From contig DATDWR010000017.1 in the NCBI GenBank assembly GCA_035289605.1, positions 29,981-93,980 on the forward strand: 64,000 nt of DNA, read 5' to 3'. The notes under the pieces were generated by a model, which ran no database searches, was not told the DNA's origin, and worked only from the letters and a program-made list of their open reading frames with translations. Source of the DNA: Candidatus Nanoarchaeia archaeon. Its GTDB lineage: Archaea; Nanobdellota; Nanobdellia; SCGC-AAA011-G17; GW2011-AR18. Below, piece after piece: positions 1-64,000 of the stretch (positions are counted from its first letter, which is position 1; every line of letters begins with the position of its first letter). The translations under genes and the position numbers were made by a program.

Positions 1-3
1 CTA

Positions 4-1197
4 TTGCTGAAAAACAAAGTACTATTCTTTGAAGTAGATAAAAATTTAAAACCAAAATGGAGCGAAAAAAACTATTTACCAATATTTATCCCAAATATCT
101 ACAAATCTCATGGCAATGGAAAGACAATAGCAATTTTCAGAGATCCAGAAAACAACACAGAATATCCAGCAATACAACAAAGCGGAAACAAGACAATATT
201 TAACTTTGACCCAAAAGAAACAGAGGAAGCACTAACTTATGAAAGTTATGTAAAAAAACATGTGCCTTTACAGTCAAAACTGCCTTTTCATTATCATAAA
301 ATACCCTTCAGGTTTTATGTTGGAAAAATCCAGAGCAAGATATATTCTCTAATAAAAAAAGAAAAATTATTTCCCTCCTGGCCTTATGAATCTTCTGTAG
401 AATTCCTAAGATATGCATACTCAAAGTGCAAAAGAGAAAAAAACAAACTAGAAAATGCATGGGGAAACAAGAAAATATGCCTTGTACTAACACATGACGT
501 GGACACAGGAGAAGGGCTGAAAAATGTAAGAAAATTCGTAAAACTAGAAGAAAAGTATAATTTGAACGTAACATGGTTTTTTGTTCCTAAATACTATAAA
601 CACGATCATGAATTGCTTTCTTACTTGAAAGACAAAGGCAATGAAATAGGATGCCATGATTATAACCACGACGGAAAACTGCCTTACCTAAACGAAGCAG
701 AAATAAGAAAAAAATTAGATGAATGCAAAGGACTAATAAAAAAATATGACATGAAAGGATTCAGGTCAGCATCAATGCTCAGCTCTGAAAATCTTGACAA
801 AATACTTCCAGAATATTTCTCATATGAAAGCACTTACGCTGACACAGAACTTGTAAGCCCAGACGCAAACAACAGAGGGGTATGCACAGTCTTTCCTTAC
901 TACAAAAAAGGATTTCTACAGATACCGCACACACTGCCTATGGACTCAAGCTTATTATTCTTGGACTACAAATCAAAAGAAATACTTTCAGCATGGATTG
1001 AAAAAATAAAATACATAAAAAAAATAGGCGGACTTGCAATGCTAGACACGCATGCAGAACCACACTTCAGCGGACAGGAAAAAATGCTTGCTGCTTACGA
1101 GGAATTCCTAAACTATATAAACTCAGAAAGAAAAAATATGTGGATAACAAACTTAAATAGTTTAGCAGACTACTGGAAGAAAAAATTCAAAGATTAA
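4..1197 (+). CDS. Polysaccharide deacetylase-like (CE4/NodB-type) protein, probably 5'-truncated by the window edge
   Basis: 397-aa ORF open to the window start. 'LVLTHDVDT' and 'GCHDYNHD' resemble the Asp-Asp and H-x3-H metal motifs of NodB-type deacetylases. Confidence 0.5.
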   Translation: MLKNKVLFFEVDKNLKPKWSEKNYLPIFIPNIYKSHGNGKTIAIFRDPENNTEYPAIQQSGNKTIFNFDPKETEEALTYESYVKKHVPLQSKLPFHYHKIPFRFYVGKIQSKIYSLIKKEKLFPSWPYESSVEFLRYAYSKCKREKNKLENAWGNKKICLVLTHDVDTGEGLKNVRKFVKLEEKYNLNVTWFFVPKYYKHDHELLSYLKDKGNEIGCHDYNHDGKLPYLNEAEIRKKLDECKGLIKKYDMKGFRSASMLSSENLDKILPEYFSYESTYADTELVSPDANNRGVCTVFPYYKKGFLQIPHTLPMDSSLLFLDYKSKEILSAWIEKIKYIKKIGGLAMLDTHAEPHFSGQEKMLAAYEEFLNYINSERKNMWITNLNSLADYWKKKFKD

Positions 1198-1947
1198 CTA
1201 ACCATCATCAGTGGCACTATATGTTAATAATTTTCTATGACCTGGAGGAAGGCTTGCAAGGTATCTTGTATCCCTTCTATCGCCATGTTGTCTAGCAGGA
1301 TTTCCATAAACAACAGCATAGTCAGGAACATCCTTTGTTACAACACTTCCTGCACCAACAAGCGCATGAACCCCAATATTTACACCTCCAAGAATAATAA
1401 CACCCCCTCCAATTGTAGCATAATCTCTAATAGTTACAGGTTTTGTCAATGTCATAGGATCAATACCTTCAAGCCTTGTCAATGCAGAAGGATTTGCATC
1501 AGTCAAGAAAAGAACACCAGAACCTATAAATACATAATTTCCTATACAAACACTTTCACCAAATGTTATTCTTGACTGAAGATGACAATTCTCGCCTATT
1601 AAAACATCAGGCTTTATCTGAGTGTACCTTCTCACTACAGTGTTCTCTCCAATTGATACAGGATGGCCAGCTTTAGCACGAAAATTACAATAGTCTCCAA
1701 TGTCGCTATCATCAGCAAGCCTAACACCACCTTCCATTATAACGTGATCGCCTATTTTACAACGATCTCCAATTTCAACACCAGGCTTTAACTGAGTATA
1801 GCTTCCTACAACAGAGTTTCTACCAACGACAACGAGCATATCTGGAGTGCCATGCAATTGAGAACAAACTAATATCCTACTGCCTTCCTTTAACTCAACA
1901 TTTTCTCCAACAATTGTATACATACCAACTTCATGCTCTAAACCCAT
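1198..1947 (-). CDS. Hexapeptide-repeat (left-handed beta-helix) acyltransferase
   Basis: Repeated [LIV]G-x4 hexapeptides (IGDHVIMEGGV, IGENTVV, IGGGVIILGGVNIGVHALVGAGSVV) ending in 'VVYGNPAR', typical of LbH acetyltransferases. Confidence 0.7.
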   Translation of the reverse strand: MGLEHEVGMYTIVGENVELKEGSRILVCSQLHGTPDMLVVVGRNSVVGSYTQLKPGVEIGDRCKIGDHVIMEGGVRLADDSDIGDYCNFRAKAGHPVSIGENTVVRRYTQIKPDVLIGENCHLQSRITFGESVCIGNYVFIGSGVLFLTDANPSALTRLEGIDPMTLTKPVTIRDYATIGGGVIILGGVNIGVHALVGAGSVVTKDVPDYAVVYGNPARQHGDRRDTRYLASLPPGHRKLLTYSATDDG

Positions 1948-1999
1948 CTTTAATTATAAAAGTGAAAAATATATAAGAATTACTATAGACTCTATATTC

Positions 2000-2578
2000 A
2001 TGAAATCTGCAAGCTTAATAGGAAAAACTAAAGAAGGTTTATATTTAATACAGGCTAGAACAGTCTACAATCCAAAATTAGAGCCAGGAAAATACCCGTT
2101 TACATTTCCAGGAGCATGCTCATTATTTGGAGGCGACTTAGAAGAAAATGAAGATTACGCTGAAGGATTCAAAAGAGAAATTAACGAAGAACTACCAGGA
2201 CTAAAAATAGGAGAAATGAAACATAAGGTATACAAATGGAAAGAGCATCTTGATGAAGTTTACAACAGATTAAATAAGGCATTTCACGGGAATCTTCCAG
2301 CATTCCTAGGATTCCAACTGAATGAAAAAATACCTCAAGAAGCACTAGGAAAAAACAGAGGCAAAGAACTAACTTACAGAGAATGGATAGAAGAACATGA
2401 AGAAGACAATTATTTCATATCAACAATAAATATTGAAGAATTGAAAAGAATAAAATTAAACGAGGGAAGAAAAATATTATTGTTGCCTGCAGAAGCAGTG
2501 ATGTCTATTATAATGGTGCCCACGGATAAGTTAACGATACTTGATGAGATTGCGAATTCTGGTAGGATAGATTTATAA
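2000..2578 (+). CDS. Nudix hydrolase
   Basis: 'GGDLEENEDYAEGFKREINEELPG' fits the Nudix box G-x5-E-x7-REUxEExGU. Confidence 0.7.
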   Translation: MKSASLIGKTKEGLYLIQARTVYNPKLEPGKYPFTFPGACSLFGGDLEENEDYAEGFKREINEELPGLKIGEMKHKVYKWKEHLDEVYNRLNKAFHGNLPAFLGFQLNEKIPQEALGKNRGKELTYREWIEEHEEDNYFISTINIEELKRIKLNEGRKILLLPAEAVMSIIMVPTDKLTILDEIANSGRIDL

Positions 2579-2667
2579 TCTTTTCTGAATTCTAAAGTCT
2601 ATGCCAACACAAAAAGAATTAACAGCAAGACTTGAATATAAAAAACCAATTAATGTTGATGTTTTAA

Positions 2668-2976
2668 ATGATACTGTTACAATTCATAGGTGTCACTATT
2701 CAAGACGTTGATTTAGAGACTCAAACATACATAGGATGTGTTATATATTTAGATCATGTTGAATTCGCCAGAGCAACACTATTATGGGAAGCAAAACCGT
2801 CTGATAAACACATATATGAAGTTGATAAAAAAAGATATAGTATGCAAGTTGAAGCGACAGAAGATGTTTTAGGTGCTAAAGTATTTAGCTCACGTTCTGA
2901 ATTGAATGATGAAATAATAAGACAGGTAGTTCGTACGATTGCTGAATTTAATCCTGATTTACCTCAAGCAACATAA
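2668..2976 (+). CDS. Hypothetical protein
   Basis: 102-aa ORF in an otherwise empty gap. No recognisable motif. Confidence 0.3.
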   Translation: MILLQFIGVTIQDVDLETQTYIGCVIYLDHVEFARATLLWEAKPSDKHIYEVDKKRYSMQVEATEDVLGAKVFSSRSELNDEIIRQVVRTIAEFNPDLPQAT

Positions 2977-2984
2977 TATTTATT

Positions 2985-4010
2985 TCAAATCATAGCCTTA
3001 ACAGCAGCCTTCTCAGGGTAAGTCATCATGTCCTGGAAGCTGAAGCAATTAATCCAACACTTAGGGCACTGCTTTTTCTTTACTTTTTCTCTTTCCTTCT
3101 GCGCAATTTCACCATACCAAATATCCTTAAAGCTTTTAGACTTCAAATTTCCCCAAGAAGGCATAGAAAAGCAAGGATAAACCTCTCCTTCAGTTGAAAC
3201 GTAGCAAGAACTAAAGCCTGCAGTGCAAGGAATCATCATGTCTTTTTTTCTTAAGTACTTAGAAGCAATCCTCAAATGCATCTTCTCAAAAATATCATGC
3301 TTTTTCCTCAACTCAAAATTATCTCCAAGATAATCAAACAATTTTGCAGCTTCCTCACCTTCCAAAGGCTTAATCTTATCTTCATTGCTGTAATAAGTCT
3401 CGCTAGTCTGAGTAAAAGTCAAAACACCAATATCATCCTTGAACTGCTGATAAAAATCCTTGAATACAGGAAAATTTTCCTTATGAACAGTAGCCTGATA
3501 ACGAACATCAACATCAATATCCTTCAAAGCCTTGAAAGTGGCTAAAGCACGATCATAGCCGTCTTTTGTACCACGAATCAAATTATGAACATCCCTAGGA
3601 CCATCAAGGCTTATAGTAATATGAACCTCCAAACCAGTATCAATCAAAGCCTTAGTTTTTTTAATAATTTGATCTGTCCAGAAACCATTAGTTGGAATGC
3701 TCAAAAATTTTAGGTCAGGACAATGCTTAACAGCCAACTTGACAATTTCGTCAATATCAATCCTTGTAAAAGGCTCCCCGCCAGTAACGCTGAGCCACAT
3801 AAGATTTTTATTATCCTTGAATAAATTTTCATAATCTTGTAATGTTAAAAATTGCTTGTTAGGAGTACTCCATATACTACAGTTCAAGCATTTGTTATTA
3901 CATACTTTTGTAATTTCAACCAATAACTTCCAAGGAAGAGGCTGCTCAAAACCCCAATCTCTAGCCAACCTAGTATGAGTTACTTTTTTCATCAATTTTG
4001 CGTATTCCAT
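2985..4010 (-). CDS. Radical SAM enzyme with C-terminal SPASM/twitch-like Cys cluster
   Basis: 'CNNKCLNC' is the CX3CX2C 4Fe-4S/SAM motif and 'GGEPF' the SAM-binding motif. C-terminal 'CYVSTEGEVYPC' and 'CPKCWINC' are auxiliary-cluster motifs. Confidence 0.85.
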   Translation of the reverse strand: MEYAKLMKKVTHTRLARDWGFEQPLPWKLLVEITKVCNNKCLNCSIWSTPNKQFLTLQDYENLFKDNKNLMWLSVTGGEPFTRIDIDEIVKLAVKHCPDLKFLSIPTNGFWTDQIIKKTKALIDTGLEVHITISLDGPRDVHNLIRGTKDGYDRALATFKALKDIDVDVRYQATVHKENFPVFKDFYQQFKDDIGVLTFTQTSETYYSNEDKIKPLEGEEAAKLFDYLGDNFELRKKHDIFEKMHLRIASKYLRKKDMMIPCTAGFSSCYVSTEGEVYPCFSMPSWGNLKSKSFKDIWYGEIAQKEREKVKKKQCPKCWINCFSFQDMMTYPEKAAVKAMI

Positions 4011-4068
4011 TGTTGTCTATTGTTAACTATTAAGAAATTCCTGTGGTTTTTATATTTAACTATTTAAT

Positions 4069-6108
4069 TTAAAATCTTTTTGGTAGTTTAAAAGTAAACA
4101 GCAATATAACAATTAGAAGAGCGAAAACACTAACAATAACATGAGGCAACTTAACAGAATCATAAACAAAATTTAATTCATAATCTCCTTTAGGAAGAAC
4201 AAAAGAAATTAAATCATATTCATTAGGAGCAAGAACTAATTCTCGATCATCAACAAAGGCCTTCCAGTAAGGATGATAAGCAACTTTTAACGCTGCTTTA
4301 TTATCTTCAAGATTATTCTTTATTTTAACATCAATATTCTGAGCATCAAACTCTTTTATATCATATTCTATTTTTTTGTCATAAGACAGCCATTCTGGAG
4401 AATAGTTCAAGAACTCAAAGACAATATAGTCTTGGCTTCTGTAAACAACTTTAAAATTTTTGGAGCTTGACAGCCTGTTTTTTAATTTCTGCTCAACAGC
4501 AACAACATGCTTAATATTGTAAGCTTTCAGATTATTCACTAACTCTTCTTCACTTATAGATCCTGATTCAATTCCAAATATCTTACTGTTTTCTGTGTCA
4601 AACTTCTTTTCAATAGGAAAAACAGTAGTGTACCAGCTGCCGACAAAATGAAGCCCTGTATAATGATTAGCTACACTTGGCATTATACTATGAAATGTTA
4701 TCAAAGGCTCTTCTATATTCCTGTATGTATTCTGATTGAAAATCCTAGAATTATCCTGATTAATATTATTCTTTAACCAACTCCACAAATCTAAAGTTTC
4801 CTGAAATATTTTAGTTGTTCCTGAAGTTGAAGTATAATCTTTTGGAGCATTGTAAACACCGAGCACCAAGCTGAAAGATAATACAGCAATGAATAGATAC
4901 AATAAAATTTTTTTATATTCAAAATTCAAAAATGACTTTTTATTATCCCAAAACTTCTTCATACCATAACAGCTGAAAATCAACAAACCAACCTTGGAAG
5001 CGTAAACGAGCCTGTAGCTTAACATGGCACCAAAAAAAGGAATATCCCTTCCAAATGAGAATAAAAACCAAAAACCTGTTCCTAAAAATAAACTAATCAA
5101 TATAAATAAAAACGTCAAATCCAGCAAACTCTTGCTTTCATCTTTCTTTCTGAAGTAATAATACAAGCCATAAAAGAAAAATAGATCAGCAGCAAGCATT
5201 GGAAGATTATAAACTATGCTAGAAAATAACAGCGAGGCAGACTCCAAATAGTTTCCAGCAAGGAAAGGGCTTATAGCAACAAGATGAGGCTTTAATGAAA
5301 GAAACATACCAACTAATGTGTACAATATTTCAAAAACATTGCTTCCAAGACCCCAACCATACTCAGTCTGGTAAAAGCCAAGAGTATCAAAATAAGGATA
5401 GAGGTAAAACCAGCTAAGAAGCAAACCAAAAACAATAATCAAAAAATGACAAGAAATATTCCTAAAATTATTCTTCTTGAACTTTATAATGTGAAGCAAA
5501 GCAGAAGAAGCAACAACATAAGCAGCAATTACAGCAACAAAAGGATGAGAAAGAACTATCAAAGAGAATATCAAGCCCAAAACAGCAATCTTGCGAACAT
5601 TAAAATTATTAGAGTACTTAACAAGCAAATAAATCAGTAAAATTAGAAAAGCCAAGCCAAAAGCATGACTCCACATGCCTCCAAGAAATAATTTTATGTG
5701 ATCTCTTTGAAACATGAAAAAAGAAGAAACTAAAAGTGATGGCCAAAACCTAAATCTCTTATTCAAAATAAAATACAAAGCCAAAGAAACAGACAAAGCA
5801 GCAAGCAACAGCCCAATTTTGTAGGCTGTAAAAATATTAACACCTAGATAGTAAATCAATACTACTACCCAAATACCAAACTGGTAAGAATACATCTGCA
5901 TAGGCATTCCAGCAAACTCATAAGGATACCAGCCATTAATCCACTTATATTCTGGAATTATTACATCAGCTAGATATTCAGCCTCCACCATGTGAACAGG
6001 ACTGTCAGATTTTACAAGAAAACCTTCATTAAGAAACATATCTCTAAATACAAACAGGCTTACAATCAATAAGATTATACATGCGAAAATATGCTTGAGG
6101 TACTTCAT
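4069..6108 (-). CDS. Large polytopic membrane protein with C-terminal soluble domain (GT-C-like architecture, function unknown)
   Basis: 679 aa with roughly 12-13 hydrophobic helices followed by a ~250-aa hydrophilic domain and a terminal TM. No WWDYG motif, so not called AglB. Confidence 0.55.
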   Translation of the reverse strand: MKYLKHIFACIILLIVSLFVFRDMFLNEGFLVKSDSPVHMVEAEYLADVIIPEYKWINGWYPYEFAGMPMQMYSYQFGIWVVVLIYYLGVNIFTAYKIGLLLAALSVSLALYFILNKRFRFWPSLLVSSFFMFQRDHIKLFLGGMWSHAFGLAFLILLIYLLVKYSNNFNVRKIAVLGLIFSLIVLSHPFVAVIAAYVVASSALLHIIKFKKNNFRNISCHFLIIVFGLLLSWFYLYPYFDTLGFYQTEYGWGLGSNVFEILYTLVGMFLSLKPHLVAISPFLAGNYLESASLLFSSIVYNLPMLAADLFFFYGLYYYFRKKDESKSLLDLTFLFILISLFLGTGFWFLFSFGRDIPFFGAMLSYRLVYASKVGLLIFSCYGMKKFWDNKKSFLNFEYKKILLYLFIAVLSFSLVLGVYNAPKDYTSTSGTTKIFQETLDLWSWLKNNINQDNSRIFNQNTYRNIEEPLITFHSIMPSVANHYTGLHFVGSWYTTVFPIEKKFDTENSKIFGIESGSISEEELVNNLKAYNIKHVVAVEQKLKNRLSSSKNFKVVYRSQDYIVFEFLNYSPEWLSYDKKIEYDIKEFDAQNIDVKIKNNLEDNKAALKVAYHPYWKAFVDDRELVLAPNEYDLISFVLPKGDYELNFVYDSVKLPHVIVSVFALLIVILLFTFKLPKRF

Positions 6109-6161
6109 AAAAGAGCAAAATTCAAATTCTTTATAAAACTTCTCTCAACAAATAATTAATT

Positions 6162-6488
6162 TTACTTTCTTTTAAGAGCTTTTGTTTTTTTCACTCTTCC
6201 TTCCAAGGATTGCGGATCAGGAATATAAAAATCGCATCCCCCTTCATTAATACCACCAATAATTGAAGAATCTGAAGGTAGACGTGTTACTGGATCGCCA
6301 GAATCATAATATGCAGATAAATCAGTAATTCTGATAACTTGAAAAAGATCTACACACAAATACTAATCTCCAACTTTCGGTTCCCATTTTTTCTGAACAT
6401 GATCATTTTCCATACAGTCGGCAATATATTGTGTTGTTAACCATCTCGGGGGTCGCCCAGGATTCCCCAATGCTCTTAAGTCTAACAT
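6162..6488 (-). pseudogene. Small ORF interrupted by one in-frame TAG (41 codons, TAG, 66 codons); either a pseudogene or two micro-ORFs
   Basis: ATG at 6488 opens a frame that hits TAG at 6365-6363. The same frame then continues into the track ORF 6162..6359, which needs a TTG start. Confidence 0.35.
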
Positions 6489-6707
6489 TTACCTTAGAAG
6501 ATCAGGAGTTGGTTTCATTGCAAAAATTCATAGATTATTCTTAATAACAATTTCCATACTAAATAAGTTATTTCAGGATATATGATAATTATTGTTATTG
6601 CATTAATTGTTTGGGCTGTTGTTGTGTGGTTGTTACAATTGTAACCTTATAGTAGTAAAAATAGAAAGCTTTATAAATAATGAATACTTCCGATATTATA
6701 AGTAAAA

Positions 6708-7175
6708 ATGGTAAATTTAAAAAAATATATTATGGCAGGGTCAGCAGCTTTAGCTATTGCTAACTGTAGTTTTGGCAGTAATGAAGGTATAAATTTAGAA
6801 TCAGGAGCTAAAACAGAGCAAGGCAGGTGTTTAAAACCAAGAGAATTCTACCAGAGCGTGAAAGAGGGAGATAGAGTTTGTCTAGATGGTGAGCTGAATG
6901 CTATGAGCGGAATACGTGATCCTTATAATCCTGAGGTTTATATAAGAGATAATAATGGAGAGATTGTTGGAGTTAGTATAGACATAACTGTTTATGATAT
7001 GTTAAGAGATATGATGGCCAAGCATATAGCAAAAGTTCCTGGCAGTGCCAGTCCGTTAAAAAGGCAGGTAAGAGTTACTGGAACTGTTTATAGTGATGAA
7101 AGATTTGACAAGCGCAGATTGAGAGTAGGCAATTCTTCACTTGAATTTTTAGCAGATTTAGCAGAAAAACAATAA
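6708..7175 (+). CDS. Putative secreted protein or lipoprotein
   Basis: N-terminal 'AGSAALAIANCSFG' is a hydrophobic signal with a lipobox-like Cys. TATA-like 'CTTTATAAATA' lies about 30 nt upstream. Confidence 0.45.
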   Translation: MVNLKKYIMAGSAALAIANCSFGSNEGINLESGAKTEQGRCLKPREFYQSVKEGDRVCLDGELNAMSGIRDPYNPEVYIRDNNGEIVGVSIDITVYDMLRDMMAKHIAKVPGSASPLKRQVRVTGTVYSDERFDKRRLRVGNSSLEFLADLAEKQ

Positions 7176-7177
7176 TT

Positions 7178-9430
7178 TTACTTTTTATTAAAAGCTCCAG
7201 GACCTGGGTCTGGTCCAGCTTTGGCAGGTTTTCTTTGCATTTCCACAGAAACTTCAAAATTACATCCTCTTCCTTCCTGTCCAGGATTTCCTCTTGTTGT
7301 TATTTCCTTGCACATTTGGGCATTAACATCACTAATTTCTTTATTAACTGCCATTGTCAAGCAAAGCTTATCAGAGCCTTCTGGCCGCGGGTATATTATT
7401 TTCTCAGTAACACCAACCTTGTTAGTTGTTAAAGGCTTAGAAGATCCCAAGCCTGCTGGTTTGCTGCCATAAACTGATGTAGAGGTAATGCATTTCATTC
7501 TTGTCAATAATCTTTTTTCAGATGCAGAGCAAGGATTACCACTATCATCCCCAGGCCTACCAGATCCTTCTACTTTCCTATTTTCTTCTTTGCCTTTATC
7601 TTTTTCTTCATCTTGAGATTCTGCTTTCTCACATTTTCCCTTTACACATTTTCCACCACCACAATCACCATCTGTATCGCATGATTTAGGTAGCATTCTA
7701 CTTTCTTCCTCAGCTTTCTTCTTCTTCTCTTCTTCTTGTTGCTTTTCTTCTTCCTTTCTCAACCTTTCTCGCTCTTCTTCAGGTACATCAAAAACACAGC
7801 CAGCGCCTACGCATGATTCAGGATAATTGTTTGTTTCATCTAAAATAACTTGAAACTCTTCATCATTGCAACCCATACAATATTCAATTCCATCAGTGCC
7901 AATAAAATAATATGGAGTACCATCACTTATTTTTATTCCATTATTATCATAAACACATTGACCGCTATTACATGCCTCAAGATGGGGGGATTCTACTGTT
8001 TTAGAGCCTCCTTCGGTTGTTGAAGTTCCTGGTTCTTTTCTGCCACTTTCTCGATTTGAAACTTTTATTATTCCATCTTTAGATCTGCTAAAGCATATTC
8101 CAATACCGCACATCTTTTCCCCAGGCTTTAGCATTGCTGGATTCTTTGACCAAAAATCTTGAGAGCCTCCTTCTGCTATCAAGCACCTTTCATCAGGATT
8201 TTTTCCTCCAACTAAAAATCCAAACTCTTTATTTTCCTCATCAACTTCCGGATCTGAAAAGCATTGTATAGTTGCAAGATTTTTATTTCCTTGACCAGAT
8301 CTTTTTGCTAATTCTTTTAATGGGTCTGACAATTCACATCTGTCGGCATTCTTTCCTATACTTGATAGAAAATCCTCCAGCTTGCCCCTGCCCTTACTAA
8401 GTTTACTTTTTTTCTTCTTATCTTTTGTCTCTTTTCCTCCTAAAATTTCACATAGCTTTTCAGCAGAACTGCCTGCAGTTTGTCCATTTGAGAGTAAGGT
8501 ATTAGGATCTAGTAAAGAAGATGTAGGCTGCAGTAGATTTTGTTTGTTTGAAATAAATGCAGTTTCTACAAATGTAGCTCCCAGCTGATCTGCAGGCTTC
8601 AAGCCAAATGACTTATATGCCTGCTCTTTTGCTTTAGTATCACCTGCCAACAATTCACCAGGATCACAAACTAAACCCCTAGAACATATAAATGCCTGCT
8701 TTGCAGTTTCTATTATCTTGCAAAATCCCAAGCCCAGAAGATCTTTATTAAAAAAATTCTTTAGATCATCAAAAACAGGACTACATTTAATAGTAACATC
8801 AGAAACACATAACTGAGTAAACCTCTCTAATTCTATGCTATTATAATCTGGCAAAAACAGCCCAACTTTATTTGAAAATCCCTGCTTCATTTCATTAAAT
8901 GATTTAGGATCAGCAAACCTTCTTGAGAATTCCTTATACAGCTCGCTGTTTTTAGACGGACTTTCTATTAGGTCTATCAAGTTAAGGGCAGGATTCAAAA
9001 CAGCAGCAGCTTCTTTATTGCTCAGGCCTTTAACATAAACAGCCATCTGCTTATCAAGCTCCTTAGCCTGATTTTCACTTAAACAACTCAGACCACTCTG
9101 CCATTTCGCCATAGCATTCAAGGCATTGTTCGGATCTTTTTTCTGCATGGCATTTTTGTACATAGTTATTATCTGCCTTGCTTTAAACTCTTTACAAACA
9201 CCTATGTCTTTTAATCCAATAACTTTTGAGACTATGTTCTTCGGAATAACATTGATACTTGACTTTACTGGCTGTGATGCATCTTGAGCAAATGCTTTTT
9301 TAGACAGTTTAGAAGAAATAGCAAATCCGGAAACTTCAATATTCTTCTCTATGTAAAAAAATGATAAACCTAATAATATAACTATGGATAAAACTATTAT
9401 GACAATCAATGATATCTGACATTTTTTCAC
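7178..9430 (-). CDS. Large secreted or anchored Cys-rich protein with an acidic/basic low-complexity segment
   Basis: 750 aa. N-terminal TM 'ISLIVIIVLSIVILLGLSFFYI', many Cys pairs ('CDTDGDCGGGKCVKGKCEK') and a charged tract 'EEERERLRKEEEKQQEEEKKKKAEEE'. Confidence 0.6.
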   Translation of the reverse strand: MKKCQISLIVIIVLSIVILLGLSFFYIEKNIEVSGFAISSKLSKKAFAQDASQPVKSSINVIPKNIVSKVIGLKDIGVCKEFKARQIITMYKNAMQKKDPNNALNAMAKWQSGLSCLSENQAKELDKQMAVYVKGLSNKEAAAVLNPALNLIDLIESPSKNSELYKEFSRRFADPKSFNEMKQGFSNKVGLFLPDYNSIELERFTQLCVSDVTIKCSPVFDDLKNFFNKDLLGLGFCKIIETAKQAFICSRGLVCDPGELLAGDTKAKEQAYKSFGLKPADQLGATFVETAFISNKQNLLQPTSSLLDPNTLLSNGQTAGSSAEKLCEILGGKETKDKKKKSKLSKGRGKLEDFLSSIGKNADRCELSDPLKELAKRSGQGNKNLATIQCFSDPEVDEENKEFGFLVGGKNPDERCLIAEGGSQDFWSKNPAMLKPGEKMCGIGICFSRSKDGIIKVSNRESGRKEPGTSTTEGGSKTVESPHLEACNSGQCVYDNNGIKISDGTPYYFIGTDGIEYCMGCNDEEFQVILDETNNYPESCVGAGCVFDVPEEERERLRKEEEKQQEEEKKKKAEEESRMLPKSCDTDGDCGGGKCVKGKCEKAESQDEEKDKGKEENRKVEGSGRPGDDSGNPCSASEKRLLTRMKCITSTSVYGSKPAGLGSSKPLTTNKVGVTEKIIYPRPEGSDKLCLTMAVNKEISDVNAQMCKEITTRGNPGQEGRGCNFEVSVEMQRKPAKAGPDPGPGAFNKK

Positions 9431-9557
9431 ATGGTTTTTAGGTTTATATATATTTAAAGTTTTTTATAACGCGAACCTTACTCACTTATTTTCTGATAAG
9501 CACATAAATTTTTTTCTAAATATTCTTTGGATATCCTTCAGAAAGATTTTTAATACT

Positions 9558-10586
9558 ATGCCAGATAGCAATTCCATGCTATATTTTGTATTACTATACG
9601 GGCTGTTCAGCTTTTTAGTTGTATTAATGATAACACCATGGCTAATCAGATACTTAAGAAAAATAGGACTAATAGTAAAAGACCAGAACAAAGAAGGAAA
9701 GCCATTAGTTCCAATATCAGGAGGACTTGCAGTATTATTCGGAATAATGGCAGGATTAATGGTGTTCTTATTTTTCAGGACATTTATCTCAGGAAGCACA
9801 AAAATCGGCCTTGTGCTAAATAATTATAATTTAGTAATATTACTAAGCTCAATAGTTGCCATACTTACTATAACATTAATAGGATTCCTAGATGACCTAG
9901 TGATAGACAAATCTAAAGATTACTCAAAAGGATTAAGGCAATGGCAAAAACCATTGCTGTCATTAATAGCAGCAGTGCCGCTAATGGTTACTCAAATAGG
10001 AACAACACAAATTGGACTACCATTCATAGGAGTTGTAGACTTTGGAATACTATATGCTTTACTCCTTGTGCCAATAGGATTCAGCGGAGCAGCAAACATG
10101 GTAAATATGCTAGGAGGATTCAACGGAATGGAAGCAGGAATGGGAATAGTTTATACAGGAATGCTAGGACTATATGCATACGTAAACGGATCCTATGTAG
10201 CTGCACTAATAGCATTGCTAACATTCTGCTCACTAATAGCTTTCTTTTTCTATAACAAATGCCCTGCAAAAATACTTCCAGGAGATTCTCTAACTTACCT
10301 ACTTGGAGGAGTAATGGCAGTAATTGCTATTGTAGGCAACATTGAAAGAGCAGCACTAATATGCAGCATACCATTCTTCATAGAATTCATACTAAAGGCA
10401 AGGTCAAAATTCAAAGCACAAAGCTACGGCCAATACAAAAACGGAAAAATAACATCATTACATGAAGACAAGATTTATTCATTAACGCACTTGTTCACAA
10501 GAACAGGAAAATTCACTGAAAACCAAATAACATACTCATTCATAGCATTTGAATTATTGGTGTCTAGCTTGATATGGGTCTTATAA
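9558..10586 (+). CDS. UDP-GlcNAc:dolichyl-phosphate GlcNAc-1-phosphate transferase (MraY/WecA/Alg7 family, AglH-like)
   Basis: Polytopic protein. 'FLDDLVIDK' and 'NMVNMLGGFNGMEAG' match the conserved D-D and N-x-x-N-x-x-x-G-x-N-G-L-E-x-G motifs of Alg7/AglH-type transferases. Confidence 0.85.
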   Translation: MPDSNSMLYFVLLYGLFSFLVVLMITPWLIRYLRKIGLIVKDQNKEGKPLVPISGGLAVLFGIMAGLMVFLFFRTFISGSTKIGLVLNNYNLVILLSSIVAILTITLIGFLDDLVIDKSKDYSKGLRQWQKPLLSLIAAVPLMVTQIGTTQIGLPFIGVVDFGILYALLLVPIGFSGAANMVNMLGGFNGMEAGMGIVYTGMLGLYAYVNGSYVAALIALLTFCSLIAFFFYNKCPAKILPGDSLTYLLGGVMAVIAIVGNIERAALICSIPFFIEFILKARSKFKAQSYGQYKNGKITSLHEDKIYSLTHLFTRTGKFTENQITYSFIAFELLVSSLIWVL

Positions 10587-10604
10587 TTTTTGCTAGTATA
10601 GAAT

Positions 10605-11144
10605 TTAGACAATACAGCTATGCTTATATACAGTTACCCCACTTTCTACTATCTTCTTCCAACTCCATCCTTTATAGTGAGTTAAAGTTTGCCCTCTAAC
10701 GAATGAAACTTCTTCCCTTGTAGGCTGCAAGCCAATTTGCAATGTTATTTCTCTGTTGCTCACTTTTCCTCTTTTATCAATAATCTCATCACCTGCGCTT
10801 CTCATTTTTTCAAGCAAGCCCTTTTTCATAATTACAGTTGATTGCGGTTCTTTATACATCCCATATTCTTCAATATGCCTCTCCATTTCTGCCATTAGCA
10901 TGATTTGCAGCCTATGCCTAAGATCACGAACAGAACCATTATATCCAAATGCAGGAATCATCTCAGACAACAAATCTCCAGCTGCATCACCTGCAATACT
11001 TGATGAAAGTCTATAAAAACTAAAATGGGAAGTATCAGCAAGATCATTTGTTCTGCCTTTTACTTTTTCCAATATTCCCGGCAGTTTACTTTCTATATAA
11101 GCCTCTATCCTTACAGAAATATCATCAGTTTGCATACTACACAC
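10605..11144 (-). CDS. Hypothetical protein
   Basis: 179-aa ORF, compositionally less Lys/Ile/Asn-rich than its neighbours. No motif recognised. Confidence 0.4.
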   Translation of the reverse strand: MCSMQTDDISVRIEAYIESKLPGILEKVKGRTNDLADTSHFSFYRLSSSIAGDAAGDLLSEMIPAFGYNGSVRDLRHRLQIMLMAEMERHIEEYGMYKEPQSTVIMKKGLLEKMRSAGDEIIDKRGKVSNREITLQIGLQPTREEVSFVRGQTLTHYKGWSWKKIVESGVTVYKHSCIV

Positions 11145-11253
11145 TAAATACAGAAACGTAATATTATTAAGGCTATTTATAACTAAAATCTTATTTAAGT
11201 TTAAAAATTATGTCATTAGCAAAAATATAAAAATACCTAATTTTGAATAAATT

Positions 11254-12534
11254 TTGGTGAATTTCATAAAAACCTTGCTAAAATACGAGAAAGATGACAG
11301 CCTTATAAGAGATGGAATAATATTATTTACAGCAACAATGATAGGAAACTTTGCATCTTTCCTATATCATTTCGGGATGGGAAGATTTCTTGGTCCAGTT
11401 GAATACGGAGCATTAGGAGCAATACTATCAATATTTTACTTTATATTAGTCCCATTCAATGTAATACAAACAACAATATCAAAATTTGTCGCAAAATTCA
11501 AGGCAGAAAACGAAGAGAAAAAAATAAATTACCTTTTCTACAAGTCAATAAAAAAATTATTTATAATAGGAATAATCAGCACAATAATATTCTTAATACT
11601 CAGCCCAATAATAGCAGATTTTGTAAAGATAAAAACAATAAACATGATTATATTGGCAATAATAATACCATTTGCATTACTGCTTCCAATAAACAGAGGA
11701 GTATTCCAAGGACTACAAACATTCAAAAAACTTGGAGCCAACATAATAATAGAAACTACAGCAAAGCTTGCAGTAGGATTCATGCTCGTGCTTATTGGAT
11801 ACAGGTTAATCGGGGCAGTGATAGGATTAGTAGCAGCATATGTTATACCTTTTATAATATCAATAATACAGCTAAAAAAATATTACTCAAAATATCAGCA
11901 AGACATAAAACAAAAAGAAATATACAAATACTCAATACCTGTACTTATAACACTACTAAGCTTAACAGCATTCTACAGCGTTGATGTAATAATAATAAAG
12001 CACTACATGAGTGAGACAGATGCAGGATATTATGCAGCAACTGCAATACTCGGGAGAATAGTATTCTTTGCAACACTTGCAATATCAATGGTTATGTTCC
12101 CGAAAGTTGCAGAAATGGACGCAATGAAAAAACCCAACAAGCATATACTGAACAAAGCCTTGGCACTAGTTGCAATTGTAGGATTGGGAATAACTCTAGG
12201 ATACTTTTTACTTCCAAAACTTGTAGTACTTTTACTATTTGGAAAAGACTTCCTGCCGATAACCAAATACATTACAGCATTTGCATTTTTGATGTCGTTC
12301 TTTTCATTAATCTATCTTACAGCAATGTACAACCTGTCAATAAACAGAACAAAATTCATATATATACTACTAGTGTTCAACATAATAGAAATAATAGCTT
12401 TAGCAATCATGCACAATTCAATAGCACAAGCAATAACAATTATGACAATAATTATGGTGCTAATGTTTATAATTCTATTGCTATACACATATAAAAATGC
12501 CAAAACTATCAATAGTAATACCCGCGTACAATGA
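11254..12534 (+). CDS. Polysaccharide/oligosaccharide flippase (MOP superfamily, Wzx-like)
   Basis: About 12-14 TM helices and N-terminal 'GMGRFLGPVEYGALGA', as in polysaccharide biosynthesis (Wzx) proteins. Needs a TTG/GTG start. Confidence 0.7.
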   Translation: MVNFIKTLLKYEKDDSLIRDGIILFTATMIGNFASFLYHFGMGRFLGPVEYGALGAILSIFYFILVPFNVIQTTISKFVAKFKAENEEKKINYLFYKSIKKLFIIGIISTIIFLILSPIIADFVKIKTINMIILAIIIPFALLLPINRGVFQGLQTFKKLGANIIIETTAKLAVGFMLVLIGYRLIGAVIGLVAAYVIPFIISIIQLKKYYSKYQQDIKQKEIYKYSIPVLITLLSLTAFYSVDVIIIKHYMSETDAGYYAATAILGRIVFFATLAISMVMFPKVAEMDAMKKPNKHILNKALALVAIVGLGITLGYFLLPKLVVLLLFGKDFLPITKYITAFAFLMSFFSLIYLTAMYNLSINRTKFIYILLVFNIIEIIALAIMHNSIAQAITIMTIIMVLMFIILLLYTYKNAKTINSNTRVQ

Positions 12535-13243
12535 AGAGAAAAGGATCTCAAAAACCTTAGATGAATACTGTAAATTCTTTAATAAAATATATAAAGATAA
12601 TTTTGAAATAAGAATAATACTAAATGGCTGTAAAGATAATACATTGGATGTTGTAAGAAACACAGCAAAAATGTACAAACAAATAAAATATACAGACATA
12701 AAAGAAGCAATAGGAAAAGGAGGATCTGTAATAGAAGGATTCAAGCAAGCAGAAGGAGAACTAATAGGATTTGTAGATGCAGACAACTCAACAAAAGCAG
12801 AATACTTCTATGATCTAGTGAAAAACATAAATGAATATGACTGCGCAATAGCTTCAAGATGGATTGAAGGAGCAAAAGTAAACCCTCCACAACCACTAAA
12901 AAGAAGAATAGCATCACGTACATTCAATGCTCTTGTAAGAATTCTATTCAACATAAATGTATATGATAGCCAGTGCGGAGCCAAGCTATTCAAAAAACAA
13001 GCAATCAAAGAGATCATACCTTCTCTAGGAATTACTAGATGGGCTTTCGATGTTGATTTACTATATCAACTAAAGAAGAGAAAAAGAACTATATTAGAAA
13101 TCCCCACTATATGGAGCGATACTCTAGGGTCTAACCTAGATATAAAAAAGGCATCAAAAGAAATGTTCCTAGCAATAGCAAGACTAAGACTAATATACTC
13201 GCCATTCAAATTCATAGTAAAAATATATGACAAACTAACATGA
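12497..13243 (+). CDS. Family 2 glycosyltransferase (dolichyl-phosphate hexosyltransferase-like)
   Basis: 'LSIVIPAYNEEKRI', 'VDADN' (DxD) and 'QCGAKLF' are typical of GT2 DPM/DPG synthase-like enzymes. Confidence 0.85.
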   Translation: MPKLSIVIPAYNEEKRISKTLDEYCKFFNKIYKDNFEIRIILNGCKDNTLDVVRNTAKMYKQIKYTDIKEAIGKGGSVIEGFKQAEGELIGFVDADNSTKAEYFYDLVKNINEYDCAIASRWIEGAKVNPPQPLKRRIASRTFNALVRILFNINVYDSQCGAKLFKKQAIKEIIPSLGITRWAFDVDLLYQLKKRKRTILEIPTIWSDTLGSNLDIKKASKEMFLAIARLRLIYSPFKFIVKIYDKLT

Positions 13244-14181
13244 AAACTAAAGCAAGCTTCCTAATAGCAGCGCACAATGAAGAGAAATGCATAGGAAAAG
13301 TGCTTGAAAACCTAAAAAACTTAAAAAAAGAATTTCTTAACATAGAAGTCATAGTAGGAAACGACGGAAGCACAGACAAAACATCAGAAATCGTTGACAG
13401 ATACAAATTTGTAAAACACATACACTTAAACGAAAGGAAAGGAAAGAATGCAGTCATAAACAAGATAATAAAAAAAGCAGATGGAGAGATCATAATAATA
13501 CACGACGCTGACTGGCTTTTCAAGGTAAATGACAAGAAAGACTTTCAAAAAATGCTCTCATGGTTTGATGACAAGAAAGTTGGAGGTGTAGCAGAATCAT
13601 TTCCAATAGAATATGAGACAGACAACCAGCAGAACACAACAGCTTATCTCGGAAACATGTACGGCACATACTTATGGATAGAATTCCTGAAAGAAAAATA
13701 TACTTACAAAGAAAATGAATTAAGACTTGCAGACCCTTCAAAAAAAGGATTTCCATTCCTAGTAAACATATTCAGGAAAAATTTGTATAAAAACAATACC
13801 ACACTTGGAGATGATTTTGAAAGGACATTAGACATTCTGAACAATGGATATAAAGTAATAGTGCTTGACGATCCTAAAATGCCAAGAATGCACACACTAA
13901 CACCTTACATAAACTATAAAGACATTTTAAAACAGAAAAAAAGAACAGAAAAGGCAAGGTCGCAAGTATTCAGAAAATATAACATAGATATAGGATTACT
14001 TAATTTTTACATTCCATTATTCGTTTATTATATGAAAAACCTGGGGAAAACAAAAACATTCAAAGGAGCATTCTCATTGTTTATCTGGATAGCAATGTTT
14101 ATTTATGCTTCGCTGATATCAAAAATAAAAAACAGAAAACTAACAACAGAAAAAGGCTGGCTCATGAGGGCAAGAAGATGA
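13240..14181 (+). CDS. Family 2 glycosyltransferase
   Basis: 'FLIAAHNEEKCI', 'VGNDGSTD' and 'IHDADW'. ATGA overlap with the upstream GT2 gene. Confidence 0.75.
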   Translation: MKTKASFLIAAHNEEKCIGKVLENLKNLKKEFLNIEVIVGNDGSTDKTSEIVDRYKFVKHIHLNERKGKNAVINKIIKKADGEIIIIHDADWLFKVNDKKDFQKMLSWFDDKKVGGVAESFPIEYETDNQQNTTAYLGNMYGTYLWIEFLKEKYTYKENELRLADPSKKGFPFLVNIFRKNLYKNNTTLGDDFERTLDILNNGYKVIVLDDPKMPRMHTLTPYINYKDILKQKKRTEKARSQVFRKYNIDIGLLNFYIPLFVYYMKNLGKTKTFKGAFSLFIWIAMFIYASLISKIKNRKLTTEKGWLMRARR

Positions 14182-14702
14182 AGAGACTAAATATCGGGTG
14201 CGGACCAGACATAAAACCAAAAGAAGAAGGATGGATAAACCTAGATGAATTAAAGCTCAAAGGCGTGGACATAGTGCACTCACTAAACAAATTTCCATAC
14301 CCATTCAAGGAGAATGAAATAGACGAAGTGTTCTGCTCGCACATACTAGAGCATGTAGACGATTTAGTAAAAGTAATGAAAGAAATTCACAGAATATGCA
14401 AGAACAATGCGAAAATAACAATAAGAGTGCCACACTTCAGCTGCGGAACAAACTACAGGGATCCTACGCATAAAAGATACTTCTCATACTTCACATTTGA
14501 CTTCTTTGACGAAGAATGCTATTATGATACACCAAAATTCAAGACTGAAAAAAGAGAACTAAACTTTTCAAGACTAGCTTTTACTTCAATAAATTACATA
14601 ATGAATCCAATAATAAATCTGTCGCCAGCAATATATGAAAGATTCTTCTGCTGGATGCTGCCAACATCAGAGGTTATAGTAGAACTAAAGGTGATAAAAT
14701 GA
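14178..14702 (+). CDS. Class I SAM-dependent methyltransferase
   Basis: 'LNIGCGPD' Gly-rich SAM motif and 'CSHILEHV'. 4-nt overlaps with both neighbours. Confidence 0.7.
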   Translation: MKRLNIGCGPDIKPKEEGWINLDELKLKGVDIVHSLNKFPYPFKENEIDEVFCSHILEHVDDLVKVMKEIHRICKNNAKITIRVPHFSCGTNYRDPTHKRYFSYFTFDFFDEECYYDTPKFKTEKRELNFSRLAFTSINYIMNPIINLSPAIYERFFCWMLPTSEVIVELKVIK

Positions 14703-15883
14703 ATAAAGTAGTAATATGCTATGACTTCCTGCTTGGATTCGGCGGACTGGAAAGAGTTATGGCATTCCAGGCAAACTCATTAAAACAAGAATTTGACACA
14801 ACAGTATCATTTGCAAGCGTGAAAAAAGATGTGGCTGAAGACATGTTCAAAGGCTTGAAAGTTGAAGAACACTCAATAAAAAAGTTAAAATTAAGCTTTT
14901 TAAAAATTATGTACTCGTTCATAAATAAAACACTGCTGAAAAAATACAACGATGCAAACTGCTTCATAAGCCACAGCTACATATGCTCAAGAATGTGCAG
15001 TTACATGAAGAAAAAATATAATATACCATTCGTAGTTTACGTACACCATCCGCCAAATTTTTTATATTTGCAGGACAAGAAAACAAATTACTGGGGACTT
15101 GACATAGGAAGAGGAATAGCATTAATGGCAGGAATTATATTAGGGCCATTATTAAGAATAGATGACAAGAACTGCATAAAAAGTGCAGACAGAGTATTAG
15201 TTAACAGCAACTACACAAAAGGAAGAATAAAACAAATATATGGTGTTGAGCCAATAGTATGCTATCCAACAATAAACAAAATATTTAAATTACATGACAA
15301 GGGCGAGTGCGAATACGTCCTTAAAAAATATGATATAAACAGCAAGTTCATATTCTGCCACGGCAGACTAATTCCAGACAAAAGATATGAAATGCTAGTG
15401 GAAGCACTTGCATATATTACAGACAAAGACCTGCTTGTAGTGTTCAGTGGAAACATAAATGAAAATTATAAAATACAACTTTTAGAATTAGCCAATAAAC
15501 TTGGAGTAAAAAACAAGATGAAATTCTTAGGGTTCATACCAGATAACGACCTTATAGCATTATACAATCTTGCAGAAGTATTTGCATTCCCTGCAACAAA
15601 AGAAGATTTTGGCTTAGTGCCTATAGAAGCAATAGCATGCGGATGCCCAGCAGTTGCATGGAACGACAATGCAGGACCATCTGAAATAATAACAGACGGT
15701 ATCAATGGTTATTTGGCTAATGCATACGATGTAAAGGACTTTGCAAACAAGATAGAAAAAATAATCGTAGAAGATTTCAAGAAAAAAAACAGAAACAAAA
15801 TAGCAGAATCTGCAAAAAAATTCTCAGACAGCGAACATTCCAAAATTATAAAGGAAACAGTTAGTAGCTTAATTCATAAATAA
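14699..15883 (+). CDS. Family 4 (GT-B, Glycos_transf_1) glycosyltransferase
   Basis: 'EDFGLVPIEAIACGCPAVAW' is the E-x7-E region of GT4 enzymes. Confidence 0.85.
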   Translation: MNKVVICYDFLLGFGGLERVMAFQANSLKQEFDTTVSFASVKKDVAEDMFKGLKVEEHSIKKLKLSFLKIMYSFINKTLLKKYNDANCFISHSYICSRMCSYMKKKYNIPFVVYVHHPPNFLYLQDKKTNYWGLDIGRGIALMAGIILGPLLRIDDKNCIKSADRVLVNSNYTKGRIKQIYGVEPIVCYPTINKIFKLHDKGECEYVLKKYDINSKFIFCHGRLIPDKRYEMLVEALAYITDKDLLVVFSGNINENYKIQLLELANKLGVKNKMKFLGFIPDNDLIALYNLAEVFAFPATKEDFGLVPIEAIACGCPAVAWNDNAGPSEIITDGINGYLANAYDVKDFANKIEKIIVEDFKKKNRNKIAESAKKFSDSEHSKIIKETVSSLIHK

Positions 15884-17333
15884 TCAAAAGCAGCTGATCA
15901 TTTTTATCTTTATATGTCATAATAGGAATAAAATTATCCTTGTGCACTTCAGGGAATTTATAGACCCAATCAGGATGCCTCTCAAAAACAGACAACACCA
16001 TAAACTTAGGCTTATAAGTATCTATATCCTTCTCCAGCTGCTTCTCATCGCTGCCCCAACCAATAACTTTTCTTTCAGAGTAATAAACTGTCTGAGGCTC
16101 TGAAGCAGTAACAATAATGTCTGTATTATTGCTATTAGTCTTCATCCACAGAGCAGCATCCTTAACTTCAGAATAACTACTGCTCTTCTGCATGATCATT
16201 GCATGAGCCAAAGTCAGCTGTGAATAAGCACCAAGAAGCAAAACAAAAAGGATAATAAAAAAAGTAACATTTTTACTTAAACCAGAAAAGTACTTCAAGC
16301 AATAGAAAATTCCCTTGCCTATAAAAAAGAACATTGGAACTGCAACAAGTATAACCCACCTATCTTCAGCAATCCTGAGGTAAAAAATGAAAAATGCCAA
16401 AGTGACAACAAGAATAAGAAGGTTAAACAAGTCCGCCCTGAGATTTTTACTTTCTTCTTTTCTCAATAAGTCGTATCCTAAAAAAAGATTAATCAAGGTT
16501 ATCAAGCCAATAATAAATAACACAAAGTACAAGAAGCTCAATGCATCTGCACCTGTGAAGATTTTAAAAAATTTCAAGATGTACCAACCAAAAGGAGCTT
16601 TAGACTCAACCTGGCTGCTATAACCTGAAGTAAAGGCTAGAACATTGTCATAATTTATTTTATTAGATATCAAGTAAGGGACAACAATAACTATGGAAAT
16701 CAATGAAGAGATCCATACCTCCTTTCTTTTCAAGAATTTAAAACCCTCAATAATAAACAAGAAAAGCAAATATACTAAAATTATCAAAACACTCTGAGTT
16801 CTAGACAAAAATGCAAGTGACAAAAATGCTGCACTAAAATACAAATATTTGCCTTTGTTCATTGTATACCATTTCCAGAAAAAGTAAATTGACAGCAGCT
16901 GGAAAAATAAAGCTAAAAAGTCAGGCTGAAACCTTGTGGTCCAAAAGATGCTAACCCAAAAAATAGACATTATGAAGCTGCCAACCAATCCAATATTTTT
17001 ATCATACATGTCCCTGCCTAAAAAGTACATAACAACAGCACTGCCTATAGACGGGATTAAAACTACAAAAAATTTAACCATAGCTTCACTAAAACCAAGC
17101 TTAAAGAGCAAGCCTGCAATAACAGGAAACAAAACAGCATGCTGAGGGTTGGGCCTGTAAGGAACATCAAAAAACCAGTGCTTTGCAGTTGACAAATAAC
17201 CAGCTTCATCCCACCAAACTGCAGAGTTTACTTCTAAATAATAAAGCCTTACAAGAAAACCTAAGATTATTATAAGCAAGAACAGAAAATTATGCTTTTC
17301 CTTAACCCACAGGATTATTTTCTCCTTGTTCAT
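15861..17333 (-). CDS. GT-C membrane glycosyltransferase (ArnT/PMT-like, GT39/83)
   Basis: About 11-12 TM helices. The first extracytoplasmic loop 'VWWDEAGYLSTAKHW' carries the DE-x-x-Y motif typical of ArnT/PMT_2 proteins. C-terminal soluble domain. Confidence 0.65.
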   Translation of the reverse strand: MNKEKIILWVKEKHNFLFLLIIILGFLVRLYYLEVNSAVWWDEAGYLSTAKHWFFDVPYRPNPQHAVLFPVIAGLLFKLGFSEAMVKFFVVLIPSIGSAVVMYFLGRDMYDKNIGLVGSFIMSIFWVSIFWTTRFQPDFLALFFQLLSIYFFWKWYTMNKGKYLYFSAAFLSLAFLSRTQSVLIILVYLLFLFIIEGFKFLKRKEVWISSLISIVIVVPYLISNKINYDNVLAFTSGYSSQVESKAPFGWYILKFFKIFTGADALSFLYFVLFIIGLITLINLFLGYDLLRKEESKNLRADLFNLLILVVTLAFFIFYLRIAEDRWVILVAVPMFFFIGKGIFYCLKYFSGLSKNVTFFIILFVLLLGAYSQLTLAHAMIMQKSSSYSEVKDAALWMKTNSNNTDIIVTASEPQTVYYSERKVIGWGSDEKQLEKDIDTYKPKFMVLSVFERHPDWVYKFPEVHKDNFIPIMTYKDKNDQLLLIIYELSY

Positions 17334-17369
17334 TAAGAATTTTATTTAGACATTAATTTATAAAGTTAT

Positions 17370-17681
17370 TTAAAAATTTTCCCTACTTGTAGGTTGGCGT
17401 TGAAATCTCTGTGCTTCAATATGAACTCTTCTTTCTACTTCCCCAATTTTAGCTAATTCTTCTCCAAATGCGTCTAGAGTAGCTATCTTACCTTTTACAG
17501 AATGCTTTAATACAACGCCATTTCTTAAGTAATAAATACTATCATGTCCATTAGCGCTATTTTTGTACACGCCAACCCTCTTTGCTTCATGACTAACTAA
17601 TAGAAATGTTAAATAAACATCAAATGATAAATCACCATAAAATCCACCAGCATGTCCTTTATAAATTCTTCTTTCAATCAT
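17370..17681 (-). CDS. Hypothetical protein
   Basis: 103-aa ORF filling the gap. Composition is Gly/Arg/Val/His-rich, distinct from the neighbours. Confidence 0.35.
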   Translation of the reverse strand: MIERRIYKGHAGGFYGDLSFDVYLTFLLVSHEAKRVGVYKNSANGHDSIYYLRNGVVLKHSVKGKIATLDAFGEELAKIGEVERRVHIEAQRFQRQPTSRENF

Positions 17682-17840
17682 AAATTTCTATTTATCTAAA
17701 AATATATAAGATTATCGCCAGCCCGAACTTGCTCCTTTTCACTCCTCACATTCTTTACTTCATATATCAGAGAAACTAATAACAATCAAAAGAAAATTTT
17801 CCTAATAAAGTTTATATACCAATAATAAAAAATATTATTC

Positions 17841-18668
17841 ATGTTCAAATGGTACGGGTTCTTAGGAATCCTGATGATATTATTTGTAGAGGTGAACTTC
17901 TTTCTAAAAATACAGCCATTTGCAAACTTTTATTTTCCAATAGTGTGGCTTGGTTATATTTTACTGATAGACTCTATAGTATACAAACTAAAAAAGAATT
18001 CATTAATATCAAATAGATTTTACCAATTTCTAGGAATTGTAATTATATCGGCAATGATATGGTGGATTTTTGAGCTATTGAACTTTTCAGTAGCAAACTG
18101 GAATTATGTCCACACAACTGAAATGTCACCTTATGCATCCATAATTATGAAGAATCTAGCATTTGCAACAGTATTACCTGCATTCTTTGAAACTGTTGAA
18201 TTAATCAGATCAATACACTTATTTGACAAGAAAAAGTTAAAGAAAAAGCACAAAATAAGCAAAACTTTGCTGCATACATTTATAATTTTAGGAATAATTT
18301 CATTTATACTGCCATTTTTATTGCCGAAACTAGCATTTCCCTTAATATGGCTAAGCTTCTTCTTGATACTGGAACCAATAAATTATTTACATAAACAGCC
18401 AAGCATAATAGGACATTTAAAGGACAAGCGCCTGGTGATTCCATTGTCTCTTTTGCTTGCTGGAATAATAATGGGGTTCTTCTGGGAATTCTGGAACTAT
18501 TGGGCTGTAAGAAAATGGATTTATGACATACCATACCTAGGATTCTTTAAAATATTTGAGATGCCAATACTTGGATACTTTGGATATTTCCCATTCGCAT
18601 TTGAGTTATATGCAATGTACTGGTTTGTAAGAAGCTTGTTCGTGCATAAGGAACACTTGCTAGAATAA
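17841..18668 (+). CDS. Integral membrane protein, unknown function
   Basis: 275 aa with about 8 hydrophobic helices and Trp-rich 'FFWEFWNYWAVRKW'. Confidence 0.5.
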   Translation: MFKWYGFLGILMILFVEVNFFLKIQPFANFYFPIVWLGYILLIDSIVYKLKKNSLISNRFYQFLGIVIISAMIWWIFELLNFSVANWNYVHTTEMSPYASIIMKNLAFATVLPAFFETVELIRSIHLFDKKKLKKKHKISKTLLHTFIILGIISFILPFLLPKLAFPLIWLSFFLILEPINYLHKQPSIIGHLKDKRLVIPLSLLLAGIIMGFFWEFWNYWAVRKWIYDIPYLGFFKIFEMPILGYFGYFPFAFELYAMYWFVRSLFVHKEHLLE

Positions 18669-18992
18669 TCTTTGAATCCTTTTTTCTTCAGCTATATAAT
18701 GTTCATCTCTTGCATATGCATCTGCTATTAAATCAATTGCATCCACATTAGGATCAGCAACAGAACTTTTAGGATAAGTAGTTTTACCATCTAAAATATA
18801 CATAACTTCTGTATCTTTTACTATAACTTGAACTTGTCTTCCGTTAACAGTAATTTCACAACTTGGCAAATCACCAACTTTAAAATCTTTAACCTCATCA
18901 AGAGACAATAATTTTCTTCCTAGTCTGACAGAAATTTTTCCAGATCCAAACGCTTCTGTTATATCAGCCATTTTACTTCTTACGATTATCAT
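18660..18992 (-). CDS. Hypothetical protein
   Basis: 110-aa ORF. No motif recognised. Confidence 0.35.
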   Translation of the reverse strand: MIIVRSKMADITEAFGSGKISVRLGRKLLSLDEVKDFKVGDLPSCEITVNGRQVQVIVKDTEVMYILDGKTTYPKSSVADPNVDAIDLIADAYARDEHYIAEEKRIQRLF

Positions 18993-19020
18993 GTATTTAA
19001 ATTTTTATATTTTTAAATGT

Positions 19021-19452
19021 TTATTTTACAAATTCACTAGCCCAATCCTTATACCTTTTTTTGACAACATCAGGGAGTGACTCAAAAGGTTTAATAAATT
19101 TTCTGCACTTTGAAGAACCGCAGCAACACTCAATTTTATATTTATGATATATAGTAGTAGAATAATCAATTGTTATTTCTTCACCTTTTCCAATATCTCT
19201 CATGGCGATAACCTTGTTTAATTGTTTAATGCCACAATTTGGATCGCAAGAATGGTTAAGATAAACTCCAGGATTGTCCTTATATGGATTAATGAATTTA
19301 TTCCTACCTATCTGCAAACTAGTGAAATTTGCCTTAGGCCAACCAACAATCTCTCCTGAAAATTCAAAAATAAACTCGCCTTTAGAAAAATTTTTATCAG
19401 TAAAAACACCGCTGCCTTCCTTACTAGACTTTTTTATCAACAAGCCTTCCAT
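19021..19452 (-). CDS. SET-domain protein lysine methyltransferase
   Basis: 'GSGVFT', 'NHSCDPN', 'GEEITIDY' and the post-SET Cys cluster 'CCCGSSKCRKF'. Confidence 0.85.
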   Translation of the reverse strand: MEGLLIKKSSKEGSGVFTDKNFSKGEFIFEFSGEIVGWPKANFTSLQIGRNKFINPYKDNPGVYLNHSCDPNCGIKQLNKVIAMRDIGKGEEITIDYSTTIYHKYKIECCCGSSKCRKFIKPFESLPDVVKKRYKDWASEFVK

Positions 19453-20560
19453 ATTCCACTTCCAACATATTTACTATATTACTCCAAGTAAAACTTTGAA
19501 CTCTTTCATAGCCTAAACTTGAATATTTATCCCTTAATTTTTTATTTTTAATTAATAACTCTAACTTATTCTTCAAGTCCTTCAGATCATTATCCTTAAA
19601 AGTTAATCCTGCATTATCTATGACCCATGGCAAAGCACCAGCATAAGAGCTTAAAACACAAGCTTTTTGTGAAAATGCCTCAAGAACAACAATACCAAAA
19701 CCTTCATAATGACTTGGGAATAAAAACACATCACAAGACCTTAAGGCATTGAGCTTCATATCTTCTGGAATTTCGCCAATAAAAAAAACATTATCTGCTC
19801 CCAAATTCTCCTTTAATATTTTCAACTCGCTCATATAACCACCATCAACACCACCTATCAAGAATTTTATTTTAGGAAAATATTTTGAAACTTTTACAAT
19901 CAAATCCAAGCCCTTGCTCCTGTGGATCCTGCTTAAACTAAGAACAACAAAGTCCTTATACTTAATATTATATTTTTTCCTGAAATTTTTAGAATCTCTT
20001 AAAGTTAAATAATTTTCAGGAATCCCATTGGGAATAACTACAAACTTTTCTCTTGATAAATTGAACTTCTTGACAAACCAACCAGTTTCCAAATCTGTAA
20101 TCGATAATATTTTATTAAATCTATTCAAGAAAAATTTTCCAAAAAATAAGTCAAAAACAATTACAAATAAATCAGCTAATGAACTCCTCAAACCTTTAGG
20201 GTAATTAGGCCAATGAGGAGTTAGAAAACAAGGCTTTTCAGTAAAGAATAAACCTAAAAGATGAGGATGCCTGTAGTTATGAAAATGAAAAATGTCCGCA
20301 TCTGATTCTTTAATAGCTTTGAAGACTCCTGGAAAAAAAGAAGCAAAATCACCAAGATTAAACCAAGTCCTGAATCTCCTTATTTTTATACCTTCATAAA
20401 TTTCTTCTTTTAATTGTATTTTTTTATTTCTATTCCTATCAGAAGTAAAAACTTCGACTTGATGGCCTTTTTTTATTAGTTCTTTGGATAAGTAATAAAC
20501 ATGCCTTTCCAAGCCTCCCTCAACAGGATAGAATGAAGGAGTAATCATTATGATTTTCAT
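19424..20560 (-). CDS. Family 4 glycosyltransferase
   Basis: N-terminal 'MKIIMITPSFYPVEGGLERHV' and 'FPSHYEGFGIVVLEAFS' (GT4 signature). Confidence 0.85.
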   Translation of the reverse strand: MKIIMITPSFYPVEGGLERHVYYLSKELIKKGHQVEVFTSDRNRNKKIQLKEEIYEGIKIRRFRTWFNLGDFASFFPGVFKAIKESDADIFHFHNYRHPHLLGLFFTEKPCFLTPHWPNYPKGLRSSLADLFVIVFDLFFGKFFLNRFNKILSITDLETGWFVKKFNLSREKFVVIPNGIPENYLTLRDSKNFRKKYNIKYKDFVVLSLSRIHRSKGLDLIVKVSKYFPKIKFLIGGVDGGYMSELKILKENLGADNVFFIGEIPEDMKLNALRSCDVFLFPSHYEGFGIVVLEAFSQKACVLSSYAGALPWVIDNAGLTFKDNDLKDLKNKLELLIKNKKLRDKYSSLGYERVQSFTWSNIVNMLEVEYGRLVDKKV

Positions 20561-20591
20561 AAACTAAAGTACAAAGAAAAGATTAAAAACA

Positions 20592-21707
20592 TTATCGATA
20601 CAACTTTTCAAGATCCTTAGCGATATTCTCCCACAAAAACTCCTTAGATTTCTTAATATTATTCTTACTTATCTTAATTTTTAAACCCTTATTCTTAATC
20701 AACAATTTTAATTTACTCTCCAATTCATTCAAGTTTCCAAAATCAAACAAGAATCCATTAACATTTTCTTTCACTAAAAACTTACCACCCTCAGTTCTAG
20801 AAGAAACAACAGAATTGCCAAAAGCCATAGCTTCCAAAACAACAATACCAAAAGCCTCCCACCTGCTAGGAAAGAGAAAAATATCAGAACTCTTCAAAAC
20901 TTTATTCCTAACCATATCATTGCCGTGAAGAAAAATAATCCTATCTTCAATTTTAAGTTTTCTGGAGATATAAGAAAGTCTTTGCCTATCTTCTCCAAAG
21001 CCAAACACAATAAAGACAGCTTTCTTATTTAACTTAGGAAGAATTTTAATAACTTGGTCAATACCCTTATATTCCTGAAGTCTGCCAACAAAACTTAAAA
21101 CTATTTTATTTTTTAGATTATATTTTTTTACAATATCACTATTATCAACTTTATTGAACAAATCCTTTGAAATCCCATTCGGCAAATACCTAATATTATT
21201 TTCATTAAAGCCACAGTCAACAAGCCAATCTTTCTGAGAAGGATTAACCTGAACAACAACATCATATAATTTATTTATACTCATTTCTAGAAAACTAACA
21301 ATTTTCTTATAAAATCTAGCATGCAAACTATAATCATCCAAAGCCATGAATGGACCATGAGGAGTAATAACCAATTTCAATTTAGGATTGAATATTTTCT
21401 TCATTAAAATTATAAAATCATGCCACAAAAAACCAAAAGAATGAACATGAAGAACATCTAATTTGGTATTCAAAACCTGAAACAACATTCCAGGATAAAA
21501 AGCAGCGTAATAGCCAAACCTAAAAATTTCTCTTGATCTATGAACATGAATTCTATCAATAACCTCATAATGCTTAAACTCACTCTTGTGAGAAGTAAAA
21601 ACATGCACTTCATGCTTTTTTGCCAGTTCTTTTGCTAAGTAAAAACAATTATTCTCAGCACCGCCAACCCTAGGATAAAAGTAAGTTGTTATAAGTCCTA
21701 TTTTCAT
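20592..21707 (-). CDS. Family 4 glycosyltransferase
   Basis: I prefer the internal ATG at 21707 ('MKIGLITTYFYPRVGGAEN'), which avoids overlap with the divergent gene. 'FPSRWEAFGIVVLEAMA' supports the family call. Confidence 0.85.
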   Translation of the reverse strand: MKIGLITTYFYPRVGGAENNCFYLAKELAKKHEVHVFTSHKSEFKHYEVIDRIHVHRSREIFRFGYYAAFYPGMLFQVLNTKLDVLHVHSFGFLWHDFIILMKKIFNPKLKLVITPHGPFMALDDYSLHARFYKKIVSFLEMSINKLYDVVVQVNPSQKDWLVDCGFNENNIRYLPNGISKDLFNKVDNSDIVKKYNLKNKIVLSFVGRLQEYKGIDQVIKILPKLNKKAVFIVFGFGEDRQRLSYISRKLKIEDRIIFLHGNDMVRNKVLKSSDIFLFPSRWEAFGIVVLEAMAFGNSVVSSRTEGGKFLVKENVNGFLFDFGNLNELESKLKLLIKNKGLKIKISKNNIKKSKEFLWENIAKDLEKLYR

Positions 21708-21743
21708 AAAACAAATATTAAAGAAAAACTTAAATAGCTTTTT

Positions 21744-22454
21744 ATGACAACAGAAATAATGGAAAAGGTAAATGAATACATAATTCCATATCATTGGGCT
21801 TGGGAAGGATTTTACAAAGAATCATATGAGTGGCCTGTAAAAAAAATACTTCCTTACATAAACAAGACAGACAAAGTACTTGATGTAGGGTGCGGCGATG
21901 GAAAACTTACTTACTTTCTGGCACAAAAATCAAACAACGTTACAGGAGTAGACAACCAAGAATTACCTCTGCAATTTGCAAAACTAATATTCAGCAAACT
22001 TAAACTAAAGATAAAATTCAAAAAAGATGATGCAACAAAACTAGGCTTCAAAGATGAAAGCTTTGACAAAGTAACATGCTTTGACATGATAGAACACGTA
22101 CCTGTAGAAATGGCAAAAAAAGTTGTTGAAGAAATAAATAGGGTATTAAAAAAATACGGAATGTTAATACTAACAACCCCAAATAGAAAGGAACTCAGAG
22201 GAAGAATATTCGGCCACAAGATAATAGACAAGCACTACTATGAGTATGATATAAATGAATTAAAGCAAATGCTTGAACAACAAGGATTTACAAACATAAA
22301 ATTCAACGGATACTACCTCCCATTACCTATACCAAAAATAGAGCACTATGCAAACATCTTTCCGATAAGAGGAATTTTCAAATTCTTGATAAAAGCAGGA
22401 AATAATTTTCCTAATTTAGCCACAGGAATACTTGTAACAGCAACAAAGAAATAG
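21744..22454 (+). CDS. Class I SAM-dependent methyltransferase
   Basis: 'VLDVGCGDGKL', 'FDKVTCFDMIEHV' and 'LKKYGMLILTTP'. Confidence 0.8.
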   Translation: MTTEIMEKVNEYIIPYHWAWEGFYKESYEWPVKKILPYINKTDKVLDVGCGDGKLTYFLAQKSNNVTGVDNQELPLQFAKLIFSKLKLKIKFKKDDATKLGFKDESFDKVTCFDMIEHVPVEMAKKVVEEINRVLKKYGMLILTTPNRKELRGRIFGHKIIDKHYYEYDINELKQMLEQQGFTNIKFNGYYLPLPIPKIEHYANIFPIRGIFKFLIKAGNNFPNLATGILVTATKK

Positions 22455-22507
22455 ATTTATTCAACCCTTATGCCATTTGTTAATCTGCTATTTCCATGGA
22501 CAAAAAC

Positions 22508-23209
22508 TCATACTCCTTGTAACATAATCTGCTCAATAATTCTATCCATATTAACATGGTGGTGTGTTTTTATTTCCCCATGTTGGTCTGTAGGAGCAGC
22601 ATAAGCATAATTCCTTCCCGAATCATTATCAAATGAACAGCCATAAAGGTGTATTTCCGAAGCACTCATAATAGAAGCAATTTGCAAGGCACAACCACTT
22701 ACTGATCCTCCTCTAAAAATATTTTCTTGAGTTTTACTAACATTAATCTTTCCAGATTTAGTATAATCAAAATATAAGTGAGGTGGGCAGGGTATTAACT
22801 CTGGACGAAAACTTTCATAAACACAATCATTTGAAGAAATAGAATCTTCCATTAATGTAAAAATATAATGCAAAAGTTCTTCCTCGTCAATATAATCATT
22901 ATACAAAAAATCAGATAAATCTCTTTGCAGTCTTTCTCTATCATCTGGACTTGGAAAGCATAGCTTATCAAATGGAGATATATATGAACTTACTATTCTA
23001 GTTGTTGTATATGGAGAAGCATAAAACCAATCTCTTTTAGACCCTCTAATATCTGCACAAACAAAATATGTTGAAGCTACAACTTTAGCAGCGCCATTAA
23101 CAGCAATGCTTATTGGCTGCTCTCCTTTGAAAAGGCCCAATGTAGGGCTTGAACCTAATACTGCAACAGATATCCCAGCGTGTTTTCCACGAATACTATT
23201 AACCATCAA
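22508..23209 (-). CDS. Hypothetical protein, possibly DUF115/MptE-like or sialyltransferase-like
   Basis: 'VAVLGSSPTL ... IAVNGAAK' and 'IHLYGCSFD' loosely resemble the GxGPSL and C-terminal motifs of DUF115/Cst-type proteins. Weak, from memory. Confidence 0.35.
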   Translation of the reverse strand: MMVNSIRGKHAGISVAVLGSSPTLGLFKGEQPISIAVNGAAKVVASTYFVCADIRGSKRDWFYASPYTTTRIVSSYISPFDKLCFPSPDDRERLQRDLSDFLYNDYIDEEELLHYIFTLMEDSISSNDCVYESFRPELIPCPPHLYFDYTKSGKINVSKTQENIFRGGSVSGCALQIASIMSASEIHLYGCSFDNDSGRNYAYAAPTDQHGEIKTHHHVNMDRIIEQIMLQGV

Positions 23210-23241
23210 GAATGATTAAAAATAAAAATTTATAAACGCTT

Positions 23242-24885
23242 CTAAAACAATAGATCTATCAAAGTTTTTTTATCTAAAGTATTTATAGGAATGTTTTTCA
23301 ATACTATATAACCATCAATAAAATAAATATCATTTTCACTAGATTTGTATGAAATATTCTTAGATTTGACAGAATAACTTTTAACAGGAAGAGTAGTTTT
23401 CACTCTAAGACTCATATTTATTTTTCTGTAATTCCACTTAAAAGAGCCAACATTCTTCAGCAAAATAGAATCTTTTGAACATTCAACCTTAATATTTTCT
23501 CTTAAATCGAAATACTGCGTTAATTCTGAAAATGTTGTGAACCACAAATCATTTGAATAATTGTCATGAAGCCACTTCATCTGGTTCATATGCTTCTTAG
23601 AATTATAGCCAAAAGCGTTGAAAAGCTTAAGTTTGCTTAGAACTGAAAAGAAAAAATTCTTAGAGATAATATAAATTACAAGTGCTGAAATACCTAAAAT
23701 CAAAATAATTAATAATAGCAATGGAGAGATCAGATAAACCAATATCAAAATAAGAACTGTTAATAAACCATTAAACAACAAAAATTTGTGATCTTTAAAC
23801 CTAAGCTTAGAAAAGTTAGTAAAGCCAAGCTCCTCAATAAAGGACTTATACGACTGAAGAATAGAACCTCCGCCCAAAGCATCAAGCCAGTTCATCTGAG
23901 CATGCATAAAATAATACAAAACAGGATAATTAAAAGAAGAACTTTTTCTAATAATATCTTTGACTCTTTTCCTAAAATTTAGTGTAGTGCCTTCCAAAGA
24001 AACAGAATAAGGAACAACAACAAGCTTAGAATCTTTATCCTTAATATTAAAAGGGTTGTTATCAACAAAGTGTTTGTCAATTTTCCAATAGCTTACATCG
24101 CCGACCCTAAATTTCTTATGTTCTATACCATCAATCAACACTCCCTCAGGCTCTATAAAACTTCCAACTTCTTTTTTATATGATTTAATTCCTTCAGAAG
24201 TATCCTTAACACCTGTCAATTTATTAAAATTGCAATCAGAAACATCAAGCCAAAAACCAAGGCCATAAATACCAAACTTGTTAAACAATAAAGGAGCATC
24301 AGGTCTTCCCCTTCCAAAAGGATAAGTATTCCAGACAAGACAATCATGCTTCCAAGCGTAATTAAAAGCCTTCTGCAGATTTTTAAAAATATCTAGAACA
24401 AATTTAGGATCATCGTAAGGACTTCCTCTGCTAAACAAAACACTATTCTTATGCCAGTACGGAAAATAATTATCTACACCAATCTCATGATAATAGCCAT
24501 GAGCAACATATTCATCATAATGCTTATTGCCGTAACGAAAAATAGGATGCATAACCTCCTTAATCCATTTTCTTCCTTCCTTTGAATACCATGCAAGCTC
24601 GGAAGGATCTACACCTTCTGGTTGAGTATATTTTATTGCATTAAGAAAAGATGTGTGACAAGGGACCCAGCCCATAGAATACTTTATCCAAGGAAGCTTG
24701 TCGAGGATAGGCTTCCAATACAAAGACCAGAAATCATTTCCAGATCTATACCAATAAAAAGTGTCCCACTTCTTTTTACTAGGACCATAATCATGACTGC
24801 CTCCAATTGGAAACTCATCAACACCTATAGCAAAAGCTACTTTCTTATTATCATACCACTTTGTAAGCGAAGCTTCCTGGATCAT
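23242..24885 (-). CDS. Hypothetical membrane-associated protein (glycan island)
   Basis: 547 aa with a central double TM ('LLTVLILILVYLISPLLLLIILILGISALVIYII'). 4-nt overlap with the upstream gene. Confidence 0.5.
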   Translation of the reverse strand: MIQEASLTKWYDNKKVAFAIGVDEFPIGGSHDYGPSKKKWDTFYWYRSGNDFWSLYWKPILDKLPWIKYSMGWVPCHTSFLNAIKYTQPEGVDPSELAWYSKEGRKWIKEVMHPIFRYGNKHYDEYVAHGYYHEIGVDNYFPYWHKNSVLFSRGSPYDDPKFVLDIFKNLQKAFNYAWKHDCLVWNTYPFGRGRPDAPLLFNKFGIYGLGFWLDVSDCNFNKLTGVKDTSEGIKSYKKEVGSFIEPEGVLIDGIEHKKFRVGDVSYWKIDKHFVDNNPFNIKDKDSKLVVVPYSVSLEGTTLNFRKRVKDIIRKSSSFNYPVLYYFMHAQMNWLDALGGGSILQSYKSFIEELGFTNFSKLRFKDHKFLLFNGLLTVLILILVYLISPLLLLIILILGISALVIYIISKNFFFSVLSKLKLFNAFGYNSKKHMNQMKWLHDNYSNDLWFTTFSELTQYFDLRENIKVECSKDSILLKNVGSFKWNYRKINMSLRVKTTLPVKSYSVKSKNISYKSSENDIYFIDGYIVLKNIPINTLDKKTLIDLLF

Positions 24886-25892
24886 TTTCTTAGCACATAT
24901 GTGTAATGAATAGGTATTAAAGGACTACCGTTACTAAAAATCTTAGAAATAAAAGCATATCTCTTATACAAGCTAAAAACATTGCAGGACTTTACAAGCT
25001 TGACTTTCTTGAATCCTATCTTATCAAATAAAGAAGTATAATAATTGTCAGAAAACAAATAAAATTCCCTTGTAAATGCATTCTTCTTATTGCCGTGAGA
25101 ATTATTATGAAGAAAATGCTTCACTGGGTTTTTTATAAAGCCTACAAAATCTAATGAAATGCAGTTAAAATATTTTGAATATGAAGTAGGAGAAATAAAA
25201 TAAGCAACATACCATGCAGGAGAAGGAACTGAAACTATCATGAAACCTCCTTTTCTTAGTAGCCTGTAAGCTTCTCCCAAATAATTTTCTTGATTATCAA
25301 CATGCTGAAGAACAAAATTTGAAAGAGCAACATCAAATAAATTATTACCTAAAGGAACTTTTTCTGCAGAAGCAAAGAAATTAACAGGAGAATAATACTT
25401 ATCATATAATCTAATGTCAAATGAAACTATATCCTTCTCTTTATTCGTAAAGCTAAGAAACCTGTTATCGCCTGAGCCCATATCTATAATATTCTTTTTA
25501 TATCCAAGCTCATTAAGTACTTCATTAATAATACCATAAACAAAAGTTGCAGCTATGGGAAAATCCTTGAATTTTGTCACATGTCCATTATAAGGCTTTA
25601 CAATTTTTATTTTCTTTCCTTTAAATTTTTTTCCAACAGCCTTTCTCAAATCAGGCACTAAAATCTCTTTACCACTGAAAACCAATTTATGCAATGCGAA
25701 ACAATAATCACAGTTTCTGCACTTTAGAAAATAATATTTATTATAAAACAACCCAACTTTTCCAGAGCAATTGCTGCAATAAAAATTTTCAAGAAGCTGC
25801 TTTGAAAACGAGAAATAGACCATAAAACTGCTTACCACAATAATATTTATAAATATAGCGCTTATTTTCCGGAAATATGGGAGACTTTTCAT
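24882..25892 (-). CDS. Membrane-anchored zinc-ribbon plus SAM methyltransferase
   Basis: N-terminal TM, 'CSNCSGK...CRNCDYC' (4-Cys ribbon), then 'IIDMGSGDNRF' and 'LLRKGGFMIVSVP'. Confidence 0.7.
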   Translation of the reverse strand: MKSLPYFRKISAIFINIIVVSSFMVYFSFSKQLLENFYCSNCSGKVGLFYNKYYFLKCRNCDYCFALHKLVFSGKEILVPDLRKAVGKKFKGKKIKIVKPYNGHVTKFKDFPIAATFVYGIINEVLNELGYKKNIIDMGSGDNRFLSFTNKEKDIVSFDIRLYDKYYSPVNFFASAEKVPLGNNLFDVALSNFVLQHVDNQENYLGEAYRLLRKGGFMIVSVPSPAWYVAYFISPTSYSKYFNCISLDFVGFIKNPVKHFLHNNSHGNKKNAFTREFYLFSDNYYTSLFDKIGFKKVKLVKSCNVFSLYKRYAFISKIFSNGSPLIPIHYTYVLRK

Positions 25893-26554
25893 TCAATAAC
25901 CAGAAGTACAGCGGAGAAAGAGCAATCAATGAGAGCGAAGACTTCAAGGCAAGAATGAATGCCATTGTTAGAATGTGCGGACAGAACAAAAAGCTCCTGG
26001 ACATAGGCTGCTTTACAGGATACCTTATTAAGAAACTTAAACAGAAAAACAATGAAGTTTACGGAGTAGACATATCACAAAAAGCTGTTGATGCCGCGAG
26101 GAAAAAAGGACTAAACTGCTTTCAAGGAGATGTGGACAAGGGGCTGGAATTCAAAGATAAAAACTTCGACACAATAGTAATGGGAGAAATAATAGAACAC
26201 ATATTCGATACAGACAAGGTAGTGAGAGAAATAAAAAGAATGCTAAAAGACAAAGGACACTTAGTAATCACCACACCGAACATAGCATCACTAAACAGAA
26301 GAATAAGATTATTGCTCGGAAAAAATCCATACATAGACATAGGAACTTTAAACGATAACAACAAAACAACAGCCTCAGGACATATAAGATACTTCACATT
26401 TGACACTTTGAAAATTCTTCTTGAAAGAAATGGATTCAAAGTTGTAGAAAAAACATCAGATGTCTTTCTACTAAAATCATTAAGATCATACAAGCTTGCA
26501 AAGTTATTTCCAACATTCGGCTGGTCAATAATAATGAAAGCACAGAAATTATAG
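25877..26554 (+). CDS. Class I SAM-dependent methyltransferase
   Basis: 'LLDIGCFTGY', 'FDTIVMGEIIEHI' and 'LKDKGHLVITTPN'. Confidence 0.8.
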   Translation: MGDFSFNNQKYSGERAINESEDFKARMNAIVRMCGQNKKLLDIGCFTGYLIKKLKQKNNEVYGVDISQKAVDAARKKGLNCFQGDVDKGLEFKDKNFDTIVMGEIIEHIFDTDKVVREIKRMLKDKGHLVITTPNIASLNRRIRLLLGKNPYIDIGTLNDNNKTTASGHIRYFTFDTLKILLERNGFKVVEKTSDVFLLKSLRSYKLAKLFPTFGWSIIMKAQKL

Positions 26555-27493
26555 AACACCCTTGACAGCATTTCTAAATCTTGACAGACTATTTTCCATA
26601 GTAAAATTTTTAGCAATCAATCTTGCTTTTCTTGAAAGCATATTCAATTTCTTTTTGTTATTCCATAAACTCCTTATTACATCAACTGCTCCATCAACAC
26701 TTGGAACAACAAGCATGCTATCTATTTCTTTTACAACACTCTTTATCCCAACTTTATCAGAAACAACAGGAACCAAGCCCTGAGCCATAGCCTCAAGAAC
26801 AGCAATGTTTGCAGCCTCAAATCTTGCAAGACTTAGATAAACAGAGCCATTAGAAAAATACTTAAAAACCTCATTAGTAGGCTGCACCCTTACAATCATA
26901 TCATTATTCGGAGGATTATAATCCCCACCTATACCTATAAGATAAAGCTTTGTATCTAAAAATTTCTTTCTAAGCTTTTCAGCAGCCATAACATTAAGAT
27001 TAGCCCCCTTAGTCCTGCACACCCTTCCGGCATACATAATAATATGGGAAGACAAACTGCACTTCTGAGAATTAAATACATTATCATAAAAAGGTGGGAC
27101 AATAACAACTTTATCTTTGAACCTTTCAGGAACAAAAGAAGCCATAAATTCTGTAGAACAAATAAGAAGGTCATATTTTCCAATTATAAAATTGTAAAAA
27201 TAAGAAATTCTTGAGTCTTTAATAAAAAACAGCTTAGGATCAGACACTATAAGGCATAGTTTACTAGACTTACTGAACAATTTAACAAAATAACCTGTAA
27301 GCATCTGGGAACCACCCTCACAAATAGCAATATCATACTTTTTCATAAACAAAGCTGTCTTCAGGCTTTTGAAAAAACGAGACAAGAACGGAAAGGAAAA
27401 CCTCACTTTATCATTAACAAAATCGGCATTTATACTATTTGCCCAGGCGGCATGAAGCCTGTGAGGTGCATTGTAAATAAAGACTGCTTTCAT
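26549..27493 (-). CDS. Family 4-like glycosyltransferase
   Basis: C-terminal half 'LSLARFEAANIAVLEAMAQGLVPVV' matches the GT4 E-x7-E region. Confidence 0.7.
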   Translation of the reverse strand: MKAVFIYNAPHRLHAAWANSINADFVNDKVRFSFPFLSRFFKSLKTALFMKKYDIAICEGGSQMLTGYFVKLFSKSSKLCLIVSDPKLFFIKDSRISYFYNFIIGKYDLLICSTEFMASFVPERFKDKVVIVPPFYDNVFNSQKCSLSSHIIMYAGRVCRTKGANLNVMAAEKLRKKFLDTKLYLIGIGGDYNPPNNDMIVRVQPTNEVFKYFSNGSVYLSLARFEAANIAVLEAMAQGLVPVVSDKVGIKSVVKEIDSMLVVPSVDGAVDVIRSLWNNKKKLNMLSRKARLIAKNFTMENSLSRFRNAVKGVL

Positions 27494-27547
27494 AAAAATT
27501 ATAGTGCTCCAAAACCTATTTAAAAGGAACGCTTTTAAGCAAGAAAC

Positions 27548-29071
27548 ATGGCAGACAAGGTATTTATTCTAGGAATCGACGGAGGAACTTTTAGAGTAAT
27601 AGACGAACTAATAAAACAAGACAAGCTACCAAACTTCAAAAAAATAAAAGAAAACGGAAGCTCTGGAATACTAAACTCATGCATACCCCCTACAACTGAT
27701 CCTGCATGGCAAGTACTATTTACTGGAAAAAACCCTGGAAATGTCGGCTTTTACTTCAATGCAACATATCTTGGAGATGAAGAATACCAAAAAAGGCTTG
27801 TAACAAAAGTAGAAACAGAAACAATATGGTCAATACTATCAAAAAACAACAGAACAGTCGGAGTGTATAATATACCATTCACTTATCCTGCAGAGAAGGT
27901 AAACGGATTCATGGTCTCTGGATTGTTTTCTCCAGGTTTTGAAAGACTAACATACCCTGAAGAACTAAAAAAAGAGCTTGGAGAAGACTACTGCATAAGC
28001 ATACCTGACTTTCAGTATTTAACTAAAGAAGAACAGATTAAAAGAAGCATAGAAGAAATAAATAAAAAATTCAACACAGGAATAAAACTTTATAAAAAAT
28101 ACAAACCTGAATTCTTCATGATGGTAATAGCAGAAGTGGACACAGTACAGCATTTTTTTTGGGAAGGGAAAAAAATAAACAAAACAATAGAAGAGTGTTA
28201 TTTATTGCTTGACAAATACCTTGGAGAGATACTTGAAGCAATAAATGAAGAAACAACCTTATTTATTGCAAGCGACCATGGATTCTGCAAGGCAAAATAT
28301 GATATACTACTTAACAGCGTAATGCTTAACAAAGGATACATAAAACTAAAAAATGAAGAACAGAAAACAGAAAAATTCAAGAACAAAATCGCAAAATTCC
28401 TAGATAAATTCGGGCTGAGAAAAACAATATCAAGAATAATAAGCAAAAATCTAGGACAAGTGTTCACAACAGGCTTTGACAAGATAGACTGGCCCAATAC
28501 AAAAGCATTCTCTTATGGCGTGGGAGGAATATACATAAACCTAAAAGGAAGAGAACCAAAAGGATGCGTGAAAAAAGAAGAATATGAAAAAACTTTGAAT
28601 GAAGTAGAAAAAGAGCTACTAGAATTAATAGATCCAGAAACACAAGAAAAAATAATCAAGAAAATTTATAGAAAGAACACAATATACAAAGGCAAAGCAA
28701 CAGAAAGAATGCCAGACCTTATATTAATACCAAATGAGAAATACGTATTCAGGGACTACTTCGGTACTGAATGGAAAAAAGAGTCAGTATTTTCAGGAAA
28801 CCATGAGCCTGAAGGAATATTCCTTGCCTGCGGTAAAGACATAAAAAAAGGACACAAAGTGAACTGTGACCTTGTTGACATAACACCGACAGCACTTCAT
28901 ATACTAAACAAAAACATACCGCTTGATATAGACGGAAAAATTGTGAAAGACATATTCAAAACACAATCGAAACATTACAAAAAGAAGACTAAAAAGCAAA
29001 CAGAGAAAGAGTATAAAACACAGAAAGAAAAAAATCTTATAAGTAATTTAATAAAAGACCTAAAAGTGTAA
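27548..29071 (+). CDS. Alkaline-phosphatase-superfamily enzyme (type I phosphodiesterase/nucleotide pyrophosphatase-like)
   Basis: 'FILGIDGGTF', 'FIASDHGF' and 'GNHEPEGIF' are metal-ligand motifs of the AP superfamily. Confidence 0.75.
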   Translation: MADKVFILGIDGGTFRVIDELIKQDKLPNFKKIKENGSSGILNSCIPPTTDPAWQVLFTGKNPGNVGFYFNATYLGDEEYQKRLVTKVETETIWSILSKNNRTVGVYNIPFTYPAEKVNGFMVSGLFSPGFERLTYPEELKKELGEDYCISIPDFQYLTKEEQIKRSIEEINKKFNTGIKLYKKYKPEFFMMVIAEVDTVQHFFWEGKKINKTIEECYLLLDKYLGEILEAINEETTLFIASDHGFCKAKYDILLNSVMLNKGYIKLKNEEQKTEKFKNKIAKFLDKFGLRKTISRIISKNLGQVFTTGFDKIDWPNTKAFSYGVGGIYINLKGREPKGCVKKEEYEKTLNEVEKELLELIDPETQEKIIKKIYRKNTIYKGKATERMPDLILIPNEKYVFRDYFGTEWKKESVFSGNHEPEGIFLACGKDIKKGHKVNCDLVDITPTALHILNKNIPLDIDGKIVKDIFKTQSKHYKKKTKKQTEKEYKTQKEKNLISNLIKDLKV

Positions 29072-29113
29072 AACATACAAAAGTTTTTTAAATTAACCAT
29101 TATTCCAAAGTTT

Positions 29114-29341
29114 ATGACAAATCAAGATAAAAATGTTCAGATAAACATACCAAAAGATCTTGCTGAACAAATACAGAAAAAAATTGAAGGAACAGAATTT
29201 GACTCAGTTTCAAACTACGTAACTTACGTTATGAAGCAAGTTCTAAAAGCTAACCAAGACAAAACGAAAGAAAAAAAAGAACTCACCAAAGAAGAAGAGG
29301 ATAAGATAAAAAAGAACCTTCACTCAATGGGCTATTTATGA
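29114..29341 (+). CDS. Ribbon-helix-helix (CopG-like) protein
   Basis: 'VQINIPKDLAEQIQKKI...DSVSNYVTYVMKQVL' fits a beta-strand/helix/helix RHH pattern. ATGA overlap with the downstream gene. Confidence 0.45.
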   Translation: MTNQDKNVQINIPKDLAEQIQKKIEGTEFDSVSNYVTYVMKQVLKANQDKTKEKKELTKEEEDKIKKNLHSMGYL

Positions 29342-31170
29342 TGAAGAAAAATGTTATTATGATATTAGTTGATGGAGCAAGAGTAGACTATTTGAAAAAA
29401 TATCCTAATTTTTCTAAGATTTCTAATAGAGGAACTTTTTTATCAAATGGCTGCACATATGCACCTTACACTATAGCTTCACTTCATGCAATATTCAGCG
29501 GAGTATACGGAAATAAAAGCGGAACAGATAATTACTACGGAACTTATGATTTTAATAGTGAAGATTATGCTACACTCGCAGAATATTTTAAATATAATGG
29601 ATTTGTAACTTATGGAGACACAATAAACGAACTTGTAGCACCAAAACAAGGATTTGATATATTTACAATACACAATGAATTTGAAGACAACCTAACAGAG
29701 AGGCATCAAGCTATAATAAAAGAAGTCAAACAACATTCAGAGAAAAAGAACCAACCTTTCTTCTTATACTTACACTACAGCAACATACATACAGGAATAA
29801 AATTAAATGTCCTAGACAAATACAATAACTTTAGCCAAGAATATTTCGGAAAAACTGAAGAAAATAAAAAAGATTATGAAATTTATTTCAGCAAATCAGA
29901 TGAATATATAGGCGAAATAATTAATTTTATAGAAAATCAAAAATTAATTGATGATTCCATAGTATTCATTACAAATGATCATGGCATAAGCACAGGGGAA
30001 AAGATAGGTGAAAGAGCATATGGAGTTTTCTGCTATGAATATACAATAAAAACATTTTTAATATGTTTAGGAGAAATCTTCCCCAAAAAAGAAATAAAAA
30101 ATCTATTCAGAACAATTGATATAACCCCCACAATAATTAATATAATGGAATTTAAACCTATGTTAGGGTACAAAAAAATGGATGGAAAAAGCCTTCTTCC
30201 ACTTATAAACGGAAAAGATACATCTCAGAGAATTGCATTTATACAATCAGGAAATCCAATGAAGGAAAATAATCCTCCAAAGAAACCAAATGTACACGCA
30301 ATTAAGACTGATGAATGGAAACTAATATTCAATGAAGCTAATGGTAGTTATGAATTATATAAAATAAACGAGGACAAAAACGAAGAGAATAATCTATACA
30401 ATAATCCAAATTATCTAGGTATACAAACAGAATTACAAGGTTTGTTGAATAAACACCTACAACCTAACATCACCCAAATAGATAATTTTCAGCCTACAAA
30501 AGAAAAAAATACTGTAAATATAGAAAGAAGCTTAACTGAATTAGGATACTGGAACAATGCATATTCTAAAATAAATTATTTTGGATCCGGACCTACAAAG
30601 CTCGCTTATCAAGCAGCAGATTATTTAGTAAATGAAGATATCAGAAAAATCCTAGATCTTGGAGCAGGCCAAGGAAGAGACAGTTTATACTTTTCTCAAA
30701 TGGGTTATGATGTAACAGCCATAGACTTTTCAAGGAATGCAATAAAGTCCATACAAGAAATTATATCACACCATAAAACAAATGTAAAACCTATTTTATA
30801 TGACATAACGAAGCGACTACCATTTAATGATCTATATTTTGACTGCGTCTATTCTAATCTAACTTTTCAATTCCTAAATAAGCAACAGATGAATAGTACA
30901 ATAAGTGACGTGCATAGAGTTTTAAGGCCGGGAGGATTATTCATAGCCTCAATAAAAAATCATAAAGATAAGTACTTTATTATTGGTAATAAGATAAATA
31001 ATAGTTCTACAGAATCAAATGGGATACTAAGATATTTTTTAGATGAGAAGGAAACAAAGGAACTAATAAAAAACTTTGAAATTATAGATTTTTACGAAGA
31101 GAAACACATAAATCTTGACAAAAGCAAAAGCTGTTATTGGGTAATTGTAGCAAGGAAAAAAACTAAATAA
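29338..31170 (+). CDS. Fusion protein: sulfatase-like AP-superfamily domain plus C-terminal class I SAM methyltransferase
   Basis: N-terminal 'MILVDGARVDY' and 'ITNDHGIS'. C-terminal 'ILDLGAGQGRDSLYF', 'FDCVYSNLTFQF' and 'LRPGGLFIA'. Confidence 0.75.
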   Translation: MMKKNVIMILVDGARVDYLKKYPNFSKISNRGTFLSNGCTYAPYTIASLHAIFSGVYGNKSGTDNYYGTYDFNSEDYATLAEYFKYNGFVTYGDTINELVAPKQGFDIFTIHNEFEDNLTERHQAIIKEVKQHSEKKNQPFFLYLHYSNIHTGIKLNVLDKYNNFSQEYFGKTEENKKDYEIYFSKSDEYIGEIINFIENQKLIDDSIVFITNDHGISTGEKIGERAYGVFCYEYTIKTFLICLGEIFPKKEIKNLFRTIDITPTIINIMEFKPMLGYKKMDGKSLLPLINGKDTSQRIAFIQSGNPMKENNPPKKPNVHAIKTDEWKLIFNEANGSYELYKINEDKNEENNLYNNPNYLGIQTELQGLLNKHLQPNITQIDNFQPTKEKNTVNIERSLTELGYWNNAYSKINYFGSGPTKLAYQAADYLVNEDIRKILDLGAGQGRDSLYFSQMGYDVTAIDFSRNAIKSIQEIISHHKTNVKPILYDITKRLPFNDLYFDCVYSNLTFQFLNKQQMNSTISDVHRVLRPGGLFIASIKNHKDKYFIIGNKINNSSTESNGILRYFLDEKETKELIKNFEIIDFYEEKHINLDKSKSCYWVIVARKKTK

Positions 31171-32677
31171 ACCTTCTAATTATCCTACTAAATATCTTAA
31201 TCTTCAACTTATTTTCTACGGTCTCTATCATCTTCAAATCTGTCTGGTCAGGAACCTTAAACAGAAGCAGCAAAAAGAAATAAACTGCAGAGAACACAAA
31301 AGAAGACACTACAAAAGAAATTAATGAGGCAGATATAGTTCCAGAAAAGTAAAGTATTAAACTGGCGAGCAATACAGCAAGAAGAGACTTGAAGAATCCC
31401 TTGTTATATGGATTAACAGGAATATAAGCATAAACACAAACCCAGCTCACAATCTTAAGAATTAACAATGAAAGCATAGTACCTATAGCAGCACCAACAA
31501 TTCCATACTTAGGAATCAACAAATAATTAAACACTATATTAGAAACAAGGCCAACAAGCCAAGTCAGCAGATTAAGCTTGGTTTTCCCTATAATATTAAT
31601 CATCTGCCCTGTAGGGCCTAGAAGAACACTGAAGAAATAACCTATAGTCAACAAAACGAACGAAAATGAACCAGCAACATAAACATCTCCAAATAGTAGC
31701 CTTATAATCTGCGAAGGAAAGAAAAAGAAAACCACAACCATAGGAACTGTAAGGTAAAAATTCCAGGCCGTCACCCTGTTAAATATATCTCGAATTTCAC
31801 TAGTTTTGTGATCGTGCAAGAGCCCTGAAAGAACAGAAATCAACAAGCCATTAAATGCAAACGCAAATGTAGGAATAAGATTTGCCAATGAAGCAGCAGC
31901 ATTGTATATACCAACCTCAACCTCTGTCTTGAAGTAACCAAGCATTACAGTATCAACCCATTTTGTAAGGATAAAAAAAGCACTAGCAAAAAGAAGAGGA
32001 AGAGAAAATGAAAACAGAGCAGGCTCCAACTTATACCTAAATAACTTATCAAGAACTTTTTTCCTTCTAAGCATAATAAATATTGAAAACACAGAAAGAA
32101 CAACAGCAAACAAATGAGCAAGGCTCGCACCAAAAACACCGAAACCAAACAAAACCAAAACAACTGTAATAGCTAATTTAAATACGCCCTCGCCAATATC
32201 CCTAAAATAAAACTGGTAATCAATTCTTTTAATACCTCTACAAACAGCAAACAATATTTCAGAAACAGCATAGAACGGAATAATTAACGCGTAAACTTGA
32301 ATTATTCTTGAAAGAGATGAATTCTTAAAAAATGATAAAGCAATGTAATCTGAGAAAAAGAAAACTAAAAATGAAAGCATCAAAGAAAATGGAATAACAA
32401 TATAAAAAGCCGTGTTTACTATGCTGTTGACTTTCTCCTTATTATTAAAATAACCAACAAAACGCTCAACACCCTGCTCAAAGCCCAAAAGAGAAATAAA
32501 ACCAACAATGCCAAGAACAGACTGGCCTATGCTCAACATACCAAACTGCTCAGGACCAAGACCCCTTGCAACAATTATCTTGTAGATATAATTAATAAAT
32601 TTAGAAAAGAACATACCTAGCAAAACAATTCCTGCGCCCTTCACTATCAGCTTCAGAGAAGAATCATTTTCATCCAT
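31163..32677 (-). CDS. Polysaccharide/oligosaccharide flippase (MOP/Wzx-like)
   Basis: About 14 TM helices and 'IVARGLGPEQFGMLSIGQS'. Confidence 0.75.
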   Translation of the reverse strand: MDENDSSLKLIVKGAGIVLLGMFFSKFINYIYKIIVARGLGPEQFGMLSIGQSVLGIVGFISLLGFEQGVERFVGYFNNKEKVNSIVNTAFYIVIPFSLMLSFLVFFFSDYIALSFFKNSSLSRIIQVYALIIPFYAVSEILFAVCRGIKRIDYQFYFRDIGEGVFKLAITVVLVLFGFGVFGASLAHLFAVVLSVFSIFIMLRRKKVLDKLFRYKLEPALFSFSLPLLFASAFFILTKWVDTVMLGYFKTEVEVGIYNAAASLANLIPTFAFAFNGLLISVLSGLLHDHKTSEIRDIFNRVTAWNFYLTVPMVVVFFFFPSQIIRLLFGDVYVAGSFSFVLLTIGYFFSVLLGPTGQMINIIGKTKLNLLTWLVGLVSNIVFNYLLIPKYGIVGAAIGTMLSLLILKIVSWVCVYAYIPVNPYNKGFFKSLLAVLLASLILYFSGTISASLISFVVSSFVFSAVYFFLLLLFKVPDQTDLKMIETVENKLKIKIFSRIIRRFI

Positions 32678-32678
32678 A

Positions 32679-33839
32679 TTAAACTCCGATGTATTTGCTC
32701 CATCCCCCAGAAACAGAAATATTGTAATAATAATTTAAGACTATTGCCCATCCTACAACAATTAATAAAATCAAGACATATTTCAAAAACTTGTTTCTAA
32801 AGTCAAGACCTTCTGCCACAAAAAAAACATAAAATGGAACAAGAAAACTTAAGTACCTGAAATAATACAAAGTTGTTCTTCCGCTGCTTAAAAGTGCTAT
32901 AAACGGATTAATTACTAGAGGAAAAATAAATATGCTAAAAAATATTATAGAAACAAAAATGGCTTTATCTTTGTCTTTTCTGTAAAAATTATAAATACCA
33001 TACAACATCAGCAAGCTCAAAATTCCAGCAAGCACAAACAAGTACTGCATATCATTAAGAGCTGAAATATTTATCATAGAAGCGAACTTGAAAAACGGAT
33101 AGGGGACTTCATGAAGCTTTAATGACTCAAGAGCAAAATGACCGGGCTGAACAATAGTATAATTAAACTGCTTAAGGAAACGAGGAAGGTAAAGCAAGGC
33201 AAAAAACGCAACCACTAAAAGCCCATAAAAATATCTTTTAATATCAATATTTTTATTCTTAAACCAAAAGAATAATACAGCCAAGAAATGAGCCCCGATA
33301 ATAAACACAGAATAGAAATGTGTGTAGAATGAGGCAATATATAAAGGAGCTAAGAGATAAATCATTTTTTTATTATTCTCAAAAATAAACCTATACAAAG
33401 CCCAAGTTGCCAAAACATAAATCAGCGAAAGCAAGATATAAAACCTAAGCTGAGAAGAATATATTACATGCATCGGGTTCAAGGCAAGAAGAAAAGACGA
33501 AAGAAGCGCAATTTTCTTATCGGATAATTTCAAGGCTAAAAAATAAAACACAATAATTCCAATAATCCCTATGAGAATACTTACAATCCTGGCAAAATAA
33601 ACAGAATCATAAATATTTAAGAGAACACCTATAAACAAATAATAACCAGGAGGATGAACATCCTTTGATAGGATAGAATCAAAATCTCCCTTAATCAAAA
33701 CTTTAGAATAATTCACGCTAAAGTCTTCGTCAGTGCCAAACTCCTTGTCATCTAGATTATAGACTCTAAGGAAAACAGCCAAGACTAATATTATTATAAG
33801 CATCCAGTTTGAAGCAACAAACTTTGTAAATTTGTTCAT
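32679..33839 (-). CDS. GT-C-like polytopic membrane protein (ArnT/PMT_2-like)
   Basis: About 11 TM helices. The first loop has the acidic 'EFGTDEDFS'. 1-nt gap to the flippase gene. Confidence 0.5.
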   Translation of the reverse strand: MNKFTKFVASNWMLIIILVLAVFLRVYNLDDKEFGTDEDFSVNYSKVLIKGDFDSILSKDVHPPGYYLFIGVLLNIYDSVYFARIVSILIGIIGIIVFYFLALKLSDKKIALLSSFLLALNPMHVIYSSQLRFYILLSLIYVLATWALYRFIFENNKKMIYLLAPLYIASFYTHFYSVFIIGAHFLAVLFFWFKNKNIDIKRYFYGLLVVAFFALLYLPRFLKQFNYTIVQPGHFALESLKLHEVPYPFFKFASMINISALNDMQYLFVLAGILSLLMLYGIYNFYRKDKDKAIFVSIIFFSIFIFPLVINPFIALLSSGRTTLYYFRYLSFLVPFYVFFVAEGLDFRNKFLKYVLILLIVVGWAIVLNYYYNISVSGGWSKYIGV

Positions 33840-33927
33840 ATCGGACTTAAATAGAAGGTCCTTTTAAAAGTTACTCTTCAGCCAACATGTTAGAAACTTT
33901 TATAATTCACACACAATCATTTAGAAT

Positions 33928-34653
33928 ATGGATATAGAATATTCAATAATAATACCTGCATACAATGAAGAAAAAATAATATCCAACACGATAGAAGAGA
34001 CTACAAATTTTCTTAAGAAGACAAACAAGAGCTTTGAGCTTATTATATCAAATGACGGATCAAAAGACAGAACTGCAGAGATTGTAAAAAATAAACAAAA
34101 AAATTACAAAGAACTAAAACTTTGCGACAACCAAAAAAACGAAGGAAAGGGCTCAGCACTTACAAATGCATTCAAAATGGCAAAGGGAAGATACATACTA
34201 TTCATAGATGCAGATTTAGCCATAGACATAAACCTATTTCCCAAACTAATAGAACCTCTAAAAAAAAATACAGCAGACATTGCAATAGCATCAAAACATG
34301 TGAAAGGAGCAAGTGTGGAATACTCATTAATTAGAAGTATCACAAGCAGAACATACTCAGCACTTGCGAGAATAATTTTAGGGCTAAAAATAAAAGATTG
34401 CCAGTGCGGATTCAAGGCATTTAGAAAAGAGACAATCAAAAAAATACTTCCAGATATGAAAAACAAAGGATGGGGGTGGGACACTGAAGTTCTTGCAAAA
34501 GCATCGTGGAAAGGCTACAAGATAATTGAGGTGCCTGCAAAGGTTGTCAATATACCTGGAAGGGAAAGCAAAGTAAGCATAATAAAAACAGTAAAAAGCA
34601 TGCTGAAAGAACTTATAGAGCTACAAAAAGAAAAGAAAAAATACGCTAACTAA
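33928..34653 (+). CDS. Family 2 glycosyltransferase (dolichyl-phosphate sugar synthase-like)
   Basis: 'YSIIIPAYNEEKII', 'ISNDGSKD', 'IDADL' and 'QCGFKAF'. Confidence 0.85.
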   Translation: MDIEYSIIIPAYNEEKIISNTIEETTNFLKKTNKSFELIISNDGSKDRTAEIVKNKQKNYKELKLCDNQKNEGKGSALTNAFKMAKGRYILFIDADLAIDINLFPKLIEPLKKNTADIAIASKHVKGASVEYSLIRSITSRTYSALARIILGLKIKDCQCGFKAFRKETIKKILPDMKNKGWGWDTEVLAKASWKGYKIIEVPAKVVNIPGRESKVSIIKTVKSMLKELIELQKEKKKYAN

Positions 34654-34835
34654 GAACAATCCTTCTGATCCTCAACCTTGCAGTCATCACCAACACAAAC
34701 CTCAACTCCATCACACACAGAAGTAACTGCCTCATCTTTTTCTACAACTGTAGCGCCAGTCCTGCCAACATCTTTAGAACAGCCTGCAACTGCAAGCAGT
34801 ATCAATACAATTATTAGTACGGCAACAAGTTTCAT
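34650..34835 (-). CDS. Small secreted Cys-containing lipoprotein
   Basis: 'LILLAVAGCSKD' is a signal plus lipobox-like Cys. 61 aa. Confidence 0.4.
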   Translation of the reverse strand: MKLVAVLIIVLILLAVAGCSKDVGRTGATVVEKDEAVTSVCDGVEVCVGDDCKVEDQKDCS

Positions 34836-34921
34836 ATCATACCCTAAATATCAGGATTTAATAAATATTTCTATAGCTTCAGATATTATCAGTAAGCTTT
34901 AAATAATGCGCCAATTTAGCA

Positions 34922-35527
34922 ATGATAATGGCAGAAATAAAGCTATTCAACAAATGGAGCACAGAAAACATAAAAGTAAATGACCCTGGACTAAGAAAAT
35001 ACATTGCACTACCTAATTTTATCATACCAAGAACATTTGGTAGGAATACTGAAGCAAGATTTGGAAAAAGCAAAAGCCACATAGTTGAAAGGCTGATGGG
35101 CAAAATAATAGCAACAGGACACAAGGGAAAAAAACACTTCAGAACATCAGGAACATTCACAGGAAAAGGAACACATGCATACAACATAGTACTAAAATCA
35201 CTAGAATTAGTAGAAAAAGAGACAAAAGAAAATCCTGTAGCAGTACTCATAAAGGCAGTAGAAAATGCAGCACCAAGAGAAGAAATAACCACAATAGAAT
35301 ATGGGGGAGCAAGGTATTCTCAAGCTGTAGACTGCAGCCCGCAGAGAAGAGTAGATATAGCACTAAGGCAAATAACACAAGGAGCATACTCAAAAAGTTT
35401 TAACAAAAAAAAACAGATATACGAAGCACTAGCAGACGAAATAGTAAAGTCATACAAAACAGACCAGGGAAGCCAGGCAATATCAAAAAAATTAGAAATA
35501 GAAAGACAAGCAGACTCTTCCAGATAA
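34922..35527 (+). CDS. rps7: 30S ribosomal protein uS7 (archaeal type)
   Basis: 'KLFNKWSTENIKVNDPGLRKYI', 'ERLMGKI' and 'AVENAAPREEITTIEYGGARY' are characteristic of archaeal/eukaryal S7/S5. Confidence 0.9.
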   Translation: MIMAEIKLFNKWSTENIKVNDPGLRKYIALPNFIIPRTFGRNTEARFGKSKSHIVERLMGKIIATGHKGKKHFRTSGTFTGKGTHAYNIVLKSLELVEKETKENPVAVLIKAVENAAPREEITTIEYGGARYSQAVDCSPQRRVDIALRQITQGAYSKSFNKKKQIYEALADEIVKSYKTDQGSQAISKKLEIERQADSSR

Positions 35528-35588
35528 TCATTAGGTCAATTTACAATAGCATCAACCGAAGAATGAAGAGAATCTAACTTGAGAAAGA

Positions 35589-35598
35589 TTTATAAATA
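35589..35598 (+). promoter_or_regulatory. TATA-box-like element upstream of the surface-protein locus
   Basis: 'TTTATAAATA' starts 42 nt upstream of ATG 35631, with a GGTG Shine-Dalgarno-like motif in between. Confidence 0.4.
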
Positions 35599-35630
35599 GG
35601 TTCACTACATTTTAGTTTGGTGTAAAGTTG

Positions 35631-36332
35631 ATGCAAAAAAAAGGGTTTGTAACTATCTTAACATTGTTTGTTTTATTCTTAGTTTTAGGATTACTTATCG
35701 GATATTTCTTTACAAGTGATAGTGGTATAGGAAAAATCACAGGCGCAGCAACATCAACTGTAGGAAATTTCACTGCAAATGTTGTGTCAGGAATAGCATG
35801 CACATGGAGCAATGCAGCACTTAATGTAAGCTTTGGAGGAGGTCTTGCACAGTCGTTGACACAAGGAGCAGTATATAATGCTTCCAAAAACTATGAAGGG
35901 TATATAGGCGGTGGATTACAAATATTGGGACATAACTGGACACTTTACAATGTAACAGCTGACTCTACAAACACAGACAGCGTAAACATAACAATGTCAG
36001 GAAGGCATTTACAATCAGGAGCAAACATACTAGGAATAACAAATGTAACATGGATGTCAAACCAGACAAACGGAAATGCATCAGTAGCTTCAGGGTCACA
36101 AGAAGGACATAACTTTACATATAGAGGGAACACAACATTATTTGAAGGATTCAACTTAACATTAGTAGCAGACAGTGATCCTAAACTAATATTAAGATTA
36201 AGAAACTTCTCAAATCAACTAACAGCAGGAAGCACAGTATGGTACAGATTCTGGCTGATGGTTCCAGGAAGCCAAGTACAAGCAACATATGCTGGGAATT
36301 ATACTCAAACATGCACAGCAGCATTAACATAA
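35631..36332 (+). CDS. Exported, sequon-rich beta-strand protein A1 (pilin-like candidate)
   Basis: N-terminal 'KKGFVTILTLFVLFLVLGLLIG' hydrophobic segment and 14 N-x-S/T sequons. Paralogous to 37526..38083, sharing 'GNFTANV[VI]S..ACT', 'NV[TS]W.SN.T', 'VW.R.WL..P' and 'GNYT..C'. Confidence 0.6.
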   Translation: MQKKGFVTILTLFVLFLVLGLLIGYFFTSDSGIGKITGAATSTVGNFTANVVSGIACTWSNAALNVSFGGGLAQSLTQGAVYNASKNYEGYIGGGLQILGHNWTLYNVTADSTNTDSVNITMSGRHLQSGANILGITNVTWMSNQTNGNASVASGSQEGHNFTYRGNTTLFEGFNLTLVADSDPKLILRLRNFSNQLTAGSTVWYRFWLMVPGSQVQATYAGNYTQTCTAALT

Positions 36333-36335
36333 AAA

Positions 36336-36905
36336 ATGAAAAAAATCGCCATAATAATAATTGGAATGTTTCTTTTTAACTTAGCATTAGCAAGTGCAAG
36401 TATAGGAATAGGCGTTTCACCATCAAAAGTCTTTGACGTCCTAGAAAGTAAAGAAAGAAGAAATTACACTTTTATAATATATAATACAGGCAATATTGAT
36501 GTCAAGGCAAGAATGTCATTAACAGACGACCTTGAAAAATGGGATGTAAAATTCTATCCTGAAGAATTTATATTAAAGCCTGAGCCTGAGCCTCATAGAC
36601 TGCCACCAGTAAACGGCCAGACTGTTGTTGTAAGCCTGAAGGCGCCTGTGAGCAAGCCAAAGAAGTTTACAGGACACGTAGTAGCATCAGCAGGACCATC
36701 AGATGGATCATCTTTTGGAGGATCAGGAGCAGTAGCCTCAAGAATGGAGATAGAAGTATTAGAACCAAAACATTTCTGGGATTACTGGACAAAAAAACAG
36801 ATAATAACAGGAAGCGTTGTAACAACCCTTGTTTTATTGATGCTCATCGGGCTATTTATAATGAAGAAGAAGAGACTCAGGCTTGGATTTGTAAGAAACA
36901 ATTAA
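36336..36905 (+). CDS. Membrane-anchored single beta-sandwich-like protein B1 (chaperone/assembly candidate)
   Basis: Signal peptide, 'IGIGVSPSK', 'YNTGN', 'PEPEPHRLPPVNG' and 'GAVASRMEIEV', then a C-terminal TM with basic tail 'KKKRLRL'. Paralog of 36946..37485. Confidence 0.6.
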   Translation: MKKIAIIIIGMFLFNLALASASIGIGVSPSKVFDVLESKERRNYTFIIYNTGNIDVKARMSLTDDLEKWDVKFYPEEFILKPEPEPHRLPPVNGQTVVVSLKAPVSKPKKFTGHVVASAGPSDGSSFGGSGAVASRMEIEVLEPKHFWDYWTKKQIITGSVVTTLVLLMLIGLFIMKKKRLRLGFVRNN

Positions 36906-36945
36906 GCGAAAAACATAAAAAACAGTTAAATTTCTTCTATTTACA

Positions 36946-37485
36946 ATGAAACTAGCAATTATATTTATCCTACTTTTATTGATTACAAACACAGTACAAG
37001 CAAGCGTAGGAATAGGGATATCGCCAGCAAAGATAACAGACACACTACATAGCAAAGAGGAAAAGGAACATACTTATACAGTCTACAACACAGGGAACTT
37101 GAACATTACTGCAAAATTAGAAGCTGACGGAGAGATAAAAGACTATATAGAATTCTATCCTGAAGAAACAAACCTACTGCCAGAACCTGAACCACATAGA
37201 CTACCACCAGTAAACGGAAAGCAGATCACTATGAAAATAAAGACCCCAAAAACAAAAGAAAATATAACATTAAAAGGAAATGTAATTGCATATGTAAATC
37301 CAGGATTTGGAGGACTTATTACAACAGGAGCAGTTGCATCTAAAGTAGAACTAACAATAATACCAAAAGATGAAGAATTAAAATTAAATAAGAAACATCT
37401 TGTTGGAATACCACTAATAGGGCTTGTAGTCCTTCTAGTTATAATAAATGTGAGGCATCTAAGAAAAAAAATTATTCGAAAGTAA
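36946..37485 (+). CDS. Membrane-anchored single beta-sandwich-like protein B2 (paralog of B1)
   Basis: Same architecture and motifs as B1: 'VGIGISPAK', 'YNTGN', 'PEPEPHRLPPVNG', 'GAVASKVELTI', and a C-terminal TM plus 'RHLRKKIIRK'. Confidence 0.6.
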   Translation: MKLAIIFILLLLITNTVQASVGIGISPAKITDTLHSKEEKEHTYTVYNTGNLNITAKLEADGEIKDYIEFYPEETNLLPEPEPHRLPPVNGKQITMKIKTPKTKENITLKGNVIAYVNPGFGGLITTGAVASKVELTIIPKDEELKLNKKHLVGIPLIGLVVLLVIINVRHLRKKIIRK

Positions 37486-37525
37486 TAAAAACAAATATGT
37501 TTCTAAATAATACAAGAGGTGTTGA

Positions 37526-38083
37526 ATGGGAAGAATTTATCTGTATGCTGCTTTGGCTATAATAACATTAGCAGGTTTTTTAATGGGCCATTTTATAAAA
37601 ATTACAGGATACCAAGTACAAACTGGAAACTTCACTGCAAACGTGATAAGTGCGGTAGCATGCACTTTTAGCTCCCACGCCTTGAACATAACTTTTGGTG
37701 ATGATATTGATCCTGGGAAAGCGTACAATGCAACGCGTAATTTTGTAGACAATTTGAATCATTCATGGCACAATATTACAATAGATTCTACAAGCACTGT
37801 TAATGCAAACCTATCTCTCAAGGGGAACGACTTTATTTCTGGAGGAAATGTTATTGGCATAGGCAATGTATCATGGGGTAGCAATACTACACACCAGAAT
37901 GGAACTAATATGGTATATCCTGGAACTGCTAACATAAGCACGAGCTATGACGCAACGAACCTAATAGCTTCAAACGAGGAGCCTGGCAGTCCTGTGTGGC
38001 ACAGGATGTGGCTCAATATTCCTTCAGGAACAACGGCAGGACAGTATAAGGGAAATTATACAATCAGGTGTGTAGAAGCATGA
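37526..38083 (+). CDS. Exported, sequon-rich beta-strand protein A2 (paralog of A1)
   Basis: GAGGTG Shine-Dalgarno-like motif 4-5 nt upstream. N-terminal TM, 11 N-x-S/T sequons, and shared motifs with A1. ATGA overlap with the next gene. Confidence 0.6.
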   Translation: MGRIYLYAALAIITLAGFLMGHFIKITGYQVQTGNFTANVISAVACTFSSHALNITFGDDIDPGKAYNATRNFVDNLNHSWHNITIDSTSTVNANLSLKGNDFISGGNVIGIGNVSWGSNTTHQNGTNMVYPGTANISTSYDATNLIASNEEPGSPVWHRMWLNIPSGTTAGQYKGNYTIRCVEA

Positions 38084-39222
38084 AAAAAATCTTACTTGCA
38101 ATCTTGCTTAGTGCTGTATTATGCAGTTTTCTAGTAGTGCCAGCTACAGAAACAAATGTTGATTTGTATTTTGGAGTTTCCGAAGATGCTGAAGATGGTT
38201 CTTCTGGGGGCGGAGGTGCTGCTGGAGGAGGCGGAGGTGGCGGAGGAGGAGCTAAAGTAAAAGCATTACACATACGCCAAGTACTAAAAGTTGCTCCTGA
38301 AATTCTCAAAATAAAACTAAAGCAATACGAATCCTTTGTATCATCATTCAAAGTGTACAATAACTACAGCAAGCCTGTTGAAGTGAATATAGACTTTGAC
38401 CAGTTAAAAGATAAAATACAAATTTCCAACTATTTAGATACAATACTTATAGACCCTAATAAAGAGCAAGATGTAAAATTTAACATAACAGCAGTCAAAG
38501 AAACCAAACCAGGAATTTACACTGGAAAAATCAAAATTGGTTCTGGAGAGCTAGAAAAAGAAGTAAGCATAATTATAGAGGTTGAATCCAGGAAGGTATT
38601 ATTTGATGTTTCGCTATCTGTTCCATCAAGATCTAAAACAATTTATCCTGGAGGCGAGCTTGTCATAAGCCCTACAATATTCAACCTTGCAGACGTGCCA
38701 AAAACAGAATTACTGGTTACTTATTTAATAAAGGACTTTGACGGAAACACCGTACAGGAAACACAAGAAAAACTCATGATGGAAACACAAGTCAGCTTTA
38801 CAAAAACACTGCAACTTCCTGAAGACATAAAAACAGGAAAATATGTTGTAAGCGTGTATGTAAAATATAAAGACTCTTTCGGAATATCAAGCGAGACATT
38901 TGATGTAATAGAAGAAGAAAAGCCCAGCATAATAAATTATTTACAAGATAAACCGGTATTTATACTTTCACTGCTTGCTACTGTAATAATTGTGCTAGCA
39001 GCATTTGCATTCATTAGCCATACAATATTAAAATATAAGAAAGTGCCTGTAAAGAATGTAATAAAAATTTACAAAAATCGAAATACAACTAATAATTCAG
39101 ATTCTAAAGAAAAAATAAGAAGACAACTAGACAGCCTTAACAGGAGCTACCAAGAGGGATATATAACAAAAAAGACATATGAAGAAACCAAACAGAAACT
39201 GGAGAAATCAAGAAAAAGTTAG
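38080..39222 (+). CDS. Membrane-anchored surface protein C: signal peptide, poly-Gly linker, two Ig/CARDB-like modules, TM, cytoplasmic SHOCT-like tail
   Basis: 'MKKILLAILLSAVLCSFLVVPA', 'GSSGGGGAAGGGGGGGGGA', beta-rich modules ('FKVYNNYSKPVEVNIDF', 'GKYVVSVYVKYKD'), TM 'VFILSLLATVIIVLAAFAFI', and tail 'QEGYITKKTYEETKQKLEK'. Confidence 0.6.
   Translation: MKKILLAILLSAVLCSFLVVPATETNVDLYFGVSEDAEDGSSGGGGAAGGGGGGGGGAKVKALHIRQVLKVAPEILKIKLKQYESFVSSFKVYNNYSKPVEVNIDFDQLKDKIQISNYLDTILIDPNKEQDVKFNITAVKETKPGIYTGKIKIGSGELEKEVSIIIEVESRKVLFDVSLSVPSRSKTIYPGGELVISPTIFNLADVPKTELLVTYLIKDFDGNTVQETQEKLMMETQVSFTKTLQLPEDIKTGKYVVSVYVKYKDSFGISSETFDVIEEEKPSIINYLQDKPVFILSLLATVIIVLAAFAFISHTILKYKKVPVKNVIKIYKNRNTTNNSDSKEKIRRQLDSLNRSYQEGYITKKTYEETKQKLEKSRKS
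38197..38253 (+). repeat. GGN-codon low-complexity tract (poly-Gly/Ala/Ser linker)
   Basis: Directly visible 'ggttcttctgggggcggaggtgctgctggaggaggcggaggtggcggaggaggagct'. It creates a poly-Pro shadow ORF on the minus strand. Confidence 0.85.
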
Positions 39223-39326
39223 AGAATTAGCATTTTACAGAAATGAAATATTTTAAACAAAGCAGTGAATCATCCTTAAATGAATAAATCAAAATATTTA
39301 TAAATTATAAATCTTTCATACATAAT

Positions 39327-39713
39327 ATGGCTGATAGTGATATAGTAGAGATTAATGAAATATTCGACAGTAAAGAGGAAAGGGAAAAAAAGAAACAAAA
39401 TACTAACCTGAAGCCAGAAAGAAACAAGAATAAAAATGATATTGCATTAAAAGCTGCATTAACAGAACTTAGCCATGAAATAAATGAACTAAGCAAAGAA
39501 AGAAGAAGATTAGAAAAGGGACTTTCTCAAGACAGAAAAAAAACAGAAGTTAGAAAATTACAGGAAACTCAGTTAAGAGATAAGATCTCTAAATTAGCAT
39601 CTATGGAAAACCAACTATTTGATGACATTGTCAATAAAGAGCATAAGCTTTCAGACATTAAAGAAAAACTAACAAAGATAAGGGCTGCAAGAACAGAACT
39701 TACAGGAATATAA
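39327..39713 (+). CDS. Charged coiled-coil protein
   Basis: 128 aa, Lys/Glu-rich and heptad-like. TATA 'ATTTATAAAT' lies about 30 nt upstream. Confidence 0.45.
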   Translation: MADSDIVEINEIFDSKEEREKKKQNTNLKPERNKNKNDIALKAALTELSHEINELSKERRRLEKGLSQDRKKTEVRKLQETQLRDKISKLASMENQLFDDIVNKEHKLSDIKEKLTKIRAARTELTGI

Positions 39714-39726
39714 TTAGAATGCATTT

Positions 39727-40167
39727 ATGAGAGACGACCAATTTCTAAATGAAAAACTAGAAAGCATATGGAACTTCTTATTTTACGACATTGAAAAAAA
39801 GAACAATGTTTTAATAAAATTCAAAGGGAAATGGAAGAACAAATTTGGGCATATAAGAAGACTAAAAAATGGAGACAGCGAGATAGTTATAAACGGCTAT
39901 TTCAAGAACGAGAAAATCCCGGAGTATGTGATAGACACAACAATAGCACATGAATTAGTGCATTATATACACGGCTTTAACAGCCCAATGCCTAAGATGT
40001 ACAGGCATCCCCATAAAGGAGGCGTAGTAAACAAAGAACTGAAAAAAAGAGGATTTGGAAACATGCTCAAACTTGAAAAGAAATGGATAAGAAATGAGTG
40101 GAAAAACATAGCTAGAGAGGAATTTAGAAATCCTGAGAAGAGGAAAAGTTTCTTTAGATGGTTTTAA
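39727..40167 (+). CDS. SprT-like zinc metalloprotease
   Basis: 'IKFKGKWKNKFGHIRRLKNGDSEIVINGYF' followed by 'TIAHELVHYIHG' (HExxH), as in SprT/WLM-like domains. Confidence 0.6.
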   Translation: MRDDQFLNEKLESIWNFLFYDIEKKNNVLIKFKGKWKNKFGHIRRLKNGDSEIVINGYFKNEKIPEYVIDTTIAHELVHYIHGFNSPMPKMYRHPHKGGVVNKELKKRGFGNMLKLEKKWIRNEWKNIAREEFRNPEKRKSFFRWF

Positions 40168-40502
40168 GCTGCTTTATTATTCAGAAAAAATGGTTCAAAA
40201 TAATCTATAACTGCTCTTTCCATTGCTTTAACATAAGGCAGGGCGCTCCATAAAGGACTTCTAGGATAATTCTCTCTAAAAGTTCTTGCACCAAAATTAA
40301 AAACTATCCCATTAGGAGCTACAGCTTCTGTTTCAACAACAGCCAGTTCATGGAATCTTTTTTCTCTTAAAACAATTTTAGCGTGAACATAACCTATTGT
40401 AGCTTCTTCTTCTAGTGTAGCACAATGATCTCTAGAATCAGTATGTTTTTCAACCCATCTAGTATCTAGTCCTTCTCTATCTTGCTGCGAACTTTCTGTC
40501 AT
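40164..40502 (-). CDS. Hypothetical protein
   Basis: 112-aa ORF, compositionally distinct (Glu/Arg/Ala/Val-rich). 4-nt convergent overlap with the SprT-like gene. Confidence 0.35.
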   Translation of the reverse strand: MTESSQQDREGLDTRWVEKHTDSRDHCATLEEEATIGYVHAKIVLREKRFHELAVVETEAVAPNGIVFNFGARTFRENYPRSPLWSALPYVKAMERAVIDYFEPFFLNNKAA

Positions 40503-40640
40503 GTCTAAACTACCTCTTTTTAACCTTATTTTAGAGCATATCTTATTTATATTCTTTATTAATTAGTTAAATATATATTTATATATATACACACAATGAG
40601 AAGAAAAAATTTATATATATCTATATATATCAATTGTTTT

Positions 40641-40796
40641 ATGAGAAAGGTATTAATTGAGAAAGGGCAAATGCATATTATTGATGATCTGGAACATGTC
40701 TATGAAAAAACAATAACTAAATTTGGAACAGGAGCAAAAATTGATGCACCAAAAGAATATATAGGGAAGAAGGTATACGTACTAATACGCAAGTAA
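40641..40796 (+). CDS. DUF2080-like small protein (AbrB/SpoVT-like fold)
   Basis: From the internal ATG: 'KTITKFGTGAKIDAPKEYIGKKVYVLI' resembles the archaeal DUF2080 pattern (...fGnSakv.vPke.iGkkV.V). Confidence 0.4.
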   Translation: MRKVLIEKGQMHIIDDLEHVYEKTITKFGTGAKIDAPKEYIGKKVYVLIRK

Positions 40797-40797
40797 A

Positions 40798-41079
40798 TTA
40801 CTTGTTAGAGTATTCATCTGCTATCTCCCCACCCTTAATAATACGGCAAATATCTTCACCCTTCTTAGTTAAGCGGTAAAGCTTGCCTGTTTTAGTTTTA
40901 GGATTCAAACAATCTACAATCCCCATTAACATAAATTCCTTAAGAGCACGAGAAATATGACTTGGTGGGAGATTAGTCGCTTTTGCAATCTCACTAGGAC
41001 TCATTGTTTTATACATCACCATCAAAATCTGCTCCCTTTTTTTGCCCCTTTTAACAAAAGAAACTAATTCAACATCCAT
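40798..41079 (-). CDS. Winged-helix (ArsR/MarR-like) transcriptional regulator
   Basis: 'MSPSEIAKATNLPPSHISRALKEFMLMGIVDCLNP' is an HTH plus wing. Confidence 0.7.
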   Translation of the reverse strand: MDVELVSFVKRGKKREQILMVMYKTMSPSEIAKATNLPPSHISRALKEFMLMGIVDCLNPKTKTGKLYRLTKKGEDICRIIKGGEIADEYSNK

Positions 41080-41182
41080 AAAGAATTTAATATTCCTTGA
41101 ATATATAAAGTTAACTTAATGAGATAAATATAAATAAAAAATAAGTTAACAATCAATTAACAATAAGTATATAATAAATATC

Positions 41183-41473
41183 CTATTTATTCTTAAATGG
41201 AAATCTAGAAAATTTTTTACACCTGAGACAATAGTAAACCAAAACCTTATTTCTAGTTCTTACCCTGTAATTGCCGTGCATGAAATAATTGTAGCAGTGC
41301 TTACAGAACTTACGCTTAAAATCTCTAGGCAAAGGCAAATTAACCTTCATAACAAGCCTTCTTGCCTTTCTTACAAAATCATTTGCATGCTCATGATCTG
41401 CCCTGGCTTTAGCAAATAAATCATAAATTGCTGAGAGTGCTTCTTCTCTTAATTTGTGCTTATTTTTTCTCAT
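41183..41473 (-). CDS. rnp4: RNase P protein component 4 (Rpp21/Rpr2 family)
   Basis: 'ARRLVMKVNLPLPRDFKRKFCKHCYNYF...YYCLRCKKF' is the Rpr2 helical N-terminus plus 4-Cys zinc ribbon. Confidence 0.85.
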   Translation of the reverse strand: MRKNKHKLREEALSAIYDLFAKARADHEHANDFVRKARRLVMKVNLPLPRDFKRKFCKHCYNYFMHGNYRVRTRNKVLVYYCLRCKKFSRFPFKNK

Positions 41474-41522
41474 ATAATTAAATTATTTCAATGATATATC
41501 AATTTTATGTTTAGAAAATATA

Positions 41523-41656
41523 GGTGGGCAGCTAACCATACTTCCCGTACTAAGTACAGTACAATATGGAACGTCGGCTTTCTTAACTTCCGAGTTCGAA
41601 CTTCTCTGATTTTTATCAAATGAGATCGGGTGGAACAAAGCCACTATGACCGCCCA
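41523..41656 (-). rRNA. 5S rRNA (archaeal type) with a ~18-nt internal insertion
   Basis: The minus strand reads GGGCGGTCATAGTGGCTTTGTTCCACCCGATCTCATT[TGATAAAAATCAGAGAAGT]TCGAACTCGGAAGTTAAGAAAGCC...GTACTG...AGTACGGGAAGTATGG..GCTGCCCACC. The helix I ends pair, and the loop C / loop E-like conserved blocks are present. Confidence 0.85.
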
Positions 41657-41675
41657 AATAATGGATATAACGACT

Positions 41676-41685
41676 ATTTATAAAT
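41676..41685 (-). promoter_or_regulatory. TATA box for the 5S rRNA gene
   Basis: The minus strand reads 'AAATTTATAAATA', centred about 24 nt upstream of the predicted 5S 5' end. Confidence 0.45.
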
Positions 41686-41898
41686 TTATTGACCCTATTT
41701 TTTAATAAATTCAACACATCCTTCTTTTCTCAAAAGTTTCACATAAGTTAATTTATTCATATATTTTTTTATTTTTATATTTATAAACTTCGCGACCGTT
41801 CCTGTCGTGTCCAGTGGCCAAAATACATTATAATGCATTTATAGAAGGTCTATTAATTACTTAAAAAGTTTTATAAATAACTTAAAATTTTGATTTGT

Positions 41899-42570
41899 AT
41901 GAACTTGAAAATAAAAGAAAAAAAGTGGCACAATGAAGAAATATACAGCCTAAAATTTGAAAAACCACCAAATTTCAACTTCAAGCCAGGACAATTCATG
42001 ACAATAAGCATTGAAGTAGACGGCAAAATAGAAAAAAGAGCTTACTCGTTCAGCTCAAGTCCAACAGAAGATTTTCTCATGTTCACAATAAAAAAAGAAA
42101 AAAAAGTAAGCAAAAAACTAAGCGAACTAGAAGAAGGAGACAAACTTGAAGCAAAAGGACCTTTCGGAATATTCACCTTGGATGAAAGCCCAAACAATAT
42201 AAACTTCATAGCAGGAGGAACTGGAATTACACCATTCAGATGCATGGCAAAATACATAGTGGACAAACATCTTAGTAAAAAAGCCAGATTATTTTATAGC
42301 GCGAGAACAGAAAATGATTTAATATTCAAAGATGAATTTTATACACTAAGCAACAACGGAAATTTCAAATTCTTCCCAACAGCAACAAGGGATGAAAATT
42401 TCAAAGGCCGCAAGGGAAGAATTGATGAGCAATTCTTAAAGGAAAACATAGTATCATTTAGTGATGGAATTTTCTATGTATGCGGGCCGCAGCAGTTTGT
42501 AGATGCAATAGTTGAAATACTGAAAAAACTTGGTGCAAACAAGAACATAAAAGTAGACAAGTGGGGATAA
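41899..42570 (+). CDS. Ferredoxin-NADP reductase-like FAD/NAD(P)-binding oxidoreductase
   Basis: 'RAYSFSS' (RxYS FAD motif), 'GGTGITP' (NAD(P) motif) and 'FYVCGP'. TATA 'TTTATAAATA' lies about 25 nt upstream of the ATG. Confidence 0.75.
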   Translation: MNLKIKEKKWHNEEIYSLKFEKPPNFNFKPGQFMTISIEVDGKIEKRAYSFSSSPTEDFLMFTIKKEKKVSKKLSELEEGDKLEAKGPFGIFTLDESPNNINFIAGGTGITPFRCMAKYIVDKHLSKKARLFYSARTENDLIFKDEFYTLSNNGNFKFFPTATRDENFKGRKGRIDEQFLKENIVSFSDGIFYVCGPQQFVDAIVEILKKLGANKNIKVDKWG

Positions 42571-42576
42571 CCTAAA

Positions 42577-43023
42577 ATGGGATCAAATAAATTAACAGAA
42601 TTTTTACTAAAGAGAATAAATTTTTTAATAAAAATAGCCATACCTCCAATTATTATTCTTATCATTCATTTCATACTAAGCCTAAACTATATATATTTTT
42701 ATATAAACTGGATAGACATGCCCATGCATTTTTTTGGAGGCGTAAGCATAGGAATAACATATACTTTATTATTAATGAGAATGAAAAAAGACCAATATAT
42801 AGGAGACGTAGACAAAATAATGATGTTTATATTTATTATATCAATGACAGGACTGACTACAATACTGTGGGAATTTTTCGAATTTGGATCTGATCAGCTA
42901 TTTGGAACTACTATGCAGCCAAGCCTAGCTGATACAATAACGGACATATTCTTAGGATTAATGGGCGGGACATTAAGTTCTTTAACCTATATGAATCATA
43001 AATCTTTAAGCAATTCTTTGTAG
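42577..43023 (+). CDS. Small integral membrane protein
   Basis: 148 aa with about 4 TM helices. Confidence 0.45.
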   Translation: MGSNKLTEFLLKRINFLIKIAIPPIIILIIHFILSLNYIYFYINWIDMPMHFFGGVSIGITYTLLLMRMKKDQYIGDVDKIMMFIFIISMTGLTTILWEFFEFGSDQLFGTTMQPSLADTITDIFLGLMGGTLSSLTYMNHKSLSNSL

Positions 43024-43220
43024 CCTTTTAGGTTTTTTATATTATACAACTCAACAATCTTCCTCTGACCCTCTTTGGTTTTCGATAGATTATTTAAAAA
43101 ATTAGAAAATTTTTCATACTGGGCATTGATAAATCTGCTTTGATGCAATTTCCACTCTGGATTAGATTTAACAAACTCTGCCCAACGTTCTATAAATTCA
43201 TCATGCGTCTTATCCCTCAA
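42996..43220 (-). CDS. Hypothetical small protein (TTG start)
   Basis: 74 aa. The TTG start overlaps the stop of the upstream NTase-like gene (TTGA). Confidence 0.25.
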   Translation of the reverse strand: MRDKTHDEFIERWAEFVKSNPEWKLHQSRFINAQYEKFSNFLNNLSKTKEGQRKIVELYNIKNLKGYKELLKDL

Positions 43221-43777
43221 TTTAACCTCAACTCCCTTATTTTTTTCTTAATTTTATTAATCTCGTCTTCATTCACAATATTAGAGTAAACCTTTCTTAA
43301 ATGCTTTGCGTCTTCCATATCTTTATCAGATTTTAGATATTCTTCTTTGAAAGCAATATTCATATTAATTGAACTGAAATAAATATCCAAACCTGTTAAA
43401 GTCAATTTCATCCTGGTCTTCAATTGATAATTATCTAGTTCATCCTGAGCAAACTTAATCTCCATTTCAGGCAAAGGAAGATTCTCGTAAGTATACCTGA
43501 CACTCAAATTTGAGCTTAAATAAGAATAAATTTCTTCATAAGAATCTGACTGCATGCAGACAAAATTATTTTTCATCAAATTATTATGAAGCAACCTGAA
43601 ATTCTCTTTTGTTAATGGTTTTATTATCATATCAATATCTTCAGTGCCTCTCACTCTTCCGGAAGAAATTGCAACAAAGCCAGAAACAATTATATAATCT
43701 GCATATTTCTCAACTATATTACAAAATTTAATAGCAAACTCATCTAGAATGTTCCTATTACTAATACTTCGATTCAT
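43217..43777 (-). CDS. Nucleotidyltransferase-fold protein (minimal NTase / AbiEii-like motif)
   Basis: 'IVSGFVAISSGRVRGTEDIDMII' fits hG[GS]-x9-13-D-h-[DE]-h. Confidence 0.45.
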   Translation of the reverse strand: MNRSISNRNILDEFAIKFCNIVEKYADYIIVSGFVAISSGRVRGTEDIDMIIKPLTKENFRLLHNNLMKNNFVCMQSDSYEEIYSYLSSNLSVRYTYENLPLPEMEIKFAQDELDNYQLKTRMKLTLTGLDIYFSSINMNIAFKEEYLKSDKDMEDAKHLRKVYSNIVNEDEINKIKKKIRELRLN

Positions 43778-43813
43778 ATAATATGAAAGTTAATAGAATT
43801 TATATCTTTTTGG

Positions 43814-44134
43814 CTAATAATCTAAAACACTTTTATCTATATTCTTAGACCATTCATCAATTCCGCCTTTCAGGTTTTTTAGATTTTTAAAATCTTTAGT
43901 TTGCAAAAACTCTACAGCTCTCTTACTCCTATTACCATGATGACAATGAACAACTATCTCTTTTTTATTATCTAATTCTTTAAATCTCAATAAAAGTTCA
44001 GGAAGAGGAATTAAAATAGAACCATTAATCTTGCAATAATCATATTCATCCTGGTTTCTAACATCTAACAAAATAAAATTTTCTTTGCTATCAAATATTT
44101 TCTTCAATTCAAAAACATCTATCTCTTCCATCAT
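43814..44134 (-). CDS. Rhodanese-domain sulfurtransferase
   Basis: 'ILLDVRNQDEY' and the active-site loop 'VHCHHGNRSKRA' (C-x4-R). Confidence 0.85.
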   Translation of the reverse strand: MMEEIDVFELKKIFDSKENFILLDVRNQDEYDYCKINGSILIPLPELLLRFKELDNKKEIVVHCHHGNRSKRAVEFLQTKDFKNLKNLKGGIDEWSKNIDKSVLDY

Positions 44135-44203
44135 ATTTTTGAATAAATTCAGAAGATAAAAACTTATCTAGAACTCACACAAGACGTACACAAAGAAAAA
44201 GAA

Positions 44204-44653
44204 TTAATCAGAAATAACCTTCCTAACACTCCCCTTTTTCAAGCCAAGCTCTTCATCTATATCTTCAGCCATACTTTTGATATCTTCTAAAGCCCTCAGC
44301 ATATCTTTTTTTATCTCATCAACAAGATCTTCAAGATTATCTGACCTTAACAAGTATTTAGTGTTATGAGGAATCACCAATCCAGATTCTATAAGCCTAT
44401 TCAAATGATGTATGACAGTGGCTCTTGAAATGTTAGATCTTAAAGCTATCTCATCACTTGTCAAGCCTTCCCTTCTAGCTCTTGAAGCCTTAATCAAGGC
44501 AATAAAGACCCTAAAACAAGATTTTTCCTTATCCCTTTCATTGAACAAACCTAAAGAATTAGAAAACCACTGAAGGTCTGAATTCAAGTTCTTTTCTGAA
44601 GATTTCCTCAGCTTAATTATTGTTATTTTTTGAAATTCTTTTATCATGGTCAT
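44204..44653 (-). CDS. Winged-helix transcriptional regulator
   Basis: 'LTSDEIALRSNISRATVIHHLNRLIESGLV'. Confidence 0.6.
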   Translation of the reverse strand: MTMIKEFQKITIIKLRKSSEKNLNSDLQWFSNSLGLFNERDKEKSCFRVFIALIKASRARREGLTSDEIALRSNISRATVIHHLNRLIESGLVIPHNTKYLLRSDNLEDLVDEIKKDMLRALEDIKSMAEDIDEELGLKKGSVRKVISD

Positions 44654-44999
44654 TAAGGCTTAATTTACTGTTTTATTACTGTTGTAGATTTAAAGTGAAC
44701 TAAATATATAAAGATTGTTTTTAATATAGTAAACCATGTAAGTTTTTGGGTATTGTTTGGTTTACTAACAGTCAACCAACAAAATAATTAGATGTTTTAA
44801 TGTTTGTTGTCGACTATAATTCTATTTAGATTATTAAGTCTAAGAAAGTTTTGCAGAAATTCTGAAAATTTTACCAAAATAATTACTAAACACTTATTAA
44901 AAATAATATCTAATAATTAAAATGCCAAATATTCAATTCAAAAATCCTTCTAAAAGTACTAAGGCAAAGCTTTTATATCTGTTTATACTATGTTTATAC

Positions 45000-45215
45000 A
45001 TGGAAATAGATACTAAGATAAGAAAATGGGGAAACTCTTATGGAGTGCTGATACCCAAAAGTGTGCTAGAAGAAGAACACCTAACAGAAAATGACAGTAT
45101 AAAAATAAACATAATCGGGAAGAAAAAAGACTTAGAAAAATTATTCGGACTATGCAAATTCAAAAAGCCTACAAATGAAATAATCAAAGAGATAAAAGAA
45201 GGATACGATGACTAA
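45000..45215 (+). CDS. vapB: AbrB/SpoVT-family antitoxin (VapB-like)
   Basis: From the internal ATG: 'IRKWGNSYGVLIPKSVL'. 8-nt overlap with the downstream PIN gene. Confidence 0.75.
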   Translation: MEIDTKIRKWGNSYGVLIPKSVLEEEHLTENDSIKINIIGKKKDLEKLFGLCKFKKPTNEIIKEIKEGYDD

Positions 45216-45579
45216 ATTCTTTTATGACAGCTATGCAATTATAGAATTCGTCAATGGCAATGAAAAATTTAGAAAATATTTTTTAGAAAATGATGGAATA
45301 ACTACATTGTATAATGCAATGGAAGTATACTATTCAGTCTTGAAGGAAAAAGGAGAAGCAAAAGCCAATGAAACATTAAAATTGCTAGCTCCAATAGTCT
45401 TTTATCCTACTTTAGAATATGTAGAAGACTCAATGAAATTTAGGCTAAAACATAAAGAAAAAAAGCTGTCGTATGCAGATTGTTTAGGATATGCAATTGC
45501 TCTTAAACTAAAGATCAAATTTCTTACTGGAGACGAAGACTTTAGAAATGTTAATAATGTAGAATTTTTGAAAGCTTGA
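45208..45579 (+). CDS. vapC: PIN-domain toxin (VapC-like)
   Basis: 'FFYDSYAIIEF' (N-terminal acidic residue), 'LSYADCLGYAIA' and 'FLTGDEDF'. Confidence 0.75.
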   Translation: MTKFFYDSYAIIEFVNGNEKFRKYFLENDGITTLYNAMEVYYSVLKEKGEAKANETLKLLAPIVFYPTLEYVEDSMKFRLKHKEKKLSYADCLGYAIALKLKIKFLTGDEDFRNVNNVEFLKA

Positions 45580-45596
45580 ACTATATTCAAGGTGAT

Positions 45597-45971
45597 TTAA
45601 GGTTCTATTCTCTTTATTTCCAGACCATCAAAGTCTTTGTCATAAGAAACAAATTCAGAACAGTTGTTAATTAATGCAGTTGTGTAATGAATTAAGTCAA
45701 ATATATCTAGATGAGTCTTATCCATTCTTTTAAAACTTTCAAATAACAAATTTCTATCTAAATCTACAATAATACAATTAGTTTTGAATAAGGATTTAAT
45801 ACAATTCGTGGCATAAATTTTATCTTTCTTAATTAGATAAATTATACTAAAAGCTTCTATCAAACATAAAGTATTTGTAACACATTCAGAAAAGAGAATT
45901 TTTCTACAATTTTCTTGATTTGGATTTTCTGTAAAAGCCTGCGTTAACACATTCGCATCTACAAAGTACAT
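45597..45971 (-). CDS. vapC: PIN-domain toxin (VapC-like)
   Basis: 'MYFVDANVL', 'LIEAF', 'DLIHYTTA' and 'FVSYDKDF'. 1-nt overlap with the upstream antitoxin gene. Confidence 0.75.
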   Translation of the reverse strand: MYFVDANVLTQAFTENPNQENCRKILFSECVTNTLCLIEAFSIIYLIKKDKIYATNCIKSLFKTNCIIVDLDRNLLFESFKRMDKTHLDIFDLIHYTTALINNCSEFVSYDKDFDGLEIKRIEP

Positions 45972-46207
45972 TATAACTTACCTCTTAACCTATTTTTATG
46001 TATTAAGTCTATTATCTCTTGGGTTGAGTAAATTTTATCTTGCTTTATTTTATCCCCTAATTTGAATGCTTCCTCTAGTGTAAGAATATCATCCTCTTCT
46101 AAAACTCTGTTTATAACCTCTTCATAGCTTTCTCTAGGGTGAATTTTCTTGCTATCCAACTTCTTCTTTGTTTCTTCAGTTAATTGTATTGTAGTCATTT
46201 TTTTCAT
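45971..46207 (-). CDS. vapB: Ribbon-helix-helix-type antitoxin (VapB-like)
   Basis: 'TTIQLTEETKKKLDSKK...ESYEEVINRVLE'. Positioned immediately upstream of the PIN gene. Confidence 0.6.
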   Translation of the reverse strand: MKKMTTIQLTEETKKKLDSKKIHPRESYEEVINRVLEEDDILTLEEAFKLGDKIKQDKIYSTQEIIDLIHKNRLRGKL

Positions 46208-46209
46208 AA

Positions 46210-46227
46210 TCTATAACTAGTTATAGA
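46210..46227. promoter_or_regulatory. Perfect 18-bp palindrome, candidate operator of the RHH-PIN module
   Basis: TCTATAACTAGTTATAGA is its own reverse complement. It lies 3 nt upstream of the antitoxin start codon, between it and the TATA-like 'CTTATATAAG'. Confidence 0.45.
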
Positions 46228-46365
46228 CACTTATAAGTCTTTCTTATATAAGATATATTTTGAAATTAAAAAGCTTTTAGTAATATTTTTTGAAGGATTT
46301 TCGGACACTTCTAGTTTTTATTCTGACAAAAACAGCTTTTATGGGCTGTATAATGGCAAAACACA

Positions 46366-46377
46366 ATATTTATATAG
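46366..46377 (+). promoter_or_regulatory. TATA-like promoter element of the grpE-dnaK-dnaJ cluster
   Basis: 'ATATTTATATAG' about 50 nt upstream of the grpE ATG. A GAGGT Shine-Dalgarno motif sits at 46414-46418. Confidence 0.35.
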
Positions 46378-46422
46378 TTGATTGTACTACATATATGTTG
46401 AGCTTAAATCAACGAGGTATAG

Positions 46423-46923
46423 ATGGCTAATACAAAAAATAACCAAGAAAACAAGCAACTAGAAGAGATCAAAAAACAACTAGAAAATAAAGAAAAGACC
46501 TTACAAGAATACACAAATACACTACAAAGACTACAAGCAGATTTTGACAATTACACAAAGAAAGTAAAAAAAGAAAAAGAGGAATTTGAAAAATACGCAT
46601 CAGCAAGACTGGCACAAAGACTGCTAAACATTATAGATGATTTTGAGAGAACAGCAGAAAAGGTAAAGGCGACTGGGGACAAGGGGCTTGTGACTGGTGT
46701 TGAGATGGTGCAAAAACAGATGCTAAAAATTTTAGAAGAAGAAGGAATAAGACCAATAGAAGCCAAAGGACAGAAATTTGATCCATACAAACACGAAATA
46801 ATTGACATAAAAACTGGAAATGAAGATGAAGTAATAATAGAAGAAATACAAAAAGGATACTCAATGCATGACAAAATACTAAGAACAAGCAAAGTAATAA
46901 TCACAAAAAAGGGAGAAAACTAA
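46423..46923 (+). CDS. grpE: Nucleotide exchange factor GrpE
   Basis: 'LQRLQADFDNYTKKVKKEKEE' and C-terminal 'QKGYSMHDKILRTSKVII'. Confidence 0.9.
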   Translation: MANTKNNQENKQLEEIKKQLENKEKTLQEYTNTLQRLQADFDNYTKKVKKEKEEFEKYASARLAQRLLNIIDDFERTAEKVKATGDKGLVTGVEMVQKQMLKILEEEGIRPIEAKGQKFDPYKHEIIDIKTGNEDEVIIEEIQKGYSMHDKILRTSKVIITKKGEN

Positions 46924-46924
46924 A

Positions 46925-47110
46925 ATGTGCGACGATGAATGTGCAAAAGTAGACTCAAGCTACACAGATGTAAATGGAACTTATGGAAGAATGAACGGCG
47001 GATACATGGCACTAGGTGAAATGATGACAGTAAAACCAGTGTTCGGACTGACAGCGCAACCAGTACAAATAGGATATACTTCACTAAGAGACAACACATA
47101 TGCACAGTAA
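46925..47110 (+). CDS. Hypothetical small protein
   Basis: 61-aa ORF starting 1 nt after the grpE stop. No motif recognised. Confidence 0.25.
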   Translation: MCDDECAKVDSSYTDVNGTYGRMNGGYMALGEMMTVKPVFGLTAQPVQIGYTSLRDNTYAQ

Positions 47111-47122
47111 AGTAGAGGAAAA

Positions 47123-47260
47123 ATGAAAACACAAACAATGATGCTTCAAAAACCATACGAATGCCCAATATGCTTTACCAAATACTGCAAAGAAGAAGGG
47201 TATGTAAAGCATAGCTGCAGGAAAAGCGTTATGGCAATGAAAAAATTAATTGGAGGATAA
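47123..47260 (+). CDS. 45-aa classical-type (C2HC) zinc-finger micro-protein
   Basis: My own translation (below the ORF-track cut-off): [45 protein letters not shown]. It fits Y-x-C-x2-C-x3-Y-x5-Y-x2-H-x-C. Confidence 0.4.
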
Positions 47261-47265
47261 AGAAA

Positions 47266-49110
47266 ATGACAAAGATCGTAGGAATAGACCTTGGCACATC
47301 TAATAGTGCTGCAGCAGTAATGCAAGCAGGAAGACCAGTAATAGTTCCAAGCGCAGAAGGAACAAGCTTGTATGGAAAAGCATTCCCAAGCGTTGTAGCA
47401 TTCACAAAAGATGACCAGATGCTAGTTGGAGAGCCTGCAAGAAGACAGGCAGTATCAAACCCAGAAGGCACAGTCATAGGTGCGAAAAGAAAAATGGGCA
47501 CAGACTTCAAGTACAGAATACACGGAAAAACATTCACACCGCAACAGATATCAGCATTTATACTACAAAAAATCAAAAGAGATGCAGAAGAATTCTTAGG
47601 AGAAAAAGTTGAGAAGGCAGTAATAACTGTGCCAGCGTACTTTGACGACAATCAACGTCAAGCAACTAAAGATGCGGGAACTATTGCAGGATTAGAAGTT
47701 GTAAGAATAGTAAATGAACCTACTGCTGCATCACTAGCTTATGGAATAGACAAACAAGAAAAAGAATCTAAAATTCTAGTCTTTGATTTAGGAGGAGGAA
47801 CGCTAGATGTAACAATCATGGAACTAGGAGATGGAGTCTTTGAGGTTAAAGCGACAAGTGGGGATACACAATTAGGCGGAACAGACATGGATCTTGTATT
47901 AATGAATTTCATAATAAAAGAATTTGAGAAACAAACGGGAATAGACTTAAATGATGACAAGACAGCTGTGCAGAGAATAAGAGAAGCAGCAGAAAGATCA
48001 AAAATAGAATTAAGCACAATGATGGAGACAGAAATAAACCTTCCATTTATACACGGAACAAATAATTTACAGATGAAGATAACAAGATCAAAACTAGAGG
48101 AATTGATTGAGCCAATAGTTGCAAAATGCAAAAAGCCATTAATGCAGGCAATAAAAGACGCAAAACTAGAAATTGGAGAAATACATAAAATAATACTAGT
48201 TGGCGGACCAACAAGAATGCCAATAGTAAGAAAATTTGTAGAAGACACTCTAGATAGGAAAGCAGAAAGAGGCATAGATCCAATGGAGTGCGTAGCATTA
48301 GGAGCAGCTGTACAAGCAGGAGTATTAGGCGGAGAAGTAAAAGACATACTATTGCTAGATGTAACACCATTAACACTAGGAATTGAGACCCTAGGAGGAA
48401 TAAGGACTCCATTAATACAGAGAAATACAACAATACCTACAAAGAAAAGCCAAGTATTCAGCACAGCAGAAGACAACCAGACAGCTGTAACTATACACGT
48501 ACTACAAGGAGAAAGAGAAATGGCTACAGACAACAAAAGCCTGGGAAGGTTTGACTTGGTAGGAATACCTCCAGCACAAAGAGGAATACCACAAATAGAA
48601 GTAGCATTTGACATAGACGCAAATGGAATAGTGCATGTTTCAGCAAAAGACTTGGGAACAGGAAAAGTACAAAGCATAAAAATAACAGCAACAGAAAAGC
48701 TAAGCAAAGAAGAAATAGAAAAAATGCAGAAAGAAGCTGAGAAGTTTGCAGAAGATGACAAGAAGAAAAAAGAAGGAGCAGAAATAAAAAACCAAGCAGA
48801 AGCTCTAGTTTATACAATAGAGAAAACAGTGAAAGATCTTGGAGAGAAACTAGAGAAAGAGAAACTAGCAGAAGTAGAAAGAGAGAAAAATGAATTAAAA
48901 GACCTGATAAAAGCAAATGACACTACGAAACTAAAGAAAAAAATGGATGAACTGAACAAGCTAGTACACGAGATGTCATCCAAGATGTATCAAGAAGCAA
49001 TGAAACAGGAAAAAGAAGCAAAAGACCATGAAGTGAAGAAAGATAATAAAGAGAAAAAAGACAAAGTTGTAGATGCAGAAGTGATAGATGATGAAGATGC
49101 GGAAAAGTAA
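47266..49110 (+). CDS. dnaK: Hsp70 chaperone DnaK
   Basis: '[10 protein letters not shown]', 'DLGGGTLDV', '[10 protein letters not shown]' and '[15 protein letters not shown]'. GGAGG Shine-Dalgarno motif upstream. Confidence 0.97.
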
Positions 49111-49345
49111 AATGCCGAGATACAGGTTAACTAGACAAGATTGGGATGATATTAGCGACTCTTTAGAAGAAGACTCTATCGGGGTGATTGTTCAATAGAA
49201 CGTGAGGAAATAAGTAAAGAAACTGTGGAAATTAATTCAATAGTGGACATGGATTATCAAGCTATATTTAATTACCTTATAGAGAGAAGAAAGAATATTA
49301 TATATAAAAAGAAAAACAAATAAACCTCTTTAAAATTTTATTTTT

Positions 49346-50458
49346 ATGGCAGAAGACTACTATGAAACATTAGGAGTAAGTAAGAATTCCTCTAAAGAGG
49401 AGATTAAAAAAGCTTACAAAAATCTAGCTAAAAAATACCATCCAGATGTAAGCAAAGATCATGGCGATGGAGAAAAATTCAAAAAAATATCAGAAGCATA
49501 CGCAGTTTTAGGCGACGATACGAAGAAAGCACAATATGACCAATATGGAGAAGCAGGATTCCATCAAAGATATTCACAAGAAGACATATTCAGAGGATTT
49601 GACATAAATGACATATTTGGAGATTTCTTCGGAGGAGATAATCCATTTGAAATGTTTTTCAGCGGAGGATCAAGAAGAAGAACAAAAAGAGGACGAGATT
49701 TAAGATACGAACTAAGCATAAGCTTTGAAGAAGCATCACTAGGTACTACAAAAGAAATAGAAGTTGAGAGATTACTAAGCTGTGAAGAATGCCATGGAAC
49801 AGGAAGCGACGACGGAAAACTAAATATGTGTGAAAACTGCAACGGAGCAGGACAAGTAAGAACAAGCAGAAGAACACCATTCGGAAGCTTCACACAAGTA
49901 ACAACATGCGAAGAATGCAACGGAGAAGGGAAAACAATAACACATCCATGCAAAAAGTGTAGTGGAAGTGGAAGAATTAAGAAGATAAAAACTATAAAAA
50001 TAAACATACCAGCAGGTGTAGACAATGGCTCACAACTAAAAATAAGCAGAGAGGGAGAAGCAGGATTAAGAGGAAGCAATCTTGGAGACTTGTATGTTGT
50101 AATACATGTCAAGCCAAGCGAAATATTTCACAGAAGAGAATATGACTTAATATTAGAAGTGCCAATAACTATAAGCCAAGCAGCTTTAGGGGATGAAATA
50201 AAAGTACCTACGCTAGACAAAGAAGTCAGTATAAAAATACCTGAAGGAACACAACCTGGAACACAATTCAGGCTGAAAGGAAAAGGAGTGCCTTATGTAG
50301 ATGGGTATGGAAGGGGAGACTTGTATGTCATTGCAAATGTAGCTATACCAAAGAAAGTAAACAAAGAACAGAAAAAAATATTTGAAGAACTAAAGAAAAG
50401 CGAAGAAAAGAAGAGCTTAATTGAAAGAATAAAAGAATTCGCGAAAGAAAGACTTTAG
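49346..50458 (+). CDS. dnaJ: Hsp40 co-chaperone DnaJ (type I)
   Basis: J domain '[31 protein letters not shown]', a G/F region, and four CxxCxGxG repeats. Confidence 0.95.
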
Positions 50459-50475
50459 CTAATTTTATAATTCTT

Positions 50476-51252
50476 TTGCTTATTATGCATATGATGGACG
50501 AGATCAAAATTTTATCAGGAACAAAACATTCTTTTCTAGGCAATAGCCTACAAATGCAGGAGATTGAAATTTTGTTATCTGATTTGCAATATCCAGAACC
50601 TATACTAATAGTAGGAGACTCTGGCGTAGGAAAAACAACATTAGCAGAGGTAGTTCATGAAAAAAGATTCGGGGGCCAGATGGAGCCTATTTACTTATTT
50701 CCTAATAGAATTGATGTTTTAGTTAGGGAGTTATTTGGCAATGTAAGATATTCTCGTGAGCGTCAACCCAGATTAGAGAATGGATTAATAAGTAAAGCTG
50801 TAGGCAATAGCATAATAATAGAAAATCTAGACGAATTTTCAGAACTAACGTATGAACTAATTTCAAAAATTTTACCTTCTTATCCCCGTAAATTAAACTT
50901 GAGAAATGGAATAAGTTTTGTGGCTACTGCTAGAAATAGGAATAAACTTCCTCCAGAGATTATAGAAAGATTTACCAAAATACTTTATTTGCCCAATCTA
51001 GATACAAAAAGAGAAGAGGTACCTCATTTAGCAGATCATTTTTATAGACATTTTATGCAAAGACAAAATGTAGGGCATTTAGATTCAAATCCTTCATTAT
51101 GGAATATTTTAAAGACTGTTGAATGGCCAGGGAATATAAGGCAGCTAGAAAGTTTTGTGGAATATTGTGCTAGTCTCGGTTGGGATGGAAGCTTTGACCA
51201 GAGGCATGTTTTTAAAAGATATGAAAGTTGGATAAGTTGGCTTAAATTATGA
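50476..51252 (+). CDS. AAA+ ATPase resembling the sigma-54 activator (bEBP) central domain, without GAFTGA loop or HTH
   Basis: 'ILIVGDSGVGKTTLAEVVH' (Walker A), 'RELFGN', 'IIIENLDEF' (Walker B), 'FVATARN' and 'WPGNIRQLESFVE' (compare WPGNVRELEN). Confidence 0.7.
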   Translation: MLIMHMMDEIKILSGTKHSFLGNSLQMQEIEILLSDLQYPEPILIVGDSGVGKTTLAEVVHEKRFGGQMEPIYLFPNRIDVLVRELFGNVRYSRERQPRLENGLISKAVGNSIIIENLDEFSELTYELISKILPSYPRKLNLRNGISFVATARNRNKLPPEIIERFTKILYLPNLDTKREEVPHLADHFYRHFMQRQNVGHLDSNPSLWNILKTVEWPGNIRQLESFVEYCASLGWDGSFDQRHVFKRYESWISWLKL

Positions 51253-51926
51253 TAGAAGAACTAGCAAGAAATCCTGAAAAGTACAGAGCTGGAGATAACT
51301 ATACATCAAACAGCAACATAGTATTTCCTGTCGAATTCCAAGGAACAAGACTAATAAATAAAAAACCTAAAATAATAGCAACTGGAGTACATACATATTA
51401 TTTCTTAAGAAGCAAATTTGGAGACAGAAAATTATGCACCGGAAGAGAAAGCATAAAAAATGAAGCAAGAAAACTAAAACAACTGGAAGGATTAAGAATA
51501 CCAAGATTATACTATAATAACAGCGGAATAATAATCAGGGAATACATAGATGGAAAAGATTTCAGACAATTAGAAAACAGGGGAGAAATAGTAAGAACAC
51601 TTGAAGACACGCTAGAAATAATCAATAAAATACATGAAAGAGGCGTTGCAATTGGTGACTGCCATGCAAGAAACATAATATTTGGTGAAAATGGAACTTA
51701 CTATATTGATTTTGACGGAAAATTTGACGAAACAGACATGCTTAGAGCAAGAGCACTTGACATTGTTAAACTAGTAAATTCAACTTATTATATAACTAGA
51801 GACAAAGCACTTTCAATCTATGCAGCAGAAATGGCAGCAAGAACAATGAGAAGAGAAACAATTGAAGCTGCGAGAAATTTACTAGAAGAAAGAAAAATAA
51901 GTGATGAAGTTCTAAATACTAGCTAA
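51249..51926 (+). CDS. Bud32/RIO-like atypical protein kinase
   Basis: 'IIREYIDGKDF', 'IHERGVAIGDCHARNIIF', 'YYIDFDG' and 'RARALDIVKL'. ATGA overlap with the AAA+ gene. Confidence 0.55.
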   Translation: MIEELARNPEKYRAGDNYTSNSNIVFPVEFQGTRLINKKPKIIATGVHTYYFLRSKFGDRKLCTGRESIKNEARKLKQLEGLRIPRLYYNNSGIIIREYIDGKDFRQLENRGEIVRTLEDTLEIINKIHERGVAIGDCHARNIIFGENGTYYIDFDGKFDETDMLRARALDIVKLVNSTYYITRDKALSIYAAEMAARTMRRETIEAARNLLEERKISDEVLNTS

Positions 51927-52665
51927 CAAATTTTTCAATTACTTTAACATATTCTTTATTCAATCCTTCCAACCTAAACAAAACAACTTCACTAATTCCT
52001 GCTTCTTTACACAACTTTAAATCACGTTCCAGATTTTGCGGAGAAATTAATTTTTCATTTCCATCCATTCCAGTAGCAAGACAGCCAAGACCAATCAATA
52101 TTTTATTATTGTAATCTTCTTTTAATTCCTTTAATTTATTTTTAATATAATTATCATCCATCCAGGAATGAACAGATGAGTAAAGCATCTTGATTTTGAA
52201 ATTGCCATAAATTTTTGGATCAAAACTCAAACAGTTTTTAGCTGTGTACCTGTTTTCTTCCAAGTACTCTGCAGTGTATATTTTTCCCTTATAATGCTTG
52301 AAAAATGACTTAATTAGTTTCTTATTTTTGAAAGACTTAAAAAATTGGGTAAACATTAATGATCTTTTCTTAGGAAGCTCAGCATCCCATAAAATTGGAA
52401 TTTTCTCATTCATTAATTGATGAAATAGTCTGAGCAAAGCCTTCCTCTTGGAAAATGGAGAAAGCCAGTAACCTTCATCGACATTTAACACAGGCCACCA
52501 AATTAATTCCTTGACATTTTTGTATTCTTTTCTAATCTCCTTATCATATAATTTAAACCCTTCAATAGAATAATCTGCCAAGAATAATTTTGTTGGAAAT
52601 TTAACCAAAGAAAGCTTTGACAAAGTAGAATTATTTGGAAATTCCTCAAAGAAGTATATTTTCAT
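51919..52665 (-). CDS. Hypothetical protein
   Basis: 248-aa ORF. No motif recognised. Confidence 0.45.
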   Translation of the reverse strand: MKIYFFEEFPNNSTLSKLSLVKFPTKLFLADYSIEGFKLYDKEIRKEYKNVKELIWWPVLNVDEGYWLSPFSKRKALLRLFHQLMNEKIPILWDAELPKKRSLMFTQFFKSFKNKKLIKSFFKHYKGKIYTAEYLEENRYTAKNCLSFDPKIYGNFKIKMLYSSVHSWMDDNYIKNKLKELKEDYNNKILIGLGCLATGMDGNEKLISPQNLERDLKLCKEAGISEVVLFRLEGLNKEYVKVIEKFVS

Positions 52666-52718
52666 TACTACTTTAATATATAAATCTATATAAATAATTT
52701 TTGCCTTGTATTTTTATT

Positions 52719-53057
52719 ATGGTAAACAGACCTGAAGACTGCTACGTAGAATCAAGATTATTAAAAAGAAGATTTGGCATTGGTACTTTTGATCAAAAGC
52801 TAAATGCAGAATGCCCACTAGACGAAACACAACTAATTTTTACAGCAGATCCTGATGGCAGACATTATGTATGCAACGCATGCGGAACAGAATACAGATT
52901 TTGTGACTTTAGCAAGGAAGCACTAGAAAAACAAGCAGAGGAAAAGGCAAGATCACTGCAGAGAGCTCTTGATTATGCAAGACAAGGAAGAGTTAATTTA
53001 GCAATGCCAGAAAAATGGAATTCTATGAAAAAATATCCACAAGATTTAAATACATAA
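52719..53057 (+). CDS. Hypothetical zinc-ribbon protein
   Basis: From the internal ATG. 'CPLDE...YVCNACGTEY' is a 3-4 Cys ribbon followed by a helical tail. TATA 'TATATAAATAA' lies about 25 nt upstream. Confidence 0.35.
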   Translation: MVNRPEDCYVESRLLKRRFGIGTFDQKLNAECPLDETQLIFTADPDGRHYVCNACGTEYRFCDFSKEALEKQAEEKARSLQRALDYARQGRVNLAMPEKWNSMKKYPQDLNT

Positions 53058-53074
53058 TATTGTTATAGTTTTAT

Positions 53075-53629
53075 ATGCAAGCCTGGCTATGGGTTCTAAT
53101 AATTGTACTAGCTTTACTAGTTCTATATATAGTCTTCACATTTAACAGATTTATAACACTAAGAAACAGAGCACAAAATGCATGGAGCCAGATAGATATT
53201 CAACTAAAAAGAAGATTTGACTTAATACCAAACTTAATAGAGACAGTAAAAGGATACACAAAGCACGAAAGAGAAACTCTAAAAGAAGTGACAGAGGCAA
53301 GAACAGCATACATGAAAGCTACAGGTCCTGCTGGAAAAGCAAAAGCAGACAATATGCTTGAAGGGGCACTGAAATCAATATTTGCACTATCAGAAAGATA
53401 TCCAAAATTACAAGCAAATACTAATTTTATGCAACTGCAGGAAGAACTTACAGGAACAGAAAACAAAATAGCATACTCAAGACAATTCTATAACGACACA
53501 ATACAAACATTCAATACCAAATTAGAAAGCTTTCCAAGCAATGTAGTAGGAAGGATGTTCGGATTCAAGGAAAGAGAATTCTTTGAGGCAGCAGCTGCAG
53601 AAAGAGAAAACGTGAAAGTTAAATTTTAA
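53075..53629 (+). CDS. lemA: LemA family protein
   Basis: N-terminal TM plus 'RNRAQNAWSQIDIQLKRRFDLIPNLIETVKGY' and 'YNDTIQTFNTKLESFPSN'. Confidence 0.85.
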   Translation: MQAWLWVLIIVLALLVLYIVFTFNRFITLRNRAQNAWSQIDIQLKRRFDLIPNLIETVKGYTKHERETLKEVTEARTAYMKATGPAGKAKADNMLEGALKSIFALSERYPKLQANTNFMQLQEELTGTENKIAYSRQFYNDTIQTFNTKLESFPSNVVGRMFGFKEREFFEAAAAERENVKVKF

Positions 53630-53832
53630 ACTCTTTCTGCTTCAAGATAAGCGTGAAATTTGTAACAGCCTTTAGGACCAACATGTCGTACATACAAAAT
53701 CTCTAAAACCCTATAAACTGGTATCCAACCTCTTTCACTATTTAGGTAACCCAAAGTTCCTCCAGAACTCGGCTCTCTATCAAGCTCAACAATATTTACT
53801 TCTCTATCTACTAAAGCAAATTCATAACTCAT
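53626..53832 (-). CDS. Hypothetical small protein wedged antisense between lemA and htpX
   Basis: 68 aa from the internal ATG at 53832 (MSYEFALVDRE...). Compositionally distinct. Confidence 0.3.
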   Translation of the reverse strand: MSYEFALVDREVNIVELDREPSSGGTLGYLNSERGWIPVYRVLEILYVRHVGPKGCYKFHAYLEAERV

Positions 53833-53883
53833 AAAAATATTGTATAGATAAAATTTATATACATTACTAGTACAATATAATAC

Positions 53884-54783
53884 ATGGCAGAAAGAGTAAG
53901 CTTTTATGAGCACATGTCAGCAAACATCTGGAAATCAAGGCTAATAATGTTATTAGTTCTTGGCATGATTATTTTTTTAGGATACTTAATAGGAATATTC
54001 TTCATAGGAGTTGTGCCTGGAATAGTTCTTGCAGTAGTAATAGGCATAGTCTTCATACTTATAGGATACTTTGGAGGCGACGGAATAATACTCACATCAA
54101 CAGGAGCAGTTCCAGCAACAAAACAAAGCCATCCGCACTTATGGCATACAGTTGAAGGATTAAGCATATCTGCAGGAATACCAATGCCAAAAGTTTACGT
54201 AGTAAATGACACAGCAATAAATGCATTCGCAACAGGAAGAAACTACAAGCACGCCTCAGTAACAGCAACACAAGGAGCAATAGACAAGCTTAATCGACAG
54301 GAATTAGAAGGCGTCATTGGACATGAGCTGAGCCACATAAAAAACTATGATGTAAGATTCATGATGCTTACAACAGTATTAGTAGGCTTGGTTGTTCTGT
54401 TAAGCGACTTTTTCCTAAGAGCATTCATATTTGGAGGGAGAAACAGAGAAGGAAAAGGAGTGCATCCAGTATTCATAGTATTTGCCTTAGTTTTAGCAAT
54501 ATTAACACCAATAATAGGAGAACTAATGAAATTAACAATATCAAGAAAAAGAGAATATCTGGCAGATGCCAATGGGGCTTTACTAACAAGATATCCACAA
54601 GGACTAGCAGATGCGCTAAAAAAGATAAGAGATGACAAAGAACCGTTAGTAGAGGCTGCAAACAAGGCAACAGCTTCACTATGGATAGAAAACCCTTTAA
54701 GAAAAAGAAAGGTATTGATGAAAAGCTTATTTCAAACTCATCCGGACATAAACTCTAGGATAGAACGGCTAGAAAATATGTAA
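53884..54783 (+). CDS. htpX: M48-family zinc metalloprotease HtpX
   Basis: TM helices, 'GVIGHELSHIKNYD' (HExxH), and C-terminal 'REYLADANGA' and 'THPDINSRIERL'. Confidence 0.9.
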   Translation: MAERVSFYEHMSANIWKSRLIMLLVLGMIIFLGYLIGIFFIGVVPGIVLAVVIGIVFILIGYFGGDGIILTSTGAVPATKQSHPHLWHTVEGLSISAGIPMPKVYVVNDTAINAFATGRNYKHASVTATQGAIDKLNRQELEGVIGHELSHIKNYDVRFMMLTTVLVGLVVLLSDFFLRAFIFGGRNREGKGVHPVFIVFALVLAILTPIIGELMKLTISRKREYLADANGALLTRYPQGLADALKKIRDDKEPLVEAANKATASLWIENPLRKRKVLMKSLFQTHPDINSRIERLENM

Positions 54784-54824
54784 ACAGAAATTATTAAATA
54801 TCAGCATTAAAATACAAAAACAAC

Positions 54825-55301
54825 ATGAAAAAGAGCACAACATTATTATTTTTAATTTTAGCAGTGTTAATAGTTGCATGCACACAGTCAGACAAACAAC
54901 AAGCAGAAGCACTACAAGTTGAAACCATAAATGCAATAACAAACGCAGATGCTACAAAGACTGCATCAGTATTTTCTAAAGACTATATAGACTTCAGCCA
55001 AAGAAAGAGAGACCTTAATGAAGAATACTTCAAACAAGTATTTGAAAACGAGTTCTACAAGACAAGCATACAAGGAAGAGCAATGAACGAACTGTTTGAT
55101 GTAGACAAAAAAGAAGTCTTCAATTTTAAAGAAATATCAAACTCAAAATATAAAGATATAGGCAAAGAAACAGAATTTGAATTCAAAGAATGGGATATAC
55201 TAATTAATTATCCTCCAAAAGAAGGATCAGGAATACAAGAAGGATTCCTTGCAGTATACAGAAAAGAAAATGGGAAATGGATGATTGTTGCAGGAGAATG
55301 A
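54825..55301 (+). CDS. Putative lipoprotein
   Basis: 'LILAVLIVACTQSD' is a signal plus lipobox-like Cys. Confidence 0.5.
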   Translation: MKKSTTLLFLILAVLIVACTQSDKQQAEALQVETINAITNADATKTASVFSKDYIDFSQRKRDLNEEYFKQVFENEFYKTSIQGRAMNELFDVDKKEVFNFKEISNSKYKDIGKETEFEFKEWDILINYPPKEGSGIQEGFLAVYRKENGKWMIVAGE

Positions 55302-55319
55302 ATATTTTTATTTAAGTTT

Positions 55320-55640
55320 TTATTGCCTCTTTCAATAGCTGAATATTCTCATTAATATTACTCAAGTCAGATAAAATCCAAGAACCAACTACAAATCCTA
55401 TATTTTTGTAAAAACTTTTATCAACTAATTTTAATAGTTTATTTATTCTATTTTAAAAAAAGACTATATTTGTTACACCATTCTCTTATTGCTTCTCTGC
55501 TTACTTTCACTCCGTCATGTTGCCATAAATGATCTTTGATCTGAAACAATGATAATCCTTCATTATGCAAATGAATTGCTCTGACAATATGTTTTTATCA
55601 TATCTCATTCCTTCAAATCCATCTTGTTCAATAAATTTTT
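55320..55640 (-). pseudogene. Possible decayed transposase remnant (HTH-like fragment, frameshifted)
   Basis: My minus-strand translation of 55448-55588 gives 'IVRAIHLHNEGLSLFQIKDHLWQHDGVKVSREAIREWCNKYS', an IS6-type N-terminal HTH pattern recalled from memory. Flanking pieces are in other frames and no intact ORF exists. Confidence 0.3.
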
Positions 55641-55903
55641 TTTTCACTTGTTGCACAAAGTGCAGATCCTAATAAACTTGAAAGAGACACTACAGAATAC
55701 TACGGAAGTTCAAGTTTAACAATCTTTCAAGTCCCAAGGTTTTGTCATCCTATTAGTTTAGAAAAGGCCATTGCAGAAGCAAGAAAATGCTGGAAGCCAG
55801 ATTCTGTTAATTTAAATTTCTAGAAATTCCGAAAATCTTTCAGAAAAAATTGGTAAAGGCTTTTTAAGTTTGAATTCTATTATATTTGCGGAGGTAAAAA
55901 ACC

Positions 55904-56125
55904 ATGGCAAAACTAGAAAACAAAATAAGAACATCATTGGGAATTGCAACTTTAGCATTAATAGTAGAAGCTTGCTCAGGAGCCAGAGTAAATTCCCCAG
56001 CTGCAGAATATGCAACAGCCAAAATAAGAGGAGAAAAAGTTGAATGTATTGAGAGAGCAGACAGATTATACCAGAAAGGAAAAGAAAACAATTGCGTATA
56101 TCCTATACTTACAGTAAGATTTTAG
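55904..56125 (+). CDS. Hypothetical small exported protein
   Basis: 73 aa. 'LGIATLALIVEACSG' is signal/lipobox-like. Confidence 0.3.
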   Translation: MAKLENKIRTSLGIATLALIVEACSGARVNSPAAEYATAKIRGEKVECIERADRLYQKGKENNCVYPILTVRF

Positions 56126-56160
56126 AAATAAATATAAATAAGTTATACTAAATATAACTA

Positions 56161-56403
56161 ATGGCAATAATGGTAAAAGGAAAGCTAAAGAAATGGGGAA
56201 ACTCTTTTGGAGTCATAATTCCTAAAGAAATAGTGCAAAGTGAGAACTTGAAAGAAAATCAAGAAATAGAATTTATGATAGTAAAAAATAATAGAAATAT
56301 ACTAAGAGAGTCTTTTGGAACTTTAAAAAGAACTGGAAATAAATCTACAGAACAGATAATGAGAGAACTTGACAGGGAGTTGTATCCTGATGACTACAAG
56401 TGA
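56161..56403 (+). CDS. vapB: AbrB/SpoVT-family antitoxin (VapB-like)
   Basis: 'LKKWGNSFGVIIPKEIV'. Paralog of 45000..45215. Confidence 0.75.
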   Translation: MAIMVKGKLKKWGNSFGVIIPKEIVQSENLKENQEIEFMIVKNNRNILRESFGTLKRTGNKSTEQIMRELDRELYPDDYK

Positions 56404-56764
56404 AACATTATTTTTTGATACATACGCACTATTAGAAATATTTTACGGCAATAAAGATTATGAGAAATTTTTGATATGTAATGTTGCAATTACCAAACTA
56501 AATTTATTTGAATTATATCACAAGCTTCATAGAGATTATGGTGCAGACATTGCAGACAAAGAGTTTGACAAATATGCAGATTTATCAATTGACTTTAATA
56601 ATGAAATCGTGAAGGAGGCTGCAAAACTCAAGCTTATGTTTAGTAAACAAGACTTATCTATGGCAGACTGCATAGGTTACATTAAAGCTAAACAATTAGG
56701 GATAAAATTCTTAACAGGAGACAAGCAGTTCGAATTTCTTCCTGATGTAGAGTTTGTAAAATAA
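56390..56764 (+). CDS. vapC: PIN-domain toxin (VapC-like)
   Basis: From ATG 56390: 'LFFDTYALLEI', 'LSMADCIGYIKA' and 'FLTGDKQF'. Paralog of 45208..45579. Confidence 0.75.
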   Translation: MTTSETLFFDTYALLEIFYGNKDYEKFLICNVAITKLNLFELYHKLHRDYGADIADKEFDKYADLSIDFNNEIVKEAAKLKLMFSKQDLSMADCIGYIKAKQLGIKFLTGDKQFEFLPDVEFVK

Positions 56765-57529
56765 CTATAAGTCCTTTATTTTATTATATAACTCTTTAAT
56801 ATTATCTTCTGAATAGCCAACCAAAGGCTTCAAAGTAAAATTTTCAGAATTATCCTCTTTTAGATTTTCAAAAGCATAATCTTTAACAACAACATCTTCT
56901 TTATTTTTTTCTCTAATATTTATTTTTAAACCGTGCTCAAATTTATGAATTAAAGACAAGTCTTTTGACAAACTAACTCTGCAACCTCTTTTCATCATAA
57001 GGAAAGCTGTCAAAGCAGATTTTACTTCATCATTTACATCAATAAAAACATCACCAGAAACTCCAACTGGAAGGCCGCCTAATCCTTCATTAATTTTTGT
57101 GTATAGATAGGCTTTATTTCCAATAATTTCTATTCTTATATTAATTTCAGGATTTTTTAAATCTACTTTAATATTTTCTGCATCATGAATGAAAGCTCCA
57201 ACCTCTTTTTCTATTTCTTTAGAAGATTTGTAATTCTTATTGATTCTTTGGGCTGAAATCCTAAAAGATTTTTGATTTCTAATAAAAGATAAAGCATTTT
57301 CATTCATTTCATTGAAATCACATTCCAGAACTTTAAAATAAGAATTAATCCCAAAAACATACTTCAAATTATCAGCATTCTCAACAAATACAATTATTCT
57401 GTTCCTCAAATCCTTTATTTTATTTCTTTTTACATTCAAAGCTGACTGGATATTACTAACCAGTTTTCTCTGAAAATAATTCCTATTTTTTCCCTTCAAG
57501 AAAATCTCTCCAATAGTCACCAAGTACAT
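56765..57529 (-). CDS. ThiI-like NFLD/THUMP protein with degenerate, shortened PP-loop domain
   Basis: 'MYLVTIGEIFLKGKNRNYF' is a ThiI-type N-terminus. 'GGLPVGVSGDVFIDVNDEVKSALTAFLMMKRG' sits where ThiI has '...SGGxDS...MMKRG'. Only 254 aa. Confidence 0.6.
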   Translation of the reverse strand: MYLVTIGEIFLKGKNRNYFQRKLVSNIQSALNVKRNKIKDLRNRIIVFVENADNLKYVFGINSYFKVLECDFNEMNENALSFIRNQKSFRISAQRINKNYKSSKEIEKEVGAFIHDAENIKVDLKNPEINIRIEIIGNKAYLYTKINEGLGGLPVGVSGDVFIDVNDEVKSALTAFLMMKRGCRVSLSKDLSLIHKFEHGLKINIREKNKEDVVVKDYAFENLKEDNSENFTLKPLVGYSEDNIKELYNKIKDL

Positions 57530-57565
57530 GAAATAAAATAATTTAGAAGTTTTAATAAAACTAAC

Positions 57566-58582
57566 TCATAAAGAAAATTCTTGATGCTTAGCCTTGCATG
57601 GATTTCCATTAGCAACATACATCTTAAGATTGTTGCAGTCCACAATAAAAGATGCTAATGTTACCTCTGAATCAATTTTTGATTTATGCCTGCAAATAGG
57701 ATAATCATTCAGATGAGAGCCTAATACAGACATAACAACATTCTTGTCTATAACCTCTGCTTTCTTAAGCATGTCCATTGCATGATTATACTTAAAAACA
57801 GACCTAACAGGAATTTCTCCTTTCTTGGAAAGCTTTGTCAAGTAATGATTTGTATGAAGAAAAAAATTGTTTTTAATCTTTAATACTTTATATTCACTAG
57901 CAGTTGTCTCTACACTTAATGCTTTATCTCCCTGAATTAGAGTATGGTTATAAGCAGAAGCCCTTTCTTTATTTTTTATAATCTTCAATGCATTCTTTAT
58001 AGAATCTGCTTCTAATACTGCTCTTGAAATAAAATTTTTAGGAACACCAATCTTAGAATCAGTAGGGTGCAATGTATTAATGCCCTGGACAAGGCCAAAA
58101 GAATTAAGACTTACAGAAGAGCCAGGAAGCATTCCAGCAAAAGTCAAGCTGAGAAATTTAACTTTATTATTAATATCTGCCTTTACAACTGCTATATTAT
58201 TAGCGAACGAAGACTCAAAATCCTCGTTATGGTACAAGTAAATATTATCTTCTTCTTTTAGAACTACAGATGTACACTTGTCAAAGTACATGTCTACCAA
58301 CACCTCCTCTGCATTCAACAGCCATATCAAATCGAAATCCTGACCAGAACCGTCAGCAATGCCTTTAAGCTCTGTAACGTAATGCGGGAAATACTTGTTT
58401 GCATACGGAAAATATTTCTGTGCAGTCTTTATAAAATAATTAATCTTAAAGAACTGATGGTCTTTAGCAACTTTTTCAGGAATCTTAATTGTCTTCTTTA
58501 TCTGTTTTTTTAACATACTACCTATCTGAAAACCAATATCGTAATAATTTCCCTTAACTTCTATCAAAGGCATTCTTGGCAT
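57566..58582 (-). CDS. C45-family peptidase / acyl-CoA:6-APA acyltransferase-like Ntn hydrolase
   Basis: 'GNYYDIGFQIG' N-terminus and 'FDKCTSVV' (candidate nucleophile Cys). Size about 340 aa. Confidence 0.6.
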   Translation of the reverse strand: MPRMPLIEVKGNYYDIGFQIGSMLKKQIKKTIKIPEKVAKDHQFFKINYFIKTAQKYFPYANKYFPHYVTELKGIADGSGQDFDLIWLLNAEEVLVDMYFDKCTSVVLKEEDNIYLYHNEDFESSFANNIAVVKADINNKVKFLSLTFAGMLPGSSVSLNSFGLVQGINTLHPTDSKIGVPKNFISRAVLEADSIKNALKIIKNKERASAYNHTLIQGDKALSVETTASEYKVLKIKNNFFLHTNHYLTKLSKKGEIPVRSVFKYNHAMDMLKKAEVIDKNVVMSVLGSHLNDYPICRHKSKIDSEVTLASFIVDCNNLKMYVANGNPCKAKHQEFSL

Positions 58583-58688
58583 AGAAATTAAAATTTAGAA
58601 GGATTTATATTAATAGTGTAAAATTAGTAATCACTTTAAAGTAATTATTATTAGAAAGGCTTATAAGTAGTAGGAACCTAAAAACAAT

Positions 58689-58871
58689 ATGAAGTTAATA
58701 AAACAAAAAGGAAGAGATTATGGAAACAAAGAATATTTCAAATATATCTTGGTAATGCCTAATAAATTAATAGAAAAGCTAAGTTGGAAAGGTGGAGAGG
58801 ACTTAGAAGCAGAAATTAAAGGGGAAAAAGTAATAATAAAAAAGAATATAGAACAAACCCAAAAGAATTAA
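58689..58871 (+). CDS. Small AbrB/SpoVT-like protein
   Basis: 'ILVMPNKLIEKLSWKGGEDLEAEIKGEKVIIKK' resembles a looped-hinge-helix swapped-hairpin domain. Confidence 0.3.
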   Translation: MKLIKQKGRDYGNKEYFKYILVMPNKLIEKLSWKGGEDLEAEIKGEKVIIKKNIEQTQKN

Positions 58872-59015
58872 ATACTTACTAGATTACTATACATAAAATG
58901 GAAGCTGTAATAATAAGTAAAGGATGGACTAAAGAAAATCTAGCCAAAATGAAGACTATTGACTTCAAGACAAAAGATTTTGAATGGATTTTTGAATTAT
59001 TAGGATGGAAAAATA

Positions 59016-59243
59016 ATGAAAGAAAACGACGAACAACAAGATAAAGATTTACCAAAATTTGGCGTAGGAATACATGCAGTACAATTACCAGATGGAACTT
59101 TTGGATATCAATTAAAAGCAGTAAATAAAAGAATTCCTATGGAAGTAATATTAACACAATTAAGAGCATTTCTCAAAAAATTGGATGATGATTATATGGA
59201 AAACAATTTTAAAATACAAAAAGGAAATCTAGATGATGAATAA
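59016..59243 (+). CDS. Hypothetical small protein
   Basis: 75-aa ORF. No motif recognised. Confidence 0.3.
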   Translation: MKENDEQQDKDLPKFGVGIHAVQLPDGTFGYQLKAVNKRIPMEVILTQLRAFLKKLDDDYMENNFKIQKGNLDDE

Positions 59244-59299
59244 AAATTTTTAGAAACTATAACTCCCTTTAAGTTAACAATGTAACAATAAAGAATAAT

Positions 59300-59611
59300 T
59301 TAAATAACACCCTTGATACTTTCTTTTAATGTAGACTTAGGCATACTACCAACAAACCTTCCCACTTCCTTGCCTTTGTTAAAGACCAAAAATGTAGGAA
59401 TTCCCATAACACCAAAACTAGAAGCTAATTCCTGATTTTCATCAACATTAAGCTTGGCAAACTTTGCTTCTTTCAACTCTTTACTTAATTCTTCAAAAAT
59501 AGGAGACATTGTCTTGCAAGGGCTGCACCACTCGGCCCAGAAATCTATAGCAACAGGCTTGTTAGATTTAAGAACCTCTTTTTCAAAATTATCGTCGTTA
59601 ATTTCAAGCAT
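59300..59611 (-). CDS. trxA: Thioredoxin
   Basis: 'VAIDFWAEWCSPCK' (WCxPC) and 'GIPTFLVF'. Confidence 0.9.
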   Translation of the reverse strand: MLEINDDNFEKEVLKSNKPVAIDFWAEWCSPCKTMSPIFEELSKELKEAKFAKLNVDENQELASSFGVMGIPTFLVFNKGKEVGRFVGSMPKSTLKESIKGVI

Positions 59612-59656
59612 AAAAAATTGATATCGATATTATTATATAAACGTTTTGATATATTT

Positions 59657-59959
59657 TTATAAAAATCTAATTCTTGAAAGAATTACGAAAGCGAAAACTG
59701 AAATTGAAGATAAAATCACACTAATTATTATTGTTATTATATCTTTAGTTTTATGTCCACTATCTTTTATGAGAGAAATAATTGCTAATATTAATGCAGG
59801 AATTTCTAAAAGTATTGAAAACATTAGGGCTAAAATTATTATAATCATAAAGGGTACAAGAAGCGATAGCAAAGAAAATACAATTAATAAAATAGCTATC
59901 AATAAAACAGGCGAAATTGCTATCCAGAAAGCTATATTGCTTAAACGTGATGAATTCAT
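59657..59959 (-). CDS. Small membrane protein
   Basis: 100 aa with three hydrophobic helices. A mirrored plus-strand ORF of similar length is judged less protein-like. Confidence 0.4.
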   Translation of the reverse strand: MNSSRLSNIAFWIAISPVLLIAILLIVFSLLSLLVPFMIIIILALMFSILLEIPALILAIISLIKDSGHKTKDIITIIISVILSSISVFAFVILSRIRFL

Positions 59960-60004
59960 ATAATTTACATATTAATGATTATTTAAATAACTAATTAAAT
60001 TTGG

Positions 60005-60037
60005 AATAAAAAACCAGCCCCCTAAAACCATTAGGGG
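60005..60037 (-). terminator. Hairpin plus U-tract terminator-like element after nrdJ
   Basis: The minus strand reads CCCCTAA-TGGTT-TTAGGGG, then GCTGG and TTTTTTATT, about 30 nt after the nrdJ stop. This is a GC-rich stem in AT-rich DNA. Confidence 0.5.
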
Positions 60038-60065
60038 TGGATTATAGAGGACTGGCTGGAAAAAC

Positions 60066-62624
60066 TTAACTGCATTCTGAATGACCACAATCCAAACATG
60101 TAGGGGTGGGGCAACCATTTGTATACTTAATATTTGGGCTGTAACATTTAGGACAATGCTCCTGCTTCTTCGGCTCTTCAGTCAAAGTTTTCTGCTCCTG
60201 AATCATAAGCTTTCCAGTCTTCTCAAGATGCCTCTTTAGGATAACAGCAACACCATGAGGTATAGAGTCTATCCTGTTAGGGCCAAAACCAAGAGGCTTA
60301 TCACCCTTAGCAGAGTTCAAATGCTTGATTGCCTTTCTAGGATCATAACCTGCCTGGAAAGCCTTAGACATGAACACACCCAAAACAGATGTCAAGCTGC
60401 TCAGCTCATTTCCTATAGGAGGAATAGAAGTAAATATTCTATAAGGCCCTTCCTTATCATAAACAATATTCACATGCAAAGGACCGTAGCCAGTCTGGAT
60501 TTCATAATAATCAGACAATGCCCCCTTAGTCAAATCCCTATCCTCTTTTTTCTTTTCCTTCTTCTGTACGGTTCCTGAATTTAAAACCTGAATTTCCTTA
60601 CAGCCATCCCTGTAAACAGTAACACCCTTGCACCCAGACTTGTAAGCATACAAGTAAGCATCCTGAATTTCCTGGACAGTAACTGTATTAGCCATATTAA
60701 TAGTCTTGCTCACAGCGTTGTCAGTATATCTCTGGAATGCTGCCTGGTGATTGATGTGCATCTTCCATTGAAGATCGTGAGATGAAGCAAAAATTTTCTG
60801 CACCTTGTCAGGAATTTCCTTAATACCACGAACAGAACCGTGATTATCAACAATCTTTTTCAATAAAGCTTCCCTTCCAATTCCAAACCAATTATTAGCC
60901 TCAGCTAGCTTGAGGAACATTGGAATAACTTCATAATAAACATACCTTGCCTCAGGCTCTTCTCCCCTTCTTAACGCATCTACAGCTTCAGCCTGGAAAC
61001 GCTTATATGCAATAGCAAAAAACGGCTCAATACCAGAACCTTGGAGACCTGCAGTGATAGCAATAGTTCCAGTAGGAGCAATAGTTGTCCTTGCACAATT
61101 TCTAGGCCTGGCAGACTTTCCCCTAAAATTTTTTCCATTTTCATCATAAATAGAATCTTTAATATTATAGAAAACACCCCTAACTCCTGCGAGCTCTTCA
61201 GAATACTCCAAAGCCTTTGTATTAATGAATCCCATTAGTTCTTCGGCTAGAGTAATAGCATCATCTGAATCATAAGGTATTTCAAGCTTGACAAGCATCT
61301 CAGCCCAGCCCATAACTCCTAGTCCAATTCTTCTGTTCATCTTAGATATTCTTTCTATTTCAGGAAGAGCATAATTGCTCATGTCAACAACATTATCCAA
61401 GAAGTTTACTGCTAGCTTAACATTGTTAGACAATTTTTCATAATCAACAACATTCTTTCCATTAACATTTTTAACATGATTAGAAAGATTGATGCTACCC
61501 AAAGTGCAAGGCTCCCATGACAATAATGGCTGCTCTCCGCAAGGATTTGTTGACTCTATCTGCCCAAGCTGAGGCGTAGGATTTGATTCTGTATTATTTA
61601 TCCTGTCAATCACAACAAAACCAGGATCTCCTGTTTCCCAAGCACACTTAGACATTAAATCCCAAATTTCCTTAGCCCTTTCAGTACCAACAGGCTTGTT
61701 ATTCCTAGGATTAAGCAATTCAAATTCAGAATCATTTTCTACAGCGTCAAAAAACTCTTTATCCAAAGCAACTGAAATATTAAAATTCAATAAAAATCCC
61801 TTATCTCTTGATTTTGATGTAATAAATTTTCTAATATCAGGATGCCTATAGTGAAGTATGCCCATATTAGCACCACGCCTTGTTGATCCTTGTTTTATAA
61901 CATCTGTTGCAGTATCAAATATTCTAATAAAAGACATAGGACCAGAAGCTATTCCATTAGTAGATTTTACCAAATCAGATTCCGGCCTTATTCTAGAAAA
62001 AGCAAAGCCGGTACCACCACCACTTTTATGGATTAACGCCTGCGCTGTAACTGCCTTAAATATTCCTTCTATAGAATCTGGAACAGGCAGAACAAAACAA
62101 GCATGAAGCATCTGCAAGTCCCTTCCAGCATTCATCAAGCATGGAGAATTTGGAAGGAAATCAAAATTAGAAAGCATTGAATAAATCTCCTCTTCTTTAT
62201 TTCTTAATATCTTAGCACATTCAGGATCTGAATCAGCAAGCTTAAGAAGATTACTCTCAAATATTAAAAAATTATTCCACCTCTTATTACTATCAGCAAA
62301 AGGATCCTGCAACAATATTACACGCGCCTTAGGGTCAAAATCAGATATTAATATCTCATGATGAGCATTATCAAGAATCTGATCGAATTTCGGCTCATCC
62401 ATATAGAGAAGCTCAGCTAATGCGATATTCCTTGCTATTCTTCTAAGCCATAGTTCAGGAGAATCTCCTCTAAGATATTTATTAGTCATTACTTTCAACT
62501 GATTTTCTGTAATCTTGACCTTTGGACATTCAACAGCCAATTCCTCTATTGTCGGAATATTAATAAATTTAGAAACAGCAACTTCATCACCCTTTTTATT
62601 CTGCACTTTTTCCTCATCCTCCAA
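60066..62624 (-). CDS. nrdJ: Class II (adenosylcobalamin-dependent) ribonucleotide reductase
   Basis: 'STNPCGEQPL' active-site Cys motif and 'NLSNH'. 852 aa, with a C-terminal Cys-rich tail 'CPKCYSPNIKYTNGCPTPTCLDCGHSEC'. Confidence 0.9.
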   Translation of the reverse strand: MEDEEKVQNKKGDEVAVSKFINIPTIEELAVECPKVKITENQLKVMTNKYLRGDSPELWLRRIARNIALAELLYMDEPKFDQILDNAHHEILISDFDPKARVILLQDPFADSNKRWNNFLIFESNLLKLADSDPECAKILRNKEEEIYSMLSNFDFLPNSPCLMNAGRDLQMLHACFVLPVPDSIEGIFKAVTAQALIHKSGGGTGFAFSRIRPESDLVKSTNGIASGPMSFIRIFDTATDVIKQGSTRRGANMGILHYRHPDIRKFITSKSRDKGFLLNFNISVALDKEFFDAVENDSEFELLNPRNNKPVGTERAKEIWDLMSKCAWETGDPGFVVIDRINNTESNPTPQLGQIESTNPCGEQPLLSWEPCTLGSINLSNHVKNVNGKNVVDYEKLSNNVKLAVNFLDNVVDMSNYALPEIERISKMNRRIGLGVMGWAEMLVKLEIPYDSDDAITLAEELMGFINTKALEYSEELAGVRGVFYNIKDSIYDENGKNFRGKSARPRNCARTTIAPTGTIAITAGLQGSGIEPFFAIAYKRFQAEAVDALRRGEEPEARYVYYEVIPMFLKLAEANNWFGIGREALLKKIVDNHGSVRGIKEIPDKVQKIFASSHDLQWKMHINHQAAFQRYTDNAVSKTINMANTVTVQEIQDAYLYAYKSGCKGVTVYRDGCKEIQVLNSGTVQKKEKKKEDRDLTKGALSDYYEIQTGYGPLHVNIVYDKEGPYRIFTSIPPIGNELSSLTSVLGVFMSKAFQAGYDPRKAIKHLNSAKGDKPLGFGPNRIDSIPHGVAVILKRHLEKTGKLMIQEQKTLTEEPKKQEHCPKCYSPNIKYTNGCPTPTCLDCGHSECS

Positions 62625-62629
62625 TTTTT

Positions 62630-63073
62630 TTAAGCTTTCAACAAATGTATTTCTTTTTTGAAGTCATCAATATCAGCAAATTCACGATAAACAGAGGCGA
62701 AGCGTATGTAAGCCACCTTATCTAATGACTTCAAGTGTTTCATAACCTCTTCCCCCACCTGCTTACTTGAAACCTCATTACTATCCAATGATCTGATCCT
62801 TGATTCGATCTTATTTATTACGTTTTCTATTTTTTCTAAAGATATAGGAAGTTTTTCGCAGGATTTCATTACACCTTTTTTTAATTTTTCCCTGTCAAAC
62901 ATTTCTCTTGAGCCATCCTTTTTTATTATATATACCTGGACTGATTCAACCCTTTCATATGTTGTGAAACGCTTTTCACATTTCAAACATTCTCTTCTTC
63001 TTCTTGTTAGGTCTTCTGATTCCCTGGAATCTAATACTTTAGTCTCTGAATAACTGCAAAACGGGCATTTCAT
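62630..63073 (-). CDS. nrdR: Transcriptional repressor NrdR (zinc ribbon plus ATP-cone)
   Basis: 'MKCPFCSYSETKVLDSR...RRRECLKCEKRFTTYE' and the ATP-cone 'VIKKDGSREMFDREKL...AYIRFASVYREF'. Confidence 0.92.
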   Translation of the reverse strand: MKCPFCSYSETKVLDSRESEDLTRRRRECLKCEKRFTTYERVESVQVYIIKKDGSREMFDREKLKKGVMKSCEKLPISLEKIENVINKIESRIRSLDSNEVSSKQVGEEVMKHLKSLDKVAYIRFASVYREFADIDDFKKEIHLLKA

Positions 63074-63097
63074 TTGTCATTTTCCACTTGACAGTAA

Positions 63098-63113
63098 ACA
63101 CAATATATAGTGT
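63098..63113. promoter_or_regulatory. NrdR box 1
   Basis: ACACAATATATAGTGT matches the 16-bp palindromic NrdR-box consensus acaCwAtATaTwGtgt. It is centred about 32 nt upstream of the nrdR ATG and contains a TATA-like core. Confidence 0.7.
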
Positions 63114-63129
63114 TTTTGGAATGTATTAA

Positions 63130-63145
63130 ACACAAAATGTAGTAT
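63130..63145. promoter_or_regulatory. NrdR box 2
   Basis: ACACAAAATGTAGTAT starts 32 bp from box 1, the canonical ~3-helical-turn tandem spacing. Confidence 0.6.
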
Positions 63146-63255
63146 TTACTATAGATCATTATTTATAAGTTTTTATAGTGTAAAAAATGCATATTTATTA
63201 ATTATGTTTATTTTAGTACAGATAAAAATATAAAAACTATTAGACTAAAAAAAGT

Positions 63256-63654
63256 ATGCCTAGAAAACCTAAAATTTATTGGGATGATAAAGTAAGACAA
63301 AAAGAAAATTATGAAAATGTGCGAGTACTTCTTGCACAGGGTTTAGAAACGCGTGAAGCAGTTGTAGAAGCAGCCTGGATGACAAGACAAGGAGATGTTT
63401 TTGATGAAGATACAGATACAGTAGTTAATTATGGTTATTTTGCTGGTCTTCCTTATTCTCCTGCTCATGATCGTGTATTGCATATTAATGTAATAGGTGC
63501 GAGAAATAGGATAATAATTTCTGATACCAACTTATATGATTTATTAAGAGATTTTAGAGTTACTGGTTTTGAAAAAAGATTAAGAGGAAAAAAAGTAATT
63601 CTGCATTACACAAAGGGAGACTATTGTTATGCTGCTGGAATTTCTAAACCTTAA
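63256..63654 (+). CDS. Hypothetical protein
   Basis: 132-aa ORF, compositionally distinct. No motif recognised. Confidence 0.35.
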   Translation: MPRKPKIYWDDKVRQKENYENVRVLLAQGLETREAVVEAAWMTRQGDVFDEDTDTVVNYGYFAGLPYSPAHDRVLHINVIGARNRIIISDTNLYDLLRDFRVTGFEKRLRGKKVILHYTKGDYCYAAGISKP

Positions 63655-63708
63655 AAATATTCTATTTTGATATATATATTTTTTAAGCTAGATTATTTAA
63701 ACATACAA

Positions 63709-64000
63709 TTATTTCTCTCGTGAATAAGATAAAAAAGAATAAGGAATTCCATCCTCACTTGTACCATCCTTTCTATTAGTTAAAATCCATTCATTCCAAT
63801 CTACATAAGGAAAAAAAGCGTCTCCTGAAAAATTCTGATGAACCCTTGTAATCTCCATTCTGTCTGAATGAGGTAAAAATAATTCATAAATTTTTCTTCC
63901 ACCAATAACATAAGCATTTTGCTCTGCTAAATCTAATGCTTCTTCAATATTCCTTGCAACATAAATTCCTTCGCTCTGTGGCATACTAAGTGAAAGAACA
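63709..64000 (-). CDS. folA: Dihydrofolate reductase (C-terminal part; the gene runs off the window)
   Basis: The frame stays open to the window end ('..VLSLSMPQ..'). 'YVIGGRKIYELFLP', 'DRMEITRV' and 'GDAFFP' are DHFR-like. Confidence 0.7.
   Translation of the reverse strand, partial: VLSLSMPQSEGIYVARNIEEALDLAEQNAYVIGGRKIYELFLPHSDRMEITRVHQNFSGDAFFPYVDWNEWILTNRKDGTSEDGIPYSFLSYSREK

Follow-up and report, generated by a model that had tools for sequence, protein, structure and literature searches.

A five-gene locus of a DPANN archaeon whose products resemble parts of a chaperone-assisted surface fibre

The five-gene cluster

The locus lies in a MAG of a tiny, symbiotic-type DPANN archaeon (Nanoarchaeia/Woesearchaeota), in a stretch of 64 kb that was analysed as a whole (the window). 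It is made up of two pairs of paralogs, A1/A2 and B1/B2, and a fifth gene, C. An earlier note on this DNA had described five tightly packed, co-directional genes for exported or anchored proteins, and this observation is confirmed. The five open reading frames lie on the + strand at the coordinates below, the gaps between successive genes in A1-B1-B2-A2 are 3, 40 and 40 nt, and A2 and C overlap (-4 nt), the C start codon falling within the A2 stop region (ATGA). The N-termini of 5/5 proteins are hydrophobic; B1, B2 and C have in addition a C-terminal TM segment.

35589..35598, +, TATA-box-like TTTATAAATA, 33 nt 5' of the A1 start codon, read from the sequence
35631..36332, +, A1, 233 aa (ORF; A-family HMM match, E 1e-50)
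A1 residues ~6-27, +, N-terminal hydrophobic segment (sequence)
35733-35744, +, A1 'KITG' (sequence)
35763-35789, +, A1 GNFTANVVS strand (sequence)
3' of the GNFTANVVS strand, +, A1 sequon-rich beta-sandwich with Cys57 and Cys228 (sequence)
36234-36314, +, A1 C-terminal hairpin TVWYRFWLMVP ... YAGNYTQTC (sequence)
36336..36905, +, B1, 189 aa (ORF; AF2 model; Foldseek)
B1 N-terminus, +, signal peptide, ..ASA/S (sequence)
B1 residues 22-142, +, single PapD-like Ig domain (AF2 model, Foldseek)
36579-36617, +, B1 invariant loop PEPEPHRLPPVNG (family conservation)
36714-36761, +, B1 conserved F-G hairpin FGGSGAVASRMEIEVL (family conservation)
36801-36863, +, B1 TM helix, then a basic tail (sequence/AF2 model)
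36946..37485, +, B2, 179 aa, paralog of B1 with signal peptide and PapD-like Ig domain (ORF, B1 alignment)
37180-37218, +, B2 PEPEPHRLPPVNG (sequence)
37306-37362, +, B2 FGGLITTGAVASKVELTII (sequence)
37399-37452, +, B2 TM helix, then a basic tail (sequence)
37526..38083, +, A2, 185 aa, paralog of A1 (ORF; AF2 model; Foldseek; 114 family representatives)
A2 residues 2-22, +, N-terminal helix (sequence/AF2 model)
37598-37609, +, A2 'KITG' (sequence)
37625-37651, +, A2 GNFTANVIS (sequence)
3' of GNFTANVIS, +, A2 beta-sandwich with Cys46 and Cys182 (sequence/AF2 model)
37994-38071, +, A2 C-terminal hairpin VWHRMWLNIP ... YKGNYTIRC (sequence)
38080..39222, +, C, 380 aa, with signal peptide (ORF)
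38155-38178, +, C short amphipathic strand NVDLYFGV (sequence, C-family alignment)
38203-38250, +, C poly-Gly tether (sequence, C-family alignment)
38509-38538, +, PGIYTGKIKI of the B-like Ig domain of C (hhalign with B family)
38599-38745, +, C second Ig-like domain, LFDVS..YLIKDFDG (sequence)
38953-39015, +, C TM helix (sequence)
39106-39210, +, C cytoplasmic coiled-coil tail (sequence)

No intergenic space inside the cluster compares with that 5' of A1, where TTTATAAATA is the probable archaeal promoter of a five-gene operon. None of the five proteins gave a match to a curated family. Among the 40 other window ORFs that were scanned there was no type IV pilus ATPase, PilC or prepilin peptidase, in agreement with the earlier note, and no usher or signal peptidase. 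A glycosylation island of ~30 kb lies directly upstream of the cluster.

Folds and relatives of the A, B and C proteins

The paralogy within each pair is clear: A1 and A2 align over 229 columns with 33% identity (E 7e-37), B1 and B2 with 40% (E 4e-42), and all the motifs previously quoted for them are present. Conservation of PEPEPHRLPPVNG at the nucleotide level, to which attention had also been drawn, adds nothing: 33/39 nt are common to B1 and B2, all 6 differences fall at third codon positions, and of these positions 7/13 are identical in the motif and 33/58 outside it.

Both A proteins consist of an N-terminal signal segment followed by a beta-sandwich of ~150 aa with a conserved Cys pair. 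A1 carries 14 N-x-S/T sequons, or 6.0 per 100 aa, a 9-fold enrichment over the background of 0.67, and A2 carries 11, compared with 1-2 per B protein; this load, along with the upstream glycosylation island, would fit surface exposure. The AF2 model of A2 (pLDDT 93.6) has an N-terminal helix of ~21 aa and a globular part that is a beta-sandwich. Foldseek matches to the PDB are weak, with E at least 2e-3 (none at E<1e-3) and TM 0.3-0.5. The best 50 comprise 15 GH123-type glycosidase N-domains, one antibody complex and 34 donor-strand-exchange fibre proteins (CupE, CfaB, CsuA/B, FimA/F/G/I, pilin domains of PapA/PapH/PapG, Caf1, Hyper2, CanA, and TLP-1a, whose fibril is built by donor-strand exchange), and include no archaeal pilin or archaellin. 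The suggestion that A is a donor-strand pilin thus finds a counterpart in almost all the non-GH123 matches, but in matches that are weak. The best matches, in sequence as in structure, are to GH123 N-domains and NEW3 (NPCBM_assoc) through the final hairpin, 'W..v.vP.gq.aG.Y.G..t'; the sequence similarity is sub-threshold, lies mainly in the last ~35 residues, and involves glycosidase parts with no known assembly role.

The A-domain family has 114 representatives. A feature that had escaped the earlier note is that the domain also ends giant multi-domain proteins of adhesin or protease type, lying at the extreme C-terminus in 29/31 large representatives, behind PQQ beta-propellers, Laminin_G_3, CARDB, G8 or subtilases. 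In standalone A proteins 'TG' follows the N-terminal hydrophobic segment directly in 40/60, and AxA-type sites are common among the remainder; from either site about 8-12 residues remain before the conserved 'sN[VF]T..' strand. A cytoplasmic domain of ~100 aa precedes the TM segment in 5/60 standalone and several giant proteins, which suggests that these, at least, may be anchored in the membrane and not released.

In the B1 model (pLDDT 83.8) a single Ig sandwich bears a long F-G hairpin, whose loop is invariant but poorly ordered, and a TM helix follows at the C-terminus. The model has 177 Foldseek matches in the PDB at E<1e-3, mostly PapD-like, MSP and ASH domains and chaperone-usher chaperones; those at E 2e-7 to 2e-5 include the chaperones FaeE, FimC, Caf1M, CsuC, SfaE and DraB. 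Sub-threshold Pfam matches are mainly to HYDIN/VesB-like, Cep192 and DUF1573 Ig domains, all of which we take to belong to the PapD-like clan; the commonest in the B family is DUF6385 (14/15 members, sub-threshold), which is unassigned, and there is a precomputed ASH match in a related cluster. The proposal that B is a membrane-tethered chaperone is supported by the PapD-like fold, the C-terminal TM helix and the chaperones among its best matches, but not by domain number, B having one domain where PapD has two.

C departs further from earlier expectation. Pfam gives neither the CARDB-like modules nor the SHOCT-like tail proposed for it, only sub-threshold Ig-type matches and, in the tail, a sub-threshold match to GvpG (E 2.5e-5; 24.8 bits, the cut-off being 30.6). 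Two further features are new here. Domain 1 of C is homologous to B, as hhalign with the B family shows (probability 95.6%, E 1.2e-8), and members of the C family share a short amphipathic N-terminal strand, a Gly-rich tether in which GGG is invariant across the aligned members, a pair of Ig domains and a TM helix, with weak matches to the PapD-like clan in Pfam and the PDB.

Adjacency of A and B, with or without C, recurs at about 15 loci of 31-57% GC, from Woesearchaeota/Nanoarchaeota MAGs and unassigned contigs. Each A there is flanked 5' or 3' by its own B, B and A-domain genes stand one-to-one, and some of the A are large genes ending in an A domain. Such genes adjoin A-B clusters in L001, L007, L011, L017, L018, L021 and L022, the last with the order large-B-A-B-C-like. 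Two further genomes, L001/L010 and L008, have the full order A1-B1-B2-A2-C with both paralog pairs. Across the three, orthologs (50-69% identity) are closer than paralogs (42-47%), showing the arrangement to be old and conserved; the A1/B1, A2/B2 duplication is older than the split of the three genomes.

Comparison with known surface systems

The earlier note knew of no family described with such an arrangement of genes, yet two bacterial systems follow the same logic. Pam pili of Candidate Phyla Radiation bacteria (PamA/B pilins, PamC/PamD and PamR; bioRxiv 10.64898/2026.03.03.709456) are encoded by an operon in an ultrasmall, single-membrane organism without an usher. Their Ig-like subunits have a C-terminal acceptor domain, two PapD/FimC-like proteins each bear a C-terminal TM helix, and PamR has the layout of C, with an additional strand at the N-terminus, then a tandem of Ig/FnIII domains, two in number, and last a TM helix. 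Pam pilins have two domains and an internal linker donor strand, and PamC and PamD two domains, whereas A1/A2 and B have one; the survey covered bacteria only, and the filaments were seen by cryo-EM.

The second system is the WxL/WxLIP (DUF916-DUF3324) surface clusters of Firmicutes (PMC10599100, PMC9772566), in which AlphaFold predicts WxLIP to insert a hairpin strand into WxL. These too combine small domain-only proteins, large proteins with the domain always C-terminal and an adjacent signal-peptide-Ig-Ig-TM partner whose strand is predicted to complete the ligand's sandwich. They are bacterial, peptidoglycan-linked, regarded as a complex rather than a fibre, and without a counterpart of the tethered strand of C. 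Neither Pam nor WxL is known to have been described in Archaea, and the likeness is one of logic; for WxL there is no detectable sequence relation to A, B or C.

With classical and archaic chaperone-usher pili (Fim, Pap, Caf1, Csu) the likeness is in fold and domain order. B matches the N-terminal domain of FimC, Caf1M, CsuC and FaeE, A weakly matches FimA/G/F, PapA, Caf1, CsuA/B and CupE, and the A domain of large proteins is C-terminal, like the pilin domains of tip adhesins such as FimH and PapG. The archaeal system differs in having neither usher nor outer membrane, a single-domain, membrane-anchored B, one B per A instead of one chaperone for many subunits, and an A that is heavily N-glycosylated with a Cys pair linking first and last strands; in Pfam, A, B and C match none of PapD_N, PapD_C, Fimbrial and SCPU.

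Archaeal donor-strand filaments offer a further comparison: Sulfolobus threads, Pyrobaculum bundling pili (TasA-like), Pyrodictium cannulae (CanA/Hyper2), haloarchaeal tafi and DUF1102 clusters. These are Sec- or Tat-exported and glycosylated, with Ig or jelly-roll subunits linked by N-terminal donor strands; in tafi the subunits are paralogous, the tip protein has Laminin-G and TafF is TM-anchored, and Hyper2 and CanA are among the weak fold matches of A. However, the accounts of them consulted mention no PapD-like partner, and A has no sequence match to the DUF1102, TasA or CanA families. Tafi-type clusters include a signal peptidase of their own (TafD) and DUF5305; among the window ORFs scanned there was neither a signal-peptidase motif nor a Pfam match to DUF5305.

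A tentative assembly scheme and its alternatives

We tentatively favour a reading of the operon as a self-contained, Sec-dependent, usher-less surface-assembly module of a DPANN archaeon, working by beta-strand complementation with membrane-anchored chaperones; the donor-strand filament interpretation of the earlier note is supported in part. A1 and A2 would be exported, heavily N-glycosylated, pilin-like beta-sandwich subunits whose N-terminal strand may be freed by signal cleavage at the conserved xTG. Each would be paired with its own membrane-tethered, single-domain PapD-like B, which would act like a chaperone, receiving the A domain just after export and capping it at the membrane. Strand exchange could then join A domains one to another into a polymer. 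Large proteins of adhesin or protease type, which are encoded elsewhere and have an A domain at their end, could be joined likewise. C, with its tethered N-terminal strand, two Ig domains and TM helix, would contact A to end the assembly and anchor it in the membrane. An usher would not be needed because there is only a single membrane. The logic would be that of chaperone-usher pili, and closest to that of the usher-less Pam pili, of which the module would be an archaeal counterpart. If the predicted strand-swapping is true, this would be the first chaperone-type fibre system of this kind in Archaea, its parts resembling those of a bacterial fibre but anchored in the single cell membrane.

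Several observations count against parts of this scheme. The structural matches of A are weak, and the best of them are to GH123 N-domains, which as far as is known are complete sandwiches. The Cys pair could, geometry permitting, close the donor-strand site. A single-domain B contrasts with the two-domain boomerang of PapD, FimC and PamC, and the PapD-like fold also serves unrelated purposes (MSP, ASH). An HMM of the A N-terminus does not pick up the N-termini of C (E>1).

The one-to-one pairing looks more like that of a stoichiometric partner than of a recycling chaperone, and for the subtilases with an A domain a general anchoring tag is a more fitting role than a pilus tip. Both observations suit the main rival, which we consider somewhat unlikely: a static anchoring or display complex of WxL/WxLIP type, not a polymer, in which secreted adhesins and enzymes bear A as a C-terminal anchor tag, the small A1/A2 having the A domain by itself, and B and C, anchored in the membrane, serve as permanent receptors that keep A domains at the cell surface, possibly by hairpin-strand insertion. 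The cluster logic is that of WxL, lectin/propeller giants carry the tag as well, the invariant, poorly ordered F-G loop of B resembles the WxLIP hairpin, ordered upon binding, and weak WxLIP_PGBD matches occur in 4/15 C-family, 2/61 A-family and 1/15 B-family members. Those matches are far below threshold, however, and A, B and C have neither a WxL Pfam match nor the dual W-x-L motif. WxL binds peptidoglycan, which to our knowledge is not expected in these archaea. A static complex also leaves unexplained the free strand of C and the conserved N-terminal extension of the small A proteins, and the A fold matches are enriched in polymerising pilins.

That A, B and C are ordinary S-layer-associated or lectin-like envelope glycoproteins, co-expressed Ig-like proteins without strand complementation or specific A-B recognition, seems improbable. 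The pilin and PapD resemblance would then be generic beta-sandwich similarity, as the GH123/NEW3-type hairpin of A and the generic Ig families matched by B and C in Pfam would allow, and heavy glycosylation beside a glycosylation island suits any surface glycoprotein. Against this stand the strict A-B adjacency and pairing over loci of such varied GC, and the matches of B, which are specifically PapD-like and not CARDB, FN3 or antibody-like. The invariant B loops (PEPEPHRLPPVNG, FGG..GAVAS) likewise argue for a specific binding function. The non-GH123 matches of A are nearly all donor-strand-exchange subunits, which ordinary Ig domains far outnumber in the PDB.

Finally, it is very unlikely that A1 and A2 belong to the archaeal type IV pilins and are assembled by a PilB/PilC machine encoded elsewhere, with B and C as accessories: the start of A1, MQKKG/FVTILT, fits the class III signal pattern (FlaFind), and a helix of about 21 aa before a glycosylated beta-sandwich would be apt, but such a motif occurs in only 1/60 standalone family members and not in A2, the conserved motif follows the hydrophobic segment instead of preceding it, the A domain also ends giants and some proteins have long cytoplasmic N-termini, archaeal pilins and archaellins are missing from the best 50 structural matches, and no type IV machinery was found in the window or among the genes listed for other long loci, save L021. 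At L021 a PilB-like ATPase and two PilC-like genes lie just 3' of an A-A-B cluster.

The five-gene cluster and its three protein families

The cluster comprises five ORFs on the + strand between 35631 and 39222, encoding A1 (233 aa), B1 (189 aa), B2 (179 aa), A2 (185 aa) and C (380 aa). The first four genes are separated by 3, 40 and 40 nt; the fourth, A2, runs into C through an ATGA overlap. A TATA-like element, TTTATAAATA, precedes A1 by 33 nt, with the gene for ribosomal protein S7 just before it; a scan of the window for bacterial promoters and terminators was uninformative, the host being an archaeon. Paralogy is clear both between A1 and A2 (E 7e-37) and between B1 and B2 (E 4e-42), and the A and B motifs quoted in an earlier note on this DNA are all found in the sequences. 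The extra nucleotide-level conservation that it ascribed to the invariant PEPEPHRLPPVNG of the B proteins did not hold up: all six differences are synonymous third-position changes, at the same rate as elsewhere. None of the five proteins has an above-threshold match in Pfam or NCBIfam, and A2 (HLC86305.1) and B1 (HLC86303.1) are annotated as hypothetical. The A, B and C families as a whole likewise fall under curated Pfam and NCBIfam thresholds and are annotated as hypothetical. Many archaeal MAGs would be better annotated if curated models existed.

With A2 as the query, exhaustive searching by phmmer yields an A family of 114 clusters at 50% identity. About three quarters of these are standalone proteins of some 180-240 aa; the remainder are of 330-2100 aa, with the A domain at the extreme C-terminus in 29 of 31, and carry PQQ beta-propellers, Laminin_G_3, CARDB and G8 domains or subtilases as cargo. 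Two cysteines are invariant across the 20 close relatives: the first is close to the initial strand, the second within the final one. Conservation extends to 'FG', 'NA[ST]', 'R.W' and 'Y.GN.T'. N-x-S/T sequons number 14 in A1 and 11 in A2, nine times the window background; B1 has one and B2 two. Just after the N-terminal hydrophobic segment, 40 of 60 standalone A proteins have 'TG', usually as [ILV]TG, and many of those without it have AxA-type sites instead. From these sequences we infer cleavage by signal peptidase, which would leave about 8-12 residues before the conserved 'sN[VF]T..' strand. Five standalone members and several giant ones have a cytoplasmic domain of about 100 aa ahead of the TM segment, which suggests anchoring in at least some cases.

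Variants of the [ILV]TG motif (KIT[ST]K, SITGK, QFTGH) occur across the A family (P0008-P0121; also at 11923-13479 in locus L021 and 9239-9835 in L022), and the same type of motif is seen in several of the C-like proteins that these clusters encode (C homologues P0133 and P0136). It may be a processing or sorting signal common to the two kinds of protein. A likeness between A and C N-termini of the form 'KIT[GST].A[ST]S..strand' is a by-eye impression, and an HMM of the A post-TM region picks up no C protein (E>1).

The A2 model (monomer, pLDDT 93.6) consists of a helix (residues 2-22), an unpaired but confidently placed stretch (23-45) and a ten-strand sandwich. Foldseek against the PDB finds nothing under E 1e-3. 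Among the best 50 matches, with TM-scores of 0.3-0.5, GH123 N-domains are interleaved with donor-strand-exchange fibre subunits (CupE, CfaB, CsuA/B, FimA/F/G/I, PapA/H/G and Caf1); the environmental TLP-1a fibril is also present, as are the archaeal cannula proteins Hyper2 and CanA, at E 0.04-0.08 only, and no entry for a Pam pilus of CPR bacteria occurs. Hardly any of these 50 are ordinary Ig domains, the kind that dominates the PDB.

By sequence-profile search of the PDB, the A family shows only a short match of its last hairpin to GH123 glycosidase N-domains and likewise no DUF1102-, TasA- or CanA-type match; nor do A sequences match DUF1102, TasA/Peptidase_M73 or CanA-like models in Pfam or NCBIfam at E<=1. 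A TasA or SipW-cognate reading of the A N-terminus was dropped, there being no TIGR04088 or Peptidase_M73 match. In the profile searches with all three families, a gp120 match was judged to be due to chance and matches to the poly-Gly linker to be artefacts.

The B1 model (pLDDT 83.8) has a signal peptide, one Ig sandwich and a TM helix. Its 12-residue loop is the invariant PEPEPHRLPPVNG, and a long F-G hairpin has a loop (FGG.SG) that is invariant and poorly ordered. The best-conserved parts of the family are the first strand, the F-G loop and the G strand. Foldseek gives 177 PDB matches under 1e-3, the best being to PapD-like, ASH and MSP domains, and these include the pilus chaperones FaeE, FimC, Caf1M, CsuC, SfaE and DraB (E 1e-6 to 1e-5 for FimC, Caf1M, CsuC and FaeE). 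PapD_N and PapD_C find no match across 15 B-family members even at E<=10. Sub-threshold Pfam matches of the B and C families are to HYDIN/VesB-like Ig, Cep192 and DUF1573, which we take to belong to the same clan as PapD-like domains, and one marginal match to CEP192 came from the PDB profile searches. B is not a two-domain chaperone, a single Ig domain being followed by the TM helix. By sequence it is scarce: 5.8 billion proteins yield 13 clusters, and those that are named all come from Woesearchaeota or Nanoarchaeia.

Homology to B is seen in the first Ig domain of C (95.6% by hhalign, E 1.2e-8), from which the PEPEP loop is missing. In all 14 C homologues, a signal segment precedes a short amphipathic strand (V/I/L-x-L/I/F-x-I/V/F) and a Gly-rich tether with an invariant GGG, after which come two Ig-like domains and a TM helix; a cytoplasmic coiled-coil tail follows in half of them. 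The tail of C itself (39106-39210, containing LNRSYQEGYITKKTYEETKQKL) gives a sub-threshold GvpG match. By eye it resembles the motif ..Y.QGKISYE.Y.. in the cytoplasmic N-termini of about 100 aa of A proteins P0031, P0054, P0072, P0097, P0101 and P0110; a tail common to C and these extensions is not established, the single match being a marginal one to P0031 (E 0.029).

Related loci

The earlier note had proposed a search of gene neighbourhoods for A-B synteny; with local HMMs, the module is recovered from about 15 loci, whose GC contents are 31-57%.

Gene orders in the window and related loci
A-B-B-A-C: window, L001/L010, L008
A-B-A-B-C: L013
A-B-C: L011, L012, L014
A-C: L015
Large protein-A-B: L018, L020
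Large protein-A-A-B/C-like genes: L017 (one neighbour with a precomputed ASH match)
Large protein-B-A-B-C-like: L022

Genes that end in an A domain each tend to have a B of their own, and the duplication that produced A1/B1 and A2/B2 predates the split of three genomes. Archaeal ribosomal protein genes are found in L007; these and the range of GC content suggest that the A family extends beyond Woesearchaeota and Nanoarchaeia.

L021 is the only related locus with PilB- and PilC-like genes downstream. There, a PilB-like ATPase gene (T2SSE) and two PilC-like genes (T2SSF) at 13817-17312 come after a cluster encoding Laminin_G, large-A, A, A, B and 519-aa proteins, and the B-like protein ends in a cytoplasmic zinc-ribbon (CxxC...CxxC). 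In L016, a signal-peptide-bearing, NEW3-type protein (627-1148) adjoins P0082, a very distant, Cys-less A-like protein. Its 'AEPREPLPEKPE' is reminiscent of the B loop PEPEPHRLPP, and the B HMM does not detect it; A-B pairing may reach beyond HMMER detection.

Proposed strand complementation and known systems

What is established is an exported, glycosylated, pilin-like domain, found also as the C-terminal end of giant surface proteins; a PapD-like partner, tethered to the membrane, that is dedicated to each such A domain; and a third, membrane-anchored relative whose free strand is borne on a flexible tether. The most likely mechanism, and the simplest that draws on all of them, is beta-strand complementation at the surface of the membrane. 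In such a scheme B would cap the A domain or hold it; strands at the N-termini of A and C would next take the place of B or lengthen the chain, and C would anchor the chain in the membrane. We tentatively prefer such a chain, predicted from folds and gene layout, and put it at somewhat under an even chance, because of the tethered strand of C, the conserved N-terminal extension of A and the enrichment of pilins among its fold matches.

The same three features tell against the main rival, an anchor complex that does not polymerise, on the pattern of WxL/WxLIP in Firmicutes. We consider this rival less likely, even though the one-to-one ratio of A to B, the subtilase cargos and an identical cluster logic all speak for it. 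In WxL/WxLIP clusters, as here, small and large proteins with a common C-terminal domain are encoded beside a TM-anchored Ig partner, and AlphaFold predicts that a hairpin strand of WxLIP completes the WxL sandwich (PMC10599100, PMC9772566). The WxL domain (PF13731, dual Trp-x-Leu) finds no match in A1, A2 or 61 family members, and the WxLIP domains (PF06030, PF11797) are not recognised, WxLIP_PGBD matches being limited to a few A-, B- and C-family members at E 0.002-0.13. Judged by sequence, the cluster lies outside the WxL, tafi/DUF1102, TasA-like and CanA families. That the cluster encodes generic envelope glycoproteins is improbable. It is far less credible still that the A proteins are type IV pilins: archaeal type IV pilins have a class III signal peptide cut before the hydrophobic helix, a motif found in just one of 60 standalone A members, and no PilB, PilC or prepilin peptidase gene was found in the window, where the absence of type IV pilus genes stated in the earlier note was borne out among the 40 other ORFs scanned.

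Of known systems, the cluster would work most like the Pam pili, to judge by layout and predicted folds. The Pam scheme, proposed from filament structures solved by cryo-EM and from complexes predicted by AlphaFold, has two TM-anchored PapD/FimC-like chaperones, PamR and no usher; the survey in that study was restricted to bacteria (bioRxiv 10.64898/2026.03.03.709456). As in the Pam pilin operon, the TM-anchored, PapD-like B1 and B2 adjoin A1 and A2; the Pam chaperones have two domains, however, and B1 and B2 one. The PamR layout of N-terminal strand, two tandem Ig/FnIII domains and C-terminal TM helix is matched by C at the level of architecture only. B1 also matches the PapD-like Ig fold of the chaperones in chaperone-usher systems, which contact subunits through their A1 and G1 strands. 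The subunits of those systems have an incomplete Ig fold that a donated strand completes; the fold matches of A2 to such pilins are weak. These systems have an outer-membrane usher, whereas the archaeal host is single-membraned and no usher turned up in the cluster or in the 40 further window ORFs scanned. Lacking an usher, a two-domain chaperone and a family profile match, the cluster does not belong to the chaperone-usher family.

In the accounts covered, the donor-strand filaments known from archaea, namely threads, bundling pili, cannulae and tafi, have no reported chaperone; cannulae are described outright as chaperone-free, and according to the authors of the tafi study archaea cannot run a chaperone-usher mechanism. 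A system with PapD-like partners in an archaeon would therefore be new: a known principle in a new version, built from three uncurated protein families. A PapD-like partner gene beside every subunit gene in DPANN would overturn the chaperone-free picture of archaeal filaments and tie these archaea to the newly described pili of CPR bacteria, the bacterial counterparts of DPANN. It is possible, though we would hesitate to expect it, that this is the first chaperone-assisted donor-strand-exchange fibre of Archaea, in which membrane-tethered PapD-like chaperones and glycosylated pilin-like subunits build the organelle that carries the giant adhesins and proteases of DPANN episymbionts. Were this so, chaperone-assisted strand exchange would be common to Gram-negative bacteria, CPR bacteria and DPANN archaea, through ancient descent or convergence, which bears on its evolutionary reach, and the A domain would represent a new archaeal C-terminal tag, a widespread one, for sorting and assembly. 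DPANN archaea are believed to live on host cells, attached by largely unknown means. Since the A domain marks giant lectin-, propeller- and protease-bearing surface proteins, it hints at how such a cell mounts its giant adhesins.

Genes around the cluster

The rest of the window has no giant A-domain gene, further A, B or C copy (local HMMs) or signal-peptidase motif. Immediately upstream of the A genes, with their many sequons, is a glycosylation island of about 30 kb (1-34653); this neighbourhood is not kept in related loci.

Genes of the glycosylation island and its downstream edge
Four GT1 and three GT2 genes
Several methyltransferase genes
Polysaccharide deacetylase gene; hexapeptide acyltransferase gene
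2985-4010, radical SAM/SPASM gene
7178-9430 (-), ORF of 750 aa
9558-10586, GT4, AglH/WecA-like
11254-12534 and 31163-32677, two Wzx-like flippases
15861-17333 and 32679-33839, two PMT_2 genes
17841-18668 (+), ORF of 275 aa
22508-23209 (-), ORF of 233 aa
23242-24885 (-), ORF of 547 aa
27548-29071 and 29338-31170, sulfatase/phosphodiesterase genes
34650-34835 (-), 61-aa ORF with a lipoprotein-like N-terminus (MKLVAVLIIVLILLAVAGC...), between a GT2 gene and the S7 gene

The ORFs of 750, 547, 233 and 275 aa have no Pfam match at E<=1e-5; they could be membrane glycosyltransferases, or proteins resembling oligosaccharyltransferases, that have escaped recognition. Further genes lie on the other side of the cluster.

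Genes downstream of C
39327-40167, two small genes just downstream of C, for a 128-aa charged coiled-coil protein and a 146-aa HELVH-motif protein
47266-50458, DnaK (614 aa) and DnaJ (370 aa), then an AAA+ protein, a RIO kinase-like gene and an M48 peptidase

The two small genes have no Pfam match and their adjacency to the cluster is not kept elsewhere; the HELVH protein could be a small metalloprotease.
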